Shown one piece after another: positions 1 to 64,000 of a DNA stretch of 64,000 bases. The DNA is from an uncultured Halobacteriovorax sp. (GTDB taxonomy: Bacteria; Bdellovibrionota; Bacteriovoracia; Bacteriovoracales; Bacteriovoracaceae). The position numbers and the translations under genes are program-made. The stretch is from the NCBI GenBank assembly GCA_963972815.1, contig CAXAXS010000007.1, positions 11,675 through 75,674 on the forward strand. Reading direction: 5' to 3'. Position 1 is the stretch's first letter. The number at the start of each line of letters is the position of its first letter. The notes beneath the pieces are model-generated. The model worked only from the letters and a program-made list of their open reading frames with translations. It had not been told where the DNA came from and made no database searches.

Positions 1-6
1 TTTTCA

Positions 7-543
7 TTATTTCTTCTCCTTTTTAGCTTTATAGCAAATTGAAGCCAGAAAATATTTTTCAGGTGACTGCATCGTGTGTGAGCAACCGTACTGTTTGTGC
101 ATAGAATCTGATAACTTCGTCGCAATTAAAATAGTGTCTTCGTGTACCTTCTCACCAAAGTCTTTAGTGCTTTTGATTTCGAAACTTACACTATATTGAC
201 CAGTAAACTCATCAACTAGCTCTAGTTTTTTAATTTTAAGTGATCTTAGATCAACTCCAACATCAAAGACACGATCGCCCTCAACGGGAGGGTTCCAAAT
301 GGGATTATGGTACTTAAGATTCTTATCGCTCAGACATTTAAACTTATAGGATAAACTAGCACCTAGCATCTCGCGCTTGATCGCTTGTTTTGCAATTTCT
401 TCGAGCGACTGCTTTTGACAATAGTTTGCTGTAAAACTTTTTTGCGCCCAAGCACTGGAGCTAAAGAGTAAGAGCGTGATAACAATTTTAGAAAACATAA
501 AAATCCGCCAAGTTAGCTTTATCTGATTAAGCTTATCGGACAT
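7..543 (-). CDS. hypothetical secreted protein
   Basis: 178-aa ORF. The hydrophobic N-terminus FSKIVITLLLFSSSAWA-QK resembles a Sec signal peptide. An alternative ATG lies at 498. No family recognised. Confidence 0.5.
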   Translation of the reverse strand: MSDKLNQIKLTWRIFMFSKIVITLLLFSSSAWAQKSFTANYCQKQSLEEIAKQAIKREMLGASLSYKFKCLSDKNLKYHNPIWNPPVEGDRVFDVGVDLRSLKIKKLELVDEFTGQYSVSFEIKSTKDFGEKVHEDTILIATKLSDSMHKQYGCSHTMQSPEKYFLASICYKAKKEKK

Positions 544-610
544 CTACGGATTTACTAAAATTTGGGAGTAAAAAACAGAGTAACTATTAGTAATTAAAGA
601 GAAATAATGA

Positions 611-634
611 GCCAGCTAAAGATTTTTAGCTGGC
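611..634 (-). terminator. putative rho-independent terminator downstream of the kamA-like gene
   Basis: Perfect 10-bp inverted repeat gccagctaaa / tttagctggc with a 4-nt loop, 15 nt past the minus-strand stop at 650. On the minus strand it is followed by a T-rich run (tcattatttctcttt). Confidence 0.5.
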
Positions 635-649
635 ACAAATAGTTGGCGA

Positions 650-2011
650 TTATTCAACTTTCTTGATTGCCTCATCAACCATGGCCTGACGAGTTTTCTC
701 GTCCATCCATCTTGCCTGCGCATCTTTTGAAAGTTTGTGAATTGGATCAAAATAAGTAAAGAGTTTGCCCGGCTTAACGTTAGGTGCACTCCAAACTGAA
801 ATTCCATTTTCTTCATCATAATATTCGTAACTGGCCACGTGTCGTTTGCCACCACCACCAGGTAGGTCACATACAAATGTTGGAGTATTAAAGCCCGCTG
901 TTGTACCACGTACGGCTTTTTCTAGCTCAACCCCTTCTCTGATCGTTGTTCTAAAGTGCTCACAGCCAGGAACCATATCGTGCATATAAACGTAGTAAGG
1001 TTGAACATTCATAAATGCAAGTTTGCGAGTGAGTAGAACCATTTCTTCTACAGAGTTATTCACTCCAGCCTGAAGTACTGCTTGGTTTCTTACGATAATG
1101 CCTGCATCGAACAGGCGATCACAGGCTTGTTTGCTCCAATCAGTAATTTCGTGAGTACAAGAAAAGTGGGTGTGAACCACGACTTGCTTGCCCATATCGC
1201 GACCCATTTTGTGTAGACCCATAAGGGCTGCAAACCAAGCATCATCAGTTAAAAATTTCTGAGGATAAATGGCAACGCCTTTAGTGGCGATACGAATTCT
1301 TCTAATGTTTGGAATATTGAGCAGGCTCTCCCCTACTTCAGTCAATTGAGCGGGCGTAAGCATGGTAGCGTCGCCGCCAGAGAGAACAACATCTTCTACT
1401 TGTGGCTGGGTTTTAATATATTCAAAAACGGCTTCCCATTTCTTCTTATTAACACCGTAAGTTTCTTTTTCAACTGACTCAGTAGAACCACCAATGAGGC
1501 GTGAACGAGTACAGTATGAACAATAAACCGGGCATAAGGTCGTTGGAAGAAACAAAACTTTATCGTGGTAGCGGTGAGTAAGTTCTTCAACCGGAGAGTC
1601 TTCATCTTCGGCCAGTGAATCCTCAGCATAATACGGGTGATCAGGAAGGAACTGACTACCAAGAGGAAGGAACTGCTTACGAAGTGGATCATTAACTGGG
1701 TCGTCCCAATTAATCAGCGCAAAGATATAAGGCGTAATACGGATATTCATCGGGGTGATATGCTGTCCCTGAATCATATCGTCATAAGTTTCTTTAGATA
1801 AGCGAGCGCCTAATACTTTTTGCGCTTGATCAACTTTTCTAATTGAGTGCTTGAGTTGCCATCTAGCATCTGCAAATTCCTCTCGCGATACATCAGCGTA
1901 TCCGGGAATTGCGCGCCAGAATTCATCACTTTTGAAGTGACGATGCTGCTCCATTGTTGGAGCTAGAATTTTTGTATTTTTGCCACTAGTTGTGTGAACA
2001 GAAGTTGCCAT
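650..2011 (-). CDS. kamA: lysine 2,3-aminomutase-like radical SAM enzyme (KamA family)
   Basis: 453 aa. Radical SAM triad CPVYCSYC (CxxxCxxC), SGGD motif, and C-terminal PGGGGK. Collinear with my recollection of Clostridium LAM (THRY..V, QPYYVY..D, EHFRT). Both Asp positions recalled as binding the lysine epsilon-amine appear present (HDMV, VCDLPGGGGK). ATG preceded by GGGAGA. Confidence 0.8.
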   Translation of the reverse strand: MATSVHTTSGKNTKILAPTMEQHRHFKSDEFWRAIPGYADVSREEFADARWQLKHSIRKVDQAQKVLGARLSKETYDDMIQGQHITPMNIRITPYIFALINWDDPVNDPLRKQFLPLGSQFLPDHPYYAEDSLAEDEDSPVEELTHRYHDKVLFLPTTLCPVYCSYCTRSRLIGGSTESVEKETYGVNKKKWEAVFEYIKTQPQVEDVVLSGGDATMLTPAQLTEVGESLLNIPNIRRIRIATKGVAIYPQKFLTDDAWFAALMGLHKMGRDMGKQVVVHTHFSCTHEITDWSKQACDRLFDAGIIVRNQAVLQAGVNNSVEEMVLLTRKLAFMNVQPYYVYMHDMVPGCEHFRTTIREGVELEKAVRGTTAGFNTPTFVCDLPGGGGKRHVASYEYYDEENGISVWSAPNVKPGKLFTYFDPIHKLSKDAQARWMDEKTRQAMVDEAIKKVE

Positions 2012-2132
2012 GGAATCTCCCTAAACCGATTTCCCCAAAACATTTTTTTGAGCATCAGTATTATCGCATCATTCAGACTTTATCGAGTAAGATTCGGCAT
2101 AACCTACCCTAATATTTTCAAATACTTAACTA

Positions 2133-3605
2133 TTAATTTCGCCGAAGTGCAACAGGTACAAAGAGTTTGTCTAACAGCTCAAAGCCAGCGTGGACAACTA
2201 GCGCCAGGGCACCGGCCGGTATTGCACCTTGTAAGATCATATCCTGATCATTGAGTGCGAGACCTGTAACAATAATCTGCCCCAAGCCTCCTGCTCCAAT
2301 AAAAGCCGCTAACGTAGCTGTACCCACATTGATAATGGCCGATGTTTTTATCCCCGACATGATTGAAGGGCTGGCCAGCGGCAATAAAACAAAGCGAAGC
2401 CGTTGAAATTTACTCAAGCCCATCAGCTGTGCACTTTCTTTAAGTTTAATATCTATTGAAACAAGGCCTGCGTGAGTGCCTCGAACGATTGGTAATAAAG
2501 CATACAAAAAAAGTGCAATAATAGCTGGCTTTGGCCCAATACCAAAAAATGGAATGAGTAGACATAACAAAGCGAGTGAAGGAATGGTTTGAATCACTCC
2601 ATTAAGACTTAATAGGAATTGGCCAATAAATTTATTTTGAGAAGCGATAATTCCAAGTGGTAGCCCTATGAAAATAGCCATTACCAAGGATAAGATCACA
2701 AGCTTAAGATGTTCTTTTGTTCTGAGTATGATTCTGTCCCAGTTCCAGGCCGGTAACAAGTTTTTTTGAATCTGTTTACCCTCAAGAAAAAATCTTGCAG
2801 CTTGAGAAAAACTTAAACCATCAAGCTCGACTAATGCATTGAGCTTGGTCATTGTTTTATTATCAATTTTTCCAACCAGGCGCGATTCAAGGACTTGCCA
2901 CGTTTGCGGGAACTCTTCTTTTAGATTTGAGTTTGCTAAAAGTACGGACAGATAAGCTGGAAAGAAATTTAAATCGTCTTCCAGGATAATGAGCTTATAT
3001 TTTTCAATTTTGGCATCGGTTGAGTAAACTTCAACCAAGTCTACTTTGCCATCCTCGAGTGCTTGATAAGCTAGGCTATGCTCCATGGCCTTAACATCTT
3101 TTAACTTAAATCCATAATGCCTCTGAAGTTTAACTAGCCCATCTCCTCTTTTCATGAACTCGTGTGAAAATGCAGCTGGAATATTATTATGAGTATTTAG
3201 CTGGGAAAGCTTACTTAGATTAAGCTCTCTTAGCAGAGAGTCCTTTATCGCAAGCGCGTAGGTATTATTAAAGCCTAAGCTCTCACTCATCGTTAGGTTT
3301 TGATTTGCGAGCTTTTCATTCAAACGTTTATAGTCCTTAAGACTGGAGTCTTTTAAAATACTCTCTGAGATAGTACCGGTGTATTCAGGATAAAGATGAA
3401 TTTCACCTTTTGTTAAAGCCTGAAATGTAATTCCGGTCCCGCCTAATCCAAATCGTCGTTCTACGTCTGCTTCGCCGACGGACTCCGCTATTTGCGCAAC
3501 TATTTCAGCCAGAATATAGCTTTCGGTAAAGTTTTTTGATCCAACTTTCAGAGTTTTCGCCTGTGCACTACTCATCAAGAGAATAAAAATGGCTAATATT
3601 TTCAT
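2133..3605 (-). CDS. osmoprotectant (glycine betaine/choline-type) ABC transporter, fused substrate-binding domain and permease
   Basis: 490 aa. Signal peptide MKILAIFILLMSSAQA, then an OpuAC/OpuCC-like binding domain (KVGSKNFTESYILAEI). The C-terminal ~210 aa form a multi-TM permease with an EAA-like loop (ESAQLMGLSKFQRLRFVLLPLA). ATGA overlap with the upstream ATPase gene. Confidence 0.75.
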   Translation of the reverse strand: MKILAIFILLMSSAQAKTLKVGSKNFTESYILAEIVAQIAESVGEADVERRFGLGGTGITFQALTKGEIHLYPEYTGTISESILKDSSLKDYKRLNEKLANQNLTMSESLGFNNTYALAIKDSLLRELNLSKLSQLNTHNNIPAAFSHEFMKRGDGLVKLQRHYGFKLKDVKAMEHSLAYQALEDGKVDLVEVYSTDAKIEKYKLIILEDDLNFFPAYLSVLLANSNLKEEFPQTWQVLESRLVGKIDNKTMTKLNALVELDGLSFSQAARFFLEGKQIQKNLLPAWNWDRIILRTKEHLKLVILSLVMAIFIGLPLGIIASQNKFIGQFLLSLNGVIQTIPSLALLCLLIPFFGIGPKPAIIALFLYALLPIVRGTHAGLVSIDIKLKESAQLMGLSKFQRLRFVLLPLASPSIMSGIKTSAIINVGTATLAAFIGAGGLGQIIVTGLALNDQDMILQGAIPAGALALVVHAGFELLDKLFVPVALRRN

Positions 3606-4342
3606 GCAATAACTCTTTTCATCGGTGTTTGCGCTTGAACAAAGTCGCGTACAAAATCATTCCGTGGATTCTCTAGTAATTCTTCAAAACTGCCCTGTTG
3701 AACAATTCGCCCTTGATCAAGAAGTGTAATCACATCACCAAGAAATGAAGCAACATGAAGATCATGAGTAACGAGAACAACAGTTTTGTTCAATTTTTTA
3801 AAAATACTTTTTAGATGCCTTTGCAGATTCATGCGAACAACTGGATCGAGCGCCGACAGCGGTTCATCTAATAAAATAATAGGCTGATCCAAAATTAGCC
3901 CTCTTAGTAGTGCGACTCGCTGTCTTTGACCGCCAGAGATCTCATGGGGGAAGCGCTTTAATTGCGGAATGGTCAGATCAATTGCCGCAGCAAAAGCTTC
4001 GAGACGTTCAGTCGCTTTTGCTATATCAAGCCCTCTGATTTTCACAGGAAGTAGAACATTATCTATTCCATTCAAATGAGGAAGTAATCCTCCCTCTTGA
4101 ATGACATAGCCAATCATATCTGAAATCTCTCGCTTGGAGAGACTCGAAACCAGTTTGTTGCCAATTGTGACTTCTCCCTGGTCAGGGCTTGTCAGTCCGG
4201 CAATCATTCTAAGGAGAGTTGTCTTACCACAACCACTTGATCCCAATAAAATATGTGTTTGTCCGGTCGCAATAGAAAGAGTCAGTCCAGGAATGACCTG
4301 CGTCGCCCCAAAGCTCTTGTGAGCATCATTAATTTCAATCAT
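3602..4342 (-). CDS. ABC transporter ATP-binding protein (osmoprotectant uptake type)
   Basis: 246 aa. Walker A GSSGCGKTT, signature ISGGQRQRVAL, Walker B ILLDEPLSALD, H-loop VTHD. No C-terminal CBS domains. Confidence 0.85.
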   Translation of the reverse strand: MIEINDAHKSFGATQVIPGLTLSIATGQTHILLGSSGCGKTTLLRMIAGLTSPDQGEVTIGNKLVSSLSKREISDMIGYVIQEGGLLPHLNGIDNVLLPVKIRGLDIAKATERLEAFAAAIDLTIPQLKRFPHEISGGQRQRVALLRGLILDQPIILLDEPLSALDPVVRMNLQRHLKSIFKKLNKTVVLVTHDLHVASFLGDVITLLDQGRIVQQGSFEELLENPRNDFVRDFVQAQTPMKRVIA

Positions 4343-4458
4343 GAAAAGATTATCCCCATTCTTAGACCATATGTCTCGGCGGCAAGCTTCACCTATTATA
4401 ACTTATATTGGCAACAAGGCTGCTCAGTCTTTAGAATAGAGATATAAATGGAGTTATT

Positions 4459-5526
4459 ATGTTATCTCGTCTGATCATTTTCATCAGTCTTTTGCCAAAC
4501 CTCGCCTTGTCTAAAGTTGACTGGAGTAGCGAGCTAGCTATTTCTTCAAATGCGACTTACGTAGAAAGCTCAACCCAACAAGCACGTAGTTTTGGCGTTA
4601 TCCCCGAGCTTAAACTTTCCGTTACAATCAAAGAGAATTTAATTTTTCATTCAAAAGCATCGGCGATTTTAGAAACAGGATCATTCAAAGGCACGTTAGT
4701 CGATGAGTTTAAGCCAGATCAACAAGTGCTACTTAACTATGGATACTTCTCGTACAAACCCTTCTCTTTGAGCCAGATTGAATTTGGTGCCCTACCGATG
4801 AACACAAGAGCACCACAGATATTAATTGCCAGTGGTCGTTTTCTAGGAGCTGAACTTTTACAAAGTATTCCGCTATGGGGCGAAGCCAAGTTGAACTTAT
4901 ACGCTTTAAGTGCAATTCCCTCGAATCAAGAATTAACCAACCGATTAGGTGGAGTCTCTGAGGGGACCCCAGGTTATCAACAACTAGGACTAGACCTGAA
5001 TCTTCCGGGAGATTTAGTCGCAATCGGTTTTAAAGCTTTTGCGTGGAACTATAATAATGTGACAGGAAATGTAGCCTATCAAAGTGGATTTATGGGTAAT
5101 CAAACTCAAGGAATCGGAAGCAGTAATACAAGGTTTTCTTATGAGTATGAAGGCCTAGGTTCAAGCCTTCAAATCAAAGGCGAGACGCAAAGCTTTAAAT
5201 GGGGCCTGACCACTGACTTCATCTATAACGACGCCGCACCAGATACTAGAAATCAAGCGCTTAGAGTAAGTCCATCAGTTACTGTGAGCGACCATCAAAT
5301 AAGTCTTTCATGGTTTGAAATTGAAGCGGATTCAGCCATTGGCTACTACAATGAAGCTAGTTACGGGCACACCAATAGAACTGGCATATCTCTAGATTAT
5401 TTCATGCCACTAGGCAAAGAGGAATCTTTTGGTCTTAGCATGGCTAGAAGTAAAACCTTAAAAGCGACCTTACTTCAATCTGATCAAGATGTTTTGAAGA
5501 TGTGGTGGCGTCTCCAACTAAAATAA
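4459..5526 (+). CDS. hypothetical outer-membrane-like protein
   Basis: 355 aa. Signal peptide MLSRLIIFISLLPNLALS and an alternating amphipathic, Gly/Tyr/Ser-rich sequence typical of beta-barrels. SD aaatggag upstream. Confidence 0.5.
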   Translation: MLSRLIIFISLLPNLALSKVDWSSELAISSNATYVESSTQQARSFGVIPELKLSVTIKENLIFHSKASAILETGSFKGTLVDEFKPDQQVLLNYGYFSYKPFSLSQIEFGALPMNTRAPQILIASGRFLGAELLQSIPLWGEAKLNLYALSAIPSNQELTNRLGGVSEGTPGYQQLGLDLNLPGDLVAIGFKAFAWNYNNVTGNVAYQSGFMGNQTQGIGSSNTRFSYEYEGLGSSLQIKGETQSFKWGLTTDFIYNDAAPDTRNQALRVSPSVTVSDHQISLSWFEIEADSAIGYYNEASYGHTNRTGISLDYFMPLGKEESFGLSMARSKTLKATLLQSDQDVLKMWWRLQLK

Positions 5527-5539
5527 ACTGAGTTAAAAT

Positions 5540-7753
5540 ATGGACAAAGATCAATCAACTACGCCCGTCACCTACCGTCGCCATGAACGCACATGCGATG
5601 TTTCGCGACTCTCTAGCGGCGTTGCAAAGCTTAGTGGTGACAATATTCATGATATCGCCTTTGGGCTTGGTATTGCGCATGCACGAGACAGATCGCTTCA
5701 AATGGAAATGGCCAGACTTGCAGGGCAAGGAAGATTGAGTGAATGTCTAAAGTGTGATGATGAAACTGAAAGTATCGATATTTTTATGCGCGAAATGGGC
5801 ATGGCCTATGAAGCAAAAAAAGAAGTTTCTCAAATCTCAACGATAGCAAATGACTATTTGCAAGCTTACGCAGATGGTGTCAATTATGTTTGGGAGAATG
5901 AAAAAACACCATGGGAGTTTAAGCTCGTTCGACATAAGTTAGCGCCGTGGAAGCCTGAACACAGCCTTCTAACAATTAAGCTCATGTCCTATATTGGGCT
6001 TGCTCAGACTCAAGAAGATATCGAAAGGCTCATCATACAGTCTGTAAGGGATGGGATAGATCTCACCAAACTTAAAAGTCTCTTTTCTCCACATCTTAAT
6101 GAGCTAAGTTCAAAGCGAATTGAGTATTTGCGAAATGTGAAATTTCTAAGATCAAGGCTTCCTATTGAAATTAAAACATTAAGTTATTTACCTAAACTCA
6201 TTGCCAGCAATAACTGGGTTATAGCGCCAGCGAAATCAAGTTCAAAAAAACCCATCATGTGTTGTGATCCACACCTAGAGGTGAATCGCTTACCTGCTGT
6301 CTGGTATGAGCTGCACGCAAAAACACCAAAAAACTTCTTTTTGGGTGCCACAATGCCAGGAGTTCCAGGCCTTATCATGGGGAGAACAAAAGAAATATCA
6401 TTCAGTTTCACCTATGGTTTTATGGATATGGTTGATTTTTTTATTGAAGATATTCGCGATGGAAAAGCCATTCATGAAGATGGTGAAAAAGAACTAAATC
6501 TAAGAACAGAGACAATTAAGAGAAAAGGTAAAAACGATTTACTGCATAAAATATTTGAAACACAGTCTGGTGTTCTTGAAGTACCAGTTGCCAATAAGAT
6601 TGAAGATGGACTCTACCTATCTCGCGCTTGGACCAACCAAAAAGGTGGAACAGGCGATACCGTTGAAGCCATAATGGGCATACAAGAGTCCGTCACCGTT
6701 GAAGAGTTTAGAACTCATGCTGCCAAAGTTTCAATTTCATGTAACTGGCTGGTAAGTGATAGCTTAGGACAAATTCTCTACCAACAATCTGGTCGTGCCC
6801 CTTTAAGAAGTGGTAGCGGATTAGTTCCACTCGAAGCTTGGATTAAATCAAATCTATGGCAAGGCATCGTTGATCCAAGAGACCTTGAAACGATACGAAA
6901 CCCCAGTGAAGGTTATCTTTGCAGCGCTAATAACTTAATCGAAAATTCAGGTCCCCATCAGGTGCTTAACCTGCCAATGGGACCCTACCGCCATGATCGC
7001 ATAAGAGACGTACTTAGCGGTTTAACACAAATAGATCCGCAAAAAATGATGACGTTGCAAAATGATCTTTATTCATTACAAGCAGAATTATTTTTAGCAG
7101 TCTTTGAAGGCGATTTTCCACAGACACCACTTGGTCGCTCACTTTCTCAATGGGATCGTTGTTATAATTTAGAAAGTGTCGAAGCAACTTTATTTGAAAA
7201 TTTTTATCGAAATCTATTAAGTGAAGTTTTTGGAGATAATTTCTTTGGTAAAGACTCATTGCTTTTCCTGCAAAATGAAACTTCTACAATCACAGATTAT
7301 TATTATTTATTTGATCAAATTCTTTTAAGTGATGATGAGGAAACACTAGAGCTTTGGTTTGGTGGTGCTCAAAAGCGCAAGGATATTTTTCAAATTTGTT
7401 TATCGCGAACATTATCTCAATCTAATTCCTATCAACTATTACCATGGGGAGAAACAAATACTATTTCCATGGATCATCTTTTTTTCCAAGGCAGGCTTCC
7501 AAAGTTTCTAGGCTTTGATCAACCAAAACTTGGGCTTCCAGGCGGACGAGCGACTATTGTTCAAGGCGCAGTTTATAAAGCTCATGGTCGCGCTTCAAGT
7601 TTTGCACCTTCTTGGCGTATGATTGCAGATATGTCAGACGAAAAGATTTATACCGTTTTAGCAGGAGGAGTCTCCGACAGACGCTTTCACTCGAGCTATA
7701 AATCGGAAATATCGAATTGGTTGGCCGGACGCTATAAGACTATTCAACTGTAA
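5540..7753 (+). CDS. penicillin/AHL acylase family Ntn-hydrolase (peptidase S45)
   Basis: 737 aa. N-terminal alpha-subunit signature GLGIAHARDRSLQMEMARLAGQGRLSE. Autoprocessing/nucleophile motif S223-NNW (agc at 6206-6208, ...LIA|SNNWVIAP). No signal peptide, and an in-frame TAA lies two codons upstream of the ATG. Confidence 0.8.
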   Translation: MDKDQSTTPVTYRRHERTCDVSRLSSGVAKLSGDNIHDIAFGLGIAHARDRSLQMEMARLAGQGRLSECLKCDDETESIDIFMREMGMAYEAKKEVSQISTIANDYLQAYADGVNYVWENEKTPWEFKLVRHKLAPWKPEHSLLTIKLMSYIGLAQTQEDIERLIIQSVRDGIDLTKLKSLFSPHLNELSSKRIEYLRNVKFLRSRLPIEIKTLSYLPKLIASNNWVIAPAKSSSKKPIMCCDPHLEVNRLPAVWYELHAKTPKNFFLGATMPGVPGLIMGRTKEISFSFTYGFMDMVDFFIEDIRDGKAIHEDGEKELNLRTETIKRKGKNDLLHKIFETQSGVLEVPVANKIEDGLYLSRAWTNQKGGTGDTVEAIMGIQESVTVEEFRTHAAKVSISCNWLVSDSLGQILYQQSGRAPLRSGSGLVPLEAWIKSNLWQGIVDPRDLETIRNPSEGYLCSANNLIENSGPHQVLNLPMGPYRHDRIRDVLSGLTQIDPQKMMTLQNDLYSLQAELFLAVFEGDFPQTPLGRSLSQWDRCYNLESVEATLFENFYRNLLSEVFGDNFFGKDSLLFLQNETSTITDYYYLFDQILLSDDEETLELWFGGAQKRKDIFQICLSRTLSQSNSYQLLPWGETNTISMDHLFFQGRLPKFLGFDQPKLGLPGGRATIVQGAVYKAHGRASSFAPSWRMIADMSDEKIYTVLAGGVSDRRFHSSYKSEISNWLAGRYKTIQL

Positions 7754-7792
7754 AAAGTTTAGACACTTTCACATTGATATCCAACAACTTAG

Positions 7793-10483
7793 GTGCTGCC
7801 TAAGATGGATCAAAGCTTGCACATTATAAACGTTATGAATGTGCGTTATTTACTCCATAAAGTGCTTACAATCACTTTTGGAACCTTTCTATTTAGTTGT
7901 AGCAATAATATTCAAGAAGTGAATATGGATGAAGCTGCGACTTTTTTAGTATCAGAGATCACGGCTAATTCAGAACTTATCTCACACCCGCAAGTGCCAG
8001 CAATCAAAGAAGCCAGCTTTATCAATTATAAGGCCTGTCTGAAAGATGCAGCCGTTCAAGCAGCCTTAGTTGGTGAACAGTTTAAAGTCGAAATAAATAA
8101 CGAATCAAAATTGCTCACAACTGACGGTGATGGTTGTCTCGCATGGTCAAATGCTATCGTTTTTCCATGGATGAAAAATGAAACGTGGATGAAAGATGAG
8201 CTTCACATCACAGCAACACAAAATCATCTTGGAAAACGTACTGTACAAATTTATGTCAATCCTTGGCTTTCAGGCTCATCCGCCGTTATGGACGGTAGAT
8301 ATAAAAAACCAGCAATCGAAAGCATTTCAAGAGAATCTCTAGTATCAGGCATAGATGGTTTAGGCTCATCAGACAGTAAGCTTAGACTCACCCGACTAGA
8401 CTGGGAAGTTGTCAGAAAAAGAGGTAGGGCCAGTACAACAGTTATTGACTGGAAGTTGAAGGCAACGCCTGTACTTGAGCGACTCAATATCGATGGACAA
8501 ATCAAGCGTGAGACACTCGAAAGTGGCAGTGCTGAAATTAAGCTTACATTAAAGAGACAAAAATTTGATTCTTCTCTTAGTAATTTCTCAACTGAATTAA
8601 TCAAGAGCATCAGCTGGCAAGGCGGAGAGATTAAGCTTCAAGGCGAATTTGTTATTGAAACAGAACTACTACCGGCACTTGGTGATCAGTCTTACTTAAG
8701 TATAGATTTCGCTTTGCCTGGTTCATTACCAAACACAAAAGGTAGCTTGGCCCTTGATGGTATTGAGAATGAAATTGCTCCTGAACTAGTGGATATGAGT
8801 GACATACAGGTTCAAGGCGATATCACTCAAAGTAGTGAAGTTCTCGATATTTTGGGTGAACTCAATATATCTAGCTTAAAGTTAGTTAACGAAAGTGATA
8901 GGCAAGACGGTTACCTATTAGACCAAAATCTAAATCTTAGCATCACCAAGACCTATAGACTTGAGTTCTCTCCCAAAGCTGTGCTTCCGGGTGAGACAGT
9001 GATGGGAACATTGCCACGCGCTCTAACGCAAGGAAGTCTTAATCTAGAAGTCTATCTTTATTCCCCTAAGGTTTCAGAGGCCAACTTCGATGAACCAGAC
9101 CTAAGTCAGTTCTCTTTAATATCAAAAACTAGCAAACAGGTGTCTATTCGTCCTGACGGACTTGTGACCAGCTCCATTAGTTTACCAATGGCCGTATCCA
9201 CGACTCCCCTACTGAGACTTAAAAACTTATTGGTAATCAAAGCAACTCCAAGCGGGAGCATCGAGAACATTCGTGAATCAATTGTATCTGCGAGTGTGTA
9301 CCCTTTGGCCGAAACCAATAGCGTAACAGCTTCACTGCAAAGTTCTTCGCAGATCTACTCAAGTCTTGAGCGAGACTCAAGTCAATCAACTCTAGGGCTA
9401 CAAAAGAGAACGGCCTTATCGCTCGATCTTTACGAGAAACACTTAAAATTTCTGGCACAAGCACAAGGTGATACATTACAGCGAAAAAGCTTAGCTCAAT
9501 TATCACAAGAAAGAGTTTCGGCGAAACTTGTTCAACTTACCAATGGCAGCGCTGCAAACTTTTCGCTAAGTGACCTTAGAACCCTAATGAGCACAAGGGC
9601 CAAGCCAAAGCAAACTCTAGCAAAGTTATGTCAGCAATTTTATGAACTACCATCTACATCGAGAGAGTTTAACTGGGGTAGTTTTGATGACGTGCTTGAG
9701 GGTGGCGAAGAATGGAAAGCCTGTGTAGAAAACCCTAAGGCGTTTTTAAACGTTTCTCCCTCAACTCACTTGATCGAGCTTCTGCAAAAAGAAAGTTTAA
9801 ATGATATTGCGGTAACCAGACCTAAATTCATATCCCAGGCCCGCGGCGATATTTTCCGTGGTGTAGGCTATTTCGCCTCTTTTGGAGATCGCACGAGTGA
9901 GGGTTCAGGAGAAAGAACCGGACGTACGATTGAATCTAATATGGGCTTTCAGTTATCAATTCCGTTTATTTCTAAGGCCGGAATTGGAGACTATCACTCC
10001 TATGCGACTTATCAAGCAAAAGAAAAGGCACAGATGCAAGCCTCTTTTGAGAGACAGTACACACAACAAAAAGATATCGAGCTCGAATACAATCGAATTA
10101 CTCTAGAGTTCTTGGCAAAAATAAAGCGTTGCCTGCATGTTGCAAATGCCCAAGAGAAAAAGAGTTTATTAGTATGTGAAGATGATGATCGACTTTCTAG
10201 AGTTCAAGAGAACTGGTATTTCATTGGAGATACCAGACTGAACAAAATTGGTGTTATTACCAATGCAAATATGGACTCTGATATTGAAATGGCACAGATC
10301 ATTCGCGGCGAGGCGGCCTTTAAGAATATCTGGGGCGAATTTAGAGAAGAGGATCGCGCACTCGTTTTAGAGCGCCTTGATGGTGATCGCCAAGGTATCC
10401 TGCAAACACCTATTACAGAGCAGCTCAAGATTGGACAAATTCCAGTCGGCGTTGGCTTTCCTGGACTAATTACGCCATACTAG
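7793..10483 (+). CDS. large hypothetical lipoprotein (896 aa)
   Basis: Long uninterrupted ORF. Lipobox-like FLFSC-SNN after a hydrophobic stretch, so the likelier start is the ATG at 7835 (MNVRYLLHKVLTITFGTFLFSC). No domain recognised. Confidence 0.6.
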   Translation: MLPKMDQSLHIINVMNVRYLLHKVLTITFGTFLFSCSNNIQEVNMDEAATFLVSEITANSELISHPQVPAIKEASFINYKACLKDAAVQAALVGEQFKVEINNESKLLTTDGDGCLAWSNAIVFPWMKNETWMKDELHITATQNHLGKRTVQIYVNPWLSGSSAVMDGRYKKPAIESISRESLVSGIDGLGSSDSKLRLTRLDWEVVRKRGRASTTVIDWKLKATPVLERLNIDGQIKRETLESGSAEIKLTLKRQKFDSSLSNFSTELIKSISWQGGEIKLQGEFVIETELLPALGDQSYLSIDFALPGSLPNTKGSLALDGIENEIAPELVDMSDIQVQGDITQSSEVLDILGELNISSLKLVNESDRQDGYLLDQNLNLSITKTYRLEFSPKAVLPGETVMGTLPRALTQGSLNLEVYLYSPKVSEANFDEPDLSQFSLISKTSKQVSIRPDGLVTSSISLPMAVSTTPLLRLKNLLVIKATPSGSIENIRESIVSASVYPLAETNSVTASLQSSSQIYSSLERDSSQSTLGLQKRTALSLDLYEKHLKFLAQAQGDTLQRKSLAQLSQERVSAKLVQLTNGSAANFSLSDLRTLMSTRAKPKQTLAKLCQQFYELPSTSREFNWGSFDDVLEGGEEWKACVENPKAFLNVSPSTHLIELLQKESLNDIAVTRPKFISQARGDIFRGVGYFASFGDRTSEGSGERTGRTIESNMGFQLSIPFISKAGIGDYHSYATYQAKEKAQMQASFERQYTQQKDIELEYNRITLEFLAKIKRCLHVANAQEKKSLLVCEDDDRLSRVQENWYFIGDTRLNKIGVITNANMDSDIEMAQIIRGEAAFKNIWGEFREEDRALVLERLDGDRQGILQTPITEQLKIGQIPVGVGFPGLITPY

Positions 10484-10487
10484 GCAC

Positions 10488-11159
10488 ATGATTACACTGC
10501 ACCACCTTGAAAACTCTCGCTCTCATCGTATCCTCTGGCTTTTAGAAGAGCTTGAGCTCAAGTATGAGGTCATAGAATATAAGCGCAATAAGCTGACAAT
10601 GTTGGCACCTAAAGAGCTCAAAGATATTCACCCTCTAGGCAAATCACCAGTCATCACCGACCAAGGTAAAACTATCGCAGAGTCAGGGGCGATTATCGAA
10701 TATCTTGTCGAAGAATACGACAAGAAGGAAAGATTTAAGCCTCAATCAAGAGATGGCGCCTTGGAATATCGCTACTGGCTTCATTATGCAGAGGGGTCAT
10801 TGATGATGCCTCTTATGATGACTCTTCTTTTTGCAAAGATAGAGGCTTCTCCAATGCCATTTATCGTAAAGCCTATTGTAAAAGGACTATCAAAAACAGT
10901 CCGAGCCTCTTTTATTACCCCGCAAAGAAATCTTCACTTAAATTTTTTAAATGAACATTTAGGAAAGAATAAATGGTTTTGTGGAAATGAATTTAGCGCT
11001 GCCGATATTCAATTAAGCTTCCCTATCGAATCCGCATCACATTTCAAAGGTTTTACAAAGGATTTCCCAGCACTGATTTCTTTTTTAAAGCAAATCAAAG
11101 AACGTCCAGCTTATCAGAAGGCCCAAGCTGTTGGCGGCGAGCTCAAATCATTCATTTAA
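10488..11159 (+). CDS. glutathione S-transferase family protein
   Basis: 223 aa. N-terminal thioredoxin-like GST signature (SRSHRILWLLEELELKYEV ... HPLGKSPVI ... ESGAIIEYL) and an alpha-helical C-domain. Starts 4 nt after the preceding gene. Confidence 0.75.
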   Translation: MITLHHLENSRSHRILWLLEELELKYEVIEYKRNKLTMLAPKELKDIHPLGKSPVITDQGKTIAESGAIIEYLVEEYDKKERFKPQSRDGALEYRYWLHYAEGSLMMPLMMTLLFAKIEASPMPFIVKPIVKGLSKTVRASFITPQRNLHLNFLNEHLGKNKWFCGNEFSAADIQLSFPIESASHFKGFTKDFPALISFLKQIKERPAYQKAQAVGGELKSFI

Positions 11160-12371
11160 TGATTTACATTTATTATCGGGATCAACGAAAGCTTTACAGT
11201 CGAGGTAAACTTGAGAGTTTGGCTCCCAAGGACCATTGCCTGCAGATGAACGCAAGCAATCTTTAAGGTCTCGACATTCGCGACTGACTATTGTTGTTGC
11301 AGGTCCATCTTCGAATATCTGATAGCCCTGCTGTTCTAAGTTGGCGGCTTGTTCCAGAATTTGAGAGATTTCATGGATACCATCAGCAATAGCATCTTCT
11401 TCTTCCGAAAGTTCTCTGTAACGAACAACGGCTTCCCAACTGCCAAGGATCAAGAAATAGATTCCAAGCCCGGCACTATAAGTTTTTCGAATCAATTCGT
11501 AGCGCTCTCTTACACCTAAGTTAAGGCCAAAGCGGCCAGCCGAATATTCGGCGAGGAAGGTATCAACTTTTGCAAGATTAGCCTCTGATAATCCATCTTT
11601 TAACAACGAGTCTGCTAGGTCTTGTGGCAGTCGCAAACGATTAAGTTTAGGGATTGCAAGTGGTGGCATACCAAACGCGATGGGTAAATTGAATATTGAA
11701 GTAGACAACGATTTGCCTAGCGAAGAATTAGTAAATCTTCTAACGCTGTTTTCGGGGTTTTCCAAGAGTGCATATTTTCGACCGGCCTTAACAAGTCCAA
11801 GCCTTACAATCTCTTCTTGCATTAGCAGCTGTATTGCTTGTGCCTTGGCGTGCTCTCCATTAAAAATAGATTTATAGCGCTCCCAGCGACCAAGCCTAGC
11901 GACAAAGATTTCTGCCCATATATTTTCATAAGCTTCTAAACTAAAGCGCGAAGGTTTATCGAGTTGCTTTAAAAGTGATGCAATTTTCCCACGCTTTAAT
12001 CTATCCATGGCAGCGTAATCGACAGCATCAAAACCACGAGTAACCAAAACAGCTTCCATTAAGCCTAAAGTTTCTTCCATTGTTTCAGGTACGATTTCAT
12101 CCAGGGTCCTTCCATTATTAAGCTCATCGATATAGCGGGCCGTGGCCGAGGCAACATCATCAACACTAAATTGTTTGAGATTCGGTCTTGGTACTCTTCG
12201 AAGAAATCCAAGCCAAGGTGATTTAGCAACACTGGATACAATTCGGAAAGCTTGCATACAGCCGGCCCATAAAGAAGCTGGACTTCGATCAAGTGGACGA
12301 CTTTGACCATGCCAAAGTTGAGACGTACCCAAAACGGTTAATATAATAAAAGCTGGCAAGAGTTTCTTCAC
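11148..12371 (-). CDS. hypothetical secreted protein
   Basis: 407-aa ORF. N-terminal signal-like MKKLLPAFIILTVLGTSQLW and four Cys in the last 45 aa. No family recognised. Confidence 0.5.
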   Translation of the reverse strand: MKKLLPAFIILTVLGTSQLWHGQSRPLDRSPASLWAGCMQAFRIVSSVAKSPWLGFLRRVPRPNLKQFSVDDVASATARYIDELNNGRTLDEIVPETMEETLGLMEAVLVTRGFDAVDYAAMDRLKRGKIASLLKQLDKPSRFSLEAYENIWAEIFVARLGRWERYKSIFNGEHAKAQAIQLLMQEEIVRLGLVKAGRKYALLENPENSVRRFTNSSLGKSLSTSIFNLPIAFGMPPLAIPKLNRLRLPQDLADSLLKDGLSEANLAKVDTFLAEYSAGRFGLNLGVRERYELIRKTYSAGLGIYFLILGSWEAVVRYRELSEEEDAIADGIHEISQILEQAANLEQQGYQIFEDGPATTIVSRECRDLKDCLRSSAGNGPWEPNSQVYLDCKAFVDPDNKCKSLNE

Positions 12372-12557
12372 ATCTCCTTATCGGTAAATACAAGAGAAAA
12401 TTGATAGAGAATCAACTGTTTAGGGCCAAAATAAGTGTCTAAACTTTTGACACTCTAGAGCTAATTCTTCTTATAACTTACTGAAATGACAATCATCATT
12501 TGGCATCATTTGTGCTTCTTTAAATGCCAAAGACTAATTAATGAAAGTGAGCATCTT

Positions 12558-13247
12558 ATGTTATTCAAAAAATTTATGGCGATAAGCCTATCATTCTTAC
12601 TCCTAGGCACGACGACTCTGAGTGCACAAGGGATGAATAAGTGTGCTTTCATGCTGACTAAGCAAGAGCGTATTAAGGAAATGAAAGCAGCGCTTGCCTC
12701 GATGCAAGAGTTGCAAATTGAACGTACAAAAGCGCGTGAAATTCGCGATATGTTAGTCGATACATCTGACTCAAGGGAGATTGCTCTATTGGCTGAGTCA
12801 CTTGATGAAGAAGCTGCAGCTCTACAAGCGGAAGGTAGGTTCAATCGCAATATGGCCATCGGTGGCGGCGTAGGTTCAGTTATACTGGCCGGGTTACTTA
12901 TTAAGCGAATGAAAGCTTCGGCCGAAGGCGCAACAGTTATGGCCAAGCTAATGAGCGCGATTAAAAACTCAAATAAAGCGGCCATTGGTAAAATTCTTTC
13001 GAGTGCTTTTATCGTAGCGATTACATCGACTTTCTGGTTCGGGAGTCGTATGAGTGAGATCAGTGATCAAAGGGAGTTTCTGATCTCTCTTGTCATTAAA
13101 CTTAATGCCTTAAAAGATCTAGCAGACACTATTGTCGGATTAGAAGAAGAGATTGAACAAGAAGAGATTTCGTTTGCAATGCGACTAGAAGAGTTGCGAA
13201 GCGAAGGTCTAGTAGACTACAATCAAGGTGAAATTGTTTGCCTGTGA
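12558..13247 (+). CDS. hypothetical secreted/membrane coiled-coil protein
   Basis: ORF 12486..13247. The internal ATG at 12558 gives a clean signal peptide MLFKKFMAISLSFLLLGTTTLSAQG. Two central hydrophobic segments are flanked by Glu/Leu-rich heptad-like regions. Confidence 0.5.
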   Translation: MLFKKFMAISLSFLLLGTTTLSAQGMNKCAFMLTKQERIKEMKAALASMQELQIERTKAREIRDMLVDTSDSREIALLAESLDEEAAALQAEGRFNRNMAIGGGVGSVILAGLLIKRMKASAEGATVMAKLMSAIKNSNKAAIGKILSSAFIVAITSTFWFGSRMSEISDQREFLISLVIKLNALKDLADTIVGLEEEIEQEEISFAMRLEELRSEGLVDYNQGEIVCL

Positions 13248-13253
13248 GTTCAA

Positions 13254-14255
13254 TTGATAAACGGTGTTCTAATAGAGCTTGAAAAAATTAAAGACCCATA
13301 CTCTGGTTTAGGGCAGTTTTGTTTGCACCTAGGCCAGGCTATCTCAAAAAATAATTCAACGCTATCCATTGCAGCTCTTCAAAGCCAGGACTCCGCCGAG
13401 ACTGGGCTGATTAAAATTCCAGAGCGTCGAACTTGGCATAAGTTTTTTCCACCAAAAGCGAAACTTTGGCATCTCACCCATCAAGACTCACGATATACTC
13501 CGCCGCTTAATTCTCCTTATATTTTGACGATTCATGATCTTAATGATCTTGTTGAAAAGCCCGAACAACGTCTCATCACCGAAGCAAAGATTCAAAAATT
13601 AGTCTCACATGCGCAACATCTTGTTTGTATTTCAGAGTTCACTAAAAAAGAAGTTCTCAGCAATTTTAAAGTTACGACTGATATTAGCGTCATTCAAAAC
13701 GGTGTCCCCTCTCTTTATGGTCATCAAGAGCCAGCCCGGCTGCCTGGTAGGCCTTTCTTTTTTAATATTGGAACAGTTTTAAGGAAAAAAAACACACATG
13801 TTATTCAAGACCTGGCACTGCTTATGCCGGATTTTGATTTTATCATTGGCGGTTCACTCACATCTGATTATGCAAAAGACCTCTTGAGTAAAGAAATGAA
13901 GAATGTTTTTTTCGTTGGCACAATCAGTGATCAAGAAAAAAACTGGTATCTTGAAAATTGCCAAGCGTTCTTATTCCCTTCACTGCTTGAAGGTTTCGGC
14001 ATTCCCATCGTAGAGGCCATGTCTAAAGGTAAACCTCTTTTTCTCTCCACAAAAACATCTGTCCCTGAAACCGGTGGTCCAGATGCTTATTATTTTGAAA
14101 GTTTTGAAGCGACACAAATGAAGCTGATTATAGAAAATGGTTTAAATGACTTTGATGAAAGTAAAAAGAAAAGACTTATTGAGCGTGCCAAGACTTATAA
14201 CTGGAATACGGCCGCCAAAGCCTATCTTAAAATTTACAATGATCTTCTAATTTAA
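13254..14255 (+). CDS. glycosyltransferase, GT-B fold (family 1/4-like)
   Basis: 333 aa, TTG start. C-terminal sugar-donor motif FPSLLEGFGIPIVEAMSKGKP (E-x7-E). Confidence 0.7.
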   Translation: MINGVLIELEKIKDPYSGLGQFCLHLGQAISKNNSTLSIAALQSQDSAETGLIKIPERRTWHKFFPPKAKLWHLTHQDSRYTPPLNSPYILTIHDLNDLVEKPEQRLITEAKIQKLVSHAQHLVCISEFTKKEVLSNFKVTTDISVIQNGVPSLYGHQEPARLPGRPFFFNIGTVLRKKNTHVIQDLALLMPDFDFIIGGSLTSDYAKDLLSKEMKNVFFVGTISDQEKNWYLENCQAFLFPSLLEGFGIPIVEAMSKGKPLFLSTKTSVPETGGPDAYYFESFEATQMKLIIENGLNDFDESKKKRLIERAKTYNWNTAAKAYLKIYNDLLI

Positions 14256-15077
14256 GTATTGCTGTTCAAAGTTGTTTTTCGATCGATCCTTTCGGACATT
14301 CTTCTTTGTATACATATTCAGCTTCACCAGCGTTCGGTAACAGGCTTCACTTACAGCAATGACAAAACCAACCTTCCCCTGCTTCCAGGATTTGGCATAG
14401 ATTTGAAAAAAGGTTCCAAATAGCGTCGCCAACACCACAAAGGCACTAGCATTTTTGCCACGATCAAGTTTTTCTTCAGCAACTAAGACAATAAATCTCG
14501 GTAGCTTTTTGATCCAGTCATCAATTCCATAATGAGGCCAATGTAAAATGCGCATCTCTTTTGGAAACTCTCCCATTTCGGGGTCACCGACTTTGGCCAG
14601 GCGACCATCGATGAGATGCTCATGGTGATTGCCACCGGTATAACGAATATGTTTTGTTTGAAATAACCGTTCCTGATAATCAGATTTTCCATAAGCATAT
14701 TCGATAGCTTCACCTTCGAAGTATTCCGTGCGCACAATACGGTAAAGTTTTTTGGCTTGGGGCAGTTGAATGATTCGAGAAATTTCATTAATCACTGCTT
14801 CAGACACTGCCTCGTCGGCGTCCATCATGAAGCACCATTTGTGAGTAGCCTTCTCAATAGAGAAATTTCGTTGCGCAATAAATCCAGGCCAAGGGTTTTG
14901 GAAAACTTTCACATTCGGATATTCTTTTGCAATCTCTATAGTGGCATCGCTACTTCCACCGTCGACAAGCACAACTTCCTCAAAAGCAGTAAGTGAGTCA
15001 AGACATCTACGCAAGGAGTACGCAGCATTTTGGGCAATGATAAGAACTGATACTGATAGCTTGGACATAGGACTCAA
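14247..15077 (-). CDS. glycosyltransferase family 2 protein
   Basis: 276 aa. N-terminal GT-A signature VSVLIIAQNAAYSLRRCLDSL ... VLVDGGSSD and DxD-like MDADE. Convergent with the previous gene, with a 9-nt overlap. Confidence 0.7.
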   Translation of the reverse strand: MSPMSKLSVSVLIIAQNAAYSLRRCLDSLTAFEEVVLVDGGSSDATIEIAKEYPNVKVFQNPWPGFIAQRNFSIEKATHKWCFMMDADEAVSEAVINEISRIIQLPQAKKLYRIVRTEYFEGEAIEYAYGKSDYQERLFQTKHIRYTGGNHHEHLIDGRLAKVGDPEMGEFPKEMRILHWPHYGIDDWIKKLPRFIVLVAEEKLDRGKNASAFVVLATLFGTFFQIYAKSWKQGKVGFVIAVSEACYRTLVKLNMYTKKNVRKDRSKNNFEQQYLN

Positions 15078-15092
15078 CTTTACCTTACAATA

Positions 15093-15698
15093 ATGCTCGA
15101 ACCAAGATTTATTCGGAGGTCTCTCATGCGCACTGCGCTTTTTTCACTGCTCTTTTTATTCACGTCATGTGGTATTCAATCTATTCCTGAGTCAAAAAAT
15201 GAAGTTGAGGCTACTTGGGCCGAAGTTCAAAACCAATACAAAAGACGTGCTGACCTAATTCCAAACCTGGTTGAGACGGTCAAAGGTTACGCCGCTCAAG
15301 AAAAAGATACGCTCACAGCAGTTGTTGAAGCTCGCGCTAAAGCAACTCAAAGTAATATTTCTGTCGATAATCTAAACGATCAGACTTTGCAGCAATTCTC
15401 AAAGGCTCAGCAAGGCCTATCCAGTGCCCTCTCGCGATTGATGGTAGTGGTTGAAAAGTATCCCGACCTCAAATCGAATGAGAACTTTAAACAGCTTCAA
15501 TTTCAACTTGAAGGCACAGAAAATCGCATCACAGTAGCTCGTAATCGTTATATTGAATCTATCAAGAATTTTAATAATAAAGTCACTGTGCCGCCAAGCT
15601 CATGGACAAATAGTTTGTTCTACCACCATAGCAAAATGCCACAATTTCAAGTCGAGAATCTAGAGCAAGTTCAAGATGCTCCAAAGGTTAACTTTTAA
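15093..15698 (+). CDS. lemA: LemA family protein
   Basis: 201 aa. LemA signature (WAEVQNQYKRRADLIPNLVETVKGYAAQE ... RNRYIESIKNFNN). Lipoprotein-like start MRTALFSLLFLFTSCG if the ATG at 15126 is used. Confidence 0.8.
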   Translation: MLEPRFIRRSLMRTALFSLLFLFTSCGIQSIPESKNEVEATWAEVQNQYKRRADLIPNLVETVKGYAAQEKDTLTAVVEARAKATQSNISVDNLNDQTLQQFSKAQQGLSSALSRLMVVVEKYPDLKSNENFKQLQFQLEGTENRITVARNRYIESIKNFNNKVTVPPSSWTNSLFYHHSKMPQFQVENLEQVQDAPKVNF

Positions 15699-16414
15699 TG
15701 CGAATTTTTCTCTCAATTTTACTTTTATCTTTTTCACTTAGCGCCCGAGAGATACCAGCCCTAAGCGGACCGGTTATCGATGAAGCAAAGGTTTTTACAA
15801 CCGATCAAAAATGGCAACTCTCCAGCGTACTAAAAAATGTTAATGAGAAGTATGGCATCCAACTCCAGGTCTTTATAGCGAGCGACATGGATGGAGATGC
15901 CATTGAGAATTTCTCTATTCGCGCAGTAGACAAATGGAAACTTGGGTCTGCCAAAGGCGACAACGGCTTACTCCTGGTTATGGCCATGGCAGAGAAAAAG
16001 ATTAGAATCGAAGTTGGTCAAGGGCTTGAGGGTGTTGTCACAGATGCTCAAGCAGGAATACTTATACAATCCTTAACACCGTACTTTAGACGCGGTGATT
16101 TTAGCACTGGTATTTTAGTAGGAGTAAATGGACTGCTCGGCCTAGTTGGGGTTCAAACTCAATCAGCCTCTGTCGGTATGAATAAACAAACGAAGAAAAA
16201 GCCAATTGGTATTTTCTCTTTAGCTTTTCTCGTTATCTTTTTTATATTCGAAATGCTCACCAGAAGACGTCGCGGCTCGGCCCTCTTCTATGGCGCCATG
16301 CTTGGCGGCGGACTTTCATCTTCTTCGCGCTCGGGCGGTTTTTCCGGCGGCGGCGGAGGCTGGTCAGGTGGTGGTGGCGGCTTTTCAGGCGGCGGCGCCA
16401 GTGGGGGTTGGTAA
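15698..16414 (+). CDS. TPM-domain protein (YgcG-like) with Gly-rich tail
   Basis: 238 aa. Signal peptide, TPM-type start LSGPVIDEAKVFT, one TM helix, and a C-terminal SGGFSGGGGGWSGGGGGFSGGGASGGW. TAATG junction with lemA. Confidence 0.75.
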   Translation: MRIFLSILLLSFSLSAREIPALSGPVIDEAKVFTTDQKWQLSSVLKNVNEKYGIQLQVFIASDMDGDAIENFSIRAVDKWKLGSAKGDNGLLLVMAMAEKKIRIEVGQGLEGVVTDAQAGILIQSLTPYFRRGDFSTGILVGVNGLLGLVGVQTQSASVGMNKQTKKKPIGIFSLAFLVIFFIFEMLTRRRRGSALFYGAMLGGGLSSSSRSGGFSGGGGGWSGGGGGFSGGGASGGW

Positions 16415-17049
16415 TGAAAAAACTTTCTAAAGAATTCATGGCCGATATAAAAAATCTGGTCACTGACATCGAAGCCAAGAGTACAGGTGAGATCGTTCCT
16501 GTCATTCTTGAAAGTAGTGATAGCTACCCTTCTGCACATTTTCGCTGGGCCTTGCTATTAAGCTTAATCGCACCGGTACTGCTCTACATGTCACCACTTA
16601 CAATAAGCGATCCTATTTGGTTTATGGCCTCTCAGGGCATTGCTGCAACCCTTGGCTTGATCATCGCTTTTCATCCAAAGTTGAAGCGCTTCATGCTGAG
16701 TAAAAAGCAAATGAATGAAGAAGTTTATCAGCGAGCGCTGCAGGCTTATTTCGAACACGGAGTACATACAACCAAAGATAGAGACGGTGTTTTGATCTTC
16801 ATCTCAAACTTTGAGCATCGTGCTCATATTCTGGCAGATATTGGGATTGCTGCTAAGGTTGACGAGCAAACCTGGAAGGCAATTCTCAATAAAGCCCTAA
16901 TCGATTTGAAAAATCGCGACCTACCTAAAGCGCTAACCGGTCTAGTTCGTGAAACAGGCGAGCTTTTGACTCAGGAATTTCCAAGAAACACGCAGGAAAA
17001 TGACAACATCAAGCAAAGTGAACTCGACGACGGGGTGCGTACCGATTAA
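16414..17049 (+). CDS. TPM-domain (TLP18.3/Psb32/MOLO-1-type) membrane protein
   Basis: The ATG at 16414 shares a TAATG junction with the previous stop (the ORF track starts at a TTG at 16408). Two TM helices, then DRDGVLIFISNFEHRAHILAD, typical of the family. Confidence 0.65.
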   Translation: MKKLSKEFMADIKNLVTDIEAKSTGEIVPVILESSDSYPSAHFRWALLLSLIAPVLLYMSPLTISDPIWFMASQGIAATLGLIIAFHPKLKRFMLSKKQMNEEVYQRALQAYFEHGVHTTKDRDGVLIFISNFEHRAHILADIGIAAKVDEQTWKAILNKALIDLKNRDLPKALTGLVRETGELLTQEFPRNTQENDNIKQSELDDGVRTD

Positions 17050-17058
17050 ACTAGTTTC

Positions 17059-17688
17059 ATGGAAAGTTCGACCAAATCTATTTTAGAGGAAACCCTGTTT
17101 GTCTGGTCAGTCATTCACAATACTGTCGTCAAACTTAAAAATGGTTCCATCATTGGTCGAAGCCACCCTCCTTTTGAAGGCGATCAATACCTCGATAAAG
17201 AACATTTGGAGTTTCAACTAGAGGCCGGCACTTGGCACGTCCTAGGCAAAGAAACGACTAACGGTACTCAGCTTAATAACGATGACCTGGACGCTGGAAC
17301 CAAGATTGCGCTAACAACTTTTGATGTTCTTTTGGGTGGAGATCAAATCATTGTTGTCCTAGGAAAAGACCTGGTTAAGATTAGCGAGCGCGAAGAATTT
17401 CTTAAGAGCATCAAACTCACTAGCGACAAGTACGCTGAACAAATCAAGACCATTCAAACAAGATCTGTTGCATTTTTTAAGCTCGAGTATCCAAACTTCG
17501 TTAAATTGATTAAAAGAACAGAACTACAAAAGAAAATTGAATTGGCTCAAGCTAAAAAGCAAAATGATCTCAAGCCTTTTGATGAGCGCATTGCACAACT
17601 TAAAGCGAAGCGAGATAAGATTGAAAAAGCTTGGAATGAAAAAATTAACGAATTTACAAAAGCTGCTTCCAATTTTAAGGACGAATAA
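17059..17688 (+). CDS. FHA-like domain protein with C-terminal coiled coil
   Basis: 209 aa. GSIIGRS...EHLEFQL...W.VLGKETTNGTQLNN matches the FHA pattern (GR ... H ... NGT.lN). The usual Ser before the His appears replaced (DKEH). The C-terminal 90 aa are Lys/Glu-rich and heptad-like. Confidence 0.45.
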   Translation: MESSTKSILEETLFVWSVIHNTVVKLKNGSIIGRSHPPFEGDQYLDKEHLEFQLEAGTWHVLGKETTNGTQLNNDDLDAGTKIALTTFDVLLGGDQIIVVLGKDLVKISEREEFLKSIKLTSDKYAEQIKTIQTRSVAFFKLEYPNFVKLIKRTELQKKIELAQAKKQNDLKPFDERIAQLKAKRDKIEKAWNEKINEFTKAASNFKDE

Positions 17689-18491
17689 TGAAATTTAATT
17701 ACCGCCCAACACGTACTGAGGCATTTTTCTATGCCATTTTGATACAATTTTGTCTTTTTGGTCTGTACTTCGCTCATACTAATCTTGAATATTTTGAGTC
17801 AGTCTTTGTGGTTGAAGATGGTTTAGTAGAATGGCTTACTGTTGTCTGGCTTCTACTCACAGCAGGTCTATGCCTTAAGCGATTCGTGACCCTACAAGGA
17901 AAAAGGCCAAAGTTCTTTCTCGCTATGCTCTTAGTCTTTTCTGCCCTATTCATTTTTGGCGCCGGTGAAGAGATTTCATGGGGACAAAGACTACTTAATG
18001 TTGAAAGCTCTGAATTTTTCCAGACCCATAATGCCCAAGGCGAAACTAATCTTCACAACTTGGTAGTGAGCGGTAAAAAGATCAACAAGATGATCTTTGG
18101 CCTAACTCTTGGCATCCTCATCGCTATCTACTGCTTAATTCTTCCAACTTTGGCCAGAAAATATAAGCCAGTCATGAAGCTGGTTCAGAAATTCGCCATT
18201 CCACTTCCACGTGGCCGCCAAGTTGTGATGTACTTGCTACTTTTTCTACTCGTTGAAATTAATCCTTCGCCAAAACGTGGGGAGCTTATTGAGTTTGGCG
18301 GAACTTTATTATTCTTTTTAATGTTTCTTAATCCATGGAATAGAAGATCGTTCCAGCTCGAACAGAACAACCACCACCATGGTAAGCGCTACAATAATGG
18401 GCCAAGGAATAACCAAAGACGCGGTAACTATCGTCCACGTGCCAACCATAACAAGAACCAGAACTCCAAGCCTGCTACTTCAAATAGCTGA
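17688..18491 (+). CDS. hypothetical polytopic membrane protein with basic Asn/Arg/His-rich tail
   Basis: 267 aa with about 6 hydrophobic helices and a GEEISWGQR loop. The last 45 aa are NNHHHGKRYNNGPRNNQRRGNYRPRANHNKNQN. TAATG junction with the upstream gene. Confidence 0.55.
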   Translation: MKFNYRPTRTEAFFYAILIQFCLFGLYFAHTNLEYFESVFVVEDGLVEWLTVVWLLLTAGLCLKRFVTLQGKRPKFFLAMLLVFSALFIFGAGEEISWGQRLLNVESSEFFQTHNAQGETNLHNLVVSGKKINKMIFGLTLGILIAIYCLILPTLARKYKPVMKLVQKFAIPLPRGRQVVMYLLLFLLVEINPSPKRGELIEFGGTLLFFLMFLNPWNRRSFQLEQNNHHHGKRYNNGPRNNQRRGNYRPRANHNKNQNSKPATSNS

Positions 18492-18507
18492 AATTGCGAT
18501 TCCTATG

Positions 18508-18537
18508 CCTAGGTAAGATTTTCTTTACCTAGGTTTT
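18508..18537 (+). terminator. rho-independent terminator closing the lemA-to-17688 operon
   Basis: 9-bp stem cctaggtaa / ttacctagg with an 8-nt loop, followed by tttt. Begins 17 nt after the stop at 18491. Confidence 0.6.
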
Positions 18538-18562
18538 AAAAAGCTTAGCTATAATTGGTCCT

Positions 18563-19492
18563 ATGAAAAGTTTAATACTCTTAATGCTTTTTTCCACTCC
18601 TCTTATAGCTTCCACTCTTGGGGAAGCGCCAGGAGTATCAGACAACCCCTTTCCCATTACATGTTCGGTAACTCATAGTGACTGGCTATCAACAGTAAGT
18701 TGTATCGACCAGTTGACGTCTGAACAATACAGCCACAGTGTTGAGCCTATTCAACTTAATGATCTCATCGCACGCCTAAGGGAAAACGGCGCCGTTTTTG
18801 ATGAAGAAAGATATAACGGCCAACTAATTACAAGTGCCGTACTTCGTTCCGATGAAATGGGTAATTTTAAACCACTCTGTTTTGAGCAGATTCGCTACAC
18901 GTCCTCAGAGTTTAATCGATTATCTAGAAGTAGCAGTGATCTCTCGAGAGCTCGCGCAATTGCTACAGCTCTTAAAGATGCTGGCGTTTGCTCGCAAGCA
19001 ATTCAGCGGGACACTACTGGACTTAATATTGATGTCAGCAATAATGATCAACTATTGCAACACTTCCTCTGTATCGCTAACGGTGAATCGACCTTTGGTC
19101 GCGGCGCCGATAATATCGGAATGGGTGGACGCGGACCGTTTGGCATTCATCCAACTGAGCACACTGGTCGAAATGGAATTTGCTCAGGACTAAGTCCAAT
19201 TGTCACCGCCGAAGAAACAGCCTCTGCCAAACGCAACAGAACAAAAGCCCAGCGTGGAGCTTCTTATGAGAACGCGACGGTAAGGCGAGAAAATGCCAGA
19301 TGTGCCCTTAGGCTCTACAGCAGAAATAATTACCGCGACTGGGGAAGATCAAACACCAGTTGGGGTACCAATCACGAATGTTCGGCCTCACAACGAGCTC
19401 GCTTCAATTTTGAAAGACAGCTAGGTGAAGCTGCTTGCTGTTCTGAAGCCTGTAAAAGACGAGTTCGTGGCAATAGAACAACATCACTTTAG
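18563..19492 (+). CDS. hypothetical secreted protein (weak lysozyme/SLT-like hint)
   Basis: 309 aa. Signal peptide MKSLILLMLFSTPLIAS. The segment NGESTFG...GGRGPFGI loosely resembles the E-S ... G-L-M-Q core of lytic transglycosylases. Cys/Arg-rich C-terminus. 4-nt convergent overlap with folA. Confidence 0.45.
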   Translation: MKSLILLMLFSTPLIASTLGEAPGVSDNPFPITCSVTHSDWLSTVSCIDQLTSEQYSHSVEPIQLNDLIARLRENGAVFDEERYNGQLITSAVLRSDEMGNFKPLCFEQIRYTSSEFNRLSRSSSDLSRARAIATALKDAGVCSQAIQRDTTGLNIDVSNNDQLLQHFLCIANGESTFGRGADNIGMGGRGPFGIHPTEHTGRNGICSGLSPIVTAEETASAKRNRTKAQRGASYENATVRRENARCALRLYSRNNYRDWGRSNTSWGTNHECSASQRARFNFERQLGEAACCSEACKRRVRGNRTTSL

Positions 19493-19974
19493 GCCAATTC
19501 AAAAACTTTCAAACACCAGCCAGGAGATTTCTCTTTTGGTTGGTGAACTTCACTAGAGACTTCCTTCCAGCGATCAAGATTAATGTCGGGAAATACAGCG
19601 TCCGCCTGCCCTTCAAAATCCACGTAACTTATATACAGTCTTTGCGCGTGCGGCATAAAGAGATTGTAAATCTCAGCCCCACCAGCAATGAAAACTTCAC
19701 TCTCGCCCCGCTGAGCGCATAGCTCAAGAGCCTTAGAAGCGGCATCAACACTATCGACACCGTCCATTTTTTTTCGCCCGCGCGTAAGCACAATTGTTTT
19801 TCTGCCAGGCAGTGGTTTGCCAATACTCTCAAACGTTTTACGCCCCATCACTAAGTGATGGCCCAACGTTGTCTGCTTGAAATGTTTGAAGTCCTCTGGG
19901 ATATGCCAAGGAATTTTTCCTTCAAAGCCGAGCTCGCCGTTTTTTCCAACTGCAGCAATAAGTGAAACGATCAT
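19489..19974 (-). CDS. folA: dihydrofolate reductase
   Basis: 161 aa. MIVSLIAAVGKNGELG..IPWHIPEDFKHFKQTT.GHHLVMGRKTFESIG is the classic DHFR N-terminus. Lies 31 nt downstream of thyA. Confidence 0.9.
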   Translation of the reverse strand: MIVSLIAAVGKNGELGFEGKIPWHIPEDFKHFKQTTLGHHLVMGRKTFESIGKPLPGRKTIVLTRGRKKMDGVDSVDAASKALELCAQRGESEVFIAGGAEIYNLFMPHAQRLYISYVDFEGQADAVFPDINLDRWKEVSSEVHQPKEKSPGWCLKVFELA

Positions 19975-20005
19975 TAAGAATAACTCCCGAAGTGAAGATC
20001 AAATG

Positions 20006-20800
20006 TCATACAGCGACTTTGCCCTTGATGTGTGGATGTGGGTCATACCCAACCAGCTCAAAATCTTCGAAGTTAAATTCAAAAATATCTTTTACATCAG
20101 GATTAATTTTCATCTGCGGAAGCGCTCGTGGTTCACGCGACAATTGCAACTGCGCCTGCTCGATATGATTGGAATAAAGATGAGCATCACCCATAGTGTG
20201 CACAAAATCCCCAAGCTCATAGCCACACACCTGAGCAATCATCATAGTAAGAAGCGCATAAGAAGCGATATTAAATGGTACGCCTAAGAATATATCGGCC
20301 GAGCGCTGGTACAGCTGACAAGACAACTTATTATTGGCGACATAAAACTGCATGAATGAGTGACACGGCGGCAGCGCCATCTTATCGACATCGGCCGGGT
20401 TCCAAGCCGTCACGATATGGCGACGGGAATCAGGGTTTTTCTTAAGCCCTTCAATCAATTGTTTAATTTGATCGACCTCTTTTCCATCCGGTGTTTTCCA
20501 GTGGCGCCATTGATAACCATAGACTGGGCCTAGATCACCTTTTTCGTCGGCCCATTCGTCCCAAATGGAAACGCGATTCTCTTTTAGAAATTGAATATTG
20601 GTATCACCTTTTAAAAACCACAAGAGCTCAACGATGATCGAGCGCAGATGACATTTCTTGGTTGTGACAAGTGGGAAGCCTTCGGCCAAATTATAGCGCG
20701 CTTGATAACCAAATACTGAACGCGTGCCAGTGCCGGTGCGATCACTTTTGTCAGCACCGTTTTCTAAAACGTGTCGCATAAGATCTAAATATTGTTTCAT
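20006..20800 (-). CDS. thyA: thymidylate synthase
   Basis: 264 aa. [26 protein letters not shown], the catalytic LPPCH, and DAHLY...Q motifs of ThyA. Confidence 0.95.
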
Positions 20801-20867
20801 GAATGTCTCCGGGCGTGTGTGTATTATAATTCTGGCAAACCAGCGACAGCTTGTCTAAACTTGCTGC

Positions 20868-22055
20868 ATGACAATTAAACTAGGCTTAGAAAAACTTATT
20901 TCCGACAAAAAGACTCAAGACTTGATCCTTGGTCAATTTGGCTATCTCTGTCACAGCGCCAGCGTTGATCAAAACCTTGTCCTCGGGGTTGAAAGCCTCA
21001 TTAAGGTTTTTGGTCAGCGCCTCCATAAAATCTTTGGACCACAACACGGCTTCGTTACTGACGTCCAAGACAATATGGTTGAGACGCACGATTTCAAACA
21101 TCCCTATTTTAATCGCGTCATTCACTCGCTTTATGGTGAAACCAGAATCCCAACCGATGAGATGCTTGAGGGACTAGAGACTATCGTGGTTGACCTGCAA
21201 GACGTTGGCACTCGTGTATACACTTATATTTCGACTCTTAATCTCTTGATGGAAAAATGCGCGCAAAAAGGCATTCGCGTGGTGGTGCTCGATCGCCCCA
21301 ATCCTGCCCGCGCCGATATAGTCGAAGGCACAGTGCTTGATCTTAAATGGAAATCATTTGTTGGTCAGCTTCCCATCCCACAACGCCACGGCCTCACCAT
21401 GGGCGAAGTCGCCATGTTTATTCGAGATGTGATGAAAGTTAAATGCGATGTTCATGTCGTCACTATGGATGGCTATAAACGCGCCATGACCTGGGAAGAT
21501 ACAAATCGTCATTGGGTTAATGCCTCGCCTAACCTTTCCACGCCGAACTCTTGCTTGAGCTTTCCTGGGACCGTTTTGTTTGAAGGAACAAAACTATCTG
21601 AAGGACGCGGCACAACTCGTGCGCTTGAAGTTGTCGGTGCGCCAGAGATTGAGCCATTCTCACTGCTAAAACGAATGAATGAAGATTTAAAAAAATGGAA
21701 TTTCGAAGGCGTTGTCCTTCGCCCGCAAATGTTTTGGCCCACCTTTCAAAAGCACGCTGGTAAATCCTGCGGCGGATTTCATATTCATATTACTGACAGC
21801 TCTAAAGCTTTGGGTTGGCGAGTCGGCCAATACCTGCTTAGAGTTTTTCATCAGGAACTTGGAAAGGCTTTTGAATGGCAGGATGCTGCTTATGAGTACG
21901 AGTTTGATAAGTCGGCGATCGATTTAATCAATGGTACGGACAAGCTGCGTCAATGGGTTGAACAAGACGGTACACTCGCGTCTCTACAAGAGCTTGAAGC
22001 CTTAGGCATGAGCGAATTTATGCGGGCGCGAAGCAGCATTCTCCTTTATTTATAA
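20868..22055 (+). CDS. DUF1343 family protein (NamZ-like exo-beta-N-acetylmuramidase)
   Basis: 395 aa. GLEKLISDK..., PQHGF..D, and VDLQDVGTRVYTYISTL match my recollection of DUF1343/GH171. Confidence 0.65.
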   Translation: MTIKLGLEKLISDKKTQDLILGQFGYLCHSASVDQNLVLGVESLIKVFGQRLHKIFGPQHGFVTDVQDNMVETHDFKHPYFNRVIHSLYGETRIPTDEMLEGLETIVVDLQDVGTRVYTYISTLNLLMEKCAQKGIRVVVLDRPNPARADIVEGTVLDLKWKSFVGQLPIPQRHGLTMGEVAMFIRDVMKVKCDVHVVTMDGYKRAMTWEDTNRHWVNASPNLSTPNSCLSFPGTVLFEGTKLSEGRGTTRALEVVGAPEIEPFSLLKRMNEDLKKWNFEGVVLRPQMFWPTFQKHAGKSCGGFHIHITDSSKALGWRVGQYLLRVFHQELGKAFEWQDAAYEYEFDKSAIDLINGTDKLRQWVEQDGTLASLQELEALGMSEFMRARSSILLYL

Positions 22056-22143
22056 TCTGTTAAGTTGCCAATCACCTGTGCGTTTGAGCATAATTGTCCA
22101 GAAACTTAAATAAGACTCATGGATAAATTAGAGGAGCGTACTC

Positions 22144-23292
22144 GTGAAACTACTTGGGATATTAATCGCCTTGTTATTGACCGCTGGTTGTCAGGACAAA
22201 AAAGCAGACTCAGCAGCTGCCCAAAAATCTGAAAACGAAATCACCATTGGTGCCGTCTTCGCAATGACAGGTCCAATTGCTTCTTATGGCCAAGAGTCCG
22301 TTAACGGAATCAAGATGGCCCTTGAAGAAGTCAATCAAACTCCAATCAACGGCAAGACCCTTAAGGTTCTTGTTGAAGATAACAAAGGTGAGCCAGTTGA
22401 ATCGGCAAACGCTGTTCGAAAGCTTATCGATATCAATAAAGTCGACCTCATTCTTGGCTCTGTTGCTTCATCCAACACACTTGCTTCAGCACCAATTGCT
22501 CAAGCTGCGAAAGTTCCTCTTCTCACTCCTGCCTCAACGAATGAAAAAGTGACCATGACTGGAGATTTTATTTTCCGTACATGTTTCACAGACAATTTCC
22601 AAGGTGTGGTCATGGCCAAGTTTGCCTTCACAACACTAACAAAGAGAAAAGCAGCCATCATCGTCGACAACTCTTCAGACTACTCAAAAGGTCTTCAAAA
22701 AGTTTTCAAAGAAGAGTTTAACCGTCTTGGAGGCGCCGTTATCCAAGATAACTTCACCTACACACAAAAAGACACGGACTTCAGATCTCTACTTACTAAA
22801 GTTAAGCGCGCTGATCCAGATGTTATCTTCCTTCCAGGTTATTATTCAGAAGTTGGACTTATTCTTAAGCAAGCTCGTTCAATGGGAATGGAAATGCCAA
22901 TCCTAGGCGGCGACGGTTGGGACTCTCCAAAGCTTCAAGAACTTGCTGGTCCACAAGGCATCAAAGGCAATTATATCTCATCACACTTCTCACCTGATGA
23001 TGTAGACCCACGTGTACAAAAGTTTGTAAAAGACTACATGGCCCGCTACAACGAAAAACCAGGTGCCATGGCCGCTCTTGGCTATGATGCAGTTCTCGTG
23101 ATTGCTGATGCACTTAAGCGTGCCGGTTCAGCTGACTCAGCGTCACTTCAAAAAGCACTTGCAAACACTGTTGGCTTCGAAGGCGTGACAGGAGCAATTA
23201 CTATTGATGCAAATAGAAATGCTCAGAAGTCTGCGGTTGTTTTGGAGACGACTGCAACTGGCAATATCTTCAACCAAAAAGTTAATCCTTAA
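22144..23292 (+). CDS. livK: branched-chain amino acid ABC transporter substrate-binding lipoprotein
   Basis: 382 aa, GTG start after GAGGAG. Lipobox LLTAGC. Type I periplasmic binding protein signature (IGAVFAMTGPIASYGQE ... FLPGYYSE). Confidence 0.85.
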   Translation: MKLLGILIALLLTAGCQDKKADSAAAQKSENEITIGAVFAMTGPIASYGQESVNGIKMALEEVNQTPINGKTLKVLVEDNKGEPVESANAVRKLIDINKVDLILGSVASSNTLASAPIAQAAKVPLLTPASTNEKVTMTGDFIFRTCFTDNFQGVVMAKFAFTTLTKRKAAIIVDNSSDYSKGLQKVFKEEFNRLGGAVIQDNFTYTQKDTDFRSLLTKVKRADPDVIFLPGYYSEVGLILKQARSMGMEMPILGGDGWDSPKLQELAGPQGIKGNYISSHFSPDDVDPRVQKFVKDYMARYNEKPGAMAALGYDAVLVIADALKRAGSADSASLQKALANTVGFEGVTGAITIDANRNAQKSAVVLETTATGNIFNQKVNP

Positions 23293-23305
23293 TTTTTTGA
23301 CTTCT

Positions 23306-23333
23306 AAAAGCGCACTACGGTGCGCTTTTTTGT
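23306..23333 (+). terminator. intra-operon terminator/attenuator hairpin between livK and livH
   Basis: Stem aaaagcgcac / gtgcgctttt (GC core gcgcac/gtgcgc) with loop tacg, followed by a T run (23326-23332). Starts 14 nt after the livK stop. Confidence 0.65.
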
Positions 23334-23357
23334 TTAACATACTTAGTGGGATTCCCA

Positions 23358-24257
23358 ATGTCAGAAGAAACGGCTTATCTTATTTCCGACTTTTTTACCT
23401 ATCTCCTCAACGGAGTGGCCCAAGGTAGTATCTATGCCCTAATCGCTCTGGGCTACACCATGGTGTACGGGATTATTAAACTCATCAATTTTGCCCATGG
23501 TGAGTTTTATATGATCGGTGCCTTTATTGGTTATTTCCTCATTTCAAGTGGCCTTCCACTTTACATAGCACTTCCTGCGGCCATGATAGGCTCAGGACTA
23601 GTAGCAGTTAGTGTAGAGAGATTGGTCTATCGCCCCATCCGCTATGCAGGCAGAATCCCTGCACTAATTACCGCTCTTGGAACCTCACTCTTTTTTCAAT
23701 ATCTAGGTCAGGGAACAATCGGCGCCGATCCAAAAGCTTTCCCAACAGCTTTCGAAAATACTACTTATCAAGTTGGCGATGTTTTCATTTCAAAAATTCA
23801 AATTGTTATTTTCCTCGTCACCATGGTGCTTATGACAGGCCTTTGGTACGTGGTTACCCATACAAAAATTGGTAAGGCCATGCGAGCCACTTCATTTAAT
23901 ATGAACGCCGCTGAGCTCATGGGTATTAATACCAACAGAATCGTAAGCTTCACTTTCTTTGTTGGTGCATCACTTGCCGGTGCGGCCGGTGTTCTGGTCG
24001 GAATGTACTACAACACGGTTGAACCGATGATGGGACTTATACCAGGACTAAAAGCCTTCATCGCAGCCGTTCTTGGTGGTATCGGCATTATTCCAGGTGC
24101 TGTACTAGGTGGCCTCACACTCGGTATCGCCGAAAATATGGTCGTAGGCTTTTGGATCTCAACTTATAGAGATGCTGTCGCCTTCGCCATTCTTATTCTT
24201 ATATTACTGGTTAAACCTGCAGGACTCCTGGGCACCAACCGCAAGGAGAAAGTATAA
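23358..24257 (+). CDS. livH: branched-chain amino acid ABC transporter permease
   Basis: About 299 aa from the ATG at 23358 (the ORF track starts at a GTG at 23346). LivH-type sequence GSIYALIALGYTMVYGIIKLINFAHGE. Confidence 0.85.
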   Translation: MSEETAYLISDFFTYLLNGVAQGSIYALIALGYTMVYGIIKLINFAHGEFYMIGAFIGYFLISSGLPLYIALPAAMIGSGLVAVSVERLVYRPIRYAGRIPALITALGTSLFFQYLGQGTIGADPKAFPTAFENTTYQVGDVFISKIQIVIFLVTMVLMTGLWYVVTHTKIGKAMRATSFNMNAAELMGINTNRIVSFTFFVGASLAGAAGVLVGMYYNTVEPMMGLIPGLKAFIAAVLGGIGIIPGAVLGGLTLGIAENMVVGFWISTYRDAVAFAILILILLVKPAGLLGTNRKEKV

Positions 24258-25135
24258 TGGATTATTTAATTTATCTAACCATTCAAAGTGGTATTTTTAT
24301 TATCTTGGCCGTCAGTCTTAATTTAATTAATGGAATCTGTGGTCAGTTCTCACTTGGACACGCGGGTTTTTGGGCGGTCGGTGCTTATGTCGGTGCTGCT
24401 TATAGTGTTTTTGCTCCCCTACCTGTTCCAGACTTTGTGAATCTCTTTATTGGCTGTGGACTTGGTTTCACTGCTGCCGCTATTGCAGGACTTGCCATTG
24501 GTGTTCCATGCCTTCGACTTCGTGGTGACTACCTAGCCATTGCAACTCTCGGCTTTGGTGAGATTATCAGAATCATCATTATGAATATGGACGCCGTTGG
24601 TGGACCTCGTGGCTTCACTGGTATACCTGCTTGGAGTAATTTCTTCTGGGTCTATCTCTGGGTCATCATCACGATTGTATTTGTAGTGAACCTTCTTCGC
24701 GGAACTCACGGCCGAGCGATTATCTCTATTCGAGAAGACGAAATTGCTGCCGAGAGCATGGGTATCTACACTTTCAAATATAAAGTCATGGCCTTCGCAG
24801 TCGGTGCTGGTTTTGCTGGAGTTGCGGGTGTCCTTTTTGCTCACACCACTCAATTCATCCACCCAAACAGCTTTAACTTTATGTGGTCTGTGATTATTCT
24901 TCTTATGATCATCTTAGGAGGACTAGGCTCTGTTACTGGTGCCGTCGTTGGCGCAGTTATCCTCTCTATCCTGCCTGAACTATTACGCTTTTTCGGCGAA
25001 ACAGTTTCGGAGTGGCGAATGGTTATCTACTCAATGCTACTCATTTGCTTAATGCTAATGCGTCCGTCTGGAATTTTTGGCAAGCATGAGCTCGATATCA
25101 AGAAACTTCTTGGTATGAAAAAAGGAGACGCATAA
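24257..25135 (+). CDS. livM: branched-chain amino acid ABC transporter permease
   Basis: 292 aa. GQFSLGHAGFWAVGAYV is the LivM hallmark. TAATG junction with livH. Confidence 0.85.
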   Translation: MDYLIYLTIQSGIFIILAVSLNLINGICGQFSLGHAGFWAVGAYVGAAYSVFAPLPVPDFVNLFIGCGLGFTAAAIAGLAIGVPCLRLRGDYLAIATLGFGEIIRIIIMNMDAVGGPRGFTGIPAWSNFFWVYLWVIITIVFVVNLLRGTHGRAIISIREDEIAAESMGIYTFKYKVMAFAVGAGFAGVAGVLFAHTTQFIHPNSFNFMWSVIILLMIILGGLGSVTGAVVGAVILSILPELLRFFGETVSEWRMVIYSMLLICLMLMRPSGIFGKHELDIKKLLGMKKGDA

Positions 25136-25920
25136 TGAGCACTCCCGTTTTAGAAACTCAAGGCATCACCATGCGCTTTGGCGGCTTGGTTGCCGTCAAT
25201 AATTTCTCACTTCAGCTAGGGGCTACTGACCTCGTGGGAATCATTGGTCCAAATGGTGCCGGAAAAACCACCATCTTTAATATGATCACTGGCATTTATA
25301 CGCCAACGGAAGGGCGTGTTTTTCTTGATGGTAAAGACATCACTGAACTTCGCCCTGCCCATATTACTCAAAGTGGGATCTGTAGAACCTTCCAAAACAT
25401 TAGATTGTTTAAAGACTTAAGTGTTCTCGATAATATTCGCTTGGCCGGTCACTTTAGAGTCGATTACGGAGTCATGTCCTCTATTTTTAGAACAAAACAA
25501 TATCACGTTGAAGAAGCTAGACTTGTTCAAGAAGCTGATAAGCTGCTCGATATTTTTGGACTTAAATCTAAGAAAGATCACCTGGCAAAAAATCTTCCTT
25601 ACGGCGAGCAACGTAGACTAGAGATCGCGAGAGCTCTTGCGACGAAACCAAAGGTTCTTCTTCTCGATGAGCCAGCGGCTGGGATGAATCCAAAAGAGAC
25701 GGCAGACCTAACTAAACTTATTCGTTGGGTGCGCGATGAATTCCAAATCGCTATTCTTTTGATTGAGCACGATATGAGTTTAGTCATGAACGTCTGTGAG
25801 CATATTCACTGCGTAGACTACGGCCAACTTATCGCCAGCGGCGGACCAAAAGACATCCAATCAAATCCAAAAGTAATTGAAGCCTACCTCGGCGCAGACG
25901 CTGTAGCGGAGACTAAGTAA
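25135..25920 (+). CDS. livG: branched-chain amino acid ABC transporter ATP-binding protein
   Basis: 261 aa. Walker A GPNGAGKTT, signature YGEQRRLEIARAL, Walker B LLLDEPAAG. TAATG junction. Confidence 0.9.
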   Translation: MSTPVLETQGITMRFGGLVAVNNFSLQLGATDLVGIIGPNGAGKTTIFNMITGIYTPTEGRVFLDGKDITELRPAHITQSGICRTFQNIRLFKDLSVLDNIRLAGHFRVDYGVMSSIFRTKQYHVEEARLVQEADKLLDIFGLKSKKDHLAKNLPYGEQRRLEIARALATKPKVLLLDEPAAGMNPKETADLTKLIRWVRDEFQIAILLIEHDMSLVMNVCEHIHCVDYGQLIASGGPKDIQSNPKVIEAYLGADAVAETK

Positions 25921-26633
25921 TGAGTACGATTTTAGAAATTAAAGATTTAAATGTTCATTACGGTGCCATCCATGCCATTCACGGCATCAACCTAAAAGTC
26001 GAAGAAGGCGAAATCGTCACACTTATCGGCTCTAATGGTGCTGGAAAAACTACTACTCTCCATACCATCTCAGGGCTGCTCAAGCCGACATCAGGTGAAA
26101 TTGTATTTAAAGGCCAGCCGATTCAAGGCTTACCGGCCCATAAGATTGTGGCCCAAGGCCTAGCACAATCACCTGAAGGACGAATGGTTTTTCCTGACTT
26201 AACTGTTGGCGAAAACCTAGAGATGGGTGCGTTCCTCAGAAATAATAAAGCTGAGATCGCCGCCGATCTCAAAAAAATGTTCACTCTTTTTCCTAGATTA
26301 GAAGAGCGAAGAAAACAGCACGCTGGAACTCTTTCCGGTGGAGAGCAGCAAATGCTTGCGATCGCTCGCGCTTATATGGCGAAGCCAAAGCTTTTACTTC
26401 TTGATGAGCCCTCTCTAGGTATTGCACCAATTTTAGTTCAGGCTATTTTTGATGCCATTGTCGAGATTAACCGCTCGGGGATGACCGTTCTTTTGGTCGA
26501 ACAAAATGCCTATGCAGCACTCAAGATTGCACACCGAGGGTATGTTTTAACTACCGGTGAAATCGCTATGCAAGGTCCATCGGCAGAATTAATATCCAAC
26601 GAAGAAATCAGAAAAGCATATTTAGGACATTAA
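25920..26633 (+). CDS. livF: branched-chain amino acid ABC transporter ATP-binding protein
   Basis: 237 aa. Walker A GSNGAGKTT, signature LSGGEQQMLAIARA, Walker B LLLDEPSLG. TAATG junction. Confidence 0.9.
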   Translation: MSTILEIKDLNVHYGAIHAIHGINLKVEEGEIVTLIGSNGAGKTTTLHTISGLLKPTSGEIVFKGQPIQGLPAHKIVAQGLAQSPEGRMVFPDLTVGENLEMGAFLRNNKAEIAADLKKMFTLFPRLEERRKQHAGTLSGGEQQMLAIARAYMAKPKLLLLDEPSLGIAPILVQAIFDAIVEINRSGMTVLLVEQNAYAALKIAHRGYVLTTGEIAMQGPSAELISNEEIRKAYLGH

Positions 26634-26636
26634 TTT

Positions 26637-26846
26637 ATGACTATCTCTTACGAAGAAGCAGTTAAGAAGTTACAAAAAGCAGTAAAAACGTCACATATTG
26701 ATAATCAAAAACATATCGATTTGACGCTGGTTGATCCTAGTCAACGAGCTGATCTGCAAAAAGCACTAATGTTTGTTAAAGCTATGATTGTACGTGGAGA
26801 GATCAGCGACTCCCAATTTAAATCTGATGTAGGACTTGAGGCGTAA
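26637..26846 (+). CDS. small hypothetical protein (69 aa)
   Basis: ATG 3 nt after the livF stop, with AGGA 9-12 nt upstream. Helical, Lys/Asp-rich. No family recognised. Confidence 0.45.
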   Translation: MTISYEEAVKKLQKAVKTSHIDNQKHIDLTLVDPSQRADLQKALMFVKAMIVRGEISDSQFKSDVGLEA

Positions 26847-27065
26847 ATGGCAAAATGTAGGTTCTGCAGCAAAGAAATTACCTGGATGAAAGAAGGCAAA
26901 AAAAATGTACCTGTTGAAACAGATGGTACAGTTCACGACTGTGAGATTTTTGCCAAATCAAGAGCAAGTACCAAGAATATCACTCCTGGCTCCCTAAGCC
27001 CTGAGGAGATTGCTCGTTACGAAGGCGCCATCAATGACGAGGCGCAAAAGAAAAAGAAGCGCTAA
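26847..27065 (+). CDS. small hypothetical zinc-ribbon-like protein (72 aa)
   Basis: The ATG abuts the previous TAA, with GAGG 5-8 nt upstream. C4-x2-C7 ... H30-x-C32 arrangement and a poly-Lys C-terminus (QKKKKR). Confidence 0.45.
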   Translation: MAKCRFCSKEITWMKEGKKNVPVETDGTVHDCEIFAKSRASTKNITPGSLSPEEIARYEGAINDEAQKKKKR

Positions 27066-27122
27066 CCCTGTAATTATCACTATCCGCTTGGCTTAGTGTG
27101 ACAGGTGGGGGAAATTTCCTTC

Positions 27123-27857
27123 ATGCGCGTTGTTCTTGGACTTCTATTCATTTCGATCCTTGCCGGATGTGGCCCTCTTGAAAAAGAGAGCGTGAAACCT
27201 ATAGCCGAAGTTCAGACGCTGGCAGATGCGCTTGGCTCCGGCAATGCCCCATCGATCGACCTGACCTTCAAATTTGAAGACATAAACGTGAAGCCACCAG
27301 TGCGACGTATTCCTATTCCGTTGCTGGGTACAATTGTAAGTGAAATCGGCAATGCTTTTGCTGAAGTTTTCATTCAGCTCAATCGCGACTGGGACGTGAA
27401 GCAAGAGCCGCTAATTCTCGATCTTCCTCCAATTGATGCAGACACTTTAAGAGCACTTGAAATTAAGAGCCTAGAACTAAAAATCGTTCCTGGGAGCGTT
27501 GTTAGATCAAGAAATCCCCTCGTTAATCTGTGGCAAACCATTACCTTCAAAAAAGCCAATCTTAACTTTCTTAGCCGAATGACCATCTTTGTAGCTAATG
27601 AAAAAATGTATGAGGCTGGAGAGTGGTCAAGGATTGCTCGCTACAGAGAGAGCGAGCAAGTCCTTTCGTGTGAGGGGAAATGCCTAACATTTGATACCAA
27701 GCTTGAAAAAGGCGAACGGCTCAACCTATCAAAGCTTCTATCCAAGGGCGGTTTAATCTATATCCGCCCCGACGTTGAAGTTAAATCAACTCCTAAGAGA
27801 AACTTCAATCTTGCCGGGGAAATCAAGATAAAGGTGACCCTTTCACCAATTTTTTAA
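27123..27857 (+). CDS. hypothetical lipoprotein
   Basis: The ATG at 27123 follows GGGGGA (the ORF track starts at a GTG at 27105). Lipobox ILAGC-GP. No family recognised. Confidence 0.55.
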   Translation: MRVVLGLLFISILAGCGPLEKESVKPIAEVQTLADALGSGNAPSIDLTFKFEDINVKPPVRRIPIPLLGTIVSEIGNAFAEVFIQLNRDWDVKQEPLILDLPPIDADTLRALEIKSLELKIVPGSVVRSRNPLVNLWQTITFKKANLNFLSRMTIFVANEKMYEAGEWSRIARYRESEQVLSCEGKCLTFDTKLEKGERLNLSKLLSKGGLIYIRPDVEVKSTPKRNFNLAGEIKIKVTLSPIF

Positions 27858-28240
27858 CCCACTAATTGCAGTCCAAGTTGATGTCGCTCAATCGCTTTAA
27901 TCGTTGCCACAAAAAGCAACTCAGCAATGCTATTTTTGGCTAGAACACAATCACATAGTGATGAATATCTCTCGAGAAATCCCCTATCTTCTGTCGCACT
28001 AACTACCACGAGCGGAAACTTATTCACTAAGCTTTGGCAGTACTGAGGGGAGCCAAAATAAGGAGAAGAGAGATCAGCTACAACAGCGTCAAACTTAGGT
28101 CCACTGTTGAGGTGAAAGTGAGCCTGATCAGGGTCAGAGGCACATATCACTTCTACGCCTTGATTTGAGAAAATAGATGATGCTAACTCTAGGAAGCGAA
28201 AGTCATTGTCCACGACCAGCACACGTGCCACAGGATTCAT
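27854..28240 (-). CDS. stand-alone response-regulator receiver domain protein
   Basis: 128 aa. VLVVDND acidic pocket, candidate phospho-acceptor in AVVADLS, and VVVSAT / AK positions in the CheY-like order. No output domain. Confidence 0.6.
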   Translation of the reverse strand: MNPVARVLVVDNDFRFLELASSIFSNQGVEVICASDPDQAHFHLNSGPKFDAVVADLSSPYFGSPQYCQSLVNKFPLVVVSATEDRGFLERYSSLCDCVLAKNSIAELLFVATIKAIERHQLGLQLVG

Positions 28241-28400
28241 AAGTCCTCCAGGATCTCTTTGCGATAACTAAGCTTACGAAGCATCCGCGAAATATCCTAA
28301 AGAAACCGACATTAAACAGATTTTCAGTGGGTTAATATCATTGAGGTGTGGCCATAAACCGTAAATATTGGGCACCTTGCAAAAAAATGCGGCGTTTTTA

Positions 28401-28583
28401 CTAGTCGTTGTCTTTCAAAACGCGAAAATCGGCTTCAAAAACATCGCCTTTAGGAGTGGGCTTAGACCTGGAAGTGGATTGACTAGATTTGACCTTGGCA
28501 TGGGCATAATTGCTCCAGAGCCGACGAATCAGGCTCCAAACAAAGTAGATAAAAATAGCGCGTAAAATCAACGTAACAATCAT
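28401..28583 (-). CDS. small membrane protein (about 60 aa, DUF4834-like)
   Basis: One N-terminal TM helix (IVTLILRAIFIYFVWSLI), a basic linker, and an acidic C-terminus GDVFEADFRVLKDND that resembles my recollection of DUF4834. The opposite-strand ORF 28368..28565 looks non-coding. Confidence 0.4.
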   Translation of the reverse strand: MIVTLILRAIFIYFVWSLIRRLWSNYAHAKVKSSQSTSRSKPTPKGDVFEADFRVLKDND

Positions 28584-28679
28584 GCTCAAAACATACTCTT
28601 AAGCATTCTAGAGGTCAAAGCTCACTAGCCGAATGGGATTCCAACATGTTAGATTTATGAAAACTCTCTAGGTGAAAAT

Positions 28680-30245
28680 ATGAGCGCAAATATCCATTGG
28701 GCCGACATCACGGCTGACCGTATTATCAAGCAACTGGGCGAAAAAGACGTCTACACTCTCGCCAGTGGAATTACACCTTCAGGTGTTGTTCACTTTGGTA
28801 ACTTCAGAGAAGTCATTACGGTTGATCTGGTCGCAAGAGGTCTTCGCGCCAAAGGCAAGAAAGTTCGCTTTATATTTTCATGGGATGACTACGATACCTT
28901 CAGAAAAGTTCCGGCCAATATGCCAAAGCAAGATGAGCTAGCAAAATATATGTTCCAGCCTATCGTCGATACACCAGATCCATTTGGTGAACACGAATCA
29001 TACGCTGCCCATCATGAGAGGTCTTTTGAAGCGCAGCTTGAAAAAGTTGGAATTGAAGTTGAGCCTTTGTATCAAGCCGTAAAGTACCGCGCAGGTGAAT
29101 ACAGAAAAGGAATTAGAACGACGCTTGAAAAAAGAGATGAGATTGCGGCGATCCTCAATGAGCATAGAACAAGTCCACTTGGTGAAGACTGGATGCCCGT
29201 TAGTGTTTACTGTGAAAAATGTAATACAGATCACGAGATTAAAAATATTAAGTGGGACGGCAAGAGCGCACTCTCTTATGAATGCAATAATTGCCAAAAC
29301 AAAGGTCAGCTCGACCTTGAAACAACTGAGCGAGTAAAACTTCCTTGGCGAATGGACTGGCCGATGCGCTGGGCGCACGAGCAAGTTGATTTTGAGCCAG
29401 GGGGTAAAGACCACTCGTCACAAGGTGGCAGTTATACGACCGCTAAAGAAATCGTGAAGCTATACGATTGGCGCTCACCTATTTATCTACAATATGATTT
29501 CGTGTCGATTAAGGGTGCCGGCGGCAAGATGAGCTCGTCAAAAGGTAATCTCATTACGGTAAATGATATTCTTAAAGTTTATGAACCCGAAATGGTTCGT
29601 TGGATTTTTGCTAGTTATAAAACTAACGTAGATTTTGCCGTTAGTTTTGATCTCGACGTGATTAAAACTTATGAAGATTTTGATCGCCAAGAACGTCAGG
29701 CTTACGGCGTTGAAGCTGCAAATGAAAAGAAAGCAGCGATGGCCAAACGCGTGTATGAACTCTCGCAAATTTCAACAATGCCAAGTGAAATGCCGTTTCA
29801 ACCGGCCTTTAGACACCTCACAAATATTCTACAAATTCACGATGGTGATATTAAGGCCGCAAGATCTTTTTATGACAGCGATATAAAAAATGAACGAGAC
29901 GAGAGAAGATTTAATGAGCGAGCCGCTTGTGCCAAGCACTGGCTTGAGAATTACGCACCAGAAGATTTTAAATTCAGTGTAAATAGCTCAAATATCAATT
30001 ACGAGTGTGAAAGTAACACAAAGAGTTTTCTTACAGCATTCAAGCAAGTACTTGAGAAAGACTGGGCTTCATTTGACGACAAATCTCTACATGAAAAGAT
30101 GTATGAAGTTATTCATGAGCATGAAGTTGAGCCACCTGTTGCATTTAAGGCACTTTATCAAAGTCTTATTTCACAAGACCGTGGACCTAAGCTCGCAAGC
30201 TTTATCTTGACCGTCGGAAAAGACAGAGTGATTCAACTTCTTTGA
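28680..30245 (+). CDS. lysK: lysyl-tRNA synthetase, class I
   Basis: 521 aa. SGITPSGVVHFGNFRE (HIGH-type motif of class I LysRS) and KMSSSKGN (KMSKS motif). Confidence 0.9.
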   Translation: MSANIHWADITADRIIKQLGEKDVYTLASGITPSGVVHFGNFREVITVDLVARGLRAKGKKVRFIFSWDDYDTFRKVPANMPKQDELAKYMFQPIVDTPDPFGEHESYAAHHERSFEAQLEKVGIEVEPLYQAVKYRAGEYRKGIRTTLEKRDEIAAILNEHRTSPLGEDWMPVSVYCEKCNTDHEIKNIKWDGKSALSYECNNCQNKGQLDLETTERVKLPWRMDWPMRWAHEQVDFEPGGKDHSSQGGSYTTAKEIVKLYDWRSPIYLQYDFVSIKGAGGKMSSSKGNLITVNDILKVYEPEMVRWIFASYKTNVDFAVSFDLDVIKTYEDFDRQERQAYGVEAANEKKAAMAKRVYELSQISTMPSEMPFQPAFRHLTNILQIHDGDIKAARSFYDSDIKNERDERRFNERAACAKHWLENYAPEDFKFSVNSSNINYECESNTKSFLTAFKQVLEKDWASFDDKSLHEKMYEVIHEHEVEPPVAFKALYQSLISQDRGPKLASFILTVGKDRVIQLL

Positions 30246-30300
30246 AACATTTATGTCTAATCGTTAGACATAAGTGGTATGAGTTCATACTATAATTGTA

Positions 30301-32526
30301 ATGAATACTAATACGTCTCCAGAGCAATTAAAAAAAAACAAGCCTGCAAAACCAATAAACTTGCACGGTGCTCATTGGTTCATTATCGTCCTCTCTCTTA
30401 TTGCAACATTGGGTGCATGGCACATTGCTAAGCAAGAGTCTGACGAAAAAGTGAAACTACAGTTCGATCGCGAAAGCACTCAGGTTGTCGAACTCATCAT
30501 CGAACGACTACGAAAATATGAGGATGCACTTTGGGGTGGCGTCGCTCTTTACAAGAGTCTCGATGGGCATGTCTCTCCTGAACAGTGGAGAAAATATACG
30601 GACTCACTCGACATCGCCAGCAAGTATAAAGGAATCAATGGCCTCGGAGTTATCAAGCCCATTGACAAAAGTGAAGTTGCACGCTTAACAAAATCACTCA
30701 AAAAGATAAATCCCGATTTTCATATTTATCCAAAACATTCAAACGGATCTCTTCTTCCCATCATTTATATCGAGCCATTAGAACAAAATATTAAGGCTCA
30801 CGGCCTTGATATGGCCCACGAGCAAAACCGCTTCACTGCTGCAATGAAAGCTCGAGATTCTGGTAAAGCTCAAATCACCGGACCAATTGTACTAGTACAA
30901 GATTCAGAGCGTACTCCCGGCTTTTTATTTTATGCTCCTTTTTATAAAGGTGAAGTTAGTGCTTCAGCCAGTAAGGCCAATAGTTTTGCCGGATTAGTCT
31001 ATGCACCATTCGTGGTAAAACGACTTATGGCCGGAGTTCTTGAAAGAGACAAAAGGCATGTCTCGTTAAACATTATGGATGCTGGCGAGACAATTTATCA
31101 GGAGCCAGTTTATGAGGGTGAAAAACTCTCTCTGAAAAAAACGATCGATCTTTATGGACGGCAATGGAGTTTTGAAGTTCATAGCGATGCCAGTTTTCTT
31201 TCAGTCGTTGAAGACAGTCAGCCTTACTTAATTCTTGTTGGTGGTATCATTATTGATATCCTTTTATTTTTTATTTTCTTAACACTCTCTCGCTCGAGCA
31301 AACGAAATGAGGAACTCGCTATCGAGATTGAGGAAAAGTACAAAAGTGAAATTGCGACGAGACGAGAAGCCGAACAAAAGGCGGAACACGCCAACAAGGC
31401 TAAAAGTCAGTTCCTAGCAAATATGTCTCACGAAATCAGAACACCGATGAATGGCATTCTAGGTCTCACCGATATTCTAGTTGATGACAAAACCTTTTCG
31501 CCACAAAATAGAGAACTGCTCGAGATGATTCAAGAGTCCGGCAATATTTTGATGGGAATTATTAATGATGTTCTAGATTTTTCCAAAATTGAATCTGAAC
31601 ATCTAGAGCTATTCCGGGAAAGAATTGATCTCACTCGCTGTATTGAATCTTGTATCTATATACTAGATTCAAAAGCCTCTATTAATAATGTCTCTATCTC
31701 TTATGAAATTACTCCTACTGAGAATCATTATATTTTCAGCGACCAGCTTCGTATCAAGCAGATTATCATCAACCTTCTCTCAAACGCAGTGAAGTTCACA
31801 CGAGATGGACAAGTCAAAATATTAGTTGAAAGAGAGCAAAAAAGTGGCAACCGTTACTTATACTCCATCAGTATTATAGACACAGGAATAGGCATCTCTG
31901 AAAAAAATATTGAGAAGCTCTTCACTCCTTTCATGCAAGGCAACTCTAATACAACCACTGAATATGGTGGGACTGGCCTAGGCCTCTCTATCAGTAAATC
32001 TCTAGCTGAAGCATTAGGTGGAGACATTGTTGTTAAATCTAAAATTGGAACCGGCTCGACCTTTATCTTTAGCTTTATGACTGACTTGATTGATACTAAA
32101 GTTGATGCCAATCATCATGAAACCTCAAGTAAAGAACAGATCAGAGCTAAAAGCTCAAACTGTCGAGTGCTGGTGGCCGAGGACAACATCATCAATCAAA
32201 AAATGATTTCTGAAATTTTAAAACGACTAGGGGTCATATTCAAAGTCGTCAAAAATGGCGAAGACTGCTTCAACGAGATTTTAGACGCTAAAGTTAAGTA
32301 CGATATCGTGTTTATGGACGTCAGAATGCCAGTCATGGATGGACTTGAAGCAACTTCAAAGATTAAATCAAATATTGATGAATCTAAACTTCCCAAGATC
32401 GTTGGGCTCACGGCCAATGCTACAGTTGAGGACAAAGAGGCGTGCTTTGCTGCGGGAATGGACGACTATATCGCTAAGCCAGCAAAGATGAAGGACATTG
32501 AAGCCGTCATTCATAAATATTGCTAG
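30301..32526 (+). CDS. hybrid sensor histidine kinase with periplasmic CHASE-like domain and C-terminal receiver
   Basis: 741 aa. TM1 ([15 protein letters not shown]), a ~270-aa extracytoplasmic domain, then TM2. H-box [14 protein letters not shown]-box [11 protein letters not shown]1 DTGIGI, G2 GGTGLGLSI. Receiver: VLVAEDN ... [11 protein letters not shown] ... KP. Confidence 0.85.
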
Positions 32527-32682
32527 TCTCATTTTGACCCCATTTCCCTCTCAAGCTTCCTAGATTTTGCATAAAATTCTTACAATCAAGGCTTTGGTAA
32601 GTATTAATTACCTGCTCTTCTTGGCGCATTGTGAAGAAATTTATATCAATAACTTATAAGTTTTAACTGGAAGGGAGAGTCC

Positions 32683-33306
32683 ATGAAATTACTAATTGCG
32701 CTGACAATGATGTTGTCAGCATCATTTGCTGCGAATGCTTACACTTGTAATGTTGATATGACTGACGGTTATAGAACTGTCGGCACCTATAGAGGCTCTG
32801 GCTACAACCGTGCCGATGCCTGTAGAGATGCACTTCGCGATTGCAACAGAGACCGTGTCTCAAGCCCAAGAAATCAAAGATACCGCTGTGAAACTCGTGA
32901 CTCTGGTCCAGGCAACCCAAATCCTGGCTATGAATTTTGTACTTACACACTAAAAGATCGTTATGGTTATAGCCTTCGTTCATTCCAAGCTTCATCATAC
33001 TACCGCTCAGAAGCTTGTTACGACGCCAGTCGTCAATGTGACTCAGAGCGCAATTATCGTGCTTCTCGTGGCGAGTATGGCTTAAGCTGTAGCGAGGACT
33101 ATTTCGGTGGCAATAACCCTCCACACCAGACTTCAGCTAGCTGTTCAGCTGAACTTGTCGATCGTTATGGATATAGAATTTCAACAATCACTGAAGTGGC
33201 CTATGGCAGAAGCTATAGTGATGCTCAAAGCCAAGCTTGTGCCGAAGCGCTCAAGTCTTGTCGCTCAAGAGCAAGTTATAATCAGAGTTGCAGAAGTCTT
33301 CGCTAG
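32683..33306 (+). CDS. secreted Cys-rich protein with three tandem 4-Cys repeats
   Basis: 207 aa. Signal peptide MKLLIALTMMLSASFAANA. Cys at 22/47/54/69, 86/112/119/136 and 154/186/193/203, with a conserved A-C-x2-A-x3-C core in each copy. SD ggaagggagag upstream and a terminator downstream. Confidence 0.7.
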   Translation: MKLLIALTMMLSASFAANAYTCNVDMTDGYRTVGTYRGSGYNRADACRDALRDCNRDRVSSPRNQRYRCETRDSGPGNPNPGYEFCTYTLKDRYGYSLRSFQASSYYRSEACYDASRQCDSERNYRASRGEYGLSCSEDYFGGNNPPHQTSASCSAELVDRYGYRISTITEVAYGRSYSDAQSQACAEALKSCRSRASYNQSCRSLR

Positions 33307-33336
33307 TTGCTGAAGCCTAATCGACATACTTAATTA

Positions 33337-33363
33337 GGGAGTCCTTTTGGGCTCCCTTTTTTT
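33337..33363 (+). terminator. rho-independent terminator
   Basis: 8-bp stem gggagtcc / gggctccc (one G-U pair) with loop tttt, followed by ttttttt. Begins 31 nt after the stop at 33306. Confidence 0.75.
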
Positions 33364-33425
33364 GTCCGCTTTAGTCAAGATTCTATCTATGTTAAGATTT
33401 TTGAAATTAAACTAAGTGGATATCT

Positions 33426-34790
33426 ATGGAAGAATCAAACTTTTCAACTCGCCGAGCTAGTCTATGCCAACTCTTACCTGAAACGGCTATTATCGTCTCA
33501 GCGGCAACTCATCATATAAGAAGTCACGATAGTGAATTTCCTTTCCACCAAAATACTCACTTTAAGTATTTAACAGGTTTTAGAGAACCGGAATCGCTAC
33601 TCGTTATTACACAAAAACCTGATGAAGGTATGAAGACACATTTCTTTGTTCGTCCAAAAGATGATCACGCCGAGATGTGGGCCGGCAAACGCATGGGCAT
33701 CGACCACACAAAGGACGTCTTTGGTTTTGATGAAGTCTACGATATTGCAAAAGCCTGGGAGCTTATGCCTACCCTACTTTGGAATCATAAAAAAGTTGCT
33801 GTCGATTGGAGTGAACAACCTCTTATTCGTGATCAGGCGTTAAAAGTGATGACTACTATGGCCTCGATGCGAAAGCGTAAGATGCATAGACCCATGAGCT
33901 TAATTGATCTTGCCCCAGCAATTGGTAGGGTTAGACTAGTCAAGGAAGCTAATGAAATCGCCTCAATGAGAAAAGCGGCACAAATTAGTAATCTAGGTCA
34001 TAGAGCTGCCATGGCCATGGCAACGCCGGGAAAAACAGAAGCTGATGTTCGACATTTCATGGAATATATTTTCAGAAAACACGGCTCCGAAGATAATGCT
34101 TATGAAAGTATTGTGGCCGGCGGTAGAAATGCTCTCACCCTACACTACGTTGAAAATAATGCAGTATTAAATGACAAAGAACTTCTACTGATCGATGCAG
34201 GCTCGCAGTTCAATGGTTATGCCAGCGATATCACCAGAACCTTTCCCATCAATGGAAAATACACTCCGGCCCAAAAAGAAGTTTACGAGATCGTACTCAC
34301 TGCTCAGAAAGTTGCCATTGGCATGGCGAAGCCCGGCGTTTCAATTTCACAAATTCATTCTGAAGTCGAAAAGGTCTTGGCCAAGGCCATGATAGACGCA
34401 GGACTCATCACGACAAAAACTCAGATGTCTAAAGAGTCATTAGAAGAACTACTTCTTAACAAAGAAGGCTCTTATGCTATTAAAAGCTATTACCCACACG
34501 GTACTTCCCATTGGCTAGGACTTGATGTTCACGATATGTCGCCTTACTTGGAAGACGACTTAGAAGATATTAAGTTAGCAGCAGGTATGGTTATTACGGT
34601 TGAACCTGGCCTTTATTTCAATAAACCCCATGAACAGGTCCAATTTAAATTACCTGTAGATGGAATCGGCATTCGCATTGAAGATGATATTCTCATTACA
34701 GATAAAGGTCATGATAATCTTAGTGCCAACGTTCCAAAGGAAGTGGCTGAAGTAGAAGCTGCATGTAAGCTTAACCCTTTGGAGTTTTAA
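33426..34790 (+). CDS. pepP: Xaa-Pro aminopeptidase (M24B)
   Basis: 454 aa. Metal-ligand motifs LIDAG..F.GYASDITRTFP, HGTSHWLGLDVHD, VEPGLY and GIRIEDD. Confidence 0.85.
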   Translation: MEESNFSTRRASLCQLLPETAIIVSAATHHIRSHDSEFPFHQNTHFKYLTGFREPESLLVITQKPDEGMKTHFFVRPKDDHAEMWAGKRMGIDHTKDVFGFDEVYDIAKAWELMPTLLWNHKKVAVDWSEQPLIRDQALKVMTTMASMRKRKMHRPMSLIDLAPAIGRVRLVKEANEIASMRKAAQISNLGHRAAMAMATPGKTEADVRHFMEYIFRKHGSEDNAYESIVAGGRNALTLHYVENNAVLNDKELLLIDAGSQFNGYASDITRTFPINGKYTPAQKEVYEIVLTAQKVAIGMAKPGVSISQIHSEVEKVLAKAMIDAGLITTKTQMSKESLEELLLNKEGSYAIKSYYPHGTSHWLGLDVHDMSPYLEDDLEDIKLAAGMVITVEPGLYFNKPHEQVQFKLPVDGIGIRIEDDILITDKGHDNLSANVPKEVAEVEAACKLNPLEF

Positions 34791-35248
34791 TGTTGCTCTA
34801 TTTACTTTTCTTTATTTCCACGACATTCGCTGAAGATGCTGTCCTCATCAATCAAGAAGACTTCAGTTTTAATCACCCTACTTGTCTGATTAGATTCGAT
34901 AGCAATCAAGAATTTGCGAGCGAGATTGCAAGTAACTTAAAAGAAAAAGGCTTCAAGCTTCAAGATTACCTTCCCGAGGGAAAACTTAATCCTGAAGATA
35001 TGTATTTAAAGTTGATAATCGAGCGAGAAGGCTGGTTTTATAAAGACTGTCTTCTCGATTTGGTTATCTCTCAAGCTAACTCGATTAAACCGTTAAGCAG
35101 TGACTTGAGACTCATGTCGGCCAAAGTGAAGAGGATGTATCCTCGAGTAACCTTCAGTGGCGATGAAAGATGTTCTCGAGGTATTGATGATCTTTTCGTC
35201 AATATTCCGAAGTGTCGCTCTGGCCGTTTACTTAAAAATAAACGTTAA
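34790..35248 (+). CDS. hypothetical secreted protein
   Basis: 152 aa. Signal-like MLLYLLFFISTTFA and 4 Cys. TAATG junction with pepP. Confidence 0.45.
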   Translation: MLLYLLFFISTTFAEDAVLINQEDFSFNHPTCLIRFDSNQEFASEIASNLKEKGFKLQDYLPEGKLNPEDMYLKLIIEREGWFYKDCLLDLVISQANSIKPLSSDLRLMSAKVKRMYPRVTFSGDERCSRGIDDLFVNIPKCRSGRLLKNKR

Positions 35249-35969
35249 AGCTCATCCCCAAAGAAATTAAGTCTTCGTGCATACGATAGGTCGTGCCTGT
35301 GGCAGTTTTGAACTTTGGAGTGTTATTCCACTCATGTCTAAGATGCCTTGCAAATGGACCAATCAACCAACCACTTATGCCACTGTACATAGCACCTAGG
35401 TAGTAGCCCTGCTTATACAAAGTCGAAGTAGAAAAGCCCAAAGGGAAATAGGCTTCATATCTAAAATAGCTCATCCAATTAGACGTCATTTGATAGCTTA
35501 CACCTGGTCTAATTTTCAAAATCCCCATGTCATTAGTGAGGTGGTACTCATACGTCACTCTCGCCTCAGCAGTGATTTTAGGAGAGAGGCTCCATTTCTT
35601 TTGAACTAAAGCTCCAACATTGAATTCTGTTTTATCTTCAACATCGCGCCACTTCCACTGATTATCCTGTGGATCTTTTAGCCAATCCTGGCCGTGATGC
35701 TCGCCCCACGTGTTGGCAATATAAACGCCAGCACTATAATGGTTTGGAAACTTTCTTCTCACGGACAATATTAACTTTTCAAAATTTCCATCGCTATCTG
35801 GTTCCCAGGCTACGTCACCTATATAAGTCCAAGGACCTAGCGTCTTAAAAGCCCTGAAATGAAGCGCTGGTTTTACTGACTTATGATTAGTTGGAACATT
35901 TGATTGGGCAAGAGCAAGGCTTGAAAAGCCCAAAAGGCTAATCAATATCCATTTCAAGTGGTGATGCAT
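35232..35969 (-). CDS. hypothetical outer-membrane beta-barrel-like protein
   Basis: 245 aa. Signal peptide MHHHLKWILISLLGFSSLALA, Tyr/Trp/Gly-rich alternating strands, and a terminal ...MSFNVYF. Strong SD AGAGGAAG lies inside the upstream gene. Confidence 0.55.
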   Translation of the reverse strand: MHHHLKWILISLLGFSSLALAQSNVPTNHKSVKPALHFRAFKTLGPWTYIGDVAWEPDSDGNFEKLILSVRRKFPNHYSAGVYIANTWGEHHGQDWLKDPQDNQWKWRDVEDKTEFNVGALVQKKWSLSPKITAEARVTYEYHLTNDMGILKIRPGVSYQMTSNWMSYFRYEAYFPLGFSTSTLYKQGYYLGAMYSGISGWLIGPFARHLRHEWNNTPKFKTATGTTYRMHEDLISLGMSFNVYF

Positions 35970-36594
35970 AAGCTTCCTCTATAGAGACAGTATTTTTTAA
36001 ATCGCCGAGAGTTGGATCAAATTTCCAATTGAGTTTTCTGGTCCAAGGCAAAGCTTTTGGATCAGAGATAGAAGTTCCGCCCGCCAACTTAATCCCCTCT
36101 CCGGCCTTAACGAGTACTGGCTTTGTAACTTCAGTGCTTGTTACGGCGACGAGTCCTTCGTTCACGCACATCCACACGTCTGAACTTTTTCCGTGAGCAA
36201 CAAAAAATTCTGTACCTCTTACGCCCATGGAAGCAGTCTTAGTTCGTACTGTTGTTTTTTTATTTGGGTTTTTAGGAAAATTGAAAAAGCCTGATCCTTT
36301 AACGATAGAATACATCGTTTCATCATTACTTTGAGAACTCTTAGCCATCTTTGTAATCTCAAGCGAAGAGTTCTCATCGAGTTTAACCACGCTTCCATCG
36401 CTCCCCTTGAGAACGACTAATCCAGACTCTCCAACGTGAACTCTAGAGCCAACCTCAAGTTTACTACCCTTTACGATTTTATTCTTAGTTGCGCTTGGCA
36501 GTTCAAAACGAGCTGGTTCTTTAATATACACAACAGTGTTAGCTAGTATTTGGCCGCAAGTGAAAAGGGATAAAAAGATAAATAGGCTTCTCAT
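35938..36594 (-). CDS. FecR-domain-like secreted protein
   Basis: 218 aa. Signal peptide MRSLFIFLSLFTCGQILA. GSRVHVGESGLVVLKGSDGSVVKLDENSSLEI resembles the FecR beta-sandwich domain. Confidence 0.5.
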   Translation of the reverse strand: MRSLFIFLSLFTCGQILANTVVYIKEPARFELPSATKNKIVKGSKLEVGSRVHVGESGLVVLKGSDGSVVKLDENSSLEITKMAKSSQSNDETMYSIVKGSGFFNFPKNPNKKTTVRTKTASMGVRGTEFFVAHGKSSDVWMCVNEGLVAVTSTEVTKPVLVKAGEGIKLAGGTSISDPKALPWTRKLNWKFDPTLGDLKNTVSIEEAYASPLEMDID

Positions 36595-36652
36595 AGAGTA
36601 CTCACAAAAAATGTTTACAAGTATTCTACAACAATAAAGAGAGGTGACAAGT

Positions 36653-37645
36653 TTAGTAGGTACGGCGACCTAGATAATGGACAATTTCAATCAGTGGCTC
36701 TTTTGCCTTAGCAATTTGCTGCTCGGTAAGATCACTATGCCGTGGAATCTCTTCGGCCATAACTTCGATCAGTTCCAAACACTTATCGAGATGATCTTTA
36801 GCGCGCGCCTCAACAATAGAAACTGCTTTATCAAGATTGTTCTCTGTCCATAATGAAGAAGCGGATTCACCTTTTAAGAAGCGTGAATATAAGTCGGGAT
36901 TAAGTTGTAACCATTCGAATAAAACCGCATTAATAATGCCATTTTCGAGGTCAAGCAAATGATCCTTTTTAGAGTTTCCACTAAAATCAAGTGTGTCATC
37001 CATTTGCTGGAACGCTAAGCCTAGATGATGTCCGAAGTCACGAGCGTACTTAACGACTGCTTCAGGAAGATCTGCAACAATCGCCGGGGCGACTGCACAC
37101 CAACTCATCACAGAAGCTGTTTTCATTTGAGCAACCGTATCAATGAGCTCTCTTGAATATTGTCTTGAAGCTGCAGCATCAAGTTGAATCCACTCGCCTT
37201 CTGCTAAAGCTTTAATAACGAATGACATTTCTTTAACTAAGGCTAGGTTACCTTGCTTAGAAAGCTCAACGATCACGTCGGCCAATAAATAATCACCGGC
37301 CAAAACAGCGTGCTTATTAGTAGATTCTGCATTGATTGACGGCTTTCCACGTCTAGTTTTTGCACCATCGACCACATCATCATGAGAAAGACTGGCAGCG
37401 TGGACCATTTCAATGGCCTTAGCGTAGACATCGAGACGATCTGGCGAAACACCAAAAAAATTACCACACAGGTAAGTGAGCAGGGGTCTCAGTCTTTTTC
37501 CGCCGAGCAAAACGGTGCGCTGCAAAAGTTGATTTATTGAGTTATTACAGCTTTCTGAGCCCGTATCCATCTCTAAGTCGCGAACTCGACCTAGTAACTG
37601 GGGTGGAATTGTGGTTAAAAACTTGGGAATCATCTGCCTCGCCAT
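36653..37645 (-). CDS. polyprenyl diphosphate synthase (long-chain trans-prenyltransferase)
   Basis: 330 aa. First DDxxD in LSHDDVVDGAKTRRG and second in FQQMDDTLD. Divergent from the menaquinone genes. Confidence 0.85.
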   Translation of the reverse strand: MARQMIPKFLTTIPPQLLGRVRDLEMDTGSESCNNSINQLLQRTVLLGGKRLRPLLTYLCGNFFGVSPDRLDVYAKAIEMVHAASLSHDDVVDGAKTRRGKPSINAESTNKHAVLAGDYLLADVIVELSKQGNLALVKEMSFVIKALAEGEWIQLDAAASRQYSRELIDTVAQMKTASVMSWCAVAPAIVADLPEAVVKYARDFGHHLGLAFQQMDDTLDFSGNSKKDHLLDLENGIINAVLFEWLQLNPDLYSRFLKGESASSLWTENNLDKAVSIVEARAKDHLDKCLELIEVMAEEIPRHSDLTEQQIAKAKEPLIEIVHYLGRRTY

Positions 37646-37766
37646 GAAATCAATGAGTTATTACTAACACTCAAGTGACTTCAAGTCCATCGACATTAGC
37701 TAGAGTCTTCTCGACGTTTAAGCCGCAATTCGGTATGTTGCATATCATAAAGTACAGGAATTTATT

Positions 37767-38486
37767 ATGAGCGAAGCTAGCAAGACTCTAAAAGAACGTA
37801 AGAATCAATCATTCAAGATTTTTGATGATATCGCAGGAACATACGATCTGCTTAATCGCTGTCTTTCACTTGGCATTGATGTGCTTTGGCGCAAGCGAAT
37901 GATGAAAGAGCTTCCAAGTGGTGACAAACTCATCGCACTTGATCTTGCAACAGGAACGGGTGATGTGGCACTTGAATTAGCAGCTCAAGAGCGGGTGGCC
38001 AAGGTTCAAGGCTTAGATCTTTCTACCGGGATGGTAGAACTAGGTAAGAAGAAAATTATCAAGAAAGGTTTTGCACATAAGGCAGAGCTAGGCATTGGCG
38101 ATGGTGTCGCAGTACCTGTTGCCGATCAATCACAAGACGTTGTCACTCTATCGTTTGGAATCAGAAATTTTCCAGACCCTGAGTTATCTCTTAGAAATAT
38201 TCACCGCGTACTAAAACCAAATGGTCGGGCACTCGTCATGGAATTTGGTTTGCCTAAGAACTTTCTGGTTCGCGCAGTCTATCTTTTTTACTTCAGAAAA
38301 CTTCTGCCTTTTGTTGGCAATATTATATCCGGTCATGGCGATGCCTATACCTATCTTAATAAAACAGTTGAAGACTTTCCATATGACCAAGCTTTTGTTC
38401 AGTGGATGAAAGATGCTGGTTTTAGAAATGTTCGTGCAGTCTCTTTAAGTTTTGGTATCGCATTTTTGTATATTGGAGAGAAGTAA
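37767..38486 (+). CDS. ubiE: demethylmenaquinone methyltransferase (UbiE/MenG)
   Basis: 239 aa. FDDIAGTYDLLNRCLSLGIDVLWRK and SAM motif I LDLATGTGDVA. Confidence 0.85.
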   Translation: MSEASKTLKERKNQSFKIFDDIAGTYDLLNRCLSLGIDVLWRKRMMKELPSGDKLIALDLATGTGDVALELAAQERVAKVQGLDLSTGMVELGKKKIIKKGFAHKAELGIGDGVAVPVADQSQDVVTLSFGIRNFPDPELSLRNIHRVLKPNGRALVMEFGLPKNFLVRAVYLFYFRKLLPFVGNIISGHGDAYTYLNKTVEDFPYDQAFVQWMKDAGFRNVRAVSLSFGIAFLYIGEK

Positions 38487-38488
38487 TC

Positions 38489-39904
38489 ATGGTTTGCGCT
38501 GACAGGACCCCTCTTCACAGTGCAAAAGCGACCATTTTAGCGAGTCTAAAACAAGTCCTCGCCTGCCCAACACTAGCAAGTGAGCAAGAGTATTACACCC
38601 ACTCTATTAAGCTTGAGACAATCGACCTCATCGGACTTATGCCTTTTATCGACATGTCACAAAAGGTGCTATTTTGTGATCGTGAAGGCGGGCGACAATA
38701 CCTCGGGCTTAAGTTCATCAAAACATTTACTGATACGTTTTCTTTAGAACAAGCAAGAAAACTCATAAAACATCATCAAGAACTTATTATTTTAGGTGGC
38801 CAAAGGTTTCATCCAGGGCAAAAGCCGAGTCAGGAATGGGAAAGTCTTGGATCACATTACTATGTCTTGCCGCAATTTATTTTTTCAAGAAAAAATGATC
38901 AAACCAATTTATTGATCAATATACCAAAAGCAGCCTTTAATAATTCAACCCTTGCCGTGAAGCTTCTTATGGAGCTTGAAGGCATCCTCACATTCAAGGG
39001 GCACGCCCAAAAGAAATTTGACTTTAAACCTTACAAACAAGTTCCAAGTTTTGACCAATGGAAGGCTCAAGTCGAAAAAGCCCACAGAAGCTTTAGTAGG
39101 GATGAACTGGATAAGGTTGTCCTATCGCGAAAAGAAGTACTCAGTTCACAACAACCGATTAGACCTGATCAAGTGTTTGAGCACCTCGCTCTCAAAACAG
39201 GTGAGCATTTCATCTTCCATATTCAATGGCGTCATGATCAATCCTTTACGAGTATAACTCCCGAAAGATTATTCAAACTCAGCGGACAAGACCTTTATAG
39301 CGATGCAATTGCGGGAACACGTCCACGCGGAACAAACCAACAAGAGGACTCTCTACTTGCTCAAGAGTTACTCAGTAATAAAAAAGAATTAAGCGAGCAC
39401 CGCTTTGTTTCGAGCTCTATTAAAGACACAATGAAAGCGATCGGATGCCATGATATCGAAATTGATGATGGTGAATCAGTTCTTAAGCTCTCTCATGTTC
39501 AACACTTATATACTAAGCTTAAAGCCAAAATTTCCAAGACACCTAAAGTACTCGATCTGATCGAAGCTTTTCACCCAACTCCCGCTGTTGGAGGCAAGCC
39601 AAAAGCTGATGCCGTCGACTGGTTACTTTGTACCGAAGAGTATGATCGTGGTTATTACGCCGCTCCAGTTGGAGTCATGGATAGAGATGGTGCAGAATTC
39701 TGTGTCGCCATTCGCTCTGCCCTAGTTTATGGCCGAGAGCTACATGTCTACGCCGGAGCAGGTCTAGTCCCAGGTTCATGTCCTAACGCTGAATGGGATG
39801 AGACTGCCAATAAAATGAAAAATTTCACCTCTAAATTTATGCGCACTCCTACCAAAGTCCAAAAATCAAATGAGCTACACGATGAGCAGCACCCTTCTCA
39901 CTGA
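38489..39904 (+). CDS. menF: isochorismate synthase
   Basis: 471 aa. Chorismate-binding C-terminal domain with FHPTPAVGGKP and YYAAPVG. Lies within the men cluster. Confidence 0.8.
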   Translation: MVCADRTPLHSAKATILASLKQVLACPTLASEQEYYTHSIKLETIDLIGLMPFIDMSQKVLFCDREGGRQYLGLKFIKTFTDTFSLEQARKLIKHHQELIILGGQRFHPGQKPSQEWESLGSHYYVLPQFIFSRKNDQTNLLINIPKAAFNNSTLAVKLLMELEGILTFKGHAQKKFDFKPYKQVPSFDQWKAQVEKAHRSFSRDELDKVVLSRKEVLSSQQPIRPDQVFEHLALKTGEHFIFHIQWRHDQSFTSITPERLFKLSGQDLYSDAIAGTRPRGTNQQEDSLLAQELLSNKKELSEHRFVSSSIKDTMKAIGCHDIEIDDGESVLKLSHVQHLYTKLKAKISKTPKVLDLIEAFHPTPAVGGKPKADAVDWLLCTEEYDRGYYAAPVGVMDRDGAEFCVAIRSALVYGRELHVYAGAGLVPGSCPNAEWDETANKMKNFTSKFMRTPTKVQKSNELHDEQHPSH

Positions 39905-41618
39905 AAATATCTCCAGATTATGGACGAGTGTCATCGCCAATCAACTGCAAAAACTTGGCACCGACCACGTTTTTATTGCACCTGGTATGCGAAACGCACC
40001 TTTGATTGCTGGCTTTAAAGCACAAGAGGAAATCAATCTTCATGTTGGAATGGATGAGCGCGCCCTTTCCTATCAAGCTTACGGCTACGCTAAAACAAGT
40101 GGAAAAGCTGGCGTCTTAGTTTGTACCTCCGGCACAGCGGCCGCTAATTTTTATCCGGCCGTGATCGAAGCTAAAAAATCAAATACTCCATTAATTGTCA
40201 TTAGTGCCGACAGGCCCTTAGAGTTGTCGCAAACTGATGCCAATCAGAGCATTGACCAAAAACAATTGTATTCAAATCACATCAAGCATTTTTTAGATCT
40301 TGGTACTCCTTGTGAATCTGTTTCCACTAAGGCCGTGGCTAGGATGATGGCCCACGCCTATGAAGTTGCCCTTCGCGCCCCGGCCGGTCCAGTCCATATC
40401 AATATTTCTTTCAGAGAACCATTAGATGGAAAGCTTCAAAGCATAGATTCAAAGGTCATCGATAACGCTAAAAATGTTTTTGAAGCTCAAAGTCCCGCTC
40501 GCCAACTTCTAGGCCAGAACACTTTAGATATTTCAAGCATTATGCCGCTCTTGCAAAAGGCGAAGAATCCACTTGTCGTTGTCGGTGAATTAAATCTAAG
40601 CGACGTAAACGAGACAAGAGAGCAGTTACTGCAGGCCTTGAAATCGTGCCCTTTCCCACTCAATGTTGATGTGACGAGTTCACTGAAATTTGATTTTTCA
40701 CTCAATGATGGACTAGTTCCCACTTTTGATCACCCTGAAGTCTACGAGTACTTCCATAACAATCCGCCCGATCTTATTTTACATATTGGTGCTAGATTAA
40801 CGTCTAAGCATTTCTACCGATATCTAGATCAACATTCTGATCTTTTCCCAGTCGTGCATCTTTCTAAGTCGATTTCATTAAGTGACTGTGGTCACGCTGT
40901 CACTCATAATTTCAATGTTGATCCGATTAATGCCATTATTGCGCTTGGAAGTTTTTGGTCACAAACTCCATCAACTAAGAACCTTCCCTTTTCTCCATTT
41001 GTGCATAAAAAAATCGACACAATTGAAAACTCCAAGCCACTCGCCTTTCCCTATATTTCAAAACGTATTATTGAAATGATTCCAAGCGGGCACAACCTCG
41101 TTATCGGCAATAGCACTCTCATCAGATCTTTTGATTCCTATGCCTCTGTTGCTGAGGCTAAGTCTTTAAGTGTACTCACGCACCGTGGAGTCAGCGGCAT
41201 CGAAGGATTTTTTGCAAGTGCTACAGGTTGTGCTTTGGCCAATAAAAAGCCCGTCACTCTCGCCCTTGGGGATGTCTCGGCGCTGCATGATCTAAATTCA
41301 CTGGAACTTGTTGCAAGGTCAAGTACACCTATCATCTGCATTATTGTGAATAATTATGGCGGTGGAATCTTTACCCTACTTAACCTTGAAAAAGGTGAGG
41401 AGCTCTACCCCATCATTACTTCACCTCACGAAAGAAAGCTTGCTCCTATTGCCAAGGCTTTTGGTATCGAAGCTCATGAGGTCAACACTCGCAGCGAGTT
41501 TGAAATGACCTACAAGTCTGCCCTTGAAAGAAAACAATCAACATTTATCGAGGTTTTCGTCGACACCGCGGCAAATAACGAAATCTATCAACAACTACGC
41601 ACTATAAAATTATCATGA
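39870..41618 (+). CDS. menD: 2-succinyl-5-enolpyruvyl-6-hydroxy-3-cyclohexene-1-carboxylate synthase
   Basis: 582 aa. ThDP enzyme pattern (APGMRNAPL ... TSGTAAANFYPAVIEA ... SADRP ... GDVSALHDLNSL). Overlaps the menF end by 35 nt (an alternative ATG at 39882 gives 23 nt). Confidence 0.85.
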   Translation: MSYTMSSTLLTENISRLWTSVIANQLQKLGTDHVFIAPGMRNAPLIAGFKAQEEINLHVGMDERALSYQAYGYAKTSGKAGVLVCTSGTAAANFYPAVIEAKKSNTPLIVISADRPLELSQTDANQSIDQKQLYSNHIKHFLDLGTPCESVSTKAVARMMAHAYEVALRAPAGPVHINISFREPLDGKLQSIDSKVIDNAKNVFEAQSPARQLLGQNTLDISSIMPLLQKAKNPLVVVGELNLSDVNETREQLLQALKSCPFPLNVDVTSSLKFDFSLNDGLVPTFDHPEVYEYFHNNPPDLILHIGARLTSKHFYRYLDQHSDLFPVVHLSKSISLSDCGHAVTHNFNVDPINAIIALGSFWSQTPSTKNLPFSPFVHKKIDTIENSKPLAFPYISKRIIEMIPSGHNLVIGNSTLIRSFDSYASVAEAKSLSVLTHRGVSGIEGFFASATGCALANKKPVTLALGDVSALHDLNSLELVARSSTPIICIIVNNYGGGIFTLLNLEKGEELYPIITSPHERKLAPIAKAFGIEAHEVNTRSEFEMTYKSALERKQSTFIEVFVDTAANNEIYQQLRTIKLS

Positions 41619-42499
41619 CTAAAACTAATCCTTGGATTTTGGCCGCAAGGCCTAAGACTTTACCCGCCGCTATCAGCCCCGTTCTTCTTGGTATCGCTTA
41701 CGCCTACCATATAGGAACAACTATCAACGTTGAAACTGCTGGTATGACATTGTTTTGTACTTTGCTGCTACAAATCGCCAGCAATTTCATCAATGACTAC
41801 TATGATGGCGTACGCGGTGTGGACACCGAAGATCGTCTTGGCCCTACCCGTGTGACTTCTTCAGGTTTGCTGACTCCTGCTGCGGTTAAGACTGGCTTCA
41901 TGGCAACACTCGGGTTAGCTTTTTTGATTGGTCTTCACCTCATGAGTGTTGGTGGCCTTCCCATTGTATTAATTGGTTTTGCTTCAATCTTTTTTGCATG
42001 GGCCTATACAGGTGGGCCATTTCCCCTTTCACAACATGGGCTTGGTGAAGTCGCCGCTTTGATTTTCTTTGGACCTGTCGCTGTGTGGGGAACCGTTTGG
42101 TTACAAAACCAACAAGCCGACCATATGCTTGCGATCGTTTATGGACTAGGCCCTGGACTCATTAGTGCAGGAATTTTAGCTATTAATAATCTTCGCGATA
42201 TCGAGAGTGACTCATCTTCACTTAAGAGAACTGTAGCGGTTAAAATAGGTGAAACTGCGGCTAGAAAGTTTACATTCTTTTTGATCACAGCTTCACTTTT
42301 CATTCCTATTTATTTTGCCGTTACTCATCGCTCGCTTCAGTTTCTCCTTCCCATAATTCCTTACTTTTTGTTTTGGTCTAATTGGAAGAAAATTTTAGTC
42401 GATCCGATCGATCGCTCTTTAAACCTAGCGTTGGCAAAGACTGGAAAGTTCCTACTGCTTTATTGTATCTGTCTAAGTGTTGCCCTCGTATGGAAATAA
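41615..42499 (+). CDS. menA: 1,4-dihydroxy-2-naphthoate polyprenyltransferase
   Basis: 294 aa. UbiA-family motif NDYYDGVRGVD and about 8 TM helices. ATGA overlap with menD. Confidence 0.85.
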   Translation: MTKTNPWILAARPKTLPAAISPVLLGIAYAYHIGTTINVETAGMTLFCTLLLQIASNFINDYYDGVRGVDTEDRLGPTRVTSSGLLTPAAVKTGFMATLGLAFLIGLHLMSVGGLPIVLIGFASIFFAWAYTGGPFPLSQHGLGEVAALIFFGPVAVWGTVWLQNQQADHMLAIVYGLGPGLISAGILAINNLRDIESDSSSLKRTVAVKIGETAARKFTFFLITASLFIPIYFAVTHRSLQFLLPIIPYFLFWSNWKKILVDPIDRSLNLALAKTGKFLLLYCICLSVALVWK

Positions 42500-43347
42500 A
42501 TCTTACTGAAGTTATTCGTTCTTTCACTGCTCCAATGAAAGTCTGTGGCGTCGTGACGCGCGATAAGTATTTTCTTGAAGGTGTTATTGAAGGCGTTCCA
42601 TTAGAACTATCAGTTCTTCCCGGATTACATCGCGAGAGTTTTGAACAAGCCGCCCATCAACTGAGAGAATACTTCAAAACAAACCGTGATCACTCAGAGC
42701 TTTTTCCTAGTGTTCGCTTTGCTATTGAGTCATGGCAATTTAAAAAGTCACTCACCTCTCAAGAACCAAAATGGAATCAACCGGTCGAACTCAATGCTCT
42801 TTTATTATCTCCTTCGCTCAAAGATCTTGAGCGCGCTCGCATACTGGGTAGGTCTTGCTTTAAGTTAAAAATTGCCCGCGGGGAATCTGCGAATGATATT
42901 AATAAACTTCTACAGCACTTAGCGCCCAATGAGAAAGTTCGCTTTGATGGCAACAAAATGCTGAGCGAAAACGATCTAGAAAACTTATTAGAAGCGATCT
43001 CACCCCATTGGTCACATATTGATTATATTGAAGAGCCATTTGCTCACTTTAGAGATCACCTCAACTGGCGACACCCTGTCCCACTAGCTGTGGATGAATC
43101 ACTTCCCATGCTACTCAAGCACACAGGCCCAAGTGGACTGAATAAAGCCGTTTTAAAGCCCGCTCTTTTTGGCTTTGATGAAAGTGTTCGCATCATCGAT
43201 AGCCTAGCAAAGCGTGGTGTTACTGTGACACTCAGTAGTAGTTTTGAGGGGCCGATTGGTATGGCGGCAAATTTTGCCCTAGCTTCCTACCAAAATAGTA
43301 TCCAACCTAATCCCGCAGGTTTAGACACACTTAGCTTTTTTAATTGA
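42490..43347 (+). CDS. menC: o-succinylbenzoate synthase (enolase superfamily)
   Basis: The ATG at 42490 (MEINLTE...) overlaps the menA stop by 10 nt. The ORF-track start at 42382 lies inside menA. KxK (FKLKI) and metal ligands in RFDGN, YIEEP and AVDES. Confidence 0.7.
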   Translation: MEINLTEVIRSFTAPMKVCGVVTRDKYFLEGVIEGVPLELSVLPGLHRESFEQAAHQLREYFKTNRDHSELFPSVRFAIESWQFKKSLTSQEPKWNQPVELNALLLSPSLKDLERARILGRSCFKLKIARGESANDINKLLQHLAPNEKVRFDGNKMLSENDLENLLEAISPHWSHIDYIEEPFAHFRDHLNWRHPVPLAVDESLPMLLKHTGPSGLNKAVLKPALFGFDESVRIIDSLAKRGVTVTLSSSFEGPIGMAANFALASYQNSIQPNPAGLDTLSFFN

Positions 43348-43474
43348 GTTAAATTGGCGTTTAATTGGTGTCTGCCTGACCCCATCCTGACAAAATTTAC
43401 CCTCAGATAATGTGAGAAAAAACCGTATAGATAGTAATCCAAATAAGCGGTAAACTATCTATAAGGAGGCGACC

Positions 43475-43633
43475 ATGAAAAGGATTTTCGCTCTTATCGC
43501 CCTGTCTTTGACTCTTGCTTCATGTGCCAGCCAACAACAAGGCCGTGAAATAGCTCAAGAGCGCTGCGGTGATAACCATTTCGTTGATTATTATACTCAC
43601 ACTCAAAACGTTGAGAAATGTAACGGCTTCTAG
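43475..43633 (+). CDS. small lipoprotein (52 aa), below the ORF-track length cutoff
   Basis: ATG preceded by TAAGGAGG with a 5-nt spacer. MKRIFALIALSLTLASC gives a signal peptide plus lipobox L-A-S-C. The mature 36 aa carry two further Cys. TAG at 43631. Confidence 0.6.
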   Translation: MKRIFALIALSLTLASCASQQQGREIAQERCGDNHFVDYYTHTQNVEKCNGF

Positions 43634-43773
43634 GATTAACCTAGGGGCCCGTTGCCTAACTTAAATGTAAGATTGAGCTTAATAATTATTAAATTTTAAT
43701 TAAGACGAGACTTGACCTTCTCAATGAAGATCGTAGGTGGTATTTCTGCCTCGAACTTTCAGGGAGAAATACT

Positions 43774-44901
43774 GTGTCAAAAATCGTCTTAATTGCGCTC
43801 TGCATTCTCGCCCCAATTTCAAATACTTTTGCTTTTGATGCCACGGTTAAGGGTTTTATTGCTCTTGATATGCTCGTGCTCAAAAAAGAAACTGGCAGAA
43901 AACAGGAAGCAGAAACTGGGATCGGCACACTCGATCTTAAAGTCTACGCTACTCATGACGACTTCAGCATGAAGATCAAACTCGATCTCGATGATGGCAG
44001 TATTGGCGATGCCTACAATATATTCGAAGAGGCCACTGTAAGTTACCGTGTTCTTCCCGATCACCAAATTATTATGGGTAAAGGCAAAGTCGCTTTTCAC
44101 CAAATGCATTGGGGTGTGATCAGTCCATCATTCGTTGATGGCGGGGCTGAGCTCTCACCAGATCACAGTCTCTACGACCTGGATAATAGACTGCTACTTT
44201 CTTGGCGCTGGGGTGGATTCTCTCGCGGCTTTTTTAACTACCTAACATATTTTGGCGAAGCCAAATCAATTTCAACAAACAGTGACGGCACTCCTCGCGT
44301 TTCAACTTCAGGCACAGCTCCTAATCAAAGATATTCTTTAAGCTACAGAAATGAGAAAACTTTCTCTTCAAAAGAGCAGGCCGGTATCGCCAATAAATTT
44401 GAATGGTTTTTCAATCGTCAGCTTTCAGCTTCTGCTGGTGGTATGTATTATTATAACGAAATCAATCCAAAAAATAATTGGGCACTTGACCTGGCCGGTA
44501 AATACTCTGATCGCCAGCTCGAAGTTTGGGCCGAGTACGTTCACGCCTTCACTTCAACTCACTACGCCGCCCGCTACGCAACACTTAGAAAGCACGAAAA
44601 TCTTTTTCAAATCGGCGCTGAATACTACATGACTGACTTCTACAACGTTCTCACCAATGTTGAAGCGGCGGTAGTGAATAATCAACACCACGGTGATCCG
44701 ATTGGTGAGTTTAACGATGGTAAGAAAGTTAAGACAAAGACGTATAAAGCAGAAGCTGGTGTAAAGCTTAAGCTGCATAAGTCAGCTTTCATTACTCTTG
44801 GTGCACAGGTCGAAAAGCAAAACGTAGTGATTGCCGCTGATAATAGCGATCAAGATAATTATGCTTATATTCTTGCTTCTAAGTTTTCTTTTTTCTTCTA
44901 A
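43774..44901 (+). CDS. hypothetical outer-membrane porin-like protein
   Basis: 375 aa, GTG start after GGGAGA. Signal peptide SKIVLIALCILAPISNTFA, alternating beta-strand pattern, and an aromatic terminus SKFSFFF typical of OM barrels. Confidence 0.55.
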   Translation: MSKIVLIALCILAPISNTFAFDATVKGFIALDMLVLKKETGRKQEAETGIGTLDLKVYATHDDFSMKIKLDLDDGSIGDAYNIFEEATVSYRVLPDHQIIMGKGKVAFHQMHWGVISPSFVDGGAELSPDHSLYDLDNRLLLSWRWGGFSRGFFNYLTYFGEAKSISTNSDGTPRVSTSGTAPNQRYSLSYRNEKTFSSKEQAGIANKFEWFFNRQLSASAGGMYYYNEINPKNNWALDLAGKYSDRQLEVWAEYVHAFTSTHYAARYATLRKHENLFQIGAEYYMTDFYNVLTNVEAAVVNNQHHGDPIGEFNDGKKVKTKTYKAEAGVKLKLHKSAFITLGAQVEKQNVVIAADNSDQDNYAYILASKFSFFF

Positions 44902-46031
44902 CGAGTCAGCGGGGAGAGCTTAAGAATTTTCCCCGTATCTGTTCCGACTAAGATATGACCGCGTTGATCAACCAAGACTGATCTGATTCTCTCTTCAAGG
45001 GCGCTCAAGTAGCGCTCTTCTTTTATCGAAATATTGCCAACCATCACGACGCGATTGAGATGCTCAAGCGCTAATGCGCCAGAGAAAAAGCTCCCCTTCC
45101 AGCTTGGAAAAGCCGCGCCTTGATAGCGAGTTAAATCACTAGGCGCAATAGATGGTAGCCATACATGTCTTGGATTTTCAACGCCGGGAAGTTTTACGTG
45201 CTCAGTAATCTTAGGACCATAGTATTCGCGCCCGTAAGTGGCTTTAGGCCAACCGTAATTTGCGGCCTTGACCACTAGGTTGATCTCATCCCCGCCGCGC
45301 GGGCCGTGCTCATTAACCCATAACTCTTTTGACTCTTGATCATAATAGAGGCCTTGGGGATTTCTATGACCGTAGCTCCAAATCTCAGCAAGTGCATTCT
45401 TTGTGTTTAAGAATGGGTTATCTTTCGGAATCGAGCCATCTAAGTTTAAACGTACTATTTTGCCCATATGCTTTGATAGGTCCTGCGAGAGTTCGCGCTC
45501 CGTTCGCTCACCAAGAGAGACAAAGATATGCCCTTGGTGATCAAAAGCGATACGTGAGCCATAGTGAGCAGCTGTACTTTGCGGCGGCCTTGCTTCAAAG
45601 AGTGATTTACTTTCAACTAACTTATTCCCCACAAGTTTAGCTCGCTCGAGTCGCGTGGCCGAGAGCTCACCCAGCGGCGCCGAGTAAGTATAATAAATAT
45701 ATTGATTGCTTTTAAAGTCTGGATCAACCGCAATATCGAGAAGGCCACCTTGGCCCTCACTTAAAACTTTTTGAACACCTGAGATGACTTCTAAATTTTT
45801 TGTCTTCAGATCAAAAGTTTTAATTTGTCCGTCACGTAAAGTTAAAATGAGTTTATCACTCTCAACAAAGTCCATGGCCCAGATGACTCCACCAATTTTG
45901 TCAGACAGCGTCTCGACAAGCATTGGTACTTCTTTGTCTTTGAGATCAGAGATAGGGACTTTAGGTGGCTCAGTTGAAGAGCAAGAGCTAAGGGTCAGAA
46001 GGAATAGTAGGACACATAAAAGATTTTTCAT
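44898..46031 (-). CDS. PQQ-dependent sugar dehydrogenase (soluble aldose/sorbosone dehydrogenase, YliI-like)
   Basis: 377 aa. Lipobox LTLSSC. Beta-propeller motifs GGLLDIAVDPDF, HYGSRIAFD, GHRNPQGL, EHGPRGGDEIN. Confidence 0.75.
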   Translation of the reverse strand: MKNLLCVLLFLLTLSSCSSTEPPKVPISDLKDKEVPMLVETLSDKIGGVIWAMDFVESDKLILTLRDGQIKTFDLKTKNLEVISGVQKVLSEGQGGLLDIAVDPDFKSNQYIYYTYSAPLGELSATRLERAKLVGNKLVESKSLFEARPPQSTAAHYGSRIAFDHQGHIFVSLGERTERELSQDLSKHMGKIVRLNLDGSIPKDNPFLNTKNALAEIWSYGHRNPQGLYYDQESKELWVNEHGPRGGDEINLVVKAANYGWPKATYGREYYGPKITEHVKLPGVENPRHVWLPSIAPSDLTRYQGAAFPSWKGSFFSGALALEHLNRVVMVGNISIKEERYLSALEERIRSVLVDQRGHILVGTDTGKILKLSPLTR

Positions 46032-46049
46032 GTGTCCTAGTCTAACAAA

Positions 46050-47636
46050 CTAGGCTGGAACCACCACCGTTTTCGTGTGAAGTTTATTTGCTCGACCAGA
46101 AGGGTCGGCATTATAATCCTGCCATTTTGGAATCCAGCGACTTACATTTTTAACCATGCCAGCGTGTCCAAAGAGGTCTTGAAATATTCCACGAAACAGA
46201 AAGGCTTCCTTTGTCATAGGCGTATTGTGAGGATAGAGCTCGCTTGCCTTGGCAAAGCTAATGTCATCAACGGTGCGTTCTCCCAGATCCTTGAGCATAT
46301 CAATCCACGAATAACCCACTCCGTCAGAAAATTGCTCTTTTTGACGCCAAAGAACTGAATCCGGAAGCCACTCTCCTTTTACAAAAGCGCTTCTGAGCAC
46401 GTCTTTTTCCATACGCACACCTGGTTTAATTTCTTTCAGCTTAGGGTCCACGTCCATGGCAACTTTTAAAAACTCTGGATCGAGAAAAGGAACTCGTGCT
46501 TCAACCGCCGCTCCCATAGTCGAGCGATCAGCACGAAGAACATCAGAAGTGTGAAGGCGCTTTACGCGTGAAACACATTCCTTATGGAACTCAACCGAAT
46601 CCGGTGCATGGGCAAAGTAGAGATATCCGCCAAAAATTTCGTCAGCTCCTTCGCCAGAAAGAACAACTTTGACGCCTTGGCGAGAGATTTCCTTACTCAT
46701 GAGATACATGGGAGTCGAGGCCCTAATCGTTGTTATATCGTAGGTCTCAGTTAACCAAATCAAATGTTCGATCGCCTTCATGCCTTCTTCGATGGTGGCC
46801 ACAACTTCCGTATGATCACTATCAATAAATGCTGCCACTTCACGGGCGCGAATAAGATCGGGTGAGTCGATATCAAAGCCCACACTAAAAGTTTTAAGGC
46901 GACGCCCTTTGGCCTTTAAAAGTCTCGCAGCAATGGCGCTAACCAGGGATGAGTCGAGTCCACCAGAGAGTAAGGCACCGACAGGCACATCACCCATTAA
47001 CCTTTTTTCTACCGAAGCAATTAGTGTATCTCTAAGTTTTGAGCCATCACTAGTTGGAATAATCGCATCATCAAACCATGTTGGTTTAAACCAGCGAACA
47101 AAACCTGTCTCTAGAGTAAACATATGTCCTGGTGGAAATTCTTCGATAGTTTCACAGTGCTCAAACAATGCTTTTTGTTCTGAACCAAACCATAGACCGC
47201 CTGTGGCATCGCGACCAACATACATTGGCTTAATACCAATCGCATCTCGAGCTGCGAAGATTTTTTTGCCATCGACAATGACAAAGGCAAAGTCACCGTC
47301 GATATGTTCTAAGACTTTCTCGCCGTAAGCTTCATAGCCGCGAAGAATGGCTTCGCTATCAGACTTAGTAGTAAAGACTGAGCCTAGTGTTGATCTTATA
47401 GATTCGTGATTCCAAATCTCTCCGTTATGGACTAGGGCAGCTCCTGAGCCGCTCACGATGGGCTGTTTGCCAGTGTGCAGATCGACGATGGCCAACCGCT
47501 GGTGAACAAGGACAGTGCCTTCAGAGGTGATGTGGTGAGCTTTCTCATCCGGACCTCGATGGGCCAAATGCTCAGCACTTTCAAGAATTTGTTCTAAACC
47601 AACTTTGCTACCTGTTACAACGACGAATCCGCACAT
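46050..47636 (-). CDS. asnB: asparagine synthase (glutamine-hydrolysing)
   Basis: The start is placed at the ATG at 47636 so that Cys2 (MCGF...) is the Ntn glutaminase nucleophile, with GGAGG 4-8 nt upstream. PP-loop LSGGLDSS. The ORF-track start at 47699 adds 21 unlikely residues. Confidence 0.9.
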   Translation of the reverse strand: MCGFVVVTGSKVGLEQILESAEHLAHRGPDEKAHHITSEGTVLVHQRLAIVDLHTGKQPIVSGSGAALVHNGEIWNHESIRSTLGSVFTTKSDSEAILRGYEAYGEKVLEHIDGDFAFVIVDGKKIFAARDAIGIKPMYVGRDATGGLWFGSEQKALFEHCETIEEFPPGHMFTLETGFVRWFKPTWFDDAIIPTSDGSKLRDTLIASVEKRLMGDVPVGALLSGGLDSSLVSAIAARLLKAKGRRLKTFSVGFDIDSPDLIRAREVAAFIDSDHTEVVATIEEGMKAIEHLIWLTETYDITTIRASTPMYLMSKEISRQGVKVVLSGEGADEIFGGYLYFAHAPDSVEFHKECVSRVKRLHTSDVLRADRSTMGAAVEARVPFLDPEFLKVAMDVDPKLKEIKPGVRMEKDVLRSAFVKGEWLPDSVLWRQKEQFSDGVGYSWIDMLKDLGERTVDDISFAKASELYPHNTPMTKEAFLFRGIFQDLFGHAGMVKNVSRWIPKWQDYNADPSGRANKLHTKTVVVPA

Positions 47637-47829
47637 AAGACCTCCATCTCTTGCCCTATCATTCAACATTTTCGTCTTTTTTTGAACAAAAAATAACAAC
47701 TAATGAGCAAGTTTTAAATATGTTCAATAAATATGAGTAAAAATAGAGTTACCTCAATCCAAGGGTCCTGAATCGAGACTGAGCTGAAAAATTTTTAGTT
47801 GGCCTAGGCAAAGACTGCGCTCAAACTGC

Positions 47830-48723
47830 CTAGTTCAAGAGCCGACTCGTTTCACTGGCGACGAATTTAATCTCTTCACGATCACAATTATTTTGTCCCA
47901 CGACGACGAGTCGATGAAGGCCTAGGTCCTTAACTGCCCTCTTCGATGACTTGAGTGACGTCACTTCAACCAGGTCTTCATTTCTTGAAGCTACCCTTTG
48001 GGGCAAAACAGAGGCGATCGAACCACTTGCTGTAGCTGCTCTTAAGGTCTCAAAACTGTCACTCAAGATAGTTGGCTTATCAAGTTTTAAGTTTTTGAGA
48101 AACTTTGAAAAATATCGAGGCAACCCATCACGGCCGGGCTCTAACGTTCCAAAGCCTAGCCTCTCTATCGTTGTCAAAGTAGCTGGAAGTGACCTCGAAA
48201 TATAGAGTCCAAGTCGGTCCTCGGCCACATCAATCGAATAAAAACGGTCTAGATTATCATTTTCGGTAATAAGCGCCGAACATAACTCCCCCTTTCTAAG
48301 CATCGTCAAAAGGTTTGAAGTTCGACTAATTTTTAGTCCAAGTCTCAAGTTAGGAAGCTTTAGCTTAAACGAGCTGATTAGTCCCGGCAGAATATTGATA
48401 GCAATGCTTTCATAGGTACCAAAGTTTATCCAACTCAACTCCGGTACAGGTTCACCATTAATATCTTTAAGTTTATCAAACGCTTCGAATGCAGGCTTTA
48501 CAATTTTCAAAATCGCTATGGCGTCTGGAGTGGGACGAACACTCCCCTTATCTCGTATCAAAAGTGGTCTACCAAATGATTGCTCCAAAGAAGTTATTGT
48601 TTGAGAAATAGCAGATGGCGTCACCTTGGCCTTTAGAGCTGCATGCTTTAGACTTCCGTGGCTAAGAACTAAGTCTAAAGTCCATAATTTCTTAATTTGG
48701 TCGACATTAAAATCTCTAGACAT
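47830..48723 (-). CDS. LysR family transcriptional regulator
   Basis: The ATG at 48723 follows GAGAGGG (the ORF track starts at a TTG at 48735). N-terminal wHTH (LVLSHGSLKHAALKAKVTPSAISQTITSLEQSFGRPLLIR) and a C-terminal substrate-binding fold. Divergent from the 48830 cluster. Confidence 0.8.
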   Translation of the reverse strand: MSRDFNVDQIKKLWTLDLVLSHGSLKHAALKAKVTPSAISQTITSLEQSFGRPLLIRDKGSVRPTPDAIAILKIVKPAFEAFDKLKDINGEPVPELSWINFGTYESIAINILPGLISSFKLKLPNLRLGLKISRTSNLLTMLRKGELCSALITENDNLDRFYSIDVAEDRLGLYISRSLPATLTTIERLGFGTLEPGRDGLPRYFSKFLKNLKLDKPTILSDSFETLRAATASGSIASVLPQRVASRNEDLVEVTSLKSSKRAVKDLGLHRLVVVGQNNCDREEIKFVASETSRLLN

Positions 48724-48737
48724 AAACCCTCTCAAGA

Positions 48738-48783
48738 TTAGCTGATCTAAACCTAGGATTAAGTAACACTAATCAATACTTAA
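48738..48783. promoter_or_regulatory. two inverted repeats in the LysR/YHS divergent intergenic region (candidate LysR operators)
   Basis: ttag-ctgat-ctaa (48738-48750, T-N11-A form) and the perfect 7-bp arms ttaagta-N11-tacttaa (48759-48783). The second is centred about 59 nt upstream of the ATG at 48830. Confidence 0.3.
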
Positions 48784-48829
48784 GGCAATTTTATCGTTAA
48801 AAATACTTATCACTAAAAAGGAGAAAGAG

Positions 48830-49321
48830 ATGAGTACGAAATGGAACAAAGCTTTAATATCAGGTTTTATAGCACTTACAATCTCATTGATGACATTTAC
48901 CACCAGCGCTGAAACATTTAGGAACACCGAGCGCTATAACCTAGAAAACGGTGTGTCTCTTAAGGGCTTCGACCCTGTCTCCTACTTCCCTGAAGGGGGA
49001 TCAAACCCACAAGAAGGGAGTGAGGAATTTGCGCTCGAGTATAAAGGAGTGGTCTACAATTTCGCTTCACAAAGTAATCAGGATCAATTCCTATCAAACC
49101 CGAGTAGATACGAACCGACTTATGGTGGCTGGTGCGCTTACGCTATGGCATCGGGCGCACAAGTTGATATTCGGCCACAGTTTTTCTCAATCAATGGCAA
49201 TCGACTACATTTCTTTGTTAGCTCAAGAGCGAAAAGGAATTTCGACAGAGAAGTTGAGGATCATGAAAATCGTGCAGATCAGTTTTGGAAACAAATTTCT
49301 GGCGAAGAACCAAGAAACTAA
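48830..49321 (+). CDS. YHS-domain-containing periplasmic protein
   Basis: 163 aa. Signal/TM segment LISGFIALTISLMTFTTSA. GFDPVSYF ... YNFASQSNQDQFLSNPSRYEPTYGGWCAYAMA matches the YHS family as I recall it. Confidence 0.7.
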   Translation: MSTKWNKALISGFIALTISLMTFTTSAETFRNTERYNLENGVSLKGFDPVSYFPEGGSNPQEGSEEFALEYKGVVYNFASQSNQDQFLSNPSRYEPTYGGWCAYAMASGAQVDIRPQFFSINGNRLHFFVSSRAKRNFDREVEDHENRADQFWKQISGEEPRN

Positions 49322-49350
49322 TCTTGTAAAAAGTTCCGCAGGAGTTAGAA

Positions 49351-50007
49351 ATGTACATTGTTAATATTTTGATACTTTTAGCACTAGCTTCTTGCGGAAA
49401 CTATAGCGAAAGCTCAGGTTTCAACGAAGAAAATTTTAGTAGAGACCTTAGTGAAAGGGTAACTTTTGACATTATTAAAAAAAATATACTCACCCCACAT
49501 TGTATAAGTTGTCACCAACAGTACGCAAACTACGAAAGCGTAGCTTCAGGAATTTCATCAATTTCTAATGCTGTGATTTCAAATCGGATGCCCAAGAACG
49601 CGCCTGTTTTAAGCAATGGGAAAAAGAGTCTGCTTGAGGCTTGGATTATTGCTGGATTGCCACGGGAAATAGGTCAGCCTCCCTCCCCGCCAGTCGATCC
49701 TAAGCTTGAGGCTACATGGGTTTCACTCTCTACAAAGGTTTTTTATCCAAAATGTCTCGCCTGTCACAACCCACAAGGTCAGGCAAAGTTTTTAGACCTA
49801 TCTACGAGACAAGCTTTTTTTTCGCAGAGAAACCGAGACTTTGGCGGGGAGACGCTAATTAACTTTGAACAACCTGAACAAAGTTATTTGATCAGCGTTA
49901 TCACGGACCCACAAGAGCCAATGCCACCGACGTGGTCAAATATCGAGCTCTTAAGCGAAGATGAAATTAACACCATAACGGAGTGGATCACACAGGGTCT
50001 ACCATAG
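49351..50007 (+). CDS. di-haem c-type cytochrome lipoprotein (two PSCyt1-like modules)
   Basis: 218 aa. Lipobox LALASC. Two CxxCH motifs, CISCH (49501-49515) and CLACH (49753-49767). Each is followed by ...MP... and ends in W-I-x-x-G-L-P (EAWIIAGLP, TEWITQGLP). Confidence 0.7.
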   Translation: MYIVNILILLALASCGNYSESSGFNEENFSRDLSERVTFDIIKKNILTPHCISCHQQYANYESVASGISSISNAVISNRMPKNAPVLSNGKKSLLEAWIIAGLPREIGQPPSPPVDPKLEATWVSLSTKVFYPKCLACHNPQGQAKFLDLSTRQAFFSQRNRDFGGETLINFEQPEQSYLISVITDPQEPMPPTWSNIELLSEDEINTITEWITQGLP

Positions 50008-50015
50008 GAACAAAA

Positions 50016-50543
50016 ATGAAAAAACTTATATCCATAATTCTATTCTATTCGCTTACCTCAAATGCAAACGTCTTTGTAGTAGATCAGGGAGATATTGAAT
50101 TTAAGGCAAAAGGTAAACCAGCACTTATAAGCATCAATGGTAAATCAGATCACTTAACAGGGAAACTTACAGAAACTGATAATGGCTTTAGTGGTGAATT
50201 TGACCTTGATCTAAATCACCTTTCAACAGGAATAGAGCTTAGAGATGAACATTTGAAAAAAACGTACCTTAAAGTAGATCAATACCCACAAGCAAAACTT
50301 CAGTTTTCAAACTTAAAGGTCTTAAAAAACCAAGAGATAGATTTTGTTGCAAGCCTAACGCTTCATGGGCAAACAAAAGAGATAAATGGAAATGCAATCG
50401 TCTCTGATAAAAATACGATCAACGCAGAATTTATAATCAACCTTGCTGATTTTAGTATTGATATTCCAAGTTTTAAAGGAATAACAGTTGCAAAGGATGT
50501 GAAAATTGAGGTCAACGCAAGCCTAAAAGAGATGATAAAATGA
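50016..50543 (+). CDS. YceI-like periplasmic protein
   Basis: The ATG at 50016 gives signal peptide MKKLISIILFYSLTSNA. FKAKGKPALISINGK ... LSTGIELRDEHLK..YL.VDQYPQAKL ... HGQTKEI is the YceI pattern. Confidence 0.7.
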   Translation: MKKLISIILFYSLTSNANVFVVDQGDIEFKAKGKPALISINGKSDHLTGKLTETDNGFSGEFDLDLNHLSTGIELRDEHLKKTYLKVDQYPQAKLQFSNLKVLKNQEIDFVASLTLHGQTKEINGNAIVSDKNTINAEFIINLADFSIDIPSFKGITVAKDVKIEVNASLKEMIK

Positions 50544-51631
50544 GATTTGTACTACTCGTTTTATTGCTGCCAAGCTTGGCTCAAGCTTATGTGGAGAATA
50601 TTACCCATGGCTATGTCAACTGCATGGCCTGCCACATTTCACAAAGTGGAGGCGGAGTTCTGACAGATTATGGCAGATCTTTGTCTAAGGAACTCATGAG
50701 CACCTGGCAAGGATGGAATGGGATTGAAAAGCCATTATTTGGAGCGATCGAAAATAGCGAAAAGATTAAAATTGGTGGCAATATTCGATCGATTCAAACA
50801 CATTTAAAAAATGATTCCTTTAAACAGGGTCAAGCATTTATCATGCAGCAGAATATAGAAGTGGCCGCTCAATATATGCAATTATGGGTTGTGGCAACAG
50901 TTGGTCTTCAGGGAGGACCGAGCAGCTCTGCGACAAAGAATGATATCATCTCTGAACGCCATTATATAAGTTACGACGTGAACGAAGAGTCACGACTCAG
51001 GGTTGGCAAGTTTAGAAGAAATTTCGGTCTAAACGACCCAGCTCATACTAGACTTACTAAATCTCCACTAGGCTTTGGATCAAACTCAGAAACATATCAA
51101 CTCGAGTTTTCAAAATTTAGTGAACAGGATGAAATTTTCATAGCAACTGATTTAGGTGATATCAATGATCCTAAGTCTAAAGAGAGTGAAAAATCATTTC
51201 TGATTAATTATGCTCGATATATTGGTTCTGATTCAAAAGTAGGGGTCAACTATCTATATGGTGAGACCGGAAATAATCGACGCAACCTCTTTGGACTCTA
51301 TAGTGTCTGGAAACTACCGTTTGAAATGTTTTTCAAGGGCGAAGCAGACTATCAACAACTACTAAGCGCTGACGAAACAATACATCTTATGGCCTCAACA
51401 TTAACTCTTGGCTACCAGGGTTTTAAGGGTTTCACTCCTTATCTCGTAAGCGATTTTGTACAAAGAGACTTAAGTAAGCACAATACGAGAACCAGTCTTT
51501 TAGGAATTGGGACTCAATGGCTACCTCTTGCACATATTGAGTTTCAAGTTGAAATTCAAAAACGTATCGACAGGACTCCGAGGCGAATTGCTAGCAATAT
51601 TGCTTGGATGATGTTTCATTTTTATTTGTGA
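50540..51631 (+). CDS. hypothetical secreted beta-barrel-like protein with N-terminal CxxCH haem-binding motif
   Basis: 363 aa, ATGA overlap with the yceI-like gene. Signal peptide MRFVLLVLLLPSLAQA, then CMACH at 50621-50635. The remaining ~320 aa show alternating amphipathic strands and an aromatic terminus MMFHFYL. Confidence 0.55.
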   Translation: MRFVLLVLLLPSLAQAYVENITHGYVNCMACHISQSGGGVLTDYGRSLSKELMSTWQGWNGIEKPLFGAIENSEKIKIGGNIRSIQTHLKNDSFKQGQAFIMQQNIEVAAQYMQLWVVATVGLQGGPSSSATKNDIISERHYISYDVNEESRLRVGKFRRNFGLNDPAHTRLTKSPLGFGSNSETYQLEFSKFSEQDEIFIATDLGDINDPKSKESEKSFLINYARYIGSDSKVGVNYLYGETGNNRRNLFGLYSVWKLPFEMFFKGEADYQQLLSADETIHLMASTLTLGYQGFKGFTPYLVSDFVQRDLSKHNTRTSLLGIGTQWLPLAHIEFQVEIQKRIDRTPRRIASNIAWMMFHFYL

Positions 51632-51637
51632 GGCTCT

Positions 51638-52231
51638 ATGAATGAACAACTTGAAGCTAGCACTAATTTTTATCAGTCGATGTCTATGCGCCGATCAATT
51701 AGAAATTTTAGTCGTAAGAAAGTTTCTAAGAAAATTCTAATCAATGCTATCAAAACGGCTGCCACCGCACCAAGTGGTGCTAATAAACAACCCTGGCATT
51801 TTGCCATTGTTAACAAACAAGAAATTAAGGATGAAATTAGAAGAGCTGCTGAGGAAGTTGAAAGAGACTTCTATCAACGAAGAGCATCGAATATTTGGCT
51901 GGAGGATTTAAAACCCTTTAAAACCGGACCGATAAAACCATATTTAAGTCAGGCAAGTTCTTTGATCGTCGTTTTTACGAGAACCGAACAAAGCTATTAC
52001 CCTATTGAATCAACAGGAATTGCAGTTGGATTTTTACTAGCTTCTCTGCATCAATCGGGGCTCGCAACTTTAACTCATACACCCAAGCCTATGACTTTTC
52101 TTAACAGCAAGCTTGGTCTAGACAAGACCTATAGACCTTATATGATTATTGTCGCAGGGTATGCGCAAAAAAGTATAGAACTACCCTTGATAACTAAAAA
52201 ACCACTCTGTGAGATCTTGAGTCTTCATTGA
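51638..52231 (+). CDS. iodotyrosine deiodinase (IYD)-type flavin nitroreductase-superfamily protein
   Basis: 197 aa. Collinear with my recollection of human IYD: RRSIRNFS / RRSVRFIS; TAATAPSGANKQPWHFAIV / TAGTAPSGAHTEPWTFVVV; E-x3-Y (EVERDFY / EEEINY); DLKPFK..IKPYL / DLKKLR..IKEYL; LITKKPL / DLKRKPL. Confidence 0.75.
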   Translation: MNEQLEASTNFYQSMSMRRSIRNFSRKKVSKKILINAIKTAATAPSGANKQPWHFAIVNKQEIKDEIRRAAEEVERDFYQRRASNIWLEDLKPFKTGPIKPYLSQASSLIVVFTRTEQSYYPIESTGIAVGFLLASLHQSGLATLTHTPKPMTFLNSKLGLDKTYRPYMIIVAGYAQKSIELPLITKKPLCEILSLH

Positions 52232-52250
52232 AGACTAGCTATTATCAGAT

Positions 52251-52868
52251 ATGCCACTAAGTGAAAATAAACAATTCTGGGAGCAAGCTTGGGCCGATGG
52301 CCGCACGCGCTTTCATCGTCCAGATCCAAACGCAGGCCTCATCAAATATGCGCAGACCATCTTTGATTCAGGAGATCGCGTTTTAGTCCCATTATGTGGC
52401 AAAAGCGTTGATATGCTATGGCTAAGTGAACGTGGCTTTGGGGTCAGTGGCGTTGAAGTTGCCAGGCTGCCAATTGATGAATTCATTAGTGAGAATAATC
52501 TAGATGGCACATGGAGTGATCACTCTTATCAAGTTAAAGGTCAGCGCATTAGTATCTTTCATCAGGATTTTTTTAATCACGATGGTCGCTACGAAGCCAT
52601 CTACGATCGCGCTTGTCTCGTTGCTCTCGCGGCCCCTTTAAGAGTAAGAATGGCCGAACGCTATAAAGCCTTACTCAAGCCAAACGGTCGAATTCTACTC
52701 ATTACGTTAAAGCATCCCACCGCTGATGGCCCGCCCTTTAGTATATCAGATGAAGAGATTAACAGACTGTTTGCTAAAGATTTTTCAATCGAACTACTCG
52801 AGATTGCAAGTGCTCCTGTTGACGAGAGAACGATTGAGATTAGAAAGCTGGAATTGCTATGTCCCTAG
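52251..52868 (+). CDS. tpm: thiopurine S-methyltransferase (TPMT) family SAM-dependent methyltransferase
   Basis: 205 aa. FWEQAWADGRTRFH ... RVLVPLCGKSVDMLWLSERGFGVSGVEV... is the TPMT family signature. Confidence 0.8.
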   Translation: MPLSENKQFWEQAWADGRTRFHRPDPNAGLIKYAQTIFDSGDRVLVPLCGKSVDMLWLSERGFGVSGVEVARLPIDEFISENNLDGTWSDHSYQVKGQRISIFHQDFFNHDGRYEAIYDRACLVALAAPLRVRMAERYKALLKPNGRILLITLKHPTADGPPFSISDEEINRLFAKDFSIELLEIASAPVDERTIEIRKLELLCP

Positions 52869-53479
52869 TCATTGGCCTGATCACTGGCTTTCTTATGTGT
52901 ATTCCCATTGGCCCTATCAATGTTTGGGTTATCAACACACGCATCAAAAAAAATGCCGCCACAGCATTAGCAATCGCTCTAGGTGGGTCACTTATGGATC
53001 TTGCCTATTTTTATACCATCCTTTCTGGTCTTTCCTTTTTTGAGTTCACCCAGACCTCAGGTTTCTACTTCAAACTCATTGGTATTCTTGTCATCCTTGT
53101 TATGGGAGTTAAAGAGCTCATGGCCAAAGGTGATATCGAAATTGCACAGGGAGAAAAGGTCACCAACAAGGGGCTCATGGCCGGTTTTATGACAGGAGTG
53201 TTGATCTATACTTCTAATCCAACGCTTATTCTTACCATGACCGGACTTGGTGCATTTATTAAGAGCCTGGAAATATTTGAGTTCAATCAACTTAATATTG
53301 TCCTTTGCGCTCTAGGACTTAGTATAGGCTCATTTTTGTGGTTTGTCCTTCTAGTCAAAGTAGTCGATCGTTATCAAGAAAAAATCCGAGAAAAATACTT
53401 AGAACTATTTAGCCGCACCAGTGGAATCCTTATGGTCGCCCTAAGTATGTATATGGGTTACAAGTTAGCAACTCTATAG
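52859..53479 (+). CDS. LysE family translocator (amino-acid/metabolite exporter)
   Basis: 206 aa. Six hydrophobic helices and an N-terminal GPINVWVIN-type motif, as in LysE/RhtB proteins. 10-nt overlap with the TPMT gene. Confidence 0.65.
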   Translation: MSLVIGLITGFLMCIPIGPINVWVINTRIKKNAATALAIALGGSLMDLAYFYTILSGLSFFEFTQTSGFYFKLIGILVILVMGVKELMAKGDIEIAQGEKVTNKGLMAGFMTGVLIYTSNPTLILTMTGLGAFIKSLEIFEFNQLNIVLCALGLSIGSFLWFVLLVKVVDRYQEKIREKYLELFSRTSGILMVALSMYMGYKLATL

Positions 53480-53547
53480 CTGAACCTAGGTTAATTAGAA
53501 AAATCTAAATATGCCCTACTCTTTATGAAACTAACCAAAGGTGTTTC

Positions 53548-54210
53548 ATGAAGATTATCCTTATAAGCCTAGTTCTACTTTCCGGCATGGCTCATTCATT
53601 CGAGATAGACCCCACTCGCTTTGACACTCTCCCTGATAAAGCAAAAGAAGTCGTCCTAGACGCAATCGTTGATTTTCCTGATCGAAGACCAAGTGTTGGC
53701 GATCAAGTACCCGATGATTTCTCCATGATGATGACAATTGAAAGACTAAAGCAACCACTTGATCAAGTTTGGGCTGCCTACACAAGTGTGGCCCCTGCTA
53801 TTGTTTGGTCGGGACCTAGAGTTAATTACGCCATGGCGATTGATCGCGATACCCAACAAGTCTATTATCCCGATGAAACTTCACCCAGGTTTAAAGAACG
53901 ACTCATGTTTATGAATTATCTTAATTTCGTGGGCAAATACATGGTCATAGGTCTTGAAGTGACAAAGATCGATCATGTAAAAAAAGAAATTGAGATCGCT
54001 TACCTCGAAGGTAATGCTTCTAGAGGAAAACAGATTCTAAAATTCAAAGCTAGTAAAAATGGAACTCAAATTAATCATATCAGTCTGTACCAAAGTGATT
54101 CTTGGTTTAGAGATCTAGTGGTTTATCCGTTTTTTCACCGCTTAACCACGGGTGAGCATCATAAGCGTATGAAACGAATGATTTTAGAGAATAAAAAAAG
54201 CCCGCTATAA
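53548..54210 (+). CDS. hypothetical secreted protein
   Basis: 220 aa. Signal peptide MKIILISLVLLSGMAHS. No family recognised. Last gene before the terminator. Confidence 0.5.
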   Translation: MKIILISLVLLSGMAHSFEIDPTRFDTLPDKAKEVVLDAIVDFPDRRPSVGDQVPDDFSMMMTIERLKQPLDQVWAAYTSVAPAIVWSGPRVNYAMAIDRDTQQVYYPDETSPRFKERLMFMNYLNFVGKYMVIGLEVTKIDHVKKEIEIAYLEGNASRGKQILKFKASKNGTQINHISLYQSDSWFRDLVVYPFFHRLTTGEHHKRMKRMILENKKSPL

Positions 54211-54220
54211 AAGCGGGCTT
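54193..54220. terminator. terminator hairpin between convergent genes
   Basis: Stem aagcccgc / gcgggctt with a 7-nt loop. On the minus strand it is followed by an uninterrupted T run, making it a strong terminator for the S8 gene that ends at 54245. It overlaps the stop of the plus-strand gene, where only a weak T tract follows. Confidence 0.7.
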
Positions 54221-54244
54221 CATTTCAAAAACTTTTAAACTGAA

Positions 54245-55570
54245 TTAAAGCTTAAACATTGAAGGAAGTGGAAGCACGAAGCCTTCACTCTTAACGTTAG
54301 ACTTAGTGTCAGTTGAAGGTACATCTTGAACGTCAGTGATCGAGTGACGAATCGCCAGATCAACATTCATTGAACGTGAAAGCTCAGCAGCGCGAACAGC
54401 ACGAGCTGTGTTCACTGTACCAGAAGTCTTAACCTTACCTACAAGCCAGTCACGAATATCAACAGTACCAAGAATGATCTTCTTGATATCACGTGGTGAA
54501 AGTGAAGTGTTGGCATCTTTAACTTGGCCAGCAACATTCGCAACGTATGGAGCCGCTTGTGATGTACCACTTACTACCAAGTACTTATTACCTGGAACAG
54601 TTGAGTCAATACCAACACCAGGAGCAGCAACGTCTACCATTTTTGCGCCGTAGTTTGAAAAGCTAGCAAGCTTATTAAACTCTAGAGCAGCTGCAACAGA
54701 AATGACGTTATCAGCTTGGATATTTGTTGGTGAAGTTGGGAACTTGTCATTGTTAAGACCATCGTTACCAGCAGCGAAAACGAACAGAGTGTTCTCTGCA
54801 GCTTGAACCATATGGTCGCCCTCTTTAATAAGAGTGTTTAGGAACTCAACAGTCAGCTCATGAATTTGCTCTTCAGTAGGTGGCTCTTTTCTCATGATTG
54901 TTCCAGCAAGCATTTCAACAATCATCTTAGCTTGTGGGTAACCCGTACCGAATGAACCGTTTGCGATATCAACTTTATGTCCGTCAATATAACGAGCAAC
55001 ATTCGTAAGCATAACCATTTGCTGAGAAGCTAGAAGCTTAAGTCCTTGCTTGATTAAGAAAAGACCAGGTCCTGATTTGTCTGCTTTGAATGGCAGCTTA
55101 ACTTCAGTTGGAATAATCTTAACGGCCATAATTTTGGCAAGATCAGAATCTTTAGCAGTGATGCCGGCAACGTGAGTTCCGTGCATGAAGTTGCCATAGA
55201 CTTGAAGAGATTTGATAAACTCTTCATCTTGAACCTTCATCTTAACCCAATCTTTTTCTTCCTGAGTAGCCGTGCCATAGAAAGACTTGGTTTGGATTTC
55301 AAAGAAACGACGAACATCAAAAGTTAGAGTACCCATGTATGAGTAGTCGATGATTTGATTGTTCGACTCAGCGAAATTCCAACCATTGATATCGTCTTGA
55401 TAACCATTGTAGTCATCATCGCGATCGTTGGCTTCAACTTCACCTTCGTTAATCCAAGCTTTATCGTAAAGCTCTTTGTGTAATAGATCAGTACCGGAAT
55501 CGATAACTGCAATCGAAGCACCATGAGCAGTGAATGCACTCATAGCGAATATAGCTAGCAACTTTTTCAT
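54245..55570 (-). CDS. secreted subtilisin-like serine protease (S8)
   Basis: 441 aa. Signal peptide MKKLLAIFAMSAFTAHG. Catalytic triad motifs VIDSGTD (Asp), HGTHVAGI (His), SGTSQAAPY (Ser). Confidence 0.85.
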   Translation of the reverse strand: MKKLLAIFAMSAFTAHGASIAVIDSGTDLLHKELYDKAWINEGEVEANDRDDDYNGYQDDINGWNFAESNNQIIDYSYMGTLTFDVRRFFEIQTKSFYGTATQEEKDWVKMKVQDEEFIKSLQVYGNFMHGTHVAGITAKDSDLAKIMAVKIIPTEVKLPFKADKSGPGLFLIKQGLKLLASQQMVMLTNVARYIDGHKVDIANGSFGTGYPQAKMIVEMLAGTIMRKEPPTEEQIHELTVEFLNTLIKEGDHMVQAAENTLFVFAAGNDGLNNDKFPTSPTNIQADNVISVAAALEFNKLASFSNYGAKMVDVAAPGVGIDSTVPGNKYLVVSGTSQAAPYVANVAGQVKDANTSLSPRDIKKIILGTVDIRDWLVGKVKTSGTVNTARAVRAAELSRSMNVDLAIRHSITDVQDVPSTDTKSNVKSEGFVLPLPSMFKL

Positions 55571-55695
55571 TAAGAACCTCCGTGTCTAAGCCACGCTAAA
55601 TAACAGAATAAGATAAGCGTTAATTAAAACGCCCAGAAGTTGAACTGTCCCGTCCAACATTCTGTCTTTTACTGTCATTTTTGAGGTTTTAAATC

Positions 55696-57201
55696 TTAAG
55701 CTAACTTTCTAACTTTACCGACATTTCCGACCAAAAAGATCAACATTAATCCCACGATCATGCCGCCGCCAAAGTTACCAGGACCACCAGTCATATCAAC
55801 ACTGCCACAGGCGCCACCACCCTCTTCGTCAGAGCGTGTAATGATTGGTGTAGGGTTTGATGTATTAAGTGGGTCACTACCAGAGAGAATAGGATCTTCA
55901 GCTATTGTGCGGGCCGCTTCTGCGACTGCTGACACGGCGAAAACAAATCCGCCACCACAACGTCCTTGGACACTGCACATACCACTCATTTGCGAACCGC
56001 TGGCGCGCAAAATTCTCTCAACTTGGTGGGCCGCAATATCAGTATTCACACTTTTCATTAAAGAAACGATGCCAGCGATATGTGGCGCCGCCATAGAAGT
56101 ACCGCTCATCTCAGTCACTGTATCTGAGCCTGGAGATGTGCGACCTGTATTTCCAAGCGAGACAACACCATTTGGTGATTGTCCGCCGGGTGCCACGATA
56201 TCAACAGCGCTGCCATGATTTGAAAACCATGAGAGTGCACGTGACTTATTAGAAGCACCAACTGTTACAACATTATTACAAGTTGCTGGTGTCACTGGAT
56301 TTTGATCGATGTCTTGTGCACTATTACCGGCGGCCACTACAACAACGGCACCTTGAGTGACGGCGTAATCAATCGCCGCTTGCATGGTGAAGTCGCATCT
56401 GCCAGAACCACCAAGACTTAGGTTAATAACTTTTGCTGGATTAGGATTGGGACGAAGACCATTAACGATGCCTTGTGGTCCACCTGCGGCCCAACGAATG
56501 CCATCGGCGATATCAGAAGTGTAGCCACCACATTTACCAAGCACGCGAATTGGCAAAAGTTTGGCGCGAGGATTGATACCCGCAACATCTTTACCATTAT
56601 CTGTTTCGGCTAAAATTGTTCCGGCCACGTGAGTGCCGTGCCAAGAGGAATTACTTGATTGACCTTGGTAACAAGGATCACCCGGAGCAATCCAATCACC
56701 CGGATCGCTAGCATCGCGATCGCGCCCATCACCATCATTAGACATTGATGTATCGCTAATAAGGTCGGCCCCTTGAAGAATGCGGCCACCAAAGTCGCGA
56801 TGGTCACGAATACCTGTATCAACAACAGCGACGACGATGTCTTCGCCTTCGCTTTCTGTCCACACTGTATTGAGATCAATTCCAGAGAAGTTATCAAAGA
56901 AGTGCCATTGATCATCAGCGCGAGGATCATTGACGCTTGGATTAGTCATACCAAAATGCGAGAGAACTCTATCCTCTTCAACAATGGCCACGTCGGCCCA
57001 TTGCTTTTTGGCCTCTTCGACCGACTCACCTTCTTTTAGTTCGACAATCATGCGGCCGCTATCAGGGGCGCTTCGACCTGAACTTCTGCCTAAGAATTTA
57101 CCATCCTGGTCTTTCTTAAAATTGACGATCAAACGCTTGGGCATTTGCGCCGACAGAGTAAGGGGAAATAAAAGAATGAGTACTAATAAGCGTGTGACCA
57201 T
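55696..57201 (-). CDS. secreted subtilisin-like serine protease (S8) with C-terminal GlyGly-CTERM-like sorting tail
   Basis: The ATG at 57201 follows AAGGAAGGA (the ORF track starts at a TTG at 57243). Signal peptide MVTRLLVLILLFPLTLSA. VVDTGI, HGTHVAGT, SGTSMAAPH. The last 41 aa are GGGACGSVDMTGGPGNFGGG-MIVGLMLIFLVG-NVGKVRKLA. Confidence 0.85.
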   Translation of the reverse strand: MVTRLLVLILLFPLTLSAQMPKRLIVNFKKDQDGKFLGRSSGRSAPDSGRMIVELKEGESVEEAKKQWADVAIVEEDRVLSHFGMTNPSVNDPRADDQWHFFDNFSGIDLNTVWTESEGEDIVVAVVDTGIRDHRDFGGRILQGADLISDTSMSNDGDGRDRDASDPGDWIAPGDPCYQGQSSNSSWHGTHVAGTILAETDNGKDVAGINPRAKLLPIRVLGKCGGYTSDIADGIRWAAGGPQGIVNGLRPNPNPAKVINLSLGGSGRCDFTMQAAIDYAVTQGAVVVVAAGNSAQDIDQNPVTPATCNNVVTVGASNKSRALSWFSNHGSAVDIVAPGGQSPNGVVSLGNTGRTSPGSDTVTEMSGTSMAAPHIAGIVSLMKSVNTDIAAHQVERILRASGSQMSGMCSVQGRCGGGFVFAVSAVAEAARTIAEDPILSGSDPLNTSNPTPIITRSDEEGGGACGSVDMTGGPGNFGGGMIVGLMLIFLVGNVGKVRKLA

Positions 57202-57312
57202 TTTTCCTTCCTTGGAGAGGTCTATCGCTATTGTAACTTTCAAATCCCGGGCCAGCGTCCCAGCACATTATTCCGGTGTATTAGACGGTTATACTCGGGG
57301 GCAAATTGACCT

Positions 57313-57346
57313 TAAAAACGCAAAATGGCCCCTATATAGGGGCCAT
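57313..57346 (-). terminator. rho-independent terminator downstream of the S1 protease gene
   Basis: 9-bp stem atggcccct / aggggccat with loop atat. On the minus strand it is followed by ttttgcgttttt. Lies 38 nt past the stop at 57384. Confidence 0.7.
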
Positions 57347-57383
57347 CTTATTGAATCTTTGAATTTTATTTTGCAGCGTGTAA

Positions 57384-58289
57384 TTATTTAGTTTCTTCCG
57401 CTGGAACGTTACCACCAAGGATATCCATTAGGGCTTGGATATTAGTGATACGTGTGACGTCTTCGCCGCGACAACCTTCGTCAGTGCAATGATTAGAAAC
57501 ACGACAACCTTGACCATAGTCGTAGTTATAATCGTTCTCGCCGCGAACTAGGATCCCTTCAACCACACCAGTTTCTGCGTTAAATACTGCTGAACCAGAG
57601 TTACCACCGTAAGTATCTAGGTTAGCAATGAAGAAAACTGAGCTGTCGTTACTGCGAACGTTAGCGCCAGCAGCAACTTTAGTTGGAAGACCAGTTGGGT
57701 GACCAATCACAACGATTGGAGTCTTATCTTCGATTTTACCAGTTGTACGAACAGTAAGTGGCGTACGATCAGTCACCTTGCGATCAAGACGGATAAGAGC
57801 GAAGTCATCCTGGCTTGAGCGATCAAGTGATTGAGAGATAATTTTGCTACAGCCATAAACATTTGAAGCGTCAACAGTCATAGCTGCTTCAGTGTTGGCA
57901 TCATTATTAGCGTAACCGAATACCCATTTGTTTGAAGCACAGTCATCAGCTGAAGTCATACAGTGACCAGCCGTTACGAGAAGGTCTTCACCAACTAGAA
58001 AACCTGAACAGTTAGCAGCTGTCATTTGCTCAGAAAAACGCTCAGACTCACACATGCCGCGCTCTTTAAGAGATGGGCCTGTAATAGTAGCAAGATCGCC
58101 TTCGATAGTGATTTTTGAAGAATCGATCATACCAGCTGTTGATTTAGCAAGTTCAAGGTGAAGTGTATTTGTAACTTCATAAAGATCTAAACGGTCATCG
58201 GCACCGTAAATGACTTTATTATTTGTATCGCGAGCAAAGCTCAAAGTTGAAAGAGCTGCAAGTGCGATGATCATCCCTAATTTGTACAT
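57384..58289 (-). CDS. secreted trypsin-like serine protease (S1 family)
   Basis: The ATG at 58289 follows AGGA (the ORF track starts at a TTG at 58355 with no SD). Signal peptide MYKLGMIIALAALSTLSFA. His motif LVTAGHC, an Asp in DFALIRL, and Ser motif GGNSGSAVF. Confidence 0.8.
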   Translation of the reverse strand: MYKLGMIIALAALSTLSFARDTNNKVIYGADDRLDLYEVTNTLHLELAKSTAGMIDSSKITIEGDLATITGPSLKERGMCESERFSEQMTAANCSGFLVGEDLLVTAGHCMTSADDCASNKWVFGYANNDANTEAAMTVDASNVYGCSKIISQSLDRSSQDDFALIRLDRKVTDRTPLTVRTTGKIEDKTPIVVIGHPTGLPTKVAAGANVRSNDSSVFFIANLDTYGGNSGSAVFNAETGVVEGILVRGENDYNYDYGQGCRVSNHCTDEGCRGEDVTRITNIQALMDILGGNVPAEETK

Positions 58290-58366
58290 ACGTCGTTTTC
58301 CTAGAAATAGTTGACTCAAAGATGACATTAAAGAATGCCCGAGCTTGTTCTTCAACTAACAAGTTC

Positions 58367-59650
58367 TTACAAATTAGCGTGATATCCGTTTAGAAACACT
58401 GCCTCTAGGCTTGACTTAAAGCGGTGACCATCAAAGGGAGACCAACCAACTTTTGTTTTAACGCTATTATTACTTATAGTTATGGGTTTATTTTTGTGAA
58501 GCACTGTAAATGACGCACTATACCCCTTTGCTAACTCTCCGTAGCCATGACCTAGTGCATTTAAACTTGGAAACCATAGCTTCCATGTCTCTAAAAACTT
58601 TGCAGTAAATTGACCTGGATTACGACTACATGCGCTGGCCAAGATCTTGGGATCAACTCCAACTTCCTGCCAAAGCCAGCCAACCAAGGTGGCATAGGTA
58701 TCAAGTCCTGGCATACCGGAAGTACCATTGAGTTTTTCTTCTTTCGTGTGAGGCGCGTGATCTGTGGCCAAGTATTCAATCTCACCCTTAGTAAAAGCAT
58801 CGAGTAGTGCATCTTGATCAGCACTTGGACGAATGGGTGGATTCATTTGATACCAATATTCATTGCCCTTAGGCAGAGTACTGGAATTGAAATAAAGATG
58901 TTGAGGCGTAACCTCTATCTCAACTTTTCCGCCACTTTTCCTAAAAGCACGAACGGCCTGCAGTCCCTCACCACTACTGTAATGACAAAGTTTACCTTTA
59001 AGGTCGTAGCGCTTAATTAACTCCAGTGCTTGATGAGTTGCTAAAACTTCAGCTTCAACGGGACGACGCTCGCCGTGAGTTGGCGCATTCTTATACTGCT
59101 CGAGTACGTCAGGGTCTTCACAGTGAAAACTCACGTCACAATTTTTATAGCGCTCGAGCGCCAGATCAAGTGATTGATGATCTTTAAAAAACAAATCCCC
59201 TACTGATGGCCCCATATAGGCTTTATAGGGAACGCGTTTTGAAAGCGGATTAGTGAGCGGCCCGATACCGGCGTACATGAAAAGGCTGATGTCACTTTTA
59301 AGTGCCAATTGCATCTTGGCTTTATAAGAATCATCATCAATCGGAGCTGTTGGGTTATTGGGCATATCACAACAATGAACCACGCCACCATTTAGTGCAG
59401 CGGCACTGGCGGTTTGAAAAGTTTCTTTATATTTGTTTTTGCCCGAGACATCTTCTCTGGCGTGAATATGTACATCACCCATACCAGCAAAGAGTAAGCA
59501 ATCATCCGAGTAGATATAATCAAGTTTAGACGAGGCAATGCCCAGTTGCCCGACATCGACGATTAAGCCAGTCTTTTCATCCCACACAATCTGCTGGCGC
59601 TTAATATCATCGGGGGTGGCACATACGGCCTCAAGAGATTTGATCGTCAT
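58367..59650 (-). CDS. pyrC: dihydroorotase (amidohydrolase superfamily, class I-like)
   Basis: The ATG at 59650 forms an ATGA overlap with the upstream stop. DVHIHARE (HxH), KAYMG (candidate carboxylated Lys), FHCED, NPPIRP, ATDHAPH. Confidence 0.7.
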   Translation of the reverse strand: MTIKSLEAVCATPDDIKRQQIVWDEKTGLIVDVGQLGIASSKLDYIYSDDCLLFAGMGDVHIHAREDVSGKNKYKETFQTASAAALNGGVVHCCDMPNNPTAPIDDDSYKAKMQLALKSDISLFMYAGIGPLTNPLSKRVPYKAYMGPSVGDLFFKDHQSLDLALERYKNCDVSFHCEDPDVLEQYKNAPTHGERRPVEAEVLATHQALELIKRYDLKGKLCHYSSGEGLQAVRAFRKSGGKVEIEVTPQHLYFNSSTLPKGNEYWYQMNPPIRPSADQDALLDAFTKGEIEYLATDHAPHTKEEKLNGTSGMPGLDTYATLVGWLWQEVGVDPKILASACSRNPGQFTAKFLETWKLWFPSLNALGHGYGELAKGYSASFTVLHKNKPITISNNSVKTKVGWSPFDGHRFKSSLEAVFLNGYHANL

Positions 59651-60015
59651 GCTTCTCCCTGCCAAACAAAGCGCCAACAACGCCCATCGATATCAATAGC
59701 TTCAAACTGGTGGCGCCCATCTTTTTCATGGGGAGCAACTGCACCTTGGACTGGATTATCGATATGGCGATAAAGAGTGAATTGATATTTTTGCCACAGC
59801 TCAGCCAGCTCATTATAAGAGTCGACTTGGAATTCGAGACTGGTACTCGCTCCTTGATCAACCTTCTCGTCGTCTACCACATAGAGTTCGAGTGGACCGA
59901 AGTTCATCAGATAATTCGTTTTATGTTCTATCACTTCGAGATCTAAGAACTCGGAGAGAAAGCCTACTAATTGTCGCGGTTTCGATGTTGGAAGAACAAT
60001 GCGAGTTAACTTCAT
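59647..60015 (-). CDS. small glyoxalase/VOC-like protein (tentative)
   Basis: 122 aa. The beta-alpha-beta-beta-beta-like pattern starting MKLTRIVLPTSKPRQLVGFLSEFLDLEV resembles VOC-fold proteins. ATGA overlaps at both ends. Confidence 0.4.
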   Translation of the reverse strand: MKLTRIVLPTSKPRQLVGFLSEFLDLEVIEHKTNYLMNFGPLELYVVDDEKVDQGASTSLEFQVDSYNELAELWQKYQFTLYRHIDNPVQGAVAPHEKDGRHQFEAIDIDGRCWRFVWQGEA

Positions 60016-60386
60016 AAGCTTTTTGTAACAATTGGCTCTTTGTAGAGATCTTGGGTTACTAAGAAAACGTTAACCATACAATTATCATCGAGTTCAACCC
60101 CATACTCATACTCTTCAGTGGTATGGGCCAAAAGCTCAAGCTCAGTTGAACGACCAAGATCAGTGCATGATTCTTGTTCAAAAATATAAAGCCAAGCATT
60201 GAGAACAAGTTTCATGCTCTCAACGAATCTGAGCTTTGTACCTGCTGGCAATACATAGGGAGCACCATCAGTTGCGATGAGATCGATTTTTTGATTCAGT
60301 TCAACGCTATGATCAACTTCAAGGTCTAACCAAGAAGCGCCAGTTAAAAAAGTAAAGGCCAATGTCGCGATTAATAATTTTTTCAT
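60012..60386 (-). CDS. hypothetical secreted protein
   Basis: The ATG at 60386 (MKKLLIATLAFTFLTGASW) forms an ATGA overlap with the folP stop. The ORF-track start at 60482 lies inside folP. Confidence 0.5.
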   Translation of the reverse strand: MKKLLIATLAFTFLTGASWLDLEVDHSVELNQKIDLIATDGAPYVLPAGTKLRFVESMKLVLNAWLYIFEQESCTDLGRSTELELLAHTTEEYEYGVELDDNCMVNVFLVTQDLYKEPIVTKSL

Positions 60387-61234
60387 AAGAACTCTCCTAC
60401 TGTAGCAAACGTATGGGCCAAGGCCGGATCGTGCAAACGTACAAGCACATTCGTTTGCGGAGCAAGATTGTGCTGTAACCAAGTGAGGTATTTGATCTGC
60501 ATATATTCTGTCTGCTCTTTGACCCCTAGGTCAACTTTAGCGCTGGCCAATTGTTTAAGAAAAGACTTTCGAGAAATTGCAACAATCCACTTTTGGCGGC
60601 CAAAGCTGGCTTCAAAATGACTAATAAATTTAGGTAGCAATTTTAAAAGCTGCCAATTTTGCTCAAACGTCTTGGAAAAGCCAAAACAGAAATCAAAATA
60701 GGGCTGAGTCAGGTCATGTTCCTCATACCAAGCATGGGCCGAAGCAAAGCATTCGAAAAGATTCTGATAGATATCATTTTGAGTGACATAGTCCATGTGC
60801 CTTGAAGTCAGCGCTCTGTTTGGAGCAAGGTTGTGACAAAAGACACTCTCTAGGTTTGGATGACTCTTAAGCACAGTTTCTAGCTCTTGATCGAGTTGAC
60901 CCGAGACATCATTCCAAAGAGAAATCTGTTTGAGGCCCAAGGCTTTTATGATGGTTTCACTTTTATAAGTATCAACTGAGATAGGAATATTTTCGTCAAT
61001 GAGTTCAAGCGCAGGCTTTAAGCGCAGCCATTCAAGCTCACTACTAATAGGTTGGTTCATGGGTGCGGTTGATTCTGCGCCTAGGTCGATAAAGTTCGCT
61101 TGAACTTCTCTCCACTGTTTCACGCGCGCAGCTAGATTTTCTCGTTGGAGGAGCTCTCCCCCATCCGAAAAAGAATCGGGGGTCATATTTAAGACCCCCA
61201 TAAACTTGAAACTATTTTTTGATACAGAGTTCAT
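60383..61234 (-). CDS. folP: dihydropteroate synthase
   Basis: 283 aa. GVLNMTPDSFSDGG and IDLGAESTAP motifs. TAATG junction with ftsH. Confidence 0.85.
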   Translation of the reverse strand: MNSVSKNSFKFMGVLNMTPDSFSDGGELLQRENLAARVKQWREVQANFIDLGAESTAPMNQPISSELEWLRLKPALELIDENIPISVDTYKSETIIKALGLKQISLWNDVSGQLDQELETVLKSHPNLESVFCHNLAPNRALTSRHMDYVTQNDIYQNLFECFASAHAWYEEHDLTQPYFDFCFGFSKTFEQNWQLLKLLPKFISHFEASFGRQKWIVAISRKSFLKQLASAKVDLGVKEQTEYMQIKYLTWLQHNLAPQTNVLVRLHDPALAHTFATVGEFL

Positions 61235-63138
61235 TAAGCTGGAACTGGATCATCTCCGCCAACAATTGGCGTTTCAGCCTGGGCCTTGGCCAGGGCTTCA
61301 GCTTTTTTCTTATCTGTAATAGGTACACCGATATCTTTGCCTGCAACCAAATCTTTGATCTGGTTAATATCAAGTGTTTCCCAAATCATCAGACCTTCGG
61401 CCACGCGATCAAGAGCTTCACGATTCGCTTTTAGAATATTAAGAGCAATCTCGTGATTCTTATTCACAAAACGCTGAATCTCTTCATCAATCGCTTCAGC
61501 GGTGCGCTCTGAGTAACCAGAAAAATCTTCCGGAGCATAGCTTGTGCCAAATGGATTGGTGCTGGCTTTATGGTAGTTGATTGGTCCCATCTTTTCAGAC
61601 ATACCCCAGTTACAAACCATATTGCGCGCTAGTGAAGTCGCTCTTTCAATATCATTAGAAGCACCGTTGGTAATATCACCAAACACAAGCTCTTCGGCAC
61701 AACGTCCACCCATCAAGAAAGCAATGAAGTTCTCAGCGCGCTCATTGGTGAGGTTGAGCATATCTTCGCTAGGTAGAGTTTGCGTAACACCAAGAGCTCC
61801 ACCACGAGGCATAATCGATACTTTATGAATCGGATCAGTGTGTGGAAGGTTCATTCCAACCAGCGTGTGACCGGCTTCATGGAAAGCGGTAACGCGTTTT
61901 TCTTTATCAGAGATAACCATCGACTTACGTTCTGGCCCCATAAGGACTTTGTCTTTGGCCGATTCAAAGTCAGAATTATCGAGCTTTTTCTTATTCAGAC
62001 GAGCAGCATTGAGGGCCGCTTCATTCACGAGATTAGCAAGATCAGCACCAGTGAAGCCTGGTGTTCCACGAGCGATGGCCTCAAGGTTCACCCCTTCAGC
62101 AAGCGGAGTTTTCTTCGTGTGAACTTTAAGAATTCCAAGACGACCGCGAACATCGGGAGAGCCGACCATTACGCGACGATCAAAGCGGCCAGGGCGAAGA
62201 AGTGCGCGATCGAGCACATCGATACGGTTAGTAGCAGCGATTAAGATCACGCCATCATTGGCTTCAAAACCATCCATCTCAACCAGAAGTTGGTTAAGCG
62301 TTTGTTCACGCTCATCGTGTCCGCCACCCATACCGGCGCCACGGTGGCGACCAACGGCATCGATCTCATCGATAAAGATGATACATGGAGCATGTTTTTT
62401 ACCTTGCTCGAAAAGATCGCGAACTCGGCTGGCACCAACACCGACAAACATTTCAACGAAGTCTGAACCAGAGATACTGAAAAATGGAACATCGGCTTCG
62501 CCGGCAACGGCGCGGGCAAGAAGTGTTTTACCAGTTCCCGGAGGACCAACAAGGATCACGCCTTTTGGAATTTTTCCGCCAAGCGCCGTGTATTTTTTTG
62601 GATCTTTAAGAAAGTCGACAACTTCTGCCAGCTCTTCTTTAGCCTCTTCAACACCTGAAACATCGCCAAAAGTAACTTTCTTATCATTAGGAGTCAGCAT
62701 GCGAGCTTTAGACTTACCAAAGCTCATGGCTTTGCCACCACCGGCTTGAAGCTGACGTAGGAAGAAGTAAAAGATCACAATGAGAAGAATCATTGGGCCC
62801 CAGTTAAGCAGCAATGATGTAAAGAATGTTTGCTTTTCTTCTTCTTCGTACTCTGGAGTTAGACCATTTTTTCTTAATAGATTGAAAGTGACGTCACCGG
62901 TATTACCTGTCAGCTTAAAGCGATCTTTACCGCCGACATTTTCAGTATAGGTTCCGATAATTGTATTTTTACCCTTGAAAGTGACATCTCTTACTTTGCC
63001 TGATTCAACTGCTGTGATGAAATCGGGGTAAGTGACTTTTTTATAATCATCGCCGGTTTCGCGCGTGACTTTTGCGAGTAGGGCCATCATCAAGATGACG
63101 ACGAGCCAAAATGTTAGAGTCTTTTGTTGTGGTTTCAT
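61234..63138 (-). CDS. ftsH: ATP-dependent zinc metalloprotease FtsH
   Basis: 634 aa. Two N-terminal TM helices, Walker A GPPGTGKT, Walker [12 protein letters not shown] region, and Zn motif HEAGH. Confidence 0.95.
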
Positions 63139-63228
63139 TCTTCTTCCTTAAGAGCTGCTCTTTCTCAAACCTTGAGAAAAACTAGTGATTTATTGTACGA
63201 AGAGGCCGCCAAAGAAGCAACAAAAGGC

Positions 63229-64000
63229 CTAAATATTCAGTGATTTCCACTGTAATTTAAGCTTTTTCTTGAGTTTGAGTTTGACCATGCGCGACCAAGG
63301 AAGAAGCACGACGTTAGAACTTTCACTACCAGGAACTAATGGATGAGATTTCAAGCCTTGTTTAGATAGCCATTTCGGAGCATTCCAAACCGCGACTAAC
63401 GGCTGATGATTTTCGAGAGTAGATAAATCACACAACCTCGGAATCTGAGAAGTTATATGCCATATTTTATTTAAGCGCTGCTCGCCGGCCCTGGTAGTCA
63501 GAATTATTTGACCAGAAAAAGTCCAGGCTTTCACGCCACCACTTAGATTATGCGGGCCTTTTCGACCGGCCTTAAGTGAATTGATCATTTTAACAAGTTC
63601 ACCACTACTGCTGCTTCGACCTTGAGTGCAAAGCTTATAGTATTCCTCACGCACGAGCGGCATGGCCTGATCGAGATCTTCGCCAAAGATAACCGTGACT
63701 CCACTGCTGCGTTTGATGGTCACTGCATTTTTTTTAAAGACACTCACACCAAGCTTGTGTGCCAATTCATTCGAGCGATTCACATAATGCTTGAGATAAT
63801 TTGGGTAGCGGCCAGCAAATTCCGTGTTAATCACACGACGCAAATGATTGCGAGCAAAGCGCTCATCCTGATTACTGGCGTCTTCAAAGGCCCAAAGCCC
63901 AAGCGCTTGATGGATGGAATTAATTTGCGCCCGAGATAAACACATAAAGGGTCTGACTTTGCGCCCGTTAATCACTGGAATCCCCAGTGACGGCCTTAGT
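63229..64000 (-). CDS. tilS: tRNA(Ile)-lysidine synthetase, 5'-truncated by the window edge
   Basis: The reading frame stays open from 63975 to the window end (…LRPSLGIPVINGRKVRPFM...). RPF...R..I......L.W.EDASNQDERFARNHLR matches the TilS central region. The PP-loop N-terminus would lie beyond 64000. The conserved tilS-ftsH neighbourhood supports the call. Confidence 0.7.
   Translation of the reverse strand, partial: LRPSLGIPVINGRKVRPFMCLSRAQINSIHQALGLWAFEDASNQDERFARNHLRRVINTEFAGRYPNYLKHYVNRSNELAHKLGVSVFKKNAVTIKRSSGVTVIFGEDLDQAMPLVREEYYKLCTQGRSSSSGELVKMINSLKAGRKGPHNLSGGVKAWTFSGQIILTTRAGEQRLNKIWHITSQIPRLCDLSTLENHQPLVAVWNAPKWLSKQGLKSHPLVPGSESSNVVLLPWSRMVKLKLKKKLKLQWKSLNI

Follow-up and report, generated by a model that had tools for sequence, protein, structure and literature searches.

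For Cyc2, Fe(II) oxidase activity has been demonstrated (Keffer et al., 2021, PMC8406198). The architecture of Cyc2 and the chain that leads from Cyc2 through rusticyanin to Cyc1 have been described (PMC8406198, PMC10654088); examples include Acidithiobacillus ferrooxidans Cyc2 and Mariprofundus Cyc2PV-1, with rusticyanin and the dihaem Cyc1 as partners (PMC8406198). The other described systems closest to the locus are the IYD flavoproteins, for which a catalytic triad has been defined (PMC8668982), copper homeostasis operons of the CsoR/CopA/CusA/MCO kind, and the bacterial thiopurine/Se-Te methyltransferase Tpm. The locus itself is a run of eight same-strand genes behind a divergent LysR gene, found in a 64,000-nucleotide stretch of an uncultured Halobacteriovorax sp. 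(the window). Comparison of sequences suggests that this run is probably a chimera of two independently inherited modules, recently joined in one marine predatory bacterium.

Organization of the locus

The features of the locus are as follows.

47699..52251, no strand: Module B, a 4553-bp block (LysR and a five-gene operon) present in the window and missing from the nearest relative, L091
47751..47779, minus: terminator-like hairpin with a 13-pair stem, downstream of the LysR gene and inside the apparently inserted block
47830..48723, minus: LysR-family regulator, 297 aa from the conserved ATG (Pfam HTH_1 49.5 bits, LysR_substrate 49.7 bits)
48738..48773, no strand: candidate LysR operator with two dyads
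48830..49321, plus: secreted YHS-domain protein (NF041384, 'YHS domain-containing (seleno)protein', 113.3 bits, cutoff 70)
49351..50007, plus: dihaem c-type cytochrome lipoprotein (lipobox LASC, two CxxCH; PSCyt1 33.1 bits, cutoff 22)
50016..50543, plus: secreted YceI-family protein, lipid/polyisoprenoid-binding fold (PF04264, 71.7 bits)
50540..51631, plus: predicted fusion of a monohaem cytochrome and an outer-membrane porin (invariant CxxCH, 16-strand AF2 model)
51638..52231, plus: IYD-type flavoprotein, cytoplasmic, nitroreductase superfamily (best PDB matches all IYDs)
52251..52868, plus: TPMT-family SAM methyltransferase, first gene of Module A (PF05724, 156 bits)
52859..53479, plus: LysE-family exporter (PF01810, 61.7 bits), overlapping the TPMT gene by 10 nt, with the same -10 in L091
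53548..54210, plus: g8, secreted protein with a predicted START/Bet v 1 fold (AF2 and Foldseek)
54197..54221, no strand: hairpin terminator shared with a convergent S8 protease gene, the fixed right border of a variable slot

All nine ORFs lie where a first-pass annotation of the sequence had placed them, in the same order and on the same strands, and the spacings recomputed from their coordinates are again 29, 8, -4 (ATGA), 6, 19, -10 and 68 nt, the 8-nt value assuming that YceI starts at ATG 50016. Profile-HMM and PDB matches bore out its family names for LysR, YHS, cytochrome c, YceI, IYD, TPMT and LysE. Its "CxxCH beta-barrel-like protein" could be refined, with an invariant CxxCH and a 16-strand porin as the AF2 model. 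The eighth gene, which it had called an orphan, deserves that name in having no Pfam match and only 7 homologues found, but not as regards its fold: the AF2 model (pLDDT 84.6) matches Bet v 1/START/PYR-PYL proteins in Foldseek with probability 1.0. The one strong hairpin with a T-run stands at 54197-54221, after the eighth gene, as had been claimed. Counts of promoter-like and terminator-like sites across the region showed no excess over shuffled sequence. The neighbouring asparagine synthase gene starts at about 47636, compared with 47699 in the first-pass annotation.

For the LysR gene, ATG 48723, a column conserved in relatives, was preferred over the TTG 48735 of the ORF list. Its protein reached the cutoff of no NCBIfam equivalog, the oxidant-sensing ones included. 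The two inverted repeats reported between the LysR and YHS genes do exist. Dyad 1 (TTAG-N5-CTAA, 48738-48750) is of the T-N11-A type, and dyad 2 (ATTA-N8-TAAT) occupies 48758-48773. Across the four to five closest relatives their arms are conserved, and the spacers vary in an alignment of this intergenic region from the window, L001, L004, L008 and L011. A conserved T-N11-A-type box in this position supports the proposed coupling of LysR to the divergent first gene.

A variable slot and two modules

The nearest relative, L091, has about 85% nucleotide identity to the window and is collinear with it on both flanks of 47699-52251. In blastn alignments, L091 positions 1-8564 correspond to window 39135-47698 and positions 8705-20457 to window 52252-64000, so that Module B stands in place of 140 bp of L091. 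The LysR, YHS, cytochrome c, YceI, CxxCH barrel and IYD genes that make up the block are all missing at the L091 locus. The GC content of the block, 0.396, is lower than in every other 4.5-kb interval (mean 0.425, sd 0.015).

The three nearest relatives, ranked by the identity of their asparagine synthase to that of the window (L091 98%, L088 94%, L089 87%), have TPMT(-LysE)-g8 at this chromosomal position but none of the block from LysR to IYD. In L091 the three genes stand alone with the same -10 and 68-nt spacings, and TPMT, 89% identical to its orthologue in the window, has its own 200-nt upstream region and Shine-Dalgarno (SD) sequence. No SD was found for TPMT in the window, and the upstream palindrome of the relatives is missing there as well. 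In more distant relatives that possess Module B, TPMT is found beyond LysR and has a regulatory palindrome to itself; in L001, L004, L008 and L011 Module B lies downstream of TPMT and ends at the same hairpin as the window operon. In L001 and L004 this hairpin comes immediately after IYD; in L088, L089 and L091 it overlaps the g8 stop codon, as it does in the window, where it was scored as a minus-strand terminator belonging to the convergent S8 protease gene. In five genomes, despite differing arrangements, TPMT and Module B are no more than about 3 kb apart.

These arrangements point to a variable slot, flanked by the asparagine synthase gene on one side and two S8 protease genes on the other, in which Module A (TPMT, LysE exporter and secreted START-fold protein) would be the resident operon of the Halobacteriovorax lineage. 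Module B would have entered this genome between the asparagine synthase gene and TPMT, displacing 140 bp in which TPMT had its upstream region and SD site. Parsimony favors insertion here over repeated loss elsewhere as the direction of the event. The lost ancestral region, with its conserved palindrome and SD, presumably held the promoter. With that region gone, expression of Module A probably depends on read-through from the promoter under LysR control, or on a promoter that happens to lie at the end of the IYD gene. Since TPMT-LysE-g8 lost this region and no terminator separates them from IYD, their co-transcription with the upstream genes is plausible in this genome.

Conservation of Module B and the cytochrome-porin family

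Conservation was surveyed at 80 species-level loci encoding the barrel protein, with assessable loci as denominators. The gene immediately before the barrel gene encodes YceI in 69/77 loci and a c-type cytochrome (CxxCH) ORF is found upstream in 53/61, and this core of c-type cytochrome, YceI and cytochrome-porin is conserved across Bdellovibrionota. YHS is present in 18 of 61 loci. IYD directly follows the barrel gene in 11/73, only at YHS-positive loci (9/18, vs 0/39 YHS-negative), which establishes the linkage of IYD to the envelope genes that the first-pass annotation had proposed. IYD is a recurrent cytoplasmic add-on in a marine Bacteriovoracia branch.

No Pfam or NCBIfam model matches the barrel protein. 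Residues C28, C31 and H32 are invariant in its family, and the 16-strand AF2 model (pLDDT 84) matches general porins and OprP/OprO in Foldseek, with E-values down to about 1e-12. A profile search placed the family at 1969 representative clusters (50% identity), and CxxCH is kept in 135/136 full-length representatives. The Cyc2-defining motif PxFAR was found in none of the 146 listed representatives. When compared by hhalign with PxFAR-type Cyc2-like proteins, the haem domain alone matched, at 92.8% probability and over 49 columns, signal peptide included; the barrel part by itself gave no similarity signal to Cyc2. From sequence and model, the protein appears to represent a Cyc2-related but distinct, undescribed and unannotated cytochrome-porin family with predicted haem attachment.

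Metal context of the envelope genes

In the Bdellovibrio and Oligoflexia loci, the Module B core is found inside copper operons that begin with CsoR and also encode a Cu-ATPase, an RND pump, a multicopper oxidase (MCO) and a cupredoxin protein. One such locus (L082) has a tight same-strand run of csoR, p193, cytochrome c, ankyrin-cupredoxin, yceI, porin and a Cu P-type ATPase with YHS and HMBD domains, with genes for an RND pump, an MCO and a DUF326 protein beside it. At least one of ten context proteins, copper-related or uncharacterised, was detected in 21/90 loci, all 21 among the 80 species loci (Ank-cupredoxin 14, CsoR 13, RND 9, Cu-ATPase 8, MCO 4). The barrel proteins of this copper context are 30-36% identical to the window protein. 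Within 10 kb of the module, the window's own clade showed no Cu-ATPase, CsoR or MCO, and LysR is the regulator there. The best reading of these comparisons is that Module B is a metal-linked outer-membrane redox module to which IYD has become attached. Its core may act as an outer-membrane-to-periplasm electron-transfer conduit, by analogy with the Cyc2-rusticyanin-Cyc1 chain. The substrate would be a small redox-active metal ion entering via the porin, most likely Cu(I) and possibly Fe(II). The YHS protein, in which Cys102, Met106 and His127 are invariant among 120 homologues, could be the periplasmic metal-binding partner.

An iron module, in which the cytochrome-porin oxidises Fe(II) as Cyc2 does or aids iron acquisition, is an unlikely alternative, though the shared architecture and the remote homology of the haem domain to a demonstrated Fe(II) oxidase speak for it, as do an aerobactin-type siderophore cluster and TonB-dependent receptor adjoining the module in L003/L012, a relative from the window's clade. 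The copper islands of Bdellovibrio would then reflect known copper-iron redox cross-talk. The absence of PxFAR from the listed representatives argues against iron, together with the lack of a terminal oxidase or other iron-oxidation genes adjacent to the module, the predatory heterotrophic hosts, and the roughly 21 loci with at least one copper-island gene (CsoR, Cu-ATPase, MCO, cupredoxin or RND) or uncharacterised companion.

The IYD flavoprotein

The IYD of the window best matches Haliscomenobacter IYD (5ko7, E 4.6e-48) and also human IYD (4ttb, 2e-32). Its E75, Y79, K100 and T148 align with E91, Y95, K116 and T173 of HhIYD, so the catalytic set is kept. As part of a metal-linked module, IYD may dehalogenate halotyrosines, which haem/metal peroxide chemistry could form as side products in water rich in halides.

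Halotyrosine clearance also figures in a second, quite improbable alternative, an envelope oxidative or halogen-stress response in which LysR senses an oxidant and the haem proteins and Cys-containing YHS protein detoxify the periplasm. Operonic IYD is confined to YHS-positive, largely marine Bacteriovoracia/Halobacteriovoraceae loci, the inclusion of selenoproteins in the YHS family (by the name of NF041384) and the invariant Cys imply a redox-active Cys/Sec, and oxidant sensors such as OxyR, to which the window LysR has only weak matches, are found among LysR-type regulators. Against this, the LysR protein fits no oxidant-sensing equivalog, the module has no peroxidase, Msr or thioredoxin genes, the core is widespread without IYD or YHS, and the copper context elsewhere would be left unexplained.

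Module A and the idea of one system

The first-pass annotation had taken all eight genes as one LysR-controlled system in which envelope proteins feed IYD and TPMT methylates a halide or chalcogenide product that is then exported or volatilised. The run is contiguous on one strand and terminator-free before 54197, TPMT, having lost its own upstream region, would physically depend on upstream transcription, IYD releases halide, the TPMT family includes halide/thiol methyltransferases (weak PDB matches 8ajp and 3lcc), and the proximity of TPMT to Module B recurs in five genomes. A single system is nevertheless very improbable: near the barrel gene TPMT occurs in 1/45 loci and LysE and g8 in 0/45 each, so the second half lacks the co-occurrence and conservation expected of one envelope-dehalogenation-methylation-export system, the nearest relatives carry Module A without Module B, and in relatives with both modules TPMT has its own palindrome across from LysR. 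The enzyme is also nearer to thiopurine-type enzymes than to halide methyltransferases (2.6e-24 vs 1.3e-7), and against TIGR03840, its best NCBIfam match, it scores 164.7 bits, under the Se/Te equivalog cutoff of 223.2. Volatilisation of halides or chalcogens finds no comparative support, and in other clades the genes around the envelope module suggest copper instead. For the two-module chimera, the best reading is that Module B joined the resident methyltransferase-exporter-START operon by chance. The shared variable slot explains the proximity in five genomes, with some functional link possible.

Comparison with known systems

Gene 6 resembles Tpm as a clear PF05724 member. Unlike Tpm, it overlaps a LysE exporter gene followed by a START-fold gene, a unit found only in a few Halobacteriovorax relatives. 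The best matches of gene 5 are experimentally validated IYDs, and among the animal and bacterial enzymes the described counterparts are HhIYD (5ko7) and TnIYD (6pz0). The lid triad (Glu/Tyr/Lys) is retained, as is the Thr close to FMN N5, but the E2 region is shorter than in HhIYD by about 9 residues. The gene closes an envelope redox operon, a setting that the literature consulted does not report for bacterial IYDs.

The likeness to CsoR/CopA/CusA/MCO operons lies in the Bdellovibrio and Oligoflexia loci, where the cytochrome c, YceI and porin genes stand between csoR and the YHS/HMBD Cu-ATPase gene, and in the first gene of the window, a YHS-domain protein with conserved Cys, Met and His. 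The window module differs from copper homeostasis operons in having LysR and no Cu-ATPase, CsoR or MCO nearby. To our knowledge, neither a cytochrome-porin nor YceI belongs to any described copper system.

Like Cyc2, the barrel protein combines in one polypeptide a signal peptide, a single N-terminal CxxCH and a 16-strand porin resembling OprO/OprP, and it has the same motif spacing in the haem domain (A-x-P-x3-R-x5-CxxCH ... L-[TN]-x-[FY]-G-R). Its gene adjoins that of a dihaem c-type cytochrome, and in Bdellovibrio also that of a cupredoxin-domain protein, recalling the Cyc2-rusticyanin-Cyc1 trio. In contrast to Cyc2, the window family lacks the AxPxFAR[QK][TY] motif and a literal PXL motif, is shorter (about 363-375 aa vs mostly 400 aa or more), and is almost always preceded by a YceI gene, which tblastn did not find near 80 PxFAR-type loci. 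Its hosts are predatory Bdellovibrionota, and its context is copper homeostasis or a LysR operon rather than respiratory iron oxidation.

Gene order and control region

The eight plus-strand genes behind the divergent LysR gene are a recent fusion of two modules and not a system. Module B (47699-52251) consists of the LysR gene and a five-gene operon running from the YHS gene to the iodotyrosine deiodinase (IYD) gene, and is, by sequence and modelled fold, a Cyc2-like cytochrome-porin module, Cyc2 being an outer-membrane Fe(II)-oxidising cytochrome-porin. Module A, comprising genes for a TPMT-family methyltransferase, LysE and a secreted protein of predicted START fold (g8), is a small lineage-restricted operon. 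The layout described in the first-pass annotation was reproduced by the ORF map, which gave identical gene order and strand and the same spacings of 29, 8, -4, 6, 19, -10 and 68 nt.

Genes of the cluster
47830-48735, minus strand, LysR gene as listed
48830-49321, plus strand, gene 1, YHS protein
49351-50007, plus strand, gene 2, dihaem cytochrome c
50016-50543, plus strand, gene 3, YceI
50540-51631, plus strand, gene 4, cytochrome-porin
51638-52231, plus strand, gene 5, IYD
52251-52868, plus strand, gene 6, TPMT
52859-53479, plus strand, gene 7, LysE
53548-54210, plus strand, gene 8, g8

Both inverted repeats previously proposed between LysR and YHS are present, as TTAG-N5-CTAA (48738-48750), which is a T-N11-A box, and ATTA-N8-TAAT (48758-48773). 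Alignment with the four closest orthologous intergenic regions showed that the arms of both dyads are kept while their spacers vary, and that the LysR start conserved in relatives is the ATG at 48723. The LysR product carries HTH_1 and LysR_substrate domains (profile search) and, with its divergent target and the T-N11-A dyad, has the features of a LysR-type divergent operon; from sequence, the dyads at 48738-48773 are a candidate LysR operator. A terminator scan placed the sole strong hairpin with a T-run at 54197-54221, in agreement with the earlier description of the cluster's end. The minus strand is where this hairpin scores, making it a terminator for the convergent S8 protease gene; the g8 stop codon falls inside it. 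In the promoter and terminator scan, site counts did not exceed those in shuffled sequence, and internal promoters therefore cannot be asserted. An Rfam scan of the whole window found zero RNA families, so that a riboswitch or leader does not explain the cluster.

The genes flanking the cluster were also inspected. The Asn synthase ORF (46050-47699, minus strand) is listed with a TTG start at 47699, and its real start is the methionine of MCG... near 47636, from which the protein is 528 aa and collinear with that of the nearest relative, L091. Its N-terminal Cys is typical of class II amidotransferases. With this start, the intergenic region upstream of Asn synthase is 193 nt and not 130 nt. 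On the 3' side, two tandem S8 subtilisin-like protease genes (54245-57243, minus strand) are kept in all syntenic relatives and form the fixed right flank of a variable slot.

Fusion of the two modules

Homologues of g8 sit in syntenic Halobacteriovorax contigs (GSDH, Asn synthase ... two S8 proteases). In two of these, L091 and L092 (g8 92% identical), TPMT, LysE and g8 occur with the same -10 overlap and 68-nt gap and without the LysR-to-IYD block; L089 has the same arrangement, and L088 has TPMT and g8 only. The second half of the proposed eight-gene system thus stands alone in the nearest relatives. By blastn, L091 is collinear with the window at ~85% identity, its positions 1-8564 corresponding to window 39135-47698 and 8705-20457 to window 52252-64000, which means that window 47699-52251 (4,553 bp) replaces 140 bp of L091. 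Those 140 bp carry the TPMT Shine-Dalgarno sequence and the palindrome TT[GA]AA[GA]AATCTTCAA or a close variant, which recurs in the TPMT upstream regions of L088, L089, L091 and L001. Upstream of TPMT in the window, neither the relatives' palindrome nor the Shine-Dalgarno sequence was found.

Asn synthase identity ranks the relatives as L091 (98%), L088 (94%), L089 (87%), L001 (86%), L011 (84%) and L004 (81%), and the three nearest all lack the LysR-to-IYD block. In the more distant L001, L004, L008 and L011 the block lies downstream of TPMT, with LysR tail-to-tail with TPMT in L001, L008 and L011 and an 821-aa gene in between in L004. In L001 and L004, IYD ends directly at the AAGCCCGC...GCGGGCTT hairpin, the same one that overlaps g8 in the window. 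At 0.396, the GC of the block is below that of every other 4.5-kb stretch in the 64 kb (0.425 +/- 0.015). When the Asn synthase-TPMT intergenic regions of relatives were compared with 47600-54300 by short-word blastn, no convincing repeats were found as mobile-element scars at the block borders.

On the simplest reading, TPMT-LysE-g8 would be the resident operon of the variable slot, and the LysR-to-IYD module would have entered upstream of it in the window's lineage. With the upstream region of TPMT lost and no terminator in the IYD-TPMT gap, transcription from the LysR-controlled promoter could plausibly read through into TPMT-LysE-g8. The cluster would then be a clean natural example of regulatory capture, in which an insertion removes the upstream regulatory region of a resident operon and puts that operon behind a LysR-controlled unit. 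The link from module B to methylation and export arose by chance through insertion and reflects no conserved design. Being an operon fusion, the eight-gene run has no place in catalogues of halide or chalcogen volatilisation pathways.

Two further features were seen at the junction. A palindrome, AGTCTTC-ATT-GAAGACT, covers the IYD stop codon (52220-52236) and shares a half-site with the relatives' different TPMT-upstream palindrome; it may be a chance occurrence or a protein-binding site. A promoter-like TTGAGT-17-TATTAT (52217-52251) ends 5 nt before the TPMT ATG, which is GTG in L091. Together with the loss of the Shine-Dalgarno sequence, the GTG-to-ATG change and this promoter-like element invite the speculation that a leaderless TPMT transcript arose after the insertion.

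Neighbourhood conservation across species

A scan of one genome per GTDB species gave 258 gene 4 relatives, and 80 loci, nearly all labelled Bdellovibrionota or older equivalent names, were kept; each was taken together with at most 10 kb of flank and queried with the nine window proteins.

Partners of gene 4 relatives (denominators are assessable loci; for TPMT, LysE and g8, loci with sufficient flanks)
YceI directly upstream: 69/77
c-type cytochrome ORF upstream: 53/61
YHS gene in the locus: 18/61
IYD directly downstream: 11/73
TPMT anywhere in the locus: 1/45
LysE: 0/45
g8: 0/45

These counts agree with the Pfam-annotated contexts of individual loci. IYD was found in 9 of the 18 YHS-positive loci and in none of the 39 YHS-negative ones, and in many Bacteriovoracia loci a LysR gene flanks the module, divergent upstream or convergent downstream. 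Of the single regulon first proposed, the family assignments stand, as do the connection with LysR and the pairing of the envelope genes with IYD; the coupling to methylation and export does not, and a conserved eight-gene system is contradicted by the near absence of TPMT, LysE and g8 from these neighbourhoods.

Two loci deserve mention on their own account. L034 (CAXPDR010000015.1), labelled Flavobacteriaceae, holds the full YHS, cytochrome c, YceI, porin and IYD module with a LysR gene; the module is typical of Halobacteriovoraceae and the contig is probably misbinned. L063, from an Oligoflexia MAG, has a gene (11096-12778, minus strand) for a 560-aa product carrying 21 CxxCH motifs, convergent to the cytochrome-porin gene, which suggests multihaem electron-transfer links in some lineages.

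Protein families

Profile searches mostly bore out the family assignments made from sequence, with genes 4 and 8 giving zero Pfam or NCBIfam matches even at permissive thresholds; every other family in the cluster was known beforehand. The YHS protein belongs to NF041384 'YHS domain-containing (seleno)protein' (113.3 bits vs cutoff 70), and Cys102, Met106 and His127 are invariant among 120 homologues, Cys102 presumably being the Sec-capable position of the family. A word-indexed homologue search with this protein gave only close Bdellovibrionota and is uninformative on other phyla. Gene 2 encodes a PSCyt1-like cytochrome c lipoprotein with two CxxCH motifs, and gene 3 was placed in the YceI family by the profile searches. 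Searches of PDB sequences with the YHS protein, the cytochrome and YceI yielded nothing beyond family membership.

Gene 5 encodes a nitroreductase-fold protein by profile search, and iodotyrosine deiodinases take the first six places among its PDB matches, with that of Haliscomenobacter hydrossis (HhIYD; 5ko7, E 4.6e-48) at the top. The IYD subgroup is defined by a Glu/Tyr/Lys triad in the E1 lid, which binds the halotyrosine zwitterion, and by a Thr near FMN N5 (PMC8668982). In a phmmer alignment E75, Y79, K100 and T148 of gene 5 match HhIYD E91, Y95, K116 and T173, so that both triad and Thr are present and gene 5, as judged from these residues and the PDB matches, is a genuine IYD-type enzyme.

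In module A, the gene 6 product belongs to PF05724 (Pfam TPMT; 156 bits vs 26) and falls below the Se/Te equivalog TIGR03840 (164.7 bits vs cutoff 223.2). Against the PDB it is nearer thiopurine-type methyltransferases (human TPMT, 2.6e-24) than halide methyltransferases (1.3e-7). Gene 7 belongs to the LysE family. For g8, only seven homologues were found among 5.8 billion proteins. Its AF2 model (pLDDT 84.6) predicts, after the signal peptide, a helix-grip fold of START/Bet v 1 type, with the long C-terminal helix packed on an antiparallel sheet that marks the SRPBCC/START/Bet v 1 group, and Foldseek matched it at probability 1.0 to Ara h 8, norcoclaurine synthase, PYR/PYL and bacterial START proteins (target-normalised TM 0.6-0.75). 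The most distant g8 homologue (L090, 9001-11315) does not adjoin TPMT; its upstream neighbour is a DUF819 membrane protein, and a RoxA-like dihaem cytochrome c runs convergent to it.

A selenium theme was considered and rejected as weak: LysR scored 52 bits against a 'selenium metabolism-associated' model with a cutoff of 250, the TPMT lies under the Se/Te cutoff, and selenium processing does not follow from the existence of Sec-containing relatives of the YHS protein.

The gene 4 family of predicted cytochrome-porins

Cyc2 oxidises Fe(II) at the outer membrane of Acidithiobacillus and neutrophilic iron oxidisers, and is built from a signal peptide, one CXXCH and a 16-strand OprO/P-like porin (PMC8406198). 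By the published criteria a Cyc2 sequence has AxPxFAR[QK][TY] upstream of CXXCH, PXL after it and no fewer than 365 aa (PMC8406198). Membership was judged by the definition of Keffer et al. 2021 and FeGenie, in which AxPxFAR[Q/K][T/Y] includes or excludes sequences.

Like Cyc2, gene 4 has a signal peptide, called by eye and not by SignalP, followed by a single N-terminal CXXCH (MRFVLLVLLLPSLAQA|YVENITHGYVNCMACH). In 28 homologues C28, C31 and H32 are invariant and the N-terminal block is strongly conserved, with the consensus AF-x-ENVTHGY-x-N-C-x-A-CHVSPSGGGVLTDYGRSLSKELMSTW; family members end in a hydrophobic or aromatic residue, usually Leu or Phe. A protein from a Halobacteriovorax sp. MAG is 100% identical to gene 4. 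The AF2 model (pLDDT 84.1, pTM 0.82) predicts 16 beta-strands following an N-terminal segment of ~70 residues. Foldseek matched it to general porins and to the phosphate porins OprP (2o4v, 1.4e-11) and OprO (4rjw), and one homologue (P0006) has a precomputed Porin_O_P match. In its modelled structure gene 4 thus resembles Cyc2 as a fused 16-strand OprO/OprP-like porin. The number of representative clusters recovered by a full profile search was 1,969 at E <= 1e-3 and 584 at the stricter E <= 1e-30, and CxxCH is kept in 135 of the 136 best full-length representatives.

The signature is different. Unlike Cyc2, gene 4 lacks AxPxFAR[QK][TY], reading AYVENITHGY in the window and AFPE[NM]VRHGY in the family consensus, and P.FA[RK] (PxFAR) occurs in 0 of 146 listed family representatives. 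Where Cyc2 has PXL, 4 residues after CXXCH, the family reads CH-[VI]-S-P-x-G-G-G-x-L, in which the Pro after CXXCH is present and three Gly are inserted ahead of the Leu. Gene 4 is 363 aa, under the Cyc2 minimum of 365 aa, and most family members are 360-380 aa. For comparison, 47 PxFAR-type cytochrome-porins were retrieved from metagenomes by a degenerate DNA pattern. The gene 4 family profile (A1) aligned with these in hhalign at a probability of 92.8% (E 4e-7) over 49 columns, covering the signal peptide and haem domain only, and the haem-domain spacing is the same in both profiles (A-x-P-x3-R-x5-CxxCH ... L-[TN]-x-[FY]-G-R). A barrel-only comparison of the same two groups reached 7.5%, which is not significant. 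From these sequence comparisons, in which the haem domains align and the barrels show no detectable similarity, gene 4 is placed in a distinct, unannotated family, most probably a remote Cyc2-superfamily branch, which by its motifs and length falls outside the published criteria. Such a branch would be excluded by the published Cyc2 motif filter. The analysis exposes a large family of predicted fused monohaem cytochrome-porins, with ~2,000 clusters at 50% identity, for which no Pfam or NCBIfam model exists.

Copper context, proposed function and comparison with known systems

In Bdellovibrio, Pseudobdellovibrionaceae and Oligoflexia, the module core is embedded in copper-homeostasis operons. 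In L082 (Bdellovibrio sp. 28-41-41), a tight same-strand run holds csoR (PF02583), a 193-aa secreted protein, a dihaem cytochrome c lipoprotein, an ankyrin-cupredoxin protein, yceI, the cytochrome-porin and a Cu P-type ATPase with YHS and HMBD domains, with a heavy-metal RND pump upstream. The paralogous L078 runs on into a multicopper oxidase and a DUF326 copper-binding protein. Homologues of the copper genes were counted across 90 loci: CsoR in 13, the ankyrin-cupredoxin protein in 14, the RND pump in 9, the Cu-ATPase in 8 and the multicopper oxidase in 4. The window's own clade tempers a copper interpretation: the regulator there is LysR, no CsoR, Cu-ATPase or multicopper oxidase was found within 10 kb, and one relative has siderophore genes beside the module.

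Several observations accompany these loci. Two paralogous cytochrome-porin loci per genome occur in L078/L082, L024/L035 and L028/L084; L078 and L082 are both in copper-resistance islands, one ending in the multicopper oxidase and the other in the Cu-ATPase. The ~193-aa secreted protein of L082 (6878-7459, plus strand), without a Pfam match and lying between csoR and cytochrome c, has homologues in 16 loci and is an uncharacterised companion of the copper-island versions of the module. In L003/L012, from a Bacteriovoracaceae MAG, an aerobactin-type siderophore cluster (9107-17110; IucA/IucC, Lys/Orn oxygenase, acetyltransferase) and a TonB-dependent receptor lie directly downstream of the module.

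The electron-transfer chain of A. ferrooxidans runs through Cyc2, rusticyanin and Cyc1 (PMC10654088), and the combination of cytochrome-porin, cupredoxin-domain protein and dihaem cytochrome mirrors it. This likeness and the copper-operon context suggest that the core of cytochrome c, YceI and cytochrome-porin would act as an outer-membrane-to-periplasm electron conduit on a small redox-active metal ion, with Cu(I) the leading candidate; the YHS protein of the window's clade would then be a metal-binding partner in the periplasm. The full proposal, that this core is a new Bdellovibrionota-wide branch of the Cyc2 superfamily serving as a metal-responsive conduit (e.g. Cu(I) oxidation at the porin entry), with the marine IYD functionally tied to it, is tentative and on balance rather unlikely. 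The IYD could conceivably clear halotyrosines formed by haem/metal peroxide chemistry in halide-rich water, a weakly supported idea that is compatible with the restriction of IYD to the YHS-positive, largely marine branch.

A Cu(I) conduit, if true, would be the first non-iron role of a fused cytochrome-porin, and an IYD tied to the module would give bacterial iodotyrosine deiodinases their first physiological context. The near-constant partnership of the gene 4 family with YceI and a c-type cytochrome, together with the CsoR/CopA/RND/MCO copper operons of Bdellovibrio, suggests a new job for cytochrome-porins outside iron lithotrophy; YceI gains a concrete partner and bacterial IYD a testable genomic context. 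Literature searches found, in the library searched, no paper on cytochrome-porins in Bdellovibrionota or on YceI in the context of module B. Those for YceI with copper and CsoR gave only CsoR/copper papers, with YceI unmentioned among those listed, those for the YHS domain with YceI gave nothing relevant, and those for Bdellovibrio with YceI and cytochrome gave no papers.

Next to PxFAR-type Cyc2 loci, YceI and copper genes were essentially not found by tblastn, a search whose sensitivity is limited by divergence and short contigs. Module B is set apart from Cyc2 systems by its different signature, its near-obligatory YceI partner, its new host phylum and its copper or LysR context.

Follow-up and report, generated by a model that had tools for sequence, protein, structure and literature searches.

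A predicted iodotyrosine deiodinase at the end of an envelope cytochrome cassette and its junction with a TPMT-LysE unit of probably separate history in Halobacteriovorax

The iodotyrosine deiodinase (IYD)-type gene found in the window, the 64,000-nt stretch of DNA from an uncultured Halobacteriovorax sp. that was analysed here, belongs to the six-gene regulator and cytochrome cassette lying upstream of it (Table 1). The TPMT-family and LysE-family genes that follow it form, together with p220, a unit of the genomic backbone, judging by its place next to asparagine synthase (AsnS) in related genomes, and are not part of the cassette. With a probability of roughly three in four, these two abutting units have separate evolutionary histories. 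The preliminary description had read the IYD, TPMT and LysE genes as one pathway that dehalogenates halotyrosines, methylates the released halide and exports the product; this proposal is not supported because the adjacency of the three genes is not conserved in relatives. When the ORFs were re-read, the three forward-strand genes (197, 205 and 206 aa) had exactly the coordinates first given, with a 19-nt gap between IYD and TPMT and a 10-nt overlap between TPMT and LysE. What had been missed is that IYD is coupled more closely to p363 upstream, at a distance of 6 nt, than to TPMT. An assembly artefact does not account for the IYD-TPMT junction, since it is seen at 99.8-100% identity in a MAG contig from NCBI, a metagenome contig from JGI and a scaffold from Tara.

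Table 1. Features of the cassette and of the adjoining TPMT-LysE-p220 unit, in window coordinates
Feature	Position	Strand	Basis
Segment of 4.55 kb, LysR through IYD, absent at this locus in the closest relative; marks the cassette boundaries	47699..52251	.	blastn
LysR-family regulator, divergent from the cassette	47830..48735	-	Pfam HTH_1 and LysR_substrate; gene probably 47830-48723 (297 aa)
Periplasmic YHS-domain protein with signal peptide, first gene of the cassette operon	48830..49321	+	NCBIfam NF041384
Dihaem c-type cytochrome lipoprotein	49351..50007	+	Lipobox LASC; haem motifs CISCH and CLACH
Periplasmic YceI-like protein	50016..50543	+	Pfam YceI, 1.5e-19
p363, outer-membrane fused cytochrome-porin	50540..51631	+	Signal peptide, one CxxCH, 16-strand barrel model
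Predicted IYD-subgroup FMN flavoprotein, cytoplasmic, last cassette gene	51638..52231	+	PDB matches, invariant residues
TPMT-family SAM-dependent methyltransferase, backbone gene outside the cassette	52251..52868	+	Pfam TPMT, 1.2e-45
LysE-family membrane transporter, start overlapping the TPMT end by 10 nt	52859..53479	+	Pfam LysE, 8.3e-17
p220, secreted or periplasmic protein, last gene of the TPMT-LysE-p220 unit	53548..54210	+	Orthologues in L168/L169 and L173
GC-rich hairpin between the convergent p220 and peptidase S8 genes	54197..54221	.	10-bp stem, 6 GC pairs

The 197-aa product of the IYD gene is assigned by Pfam to the general Nitroreductase family only (PF00881, 7e-18). Its six best PDB matches are all IYDs (4.6e-48 to 4.6e-24), among them the enzymes of Haliscomenobacter (5ko7, 4.6e-48), human (4ttb, 2e-32), mouse and Thermotoga (6pz0), which bears out the earlier assignment to the IYD type; the best structure from elsewhere in the nitroreductase superfamily reaches 1.2e-8. 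The alignment to human IYD is nearly end to end, as first described, and covers query residues 3-194. The protein features both the FMN-binding nitroreductase core and the RRSxR phosphate-binding motif (R18, R19 and R22), and these arginines are invariant among 33 homologues together with A48, E75, Y79, K100 and T148. E75, Y79, K100 and T148 align to E91, Y95, K116 and T173 of the Haliscomenobacter IYD and to E157, Y161, K182 and T239 of the human IYD. The Thr column is confirmed by 5yak, as this chain is a T239A mutant and T148 aligns with the mutated residue. The E1 lid with its Glu/Tyr/Lys triad, the Thr at the FMN N5 and Ala48 for the phenolate contact are all present, and the roles of the triad and of other IYD residues are described in PMC8668982. 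An E-x3-Y pair and a DLK segment had been named earlier as distinguishing IYD; the pair stands as E75/Y79, whereas the segment does not, since K92 of "DLK" is not invariant. It is K100 in "IKPYL" that serves as the third ligand of the zwitterion, and all three ligands are kept in the alignment to the human and Haliscomenobacter enzymes.

The E2 extension is found in nearly all mesophile IYDs and is not essential. In the 197-aa protein the E2 loop is present with 11 residues against approximately 20, which is nine residues shorter than in 32 homologues and the shortest among the 33. The Thermotoga IYD is without E2 and still active, so that E2 is dispensable there (PMC8668982). By its structural matches and residues, the 197-aa gene is a genuine bacterial IYD-type flavoprotein, and its predicted activity is most likely that of the characterised IYDs, the reductive dehalogenation of halotyrosines. 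The zwitterion of the substrate would close the Glu75/Tyr79/Lys100 lid, Thr148 would stabilise the flavin semiquinone, and reduced FMN would dehalogenate free 3-halotyrosine (I, Br or Cl) one electron at a time to yield tyrosine and halide.

The cassette begins with the LysR gene, followed in the divergent direction by the genes for the YHS protein, the dihaem cytochrome c, the YceI-like protein and the fused cytochrome-porin, with IYD last. The LysR product is 79-81% identical to the cassette-adjoining LysR of two related loci, L083 and L085 (L numbers denote the loci compared), and the cassettes of L088, L101, L106, L167 and L170-L172 have a LysR gene beside them as well. The next gene encodes a protein that scores 113 bits against NF041384, a YHS domain-containing (seleno)protein model with a cutoff of 70, and its orthologues occupy the same position in all of the nine loci just named. 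The cytochrome c exhibits a match to Pfam PSCyt1 (8.7e-8, 33.1 bits, cutoff 22) and stays below the cutoff of 27 for Cytochrome_CBB3 at 24.7 bits. Of 83 loci, 52 have a homologue of it upstream of p363 and 60 have a YceI gene directly upstream of p363. A frameshift in the cytochrome c gene of L001 and L002 was considered and rejected, as those scaffolds contain runs of N. The YceI ORF opens at 49983, with the ATG at 50016 as the likely start, to which the L001 gene call (50016-50543) corresponds. A literature search on YceI/YHS/cytochrome operons found nothing relevant.

The p363 gene overlaps the YceI gene by 4 nt, and its product exhibits no match to Pfam or NCBIfam. C28, C31 and H32 of its single haem motif are invariant among 44 homologues. 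The AlphaFold2 model (pLDDT 88.6) predicts a 16-strand barrel, for which the top Foldseek matches are OmpT, OmpU, OprP and OprO at approximately 1e-11. The defining motifs of Cyc2 are AxPxFAR[Q/K][T/Y], placed five residues before CxxCH, and PxL, placed four residues after it (PMC8406198). The p363 sequence was checked for these motifs (...AYVENITHGYVNCMACHISQSGGG...), and its membership in Cyc2 was rejected because the defining motifs are absent. Copper-type genes (CopA-like, CsoR-like and CusA-like) were seen near distant p363 homologues.

The full cassette order with LysR is found in the window and in L083, L085, L088, L101, L106, L167, L170, L171 and L172, while contigs cut at an end (L084, L087, L089, L090, L092) retain the p363-IYD part only. 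IYD follows p363 directly in L083-L085, L087-L090, L092, L101, L106, L167, L170 and L172. In L171 one gene lies between them, encoding a homologue of free Met-R-sulfoxide reductase (fRMsr; 1vhm 2.7e-37, 3mmh 2e-31). An fRMsr homologue is also present in the Oligoflexales locus L014, two genes upstream of IYD and followed by a CxxCH lipoprotein, and a LysR gene lies downstream of IYD there. The cassette recurs across Bdellovibrionota without TPMT or LysE in L101, L106, L171 and L172, and in the last two its surroundings are unrelated, with integrases and a relaxase adjoining it. SigF/NrsF and Trx/DsbD are also seen near L171 and L172, and some cassette variants add fRMsr and Trx/CcdA. No direct or inverted repeats, tRNA genes, Rfam elements or att-like sites were found at the cassette ends. 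Neighbour clustering of 80 IYD loci identified no recurrent IYD partner gene in other phyla. Taken across genomes, the cassette is a conserved unit whose position and context change among Bdellovibrionota.

In the closest relative (85-88% DNA identity) this locus contains TPMT-LysE-p220 but lacks the cassette. By blastn, window positions 44000-47698 correspond to 6163-9861 of L168 at 87.6% identity and positions 52252-55998 to 10002-13749 at 84.7%, and only 140 nt separate the two blocks in L168, leaving a clean 4.55-kb indel. The gene order in L168 and L169 is AsnS, then TPMT-LysE-p220, then S8. TPMT adjoins AsnS in nine related contigs, four of them without IYD at the locus; the pair is found in L083, L088, L167-L170, L173 and L174, and in L173 and L174 neither IYD nor LysE is present at the locus. 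Relatives exhibit three other arrangements, with the cassette downstream of TPMT, with TPMT-LysE-p220 or TPMT-LpxO-like-p220 and no cassette, or with TPMT alone. Five more distant relatives have no LysE, and their TPMT forms a separate convergent unit beyond LysR. The IYD-TPMT-LysE adjacency itself is confined to the window's own species (L001, L002, L087).

The co-occurrence survey of loci from other species gave a similar picture, with no TPMT gene within 6 kb of IYD at any of 80 loci and a LysE gene near IYD at two. This LysE count comes from Pfam checks and a LysE HMM, as single-sequence phmmer had missed LysE genes. The two LysE genes are unrelated to each other and to that of the window, which is approximately 21% identical to the LysE of L072 and only a marginal phmmer match (E 0.17) to that of L077. 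Where both genes occur together, in six arrangements, TPMT is always within approximately 7 kb of IYD; shared synteny explains this proximity, with room left for a loose functional link.

The window lacks the AsnS-TPMT intergenic region, which is kept in the other arrangements. The cassette of this species adjoins TPMT directly on its upstream side and takes the place of the ancestral upstream region, and because of this replacement TPMT-LysE-p220 is probably read through from the cassette in the window genome, as a recent operon fusion. Co-transcription of IYD, TPMT and LysE is likely in this genome because the TPMT upstream region is lost and no terminator-like site was found from IYD to the end of p220. 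The hairpin is the sole terminator-like site at the end of the forward-strand unit; from 48830 to 54197 the forward strand otherwise gave a single weak match (49841-49858), which falls within the cytochrome c gene. Promoter-like sites number 12, against 15.5 expected from shuffled sequence, so no internal promoter can be claimed. A search for RNA-seq runs containing the locus returned DNA runs only.

The family assignments first given to the second and third genes of the junction hold. The TPMT product scores 156 bits against PF05724 (cutoff 26) and falls below the equivalog cutoffs of TIGR03840 (164.7 vs 223.2 bits) and PRK13255 (159 vs 213). Its PDB matches include human TPMT (2bzg, 2.6e-24) and the Pseudomonas syringae enzyme (1pjz, 4e-20), while the halide methyltransferases follow at 1.3e-7 (8ajp) and 2.5e-4 (3lcc); by similarity, thiopurine and Se/Te enzymes are closer to this protein than halide/thiol methyltransferases. 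It is 61-65% identical to the TPMT across LysR in L083 and L085 and belongs to a small Bdellovibrionota clade of approximately 16 clusters at 55-90% identity, with classical TPMTs dropping to 44% or less. A literature search on bacterial TPMT and methyl iodide gave no relevant result. The LysE product scores 61.7 bits against PF01810 (cutoff 25.6) and 23 bits against the L-lysine exporter equivalog TIGR00948 (cutoff 214). Only L168 and L169 carry an orthologue of it, again after TPMT; none of the other cassette or TPMT loci has one. The p220 protein has no match in Pfam or the PDB, and its single-sequence AlphaFold2 model (pLDDT 38.6) is unusable.

A dedicated pathway, in which IYD releases halide, TPMT makes a volatile product by methylating the halide, a thiol or a selenol, and the amino acid leaves through LysE, would fit three contiguous genes on one strand with a short gap, an overlap and no terminator between them, the loss of TPMT's own upstream region, the recurrence of TPMT a few kb from IYD and the membership of halide/thiol methyltransferases in PF05724, to which the weak 8ajp and 3lcc matches (1e-7 and 2.5e-4) also point. 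It is nevertheless highly unlikely, as only one species-level lineage has the adjacency, TPMT-LysE-p220 exists in the closest relative at a locus that lacks IYD, TPMT stays paired with AsnS where IYD is absent, and four loci have the cassette but neither TPMT nor LysE. The survey of 80 IYD loci, the greater nearness of TPMT to thiopurine and Se/Te enzymes and the lack of an obvious rationale for exporting salvaged tyrosine argue in the same direction. No evidence was found for such a pathway; if true, it would be a new link from dehalogenation to methyl halide emission, and comparative genomics does not support it.

The locus could alternatively serve selenium or tellurium metabolism with IYD incidental to it, since the YHS protein exceeds its (seleno)protein cutoff, the best NCBIfam match of LysR is a selenium-metabolism-associated LysR and the best TPMT model is TIGR03840 (TMPT_Se_Te). 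This too is improbable, because the LysR match is uninformative at 52 bits against a cutoff of 250, TPMT lies under its equivalog cutoff and outside the cassette, and the YHS search found the ORFs uninterrupted here and in L083, L085, L088, L097, L101-L103 and L106, and therefore free of an in-frame TGA (Sec) codon. A third and equally doubtful reading takes the 197-aa protein for a generic nitroreductase or flavin reductase that only resembles IYD and acts as a cytoplasmic metal or quinone reductase linked to the cytochrome module. The general Pfam assignment, the short E2 loop and the redox and metal-type neighbours would suit it, but every IYD-specific residue is present and invariant, the Haliscomenobacter IYD is matched at 4.6e-48 against 1.2e-8 for the best non-IYD structure, and E2 is not needed for activity in Thermotoga.

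Under the preferred reading of two abutting units, the cassette context is a more interesting lead than the IYD-TPMT-LysE junction, which serves as a cautionary example of how a cassette that lands in a variable genomic slot can create an operon-like junction. Work on bacterial IYDs has characterised their biochemistry but not their physiological role; according to PMC8668982, the exposure of Bacteria and Archaea to halotyrosines has not been studied. A literature search on IYD gene neighbourhoods found nothing relevant. In Bdellovibrionota, IYD is consistently wired to LysR and envelope cytochromes, and sometimes to fRMsr, which suggests the salvage of oxidatively damaged free amino acids. 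By guilt by association with the copper-type genes near distant p363 homologues and with SigF/NrsF and Trx/DsbD near L171 and L172, the cassette may be a stress module, with an operon of four envelope proteins followed by cytoplasmic IYD and with a divergent LysR. The envelope redox proteins would encounter an extracytoplasmic oxidant or metal; damaged free amino acids would be salvaged by IYD and, in some variants, by fRMsr as well. More tentatively, the cassette could be an undescribed envelope-to-cytoplasm system of predatory Bdellovibrionota whose role would be to sense or quench an extracytoplasmic oxidant, reactive halogen species or copper-type stress and to mend free amino acids that have become halogenated or oxidised. 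If true, the envelope-stress reading would place a bacterial IYD in a physiological context for the first time and would define, outside Cyc2, a second monohaem cytochrome-porin family.

Among known systems, the 197-aa protein resembles the IYDs of Haliscomenobacter hydrossis (5ko7), human (4ttb/4ttc) and Thermotoga neapolitana (6pz0) in its FMN-binding alpha+beta core, RRSxR site, E1 lid triad, Thr at the FMN N5, Ala backbone amide and end-to-end alignment. It differs in its short N-terminus and, from mammalian IYD, in having no membrane anchor, and it ends a cytochrome/YHS/YceI operon, an arrangement for which no description was found in the literature searched. The TPMT protein shares the TPMT fold and the SAM motif region "VLVPLCGKS.DM.WL" with bacterial Tpm (TIGR03840 TMPT_Se_Te; 1pjz) and human TPMT (2bzg), but differs from bacterial Tpm in scoring under the equivalog cutoffs and in forming its own Bdellovibrionota clade. 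It has the Pfam family in common with plant and bacterial halide/thiol methyltransferases (HOL1, 3lcc; HMT, 8ajp), to which its pairwise similarity is weak, at E-values 13 to 20 orders of magnitude weaker than to TPMT proper. The LysE protein matches the Pfam model of the LysE/RhtB amino-acid exporters (PF01810) over its full length, and unlike L-lysine exporters falls far under the TIGR00948 cutoff. Like Cyc2 of iron-oxidising bacteria (PMC8406198), p363 combines a signal peptide and a single N-terminal CxxCH with an OprO/OprP-like 16-strand barrel; unlike Cyc2, it is restricted to Bdellovibrionota and is partnered by YceI rather than by Cyc1 or an oxidase.

The iodotyrosine deiodinase (IYD)-type gene of the window is the last member of a cassette made up of a divergent LysR regulator and a five-gene operon, in which IYD starts 6 nt downstream of the end of the gene encoding p363, a 363-aa protein. 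The preliminary description opened its frame only at 51638. The operon opens with four genes for envelope proteins, among which haem and a YHS domain are represented. The NCBIfam model matched by the YHS protein is named 'YHS domain-containing (seleno)protein' and a conserved Cys is found in 'GGWCAYAM', though the protein encodes no selenocysteine since the ORFs are uninterrupted in the window and its relatives. A thiopurine-methyltransferase-family (TPMT) gene follows IYD after a 19-nt gap and overlaps a LysE-family gene by 10 nt; the positions, strand and spacing described previously for these three genes all match the ORF coordinates.

Predicted genes of the cassette and the adjoining TPMT and LysE genes in the window
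Gene	Position	Strand	Features
LysR regulator	47830-48735	-	divergent from cassette operon
YHS protein	48830-49321	+	signal peptide; NCBIfam NF041384 above cutoff
Cytochrome c	49351-50007	+	dihaem lipoprotein
YceI	50016-50543	+	third operon gene
p363	50540-51631	+	363 aa; signal peptide, CxxCH
IYD-type	51638-52231	+	197 aa; Pfam Nitroreductase 7e-18
TPMT family	52251-52868	+	205 aa; Pfam TPMT 1.2e-45
LysE family	52859-53479	+	206 aa; Pfam LysE 8e-17

The IYD-TPMT junction is real: its sequence recurs with 99.8-100% identity in a contig of the NCBI MAG GCA_002379495.1, in one from a JGI metagenome and in a Tara scaffold covering p363-IYD-TPMT. The cytochrome c gene is intact in the window, but its call is disrupted in the public MAG and JGI records of this species by stretches of N of 586 and 20 bases (L001, about 7915-8014 and further gaps; L002).

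A search of the 197-aa protein against all PDB sequences returned iodotyrosine deiodinases as all of its top six matches: Haliscomenobacter hydrossis 5ko7 (4.6e-48), human 4ttb (2e-32) and 5yak (9.6e-32), mouse 3tnz and 3gb5 (about 1e-28) and Thermotoga neapolitana 6pz0 (4.6e-24). Outside the IYDs, the best nitroreductase-superfamily structure reached only 1.2e-8. Residues E75/Y79/K100 align to E91/Y95/K116 of Haliscomenobacter IYD and E157/Y161/K182 of human IYD, T148 aligns with the human Thr that is replaced in 5yak, a T239A entry, and A48 with the Ala that contacts the phenolate through its backbone amide. None of these five residues varies across 33 aligned homologues (49-68% identity), nor does the RRSxR motif for the FMN phosphate. 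Sun et al. (PMC8668982) single out the Glu/Tyr/Lys triad in the E1 lid and the N5 Thr as the important features, and show the E2 loop and N-terminal extension to be dispensable. The E2 loop of the window protein (11 residues versus about 20) is the shortest among the 33 sequences, a minor peculiarity that probably does not disqualify it. On these alignments, membership of the IYDs, as first proposed, is well supported. Of the two segments named earlier, the E-x3-Y pair (E75/Y79) stands; the 'DLK' Lys varies among homologues, and it is K100, within 'IKPYL', that acts as the third ligand. The window IYD has no signal peptide.

The earlier assignment of the next two genes to the TPMT and LysE families is upheld by their Pfam matches. 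The TPMT does not reach the equivalog cutoffs of NCBIfam (TIGR03840: 164.7 versus 223.2), and its nearest structures are human TPMT (2.6e-24) and Pseudomonas syringae TPMT (4e-20), with halide methyltransferases much farther away (8ajp, 1.3e-7; HOL1 3lcc, 2.5e-4). The clade that contains it is small (about 16 clusters, 55-90% identity), and beyond it identity falls to <=44%. LysE matched the general family model and no narrower one.

The preliminary description had joined the three genes into a pathway of halotyrosine dehalogenation, halide methylation and export. With each GTDB species represented by a single genome, a scan identified 596 loci that encode an IYD, of which the 80 best were kept with 6-kb flanks; phmmer and an HMM built from 120 TPMTs found a TPMT gene near IYD in 0/80 of these, and LysE lay downstream of IYD in 2/80 (L072 and L077). 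These two LysE proteins are 29% identical to each other, that of L072 is about 21% identical to the window LysE and that of L077 is a marginal phmmer match (E 0.17); they represent separate events, about as frequent as would be expected of so abundant a family as LysE. Neighbour clustering of the same best 80 loci, mostly proteobacterial, planctomycete and Chloroflexota, identified no recurrent IYD partner. The co-occurrence survey thus speaks against a three-gene unit.

From the cassette side, p363 homologues were placed on 80 metagenome contigs, and 83 loci were analysed. YceI is immediately upstream of p363 in 60/83, cytochrome c is upstream in 52/83 and YHS in 8/83; IYD is immediately downstream in 11/83 and TPMT is present in 4/83, with LysE and p220 (the secreted or periplasmic product encoded after LysE in the window) each found in 0/83. 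The complete LysR to IYD order occurs in L083, L085, L088, L101, L106, L167 and L170, and also in two Bdellovibrionaceae contigs (L171 and L172; IYD 55-56% identical), where the surroundings are unrelated to those of the window and neither TPMT nor LysE was found with the cassette. Phage-type integrases adjoin the cassette in both (L171 11348-15574, L172 684-2068), a relaxase and a NikA/MobC-like gene lie near it in one, and a trio of thioredoxin, DsbD_TM (a DsbD/CcdA-type membrane protein) and a 281-aa gene accompanies it in both. Carriage on integrative mobile elements is suggested for these two contigs.

The decisive evidence on conservation of the three-gene unit comes from the TPMT side. 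The slot between the asparagine synthase gene (AsnS, minus strand) and the first of two S8 peptidase genes (minus strand) takes several forms among relatives. At window 47637-54245 and its counterparts in L167-L170, L173 and L174, the content besides TPMT is nothing, an LpxO-like hydroxylase with p220, LysE with p220, or the IYD cassette. The AsnS ORF as called (46050-47699, minus strand) has a TTG start 21 codons upstream of 'MCGF'; translation almost certainly begins instead at the Met preceding the catalytic Cys, about 47636.

Arrangement of the AsnS-S8 slot in related contigs
Contig	TPMT identity to window	Gene order
L174	44%	AsnS; TPMT; S8
L173	60%	AsnS; TPMT, LpxO-like, p220; S8
L168/L169	90%	AsnS; TPMT-LysE-p220; S8
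L083, L088, L170	61-66%	AsnS; TPMT; LysR; cassette...IYD; S8
L085	within 61-66%	as L083/L088/L170, as far as contig extends
L167	55%	as L083/L088/L170, plus 821-aa gene between TPMT and LysR
Window		AsnS; LysR; cassette...IYD, TPMT-LysE-p220; S8

From these arrangements, TPMT belongs to the resident backbone and forms a pair with AsnS. Its identity to the L083/L085 TPMTs (61-65%) reflects a divergence equal to that of neighbouring genes. The cassette is a separate block, absent or differently placed relative to TPMT. Window and L168 DNA are collinear at 85-88% identity apart from one segment, window 47699-52251 (4.55 kb, LysR through IYD), in whose place L168 has 140 nt. The other arrangements share a conserved intergenic region between AsnS and TPMT, and the conserved block of this region has no match in the window; the window arrangement is therefore derived, and its TPMT no longer has an upstream region of its own. 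As no terminator-like site was found between IYD and the 54197-54221 hairpin, transcription of TPMT-LysE-p220 in this species probably reads through from the cassette; a sequencing-run search found no RNA runs containing the locus. Such a physical fusion could have been co-opted, which leaves the proposed pathway a small probability; the adjacency itself is not conserved, with TPMT missing from the best 80 IYD loci surveyed and L168/L169 carrying TPMT-LysE without IYD at this locus, and the pathway is not supported and is considered highly improbable. Beyond the slot (54245-58355, minus strand) are three consecutive secreted serine protease genes, two S8 subtilases and one trypsin-like, a row kept in all relatives that fits the predatory lifestyle of Bdellovibrionota.

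In L171, a 166-aa GAF protein (9517-10017, plus strand) encoded between p363 and IYD is clearly homologous to free methionine-R-sulfoxide reductase (fRMsr; YebR/MsrC-like), matching E. coli YebR 1vhm (2.7e-37) and Neisseria 3mmh (2e-31). The Oligoflexales MAG L014 has the gene order fRMsr (4721-5206, plus strand), CxxCH lipoprotein, IYD, LysR. Hypohalous-acid-type damage yields both free Met-sulfoxide and halotyrosine. Based on this gene context, the cassette may be a stress-salvage module (probability roughly 0.3), in which LysR-regulated enzymes, fRMsr and IYD, would repair free damaged amino acids beside periplasmic redox proteins. At distant p363 loci (L095-L166), the cytochrome c-YceI-p363 core is accompanied by CopA-like P-type ATPase genes in five loci, CsoR-like repressor genes in five and a CusA-like RND pump in four; together with the ECF sigma factor and NrsF of L171, these neighbours would give the module a copper or metal flavour. 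The leads to follow are the cassette context of IYD and the non-Cyc2 cytochrome-porin family to which p363 belongs.

No family match was found for p363. Its CxxCH is invariant across homologues, and the AlphaFold2 model (pLDDT 88.6) is a 16-strand barrel with porins, including OprP and OprO, as best structural matches. Due to the signal peptide, the invariant CxxCH and the porin-like modelled barrel, p363 is predicted to be a fused cytochrome-porin of Cyc2 architecture. Four further residues, M102, H141, H169 and H332, are likewise invariant, which makes them candidates for the distal haem ligand. The homologues form about 126 clusters, all annotated 'hypothetical', from Bdellovibrionales and Halobacteriovoraceae, a family of monohaem fused cytochrome-porins restricted to Bdellovibrionota. 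The motifs that define Cyc2, AxPxFAR[Q/K][T/Y] and PxL (PMC8406198), are absent from p363, which is therefore not assigned to Cyc2, although the two have in common the architecture of a single haem motif joined to a porin barrel.
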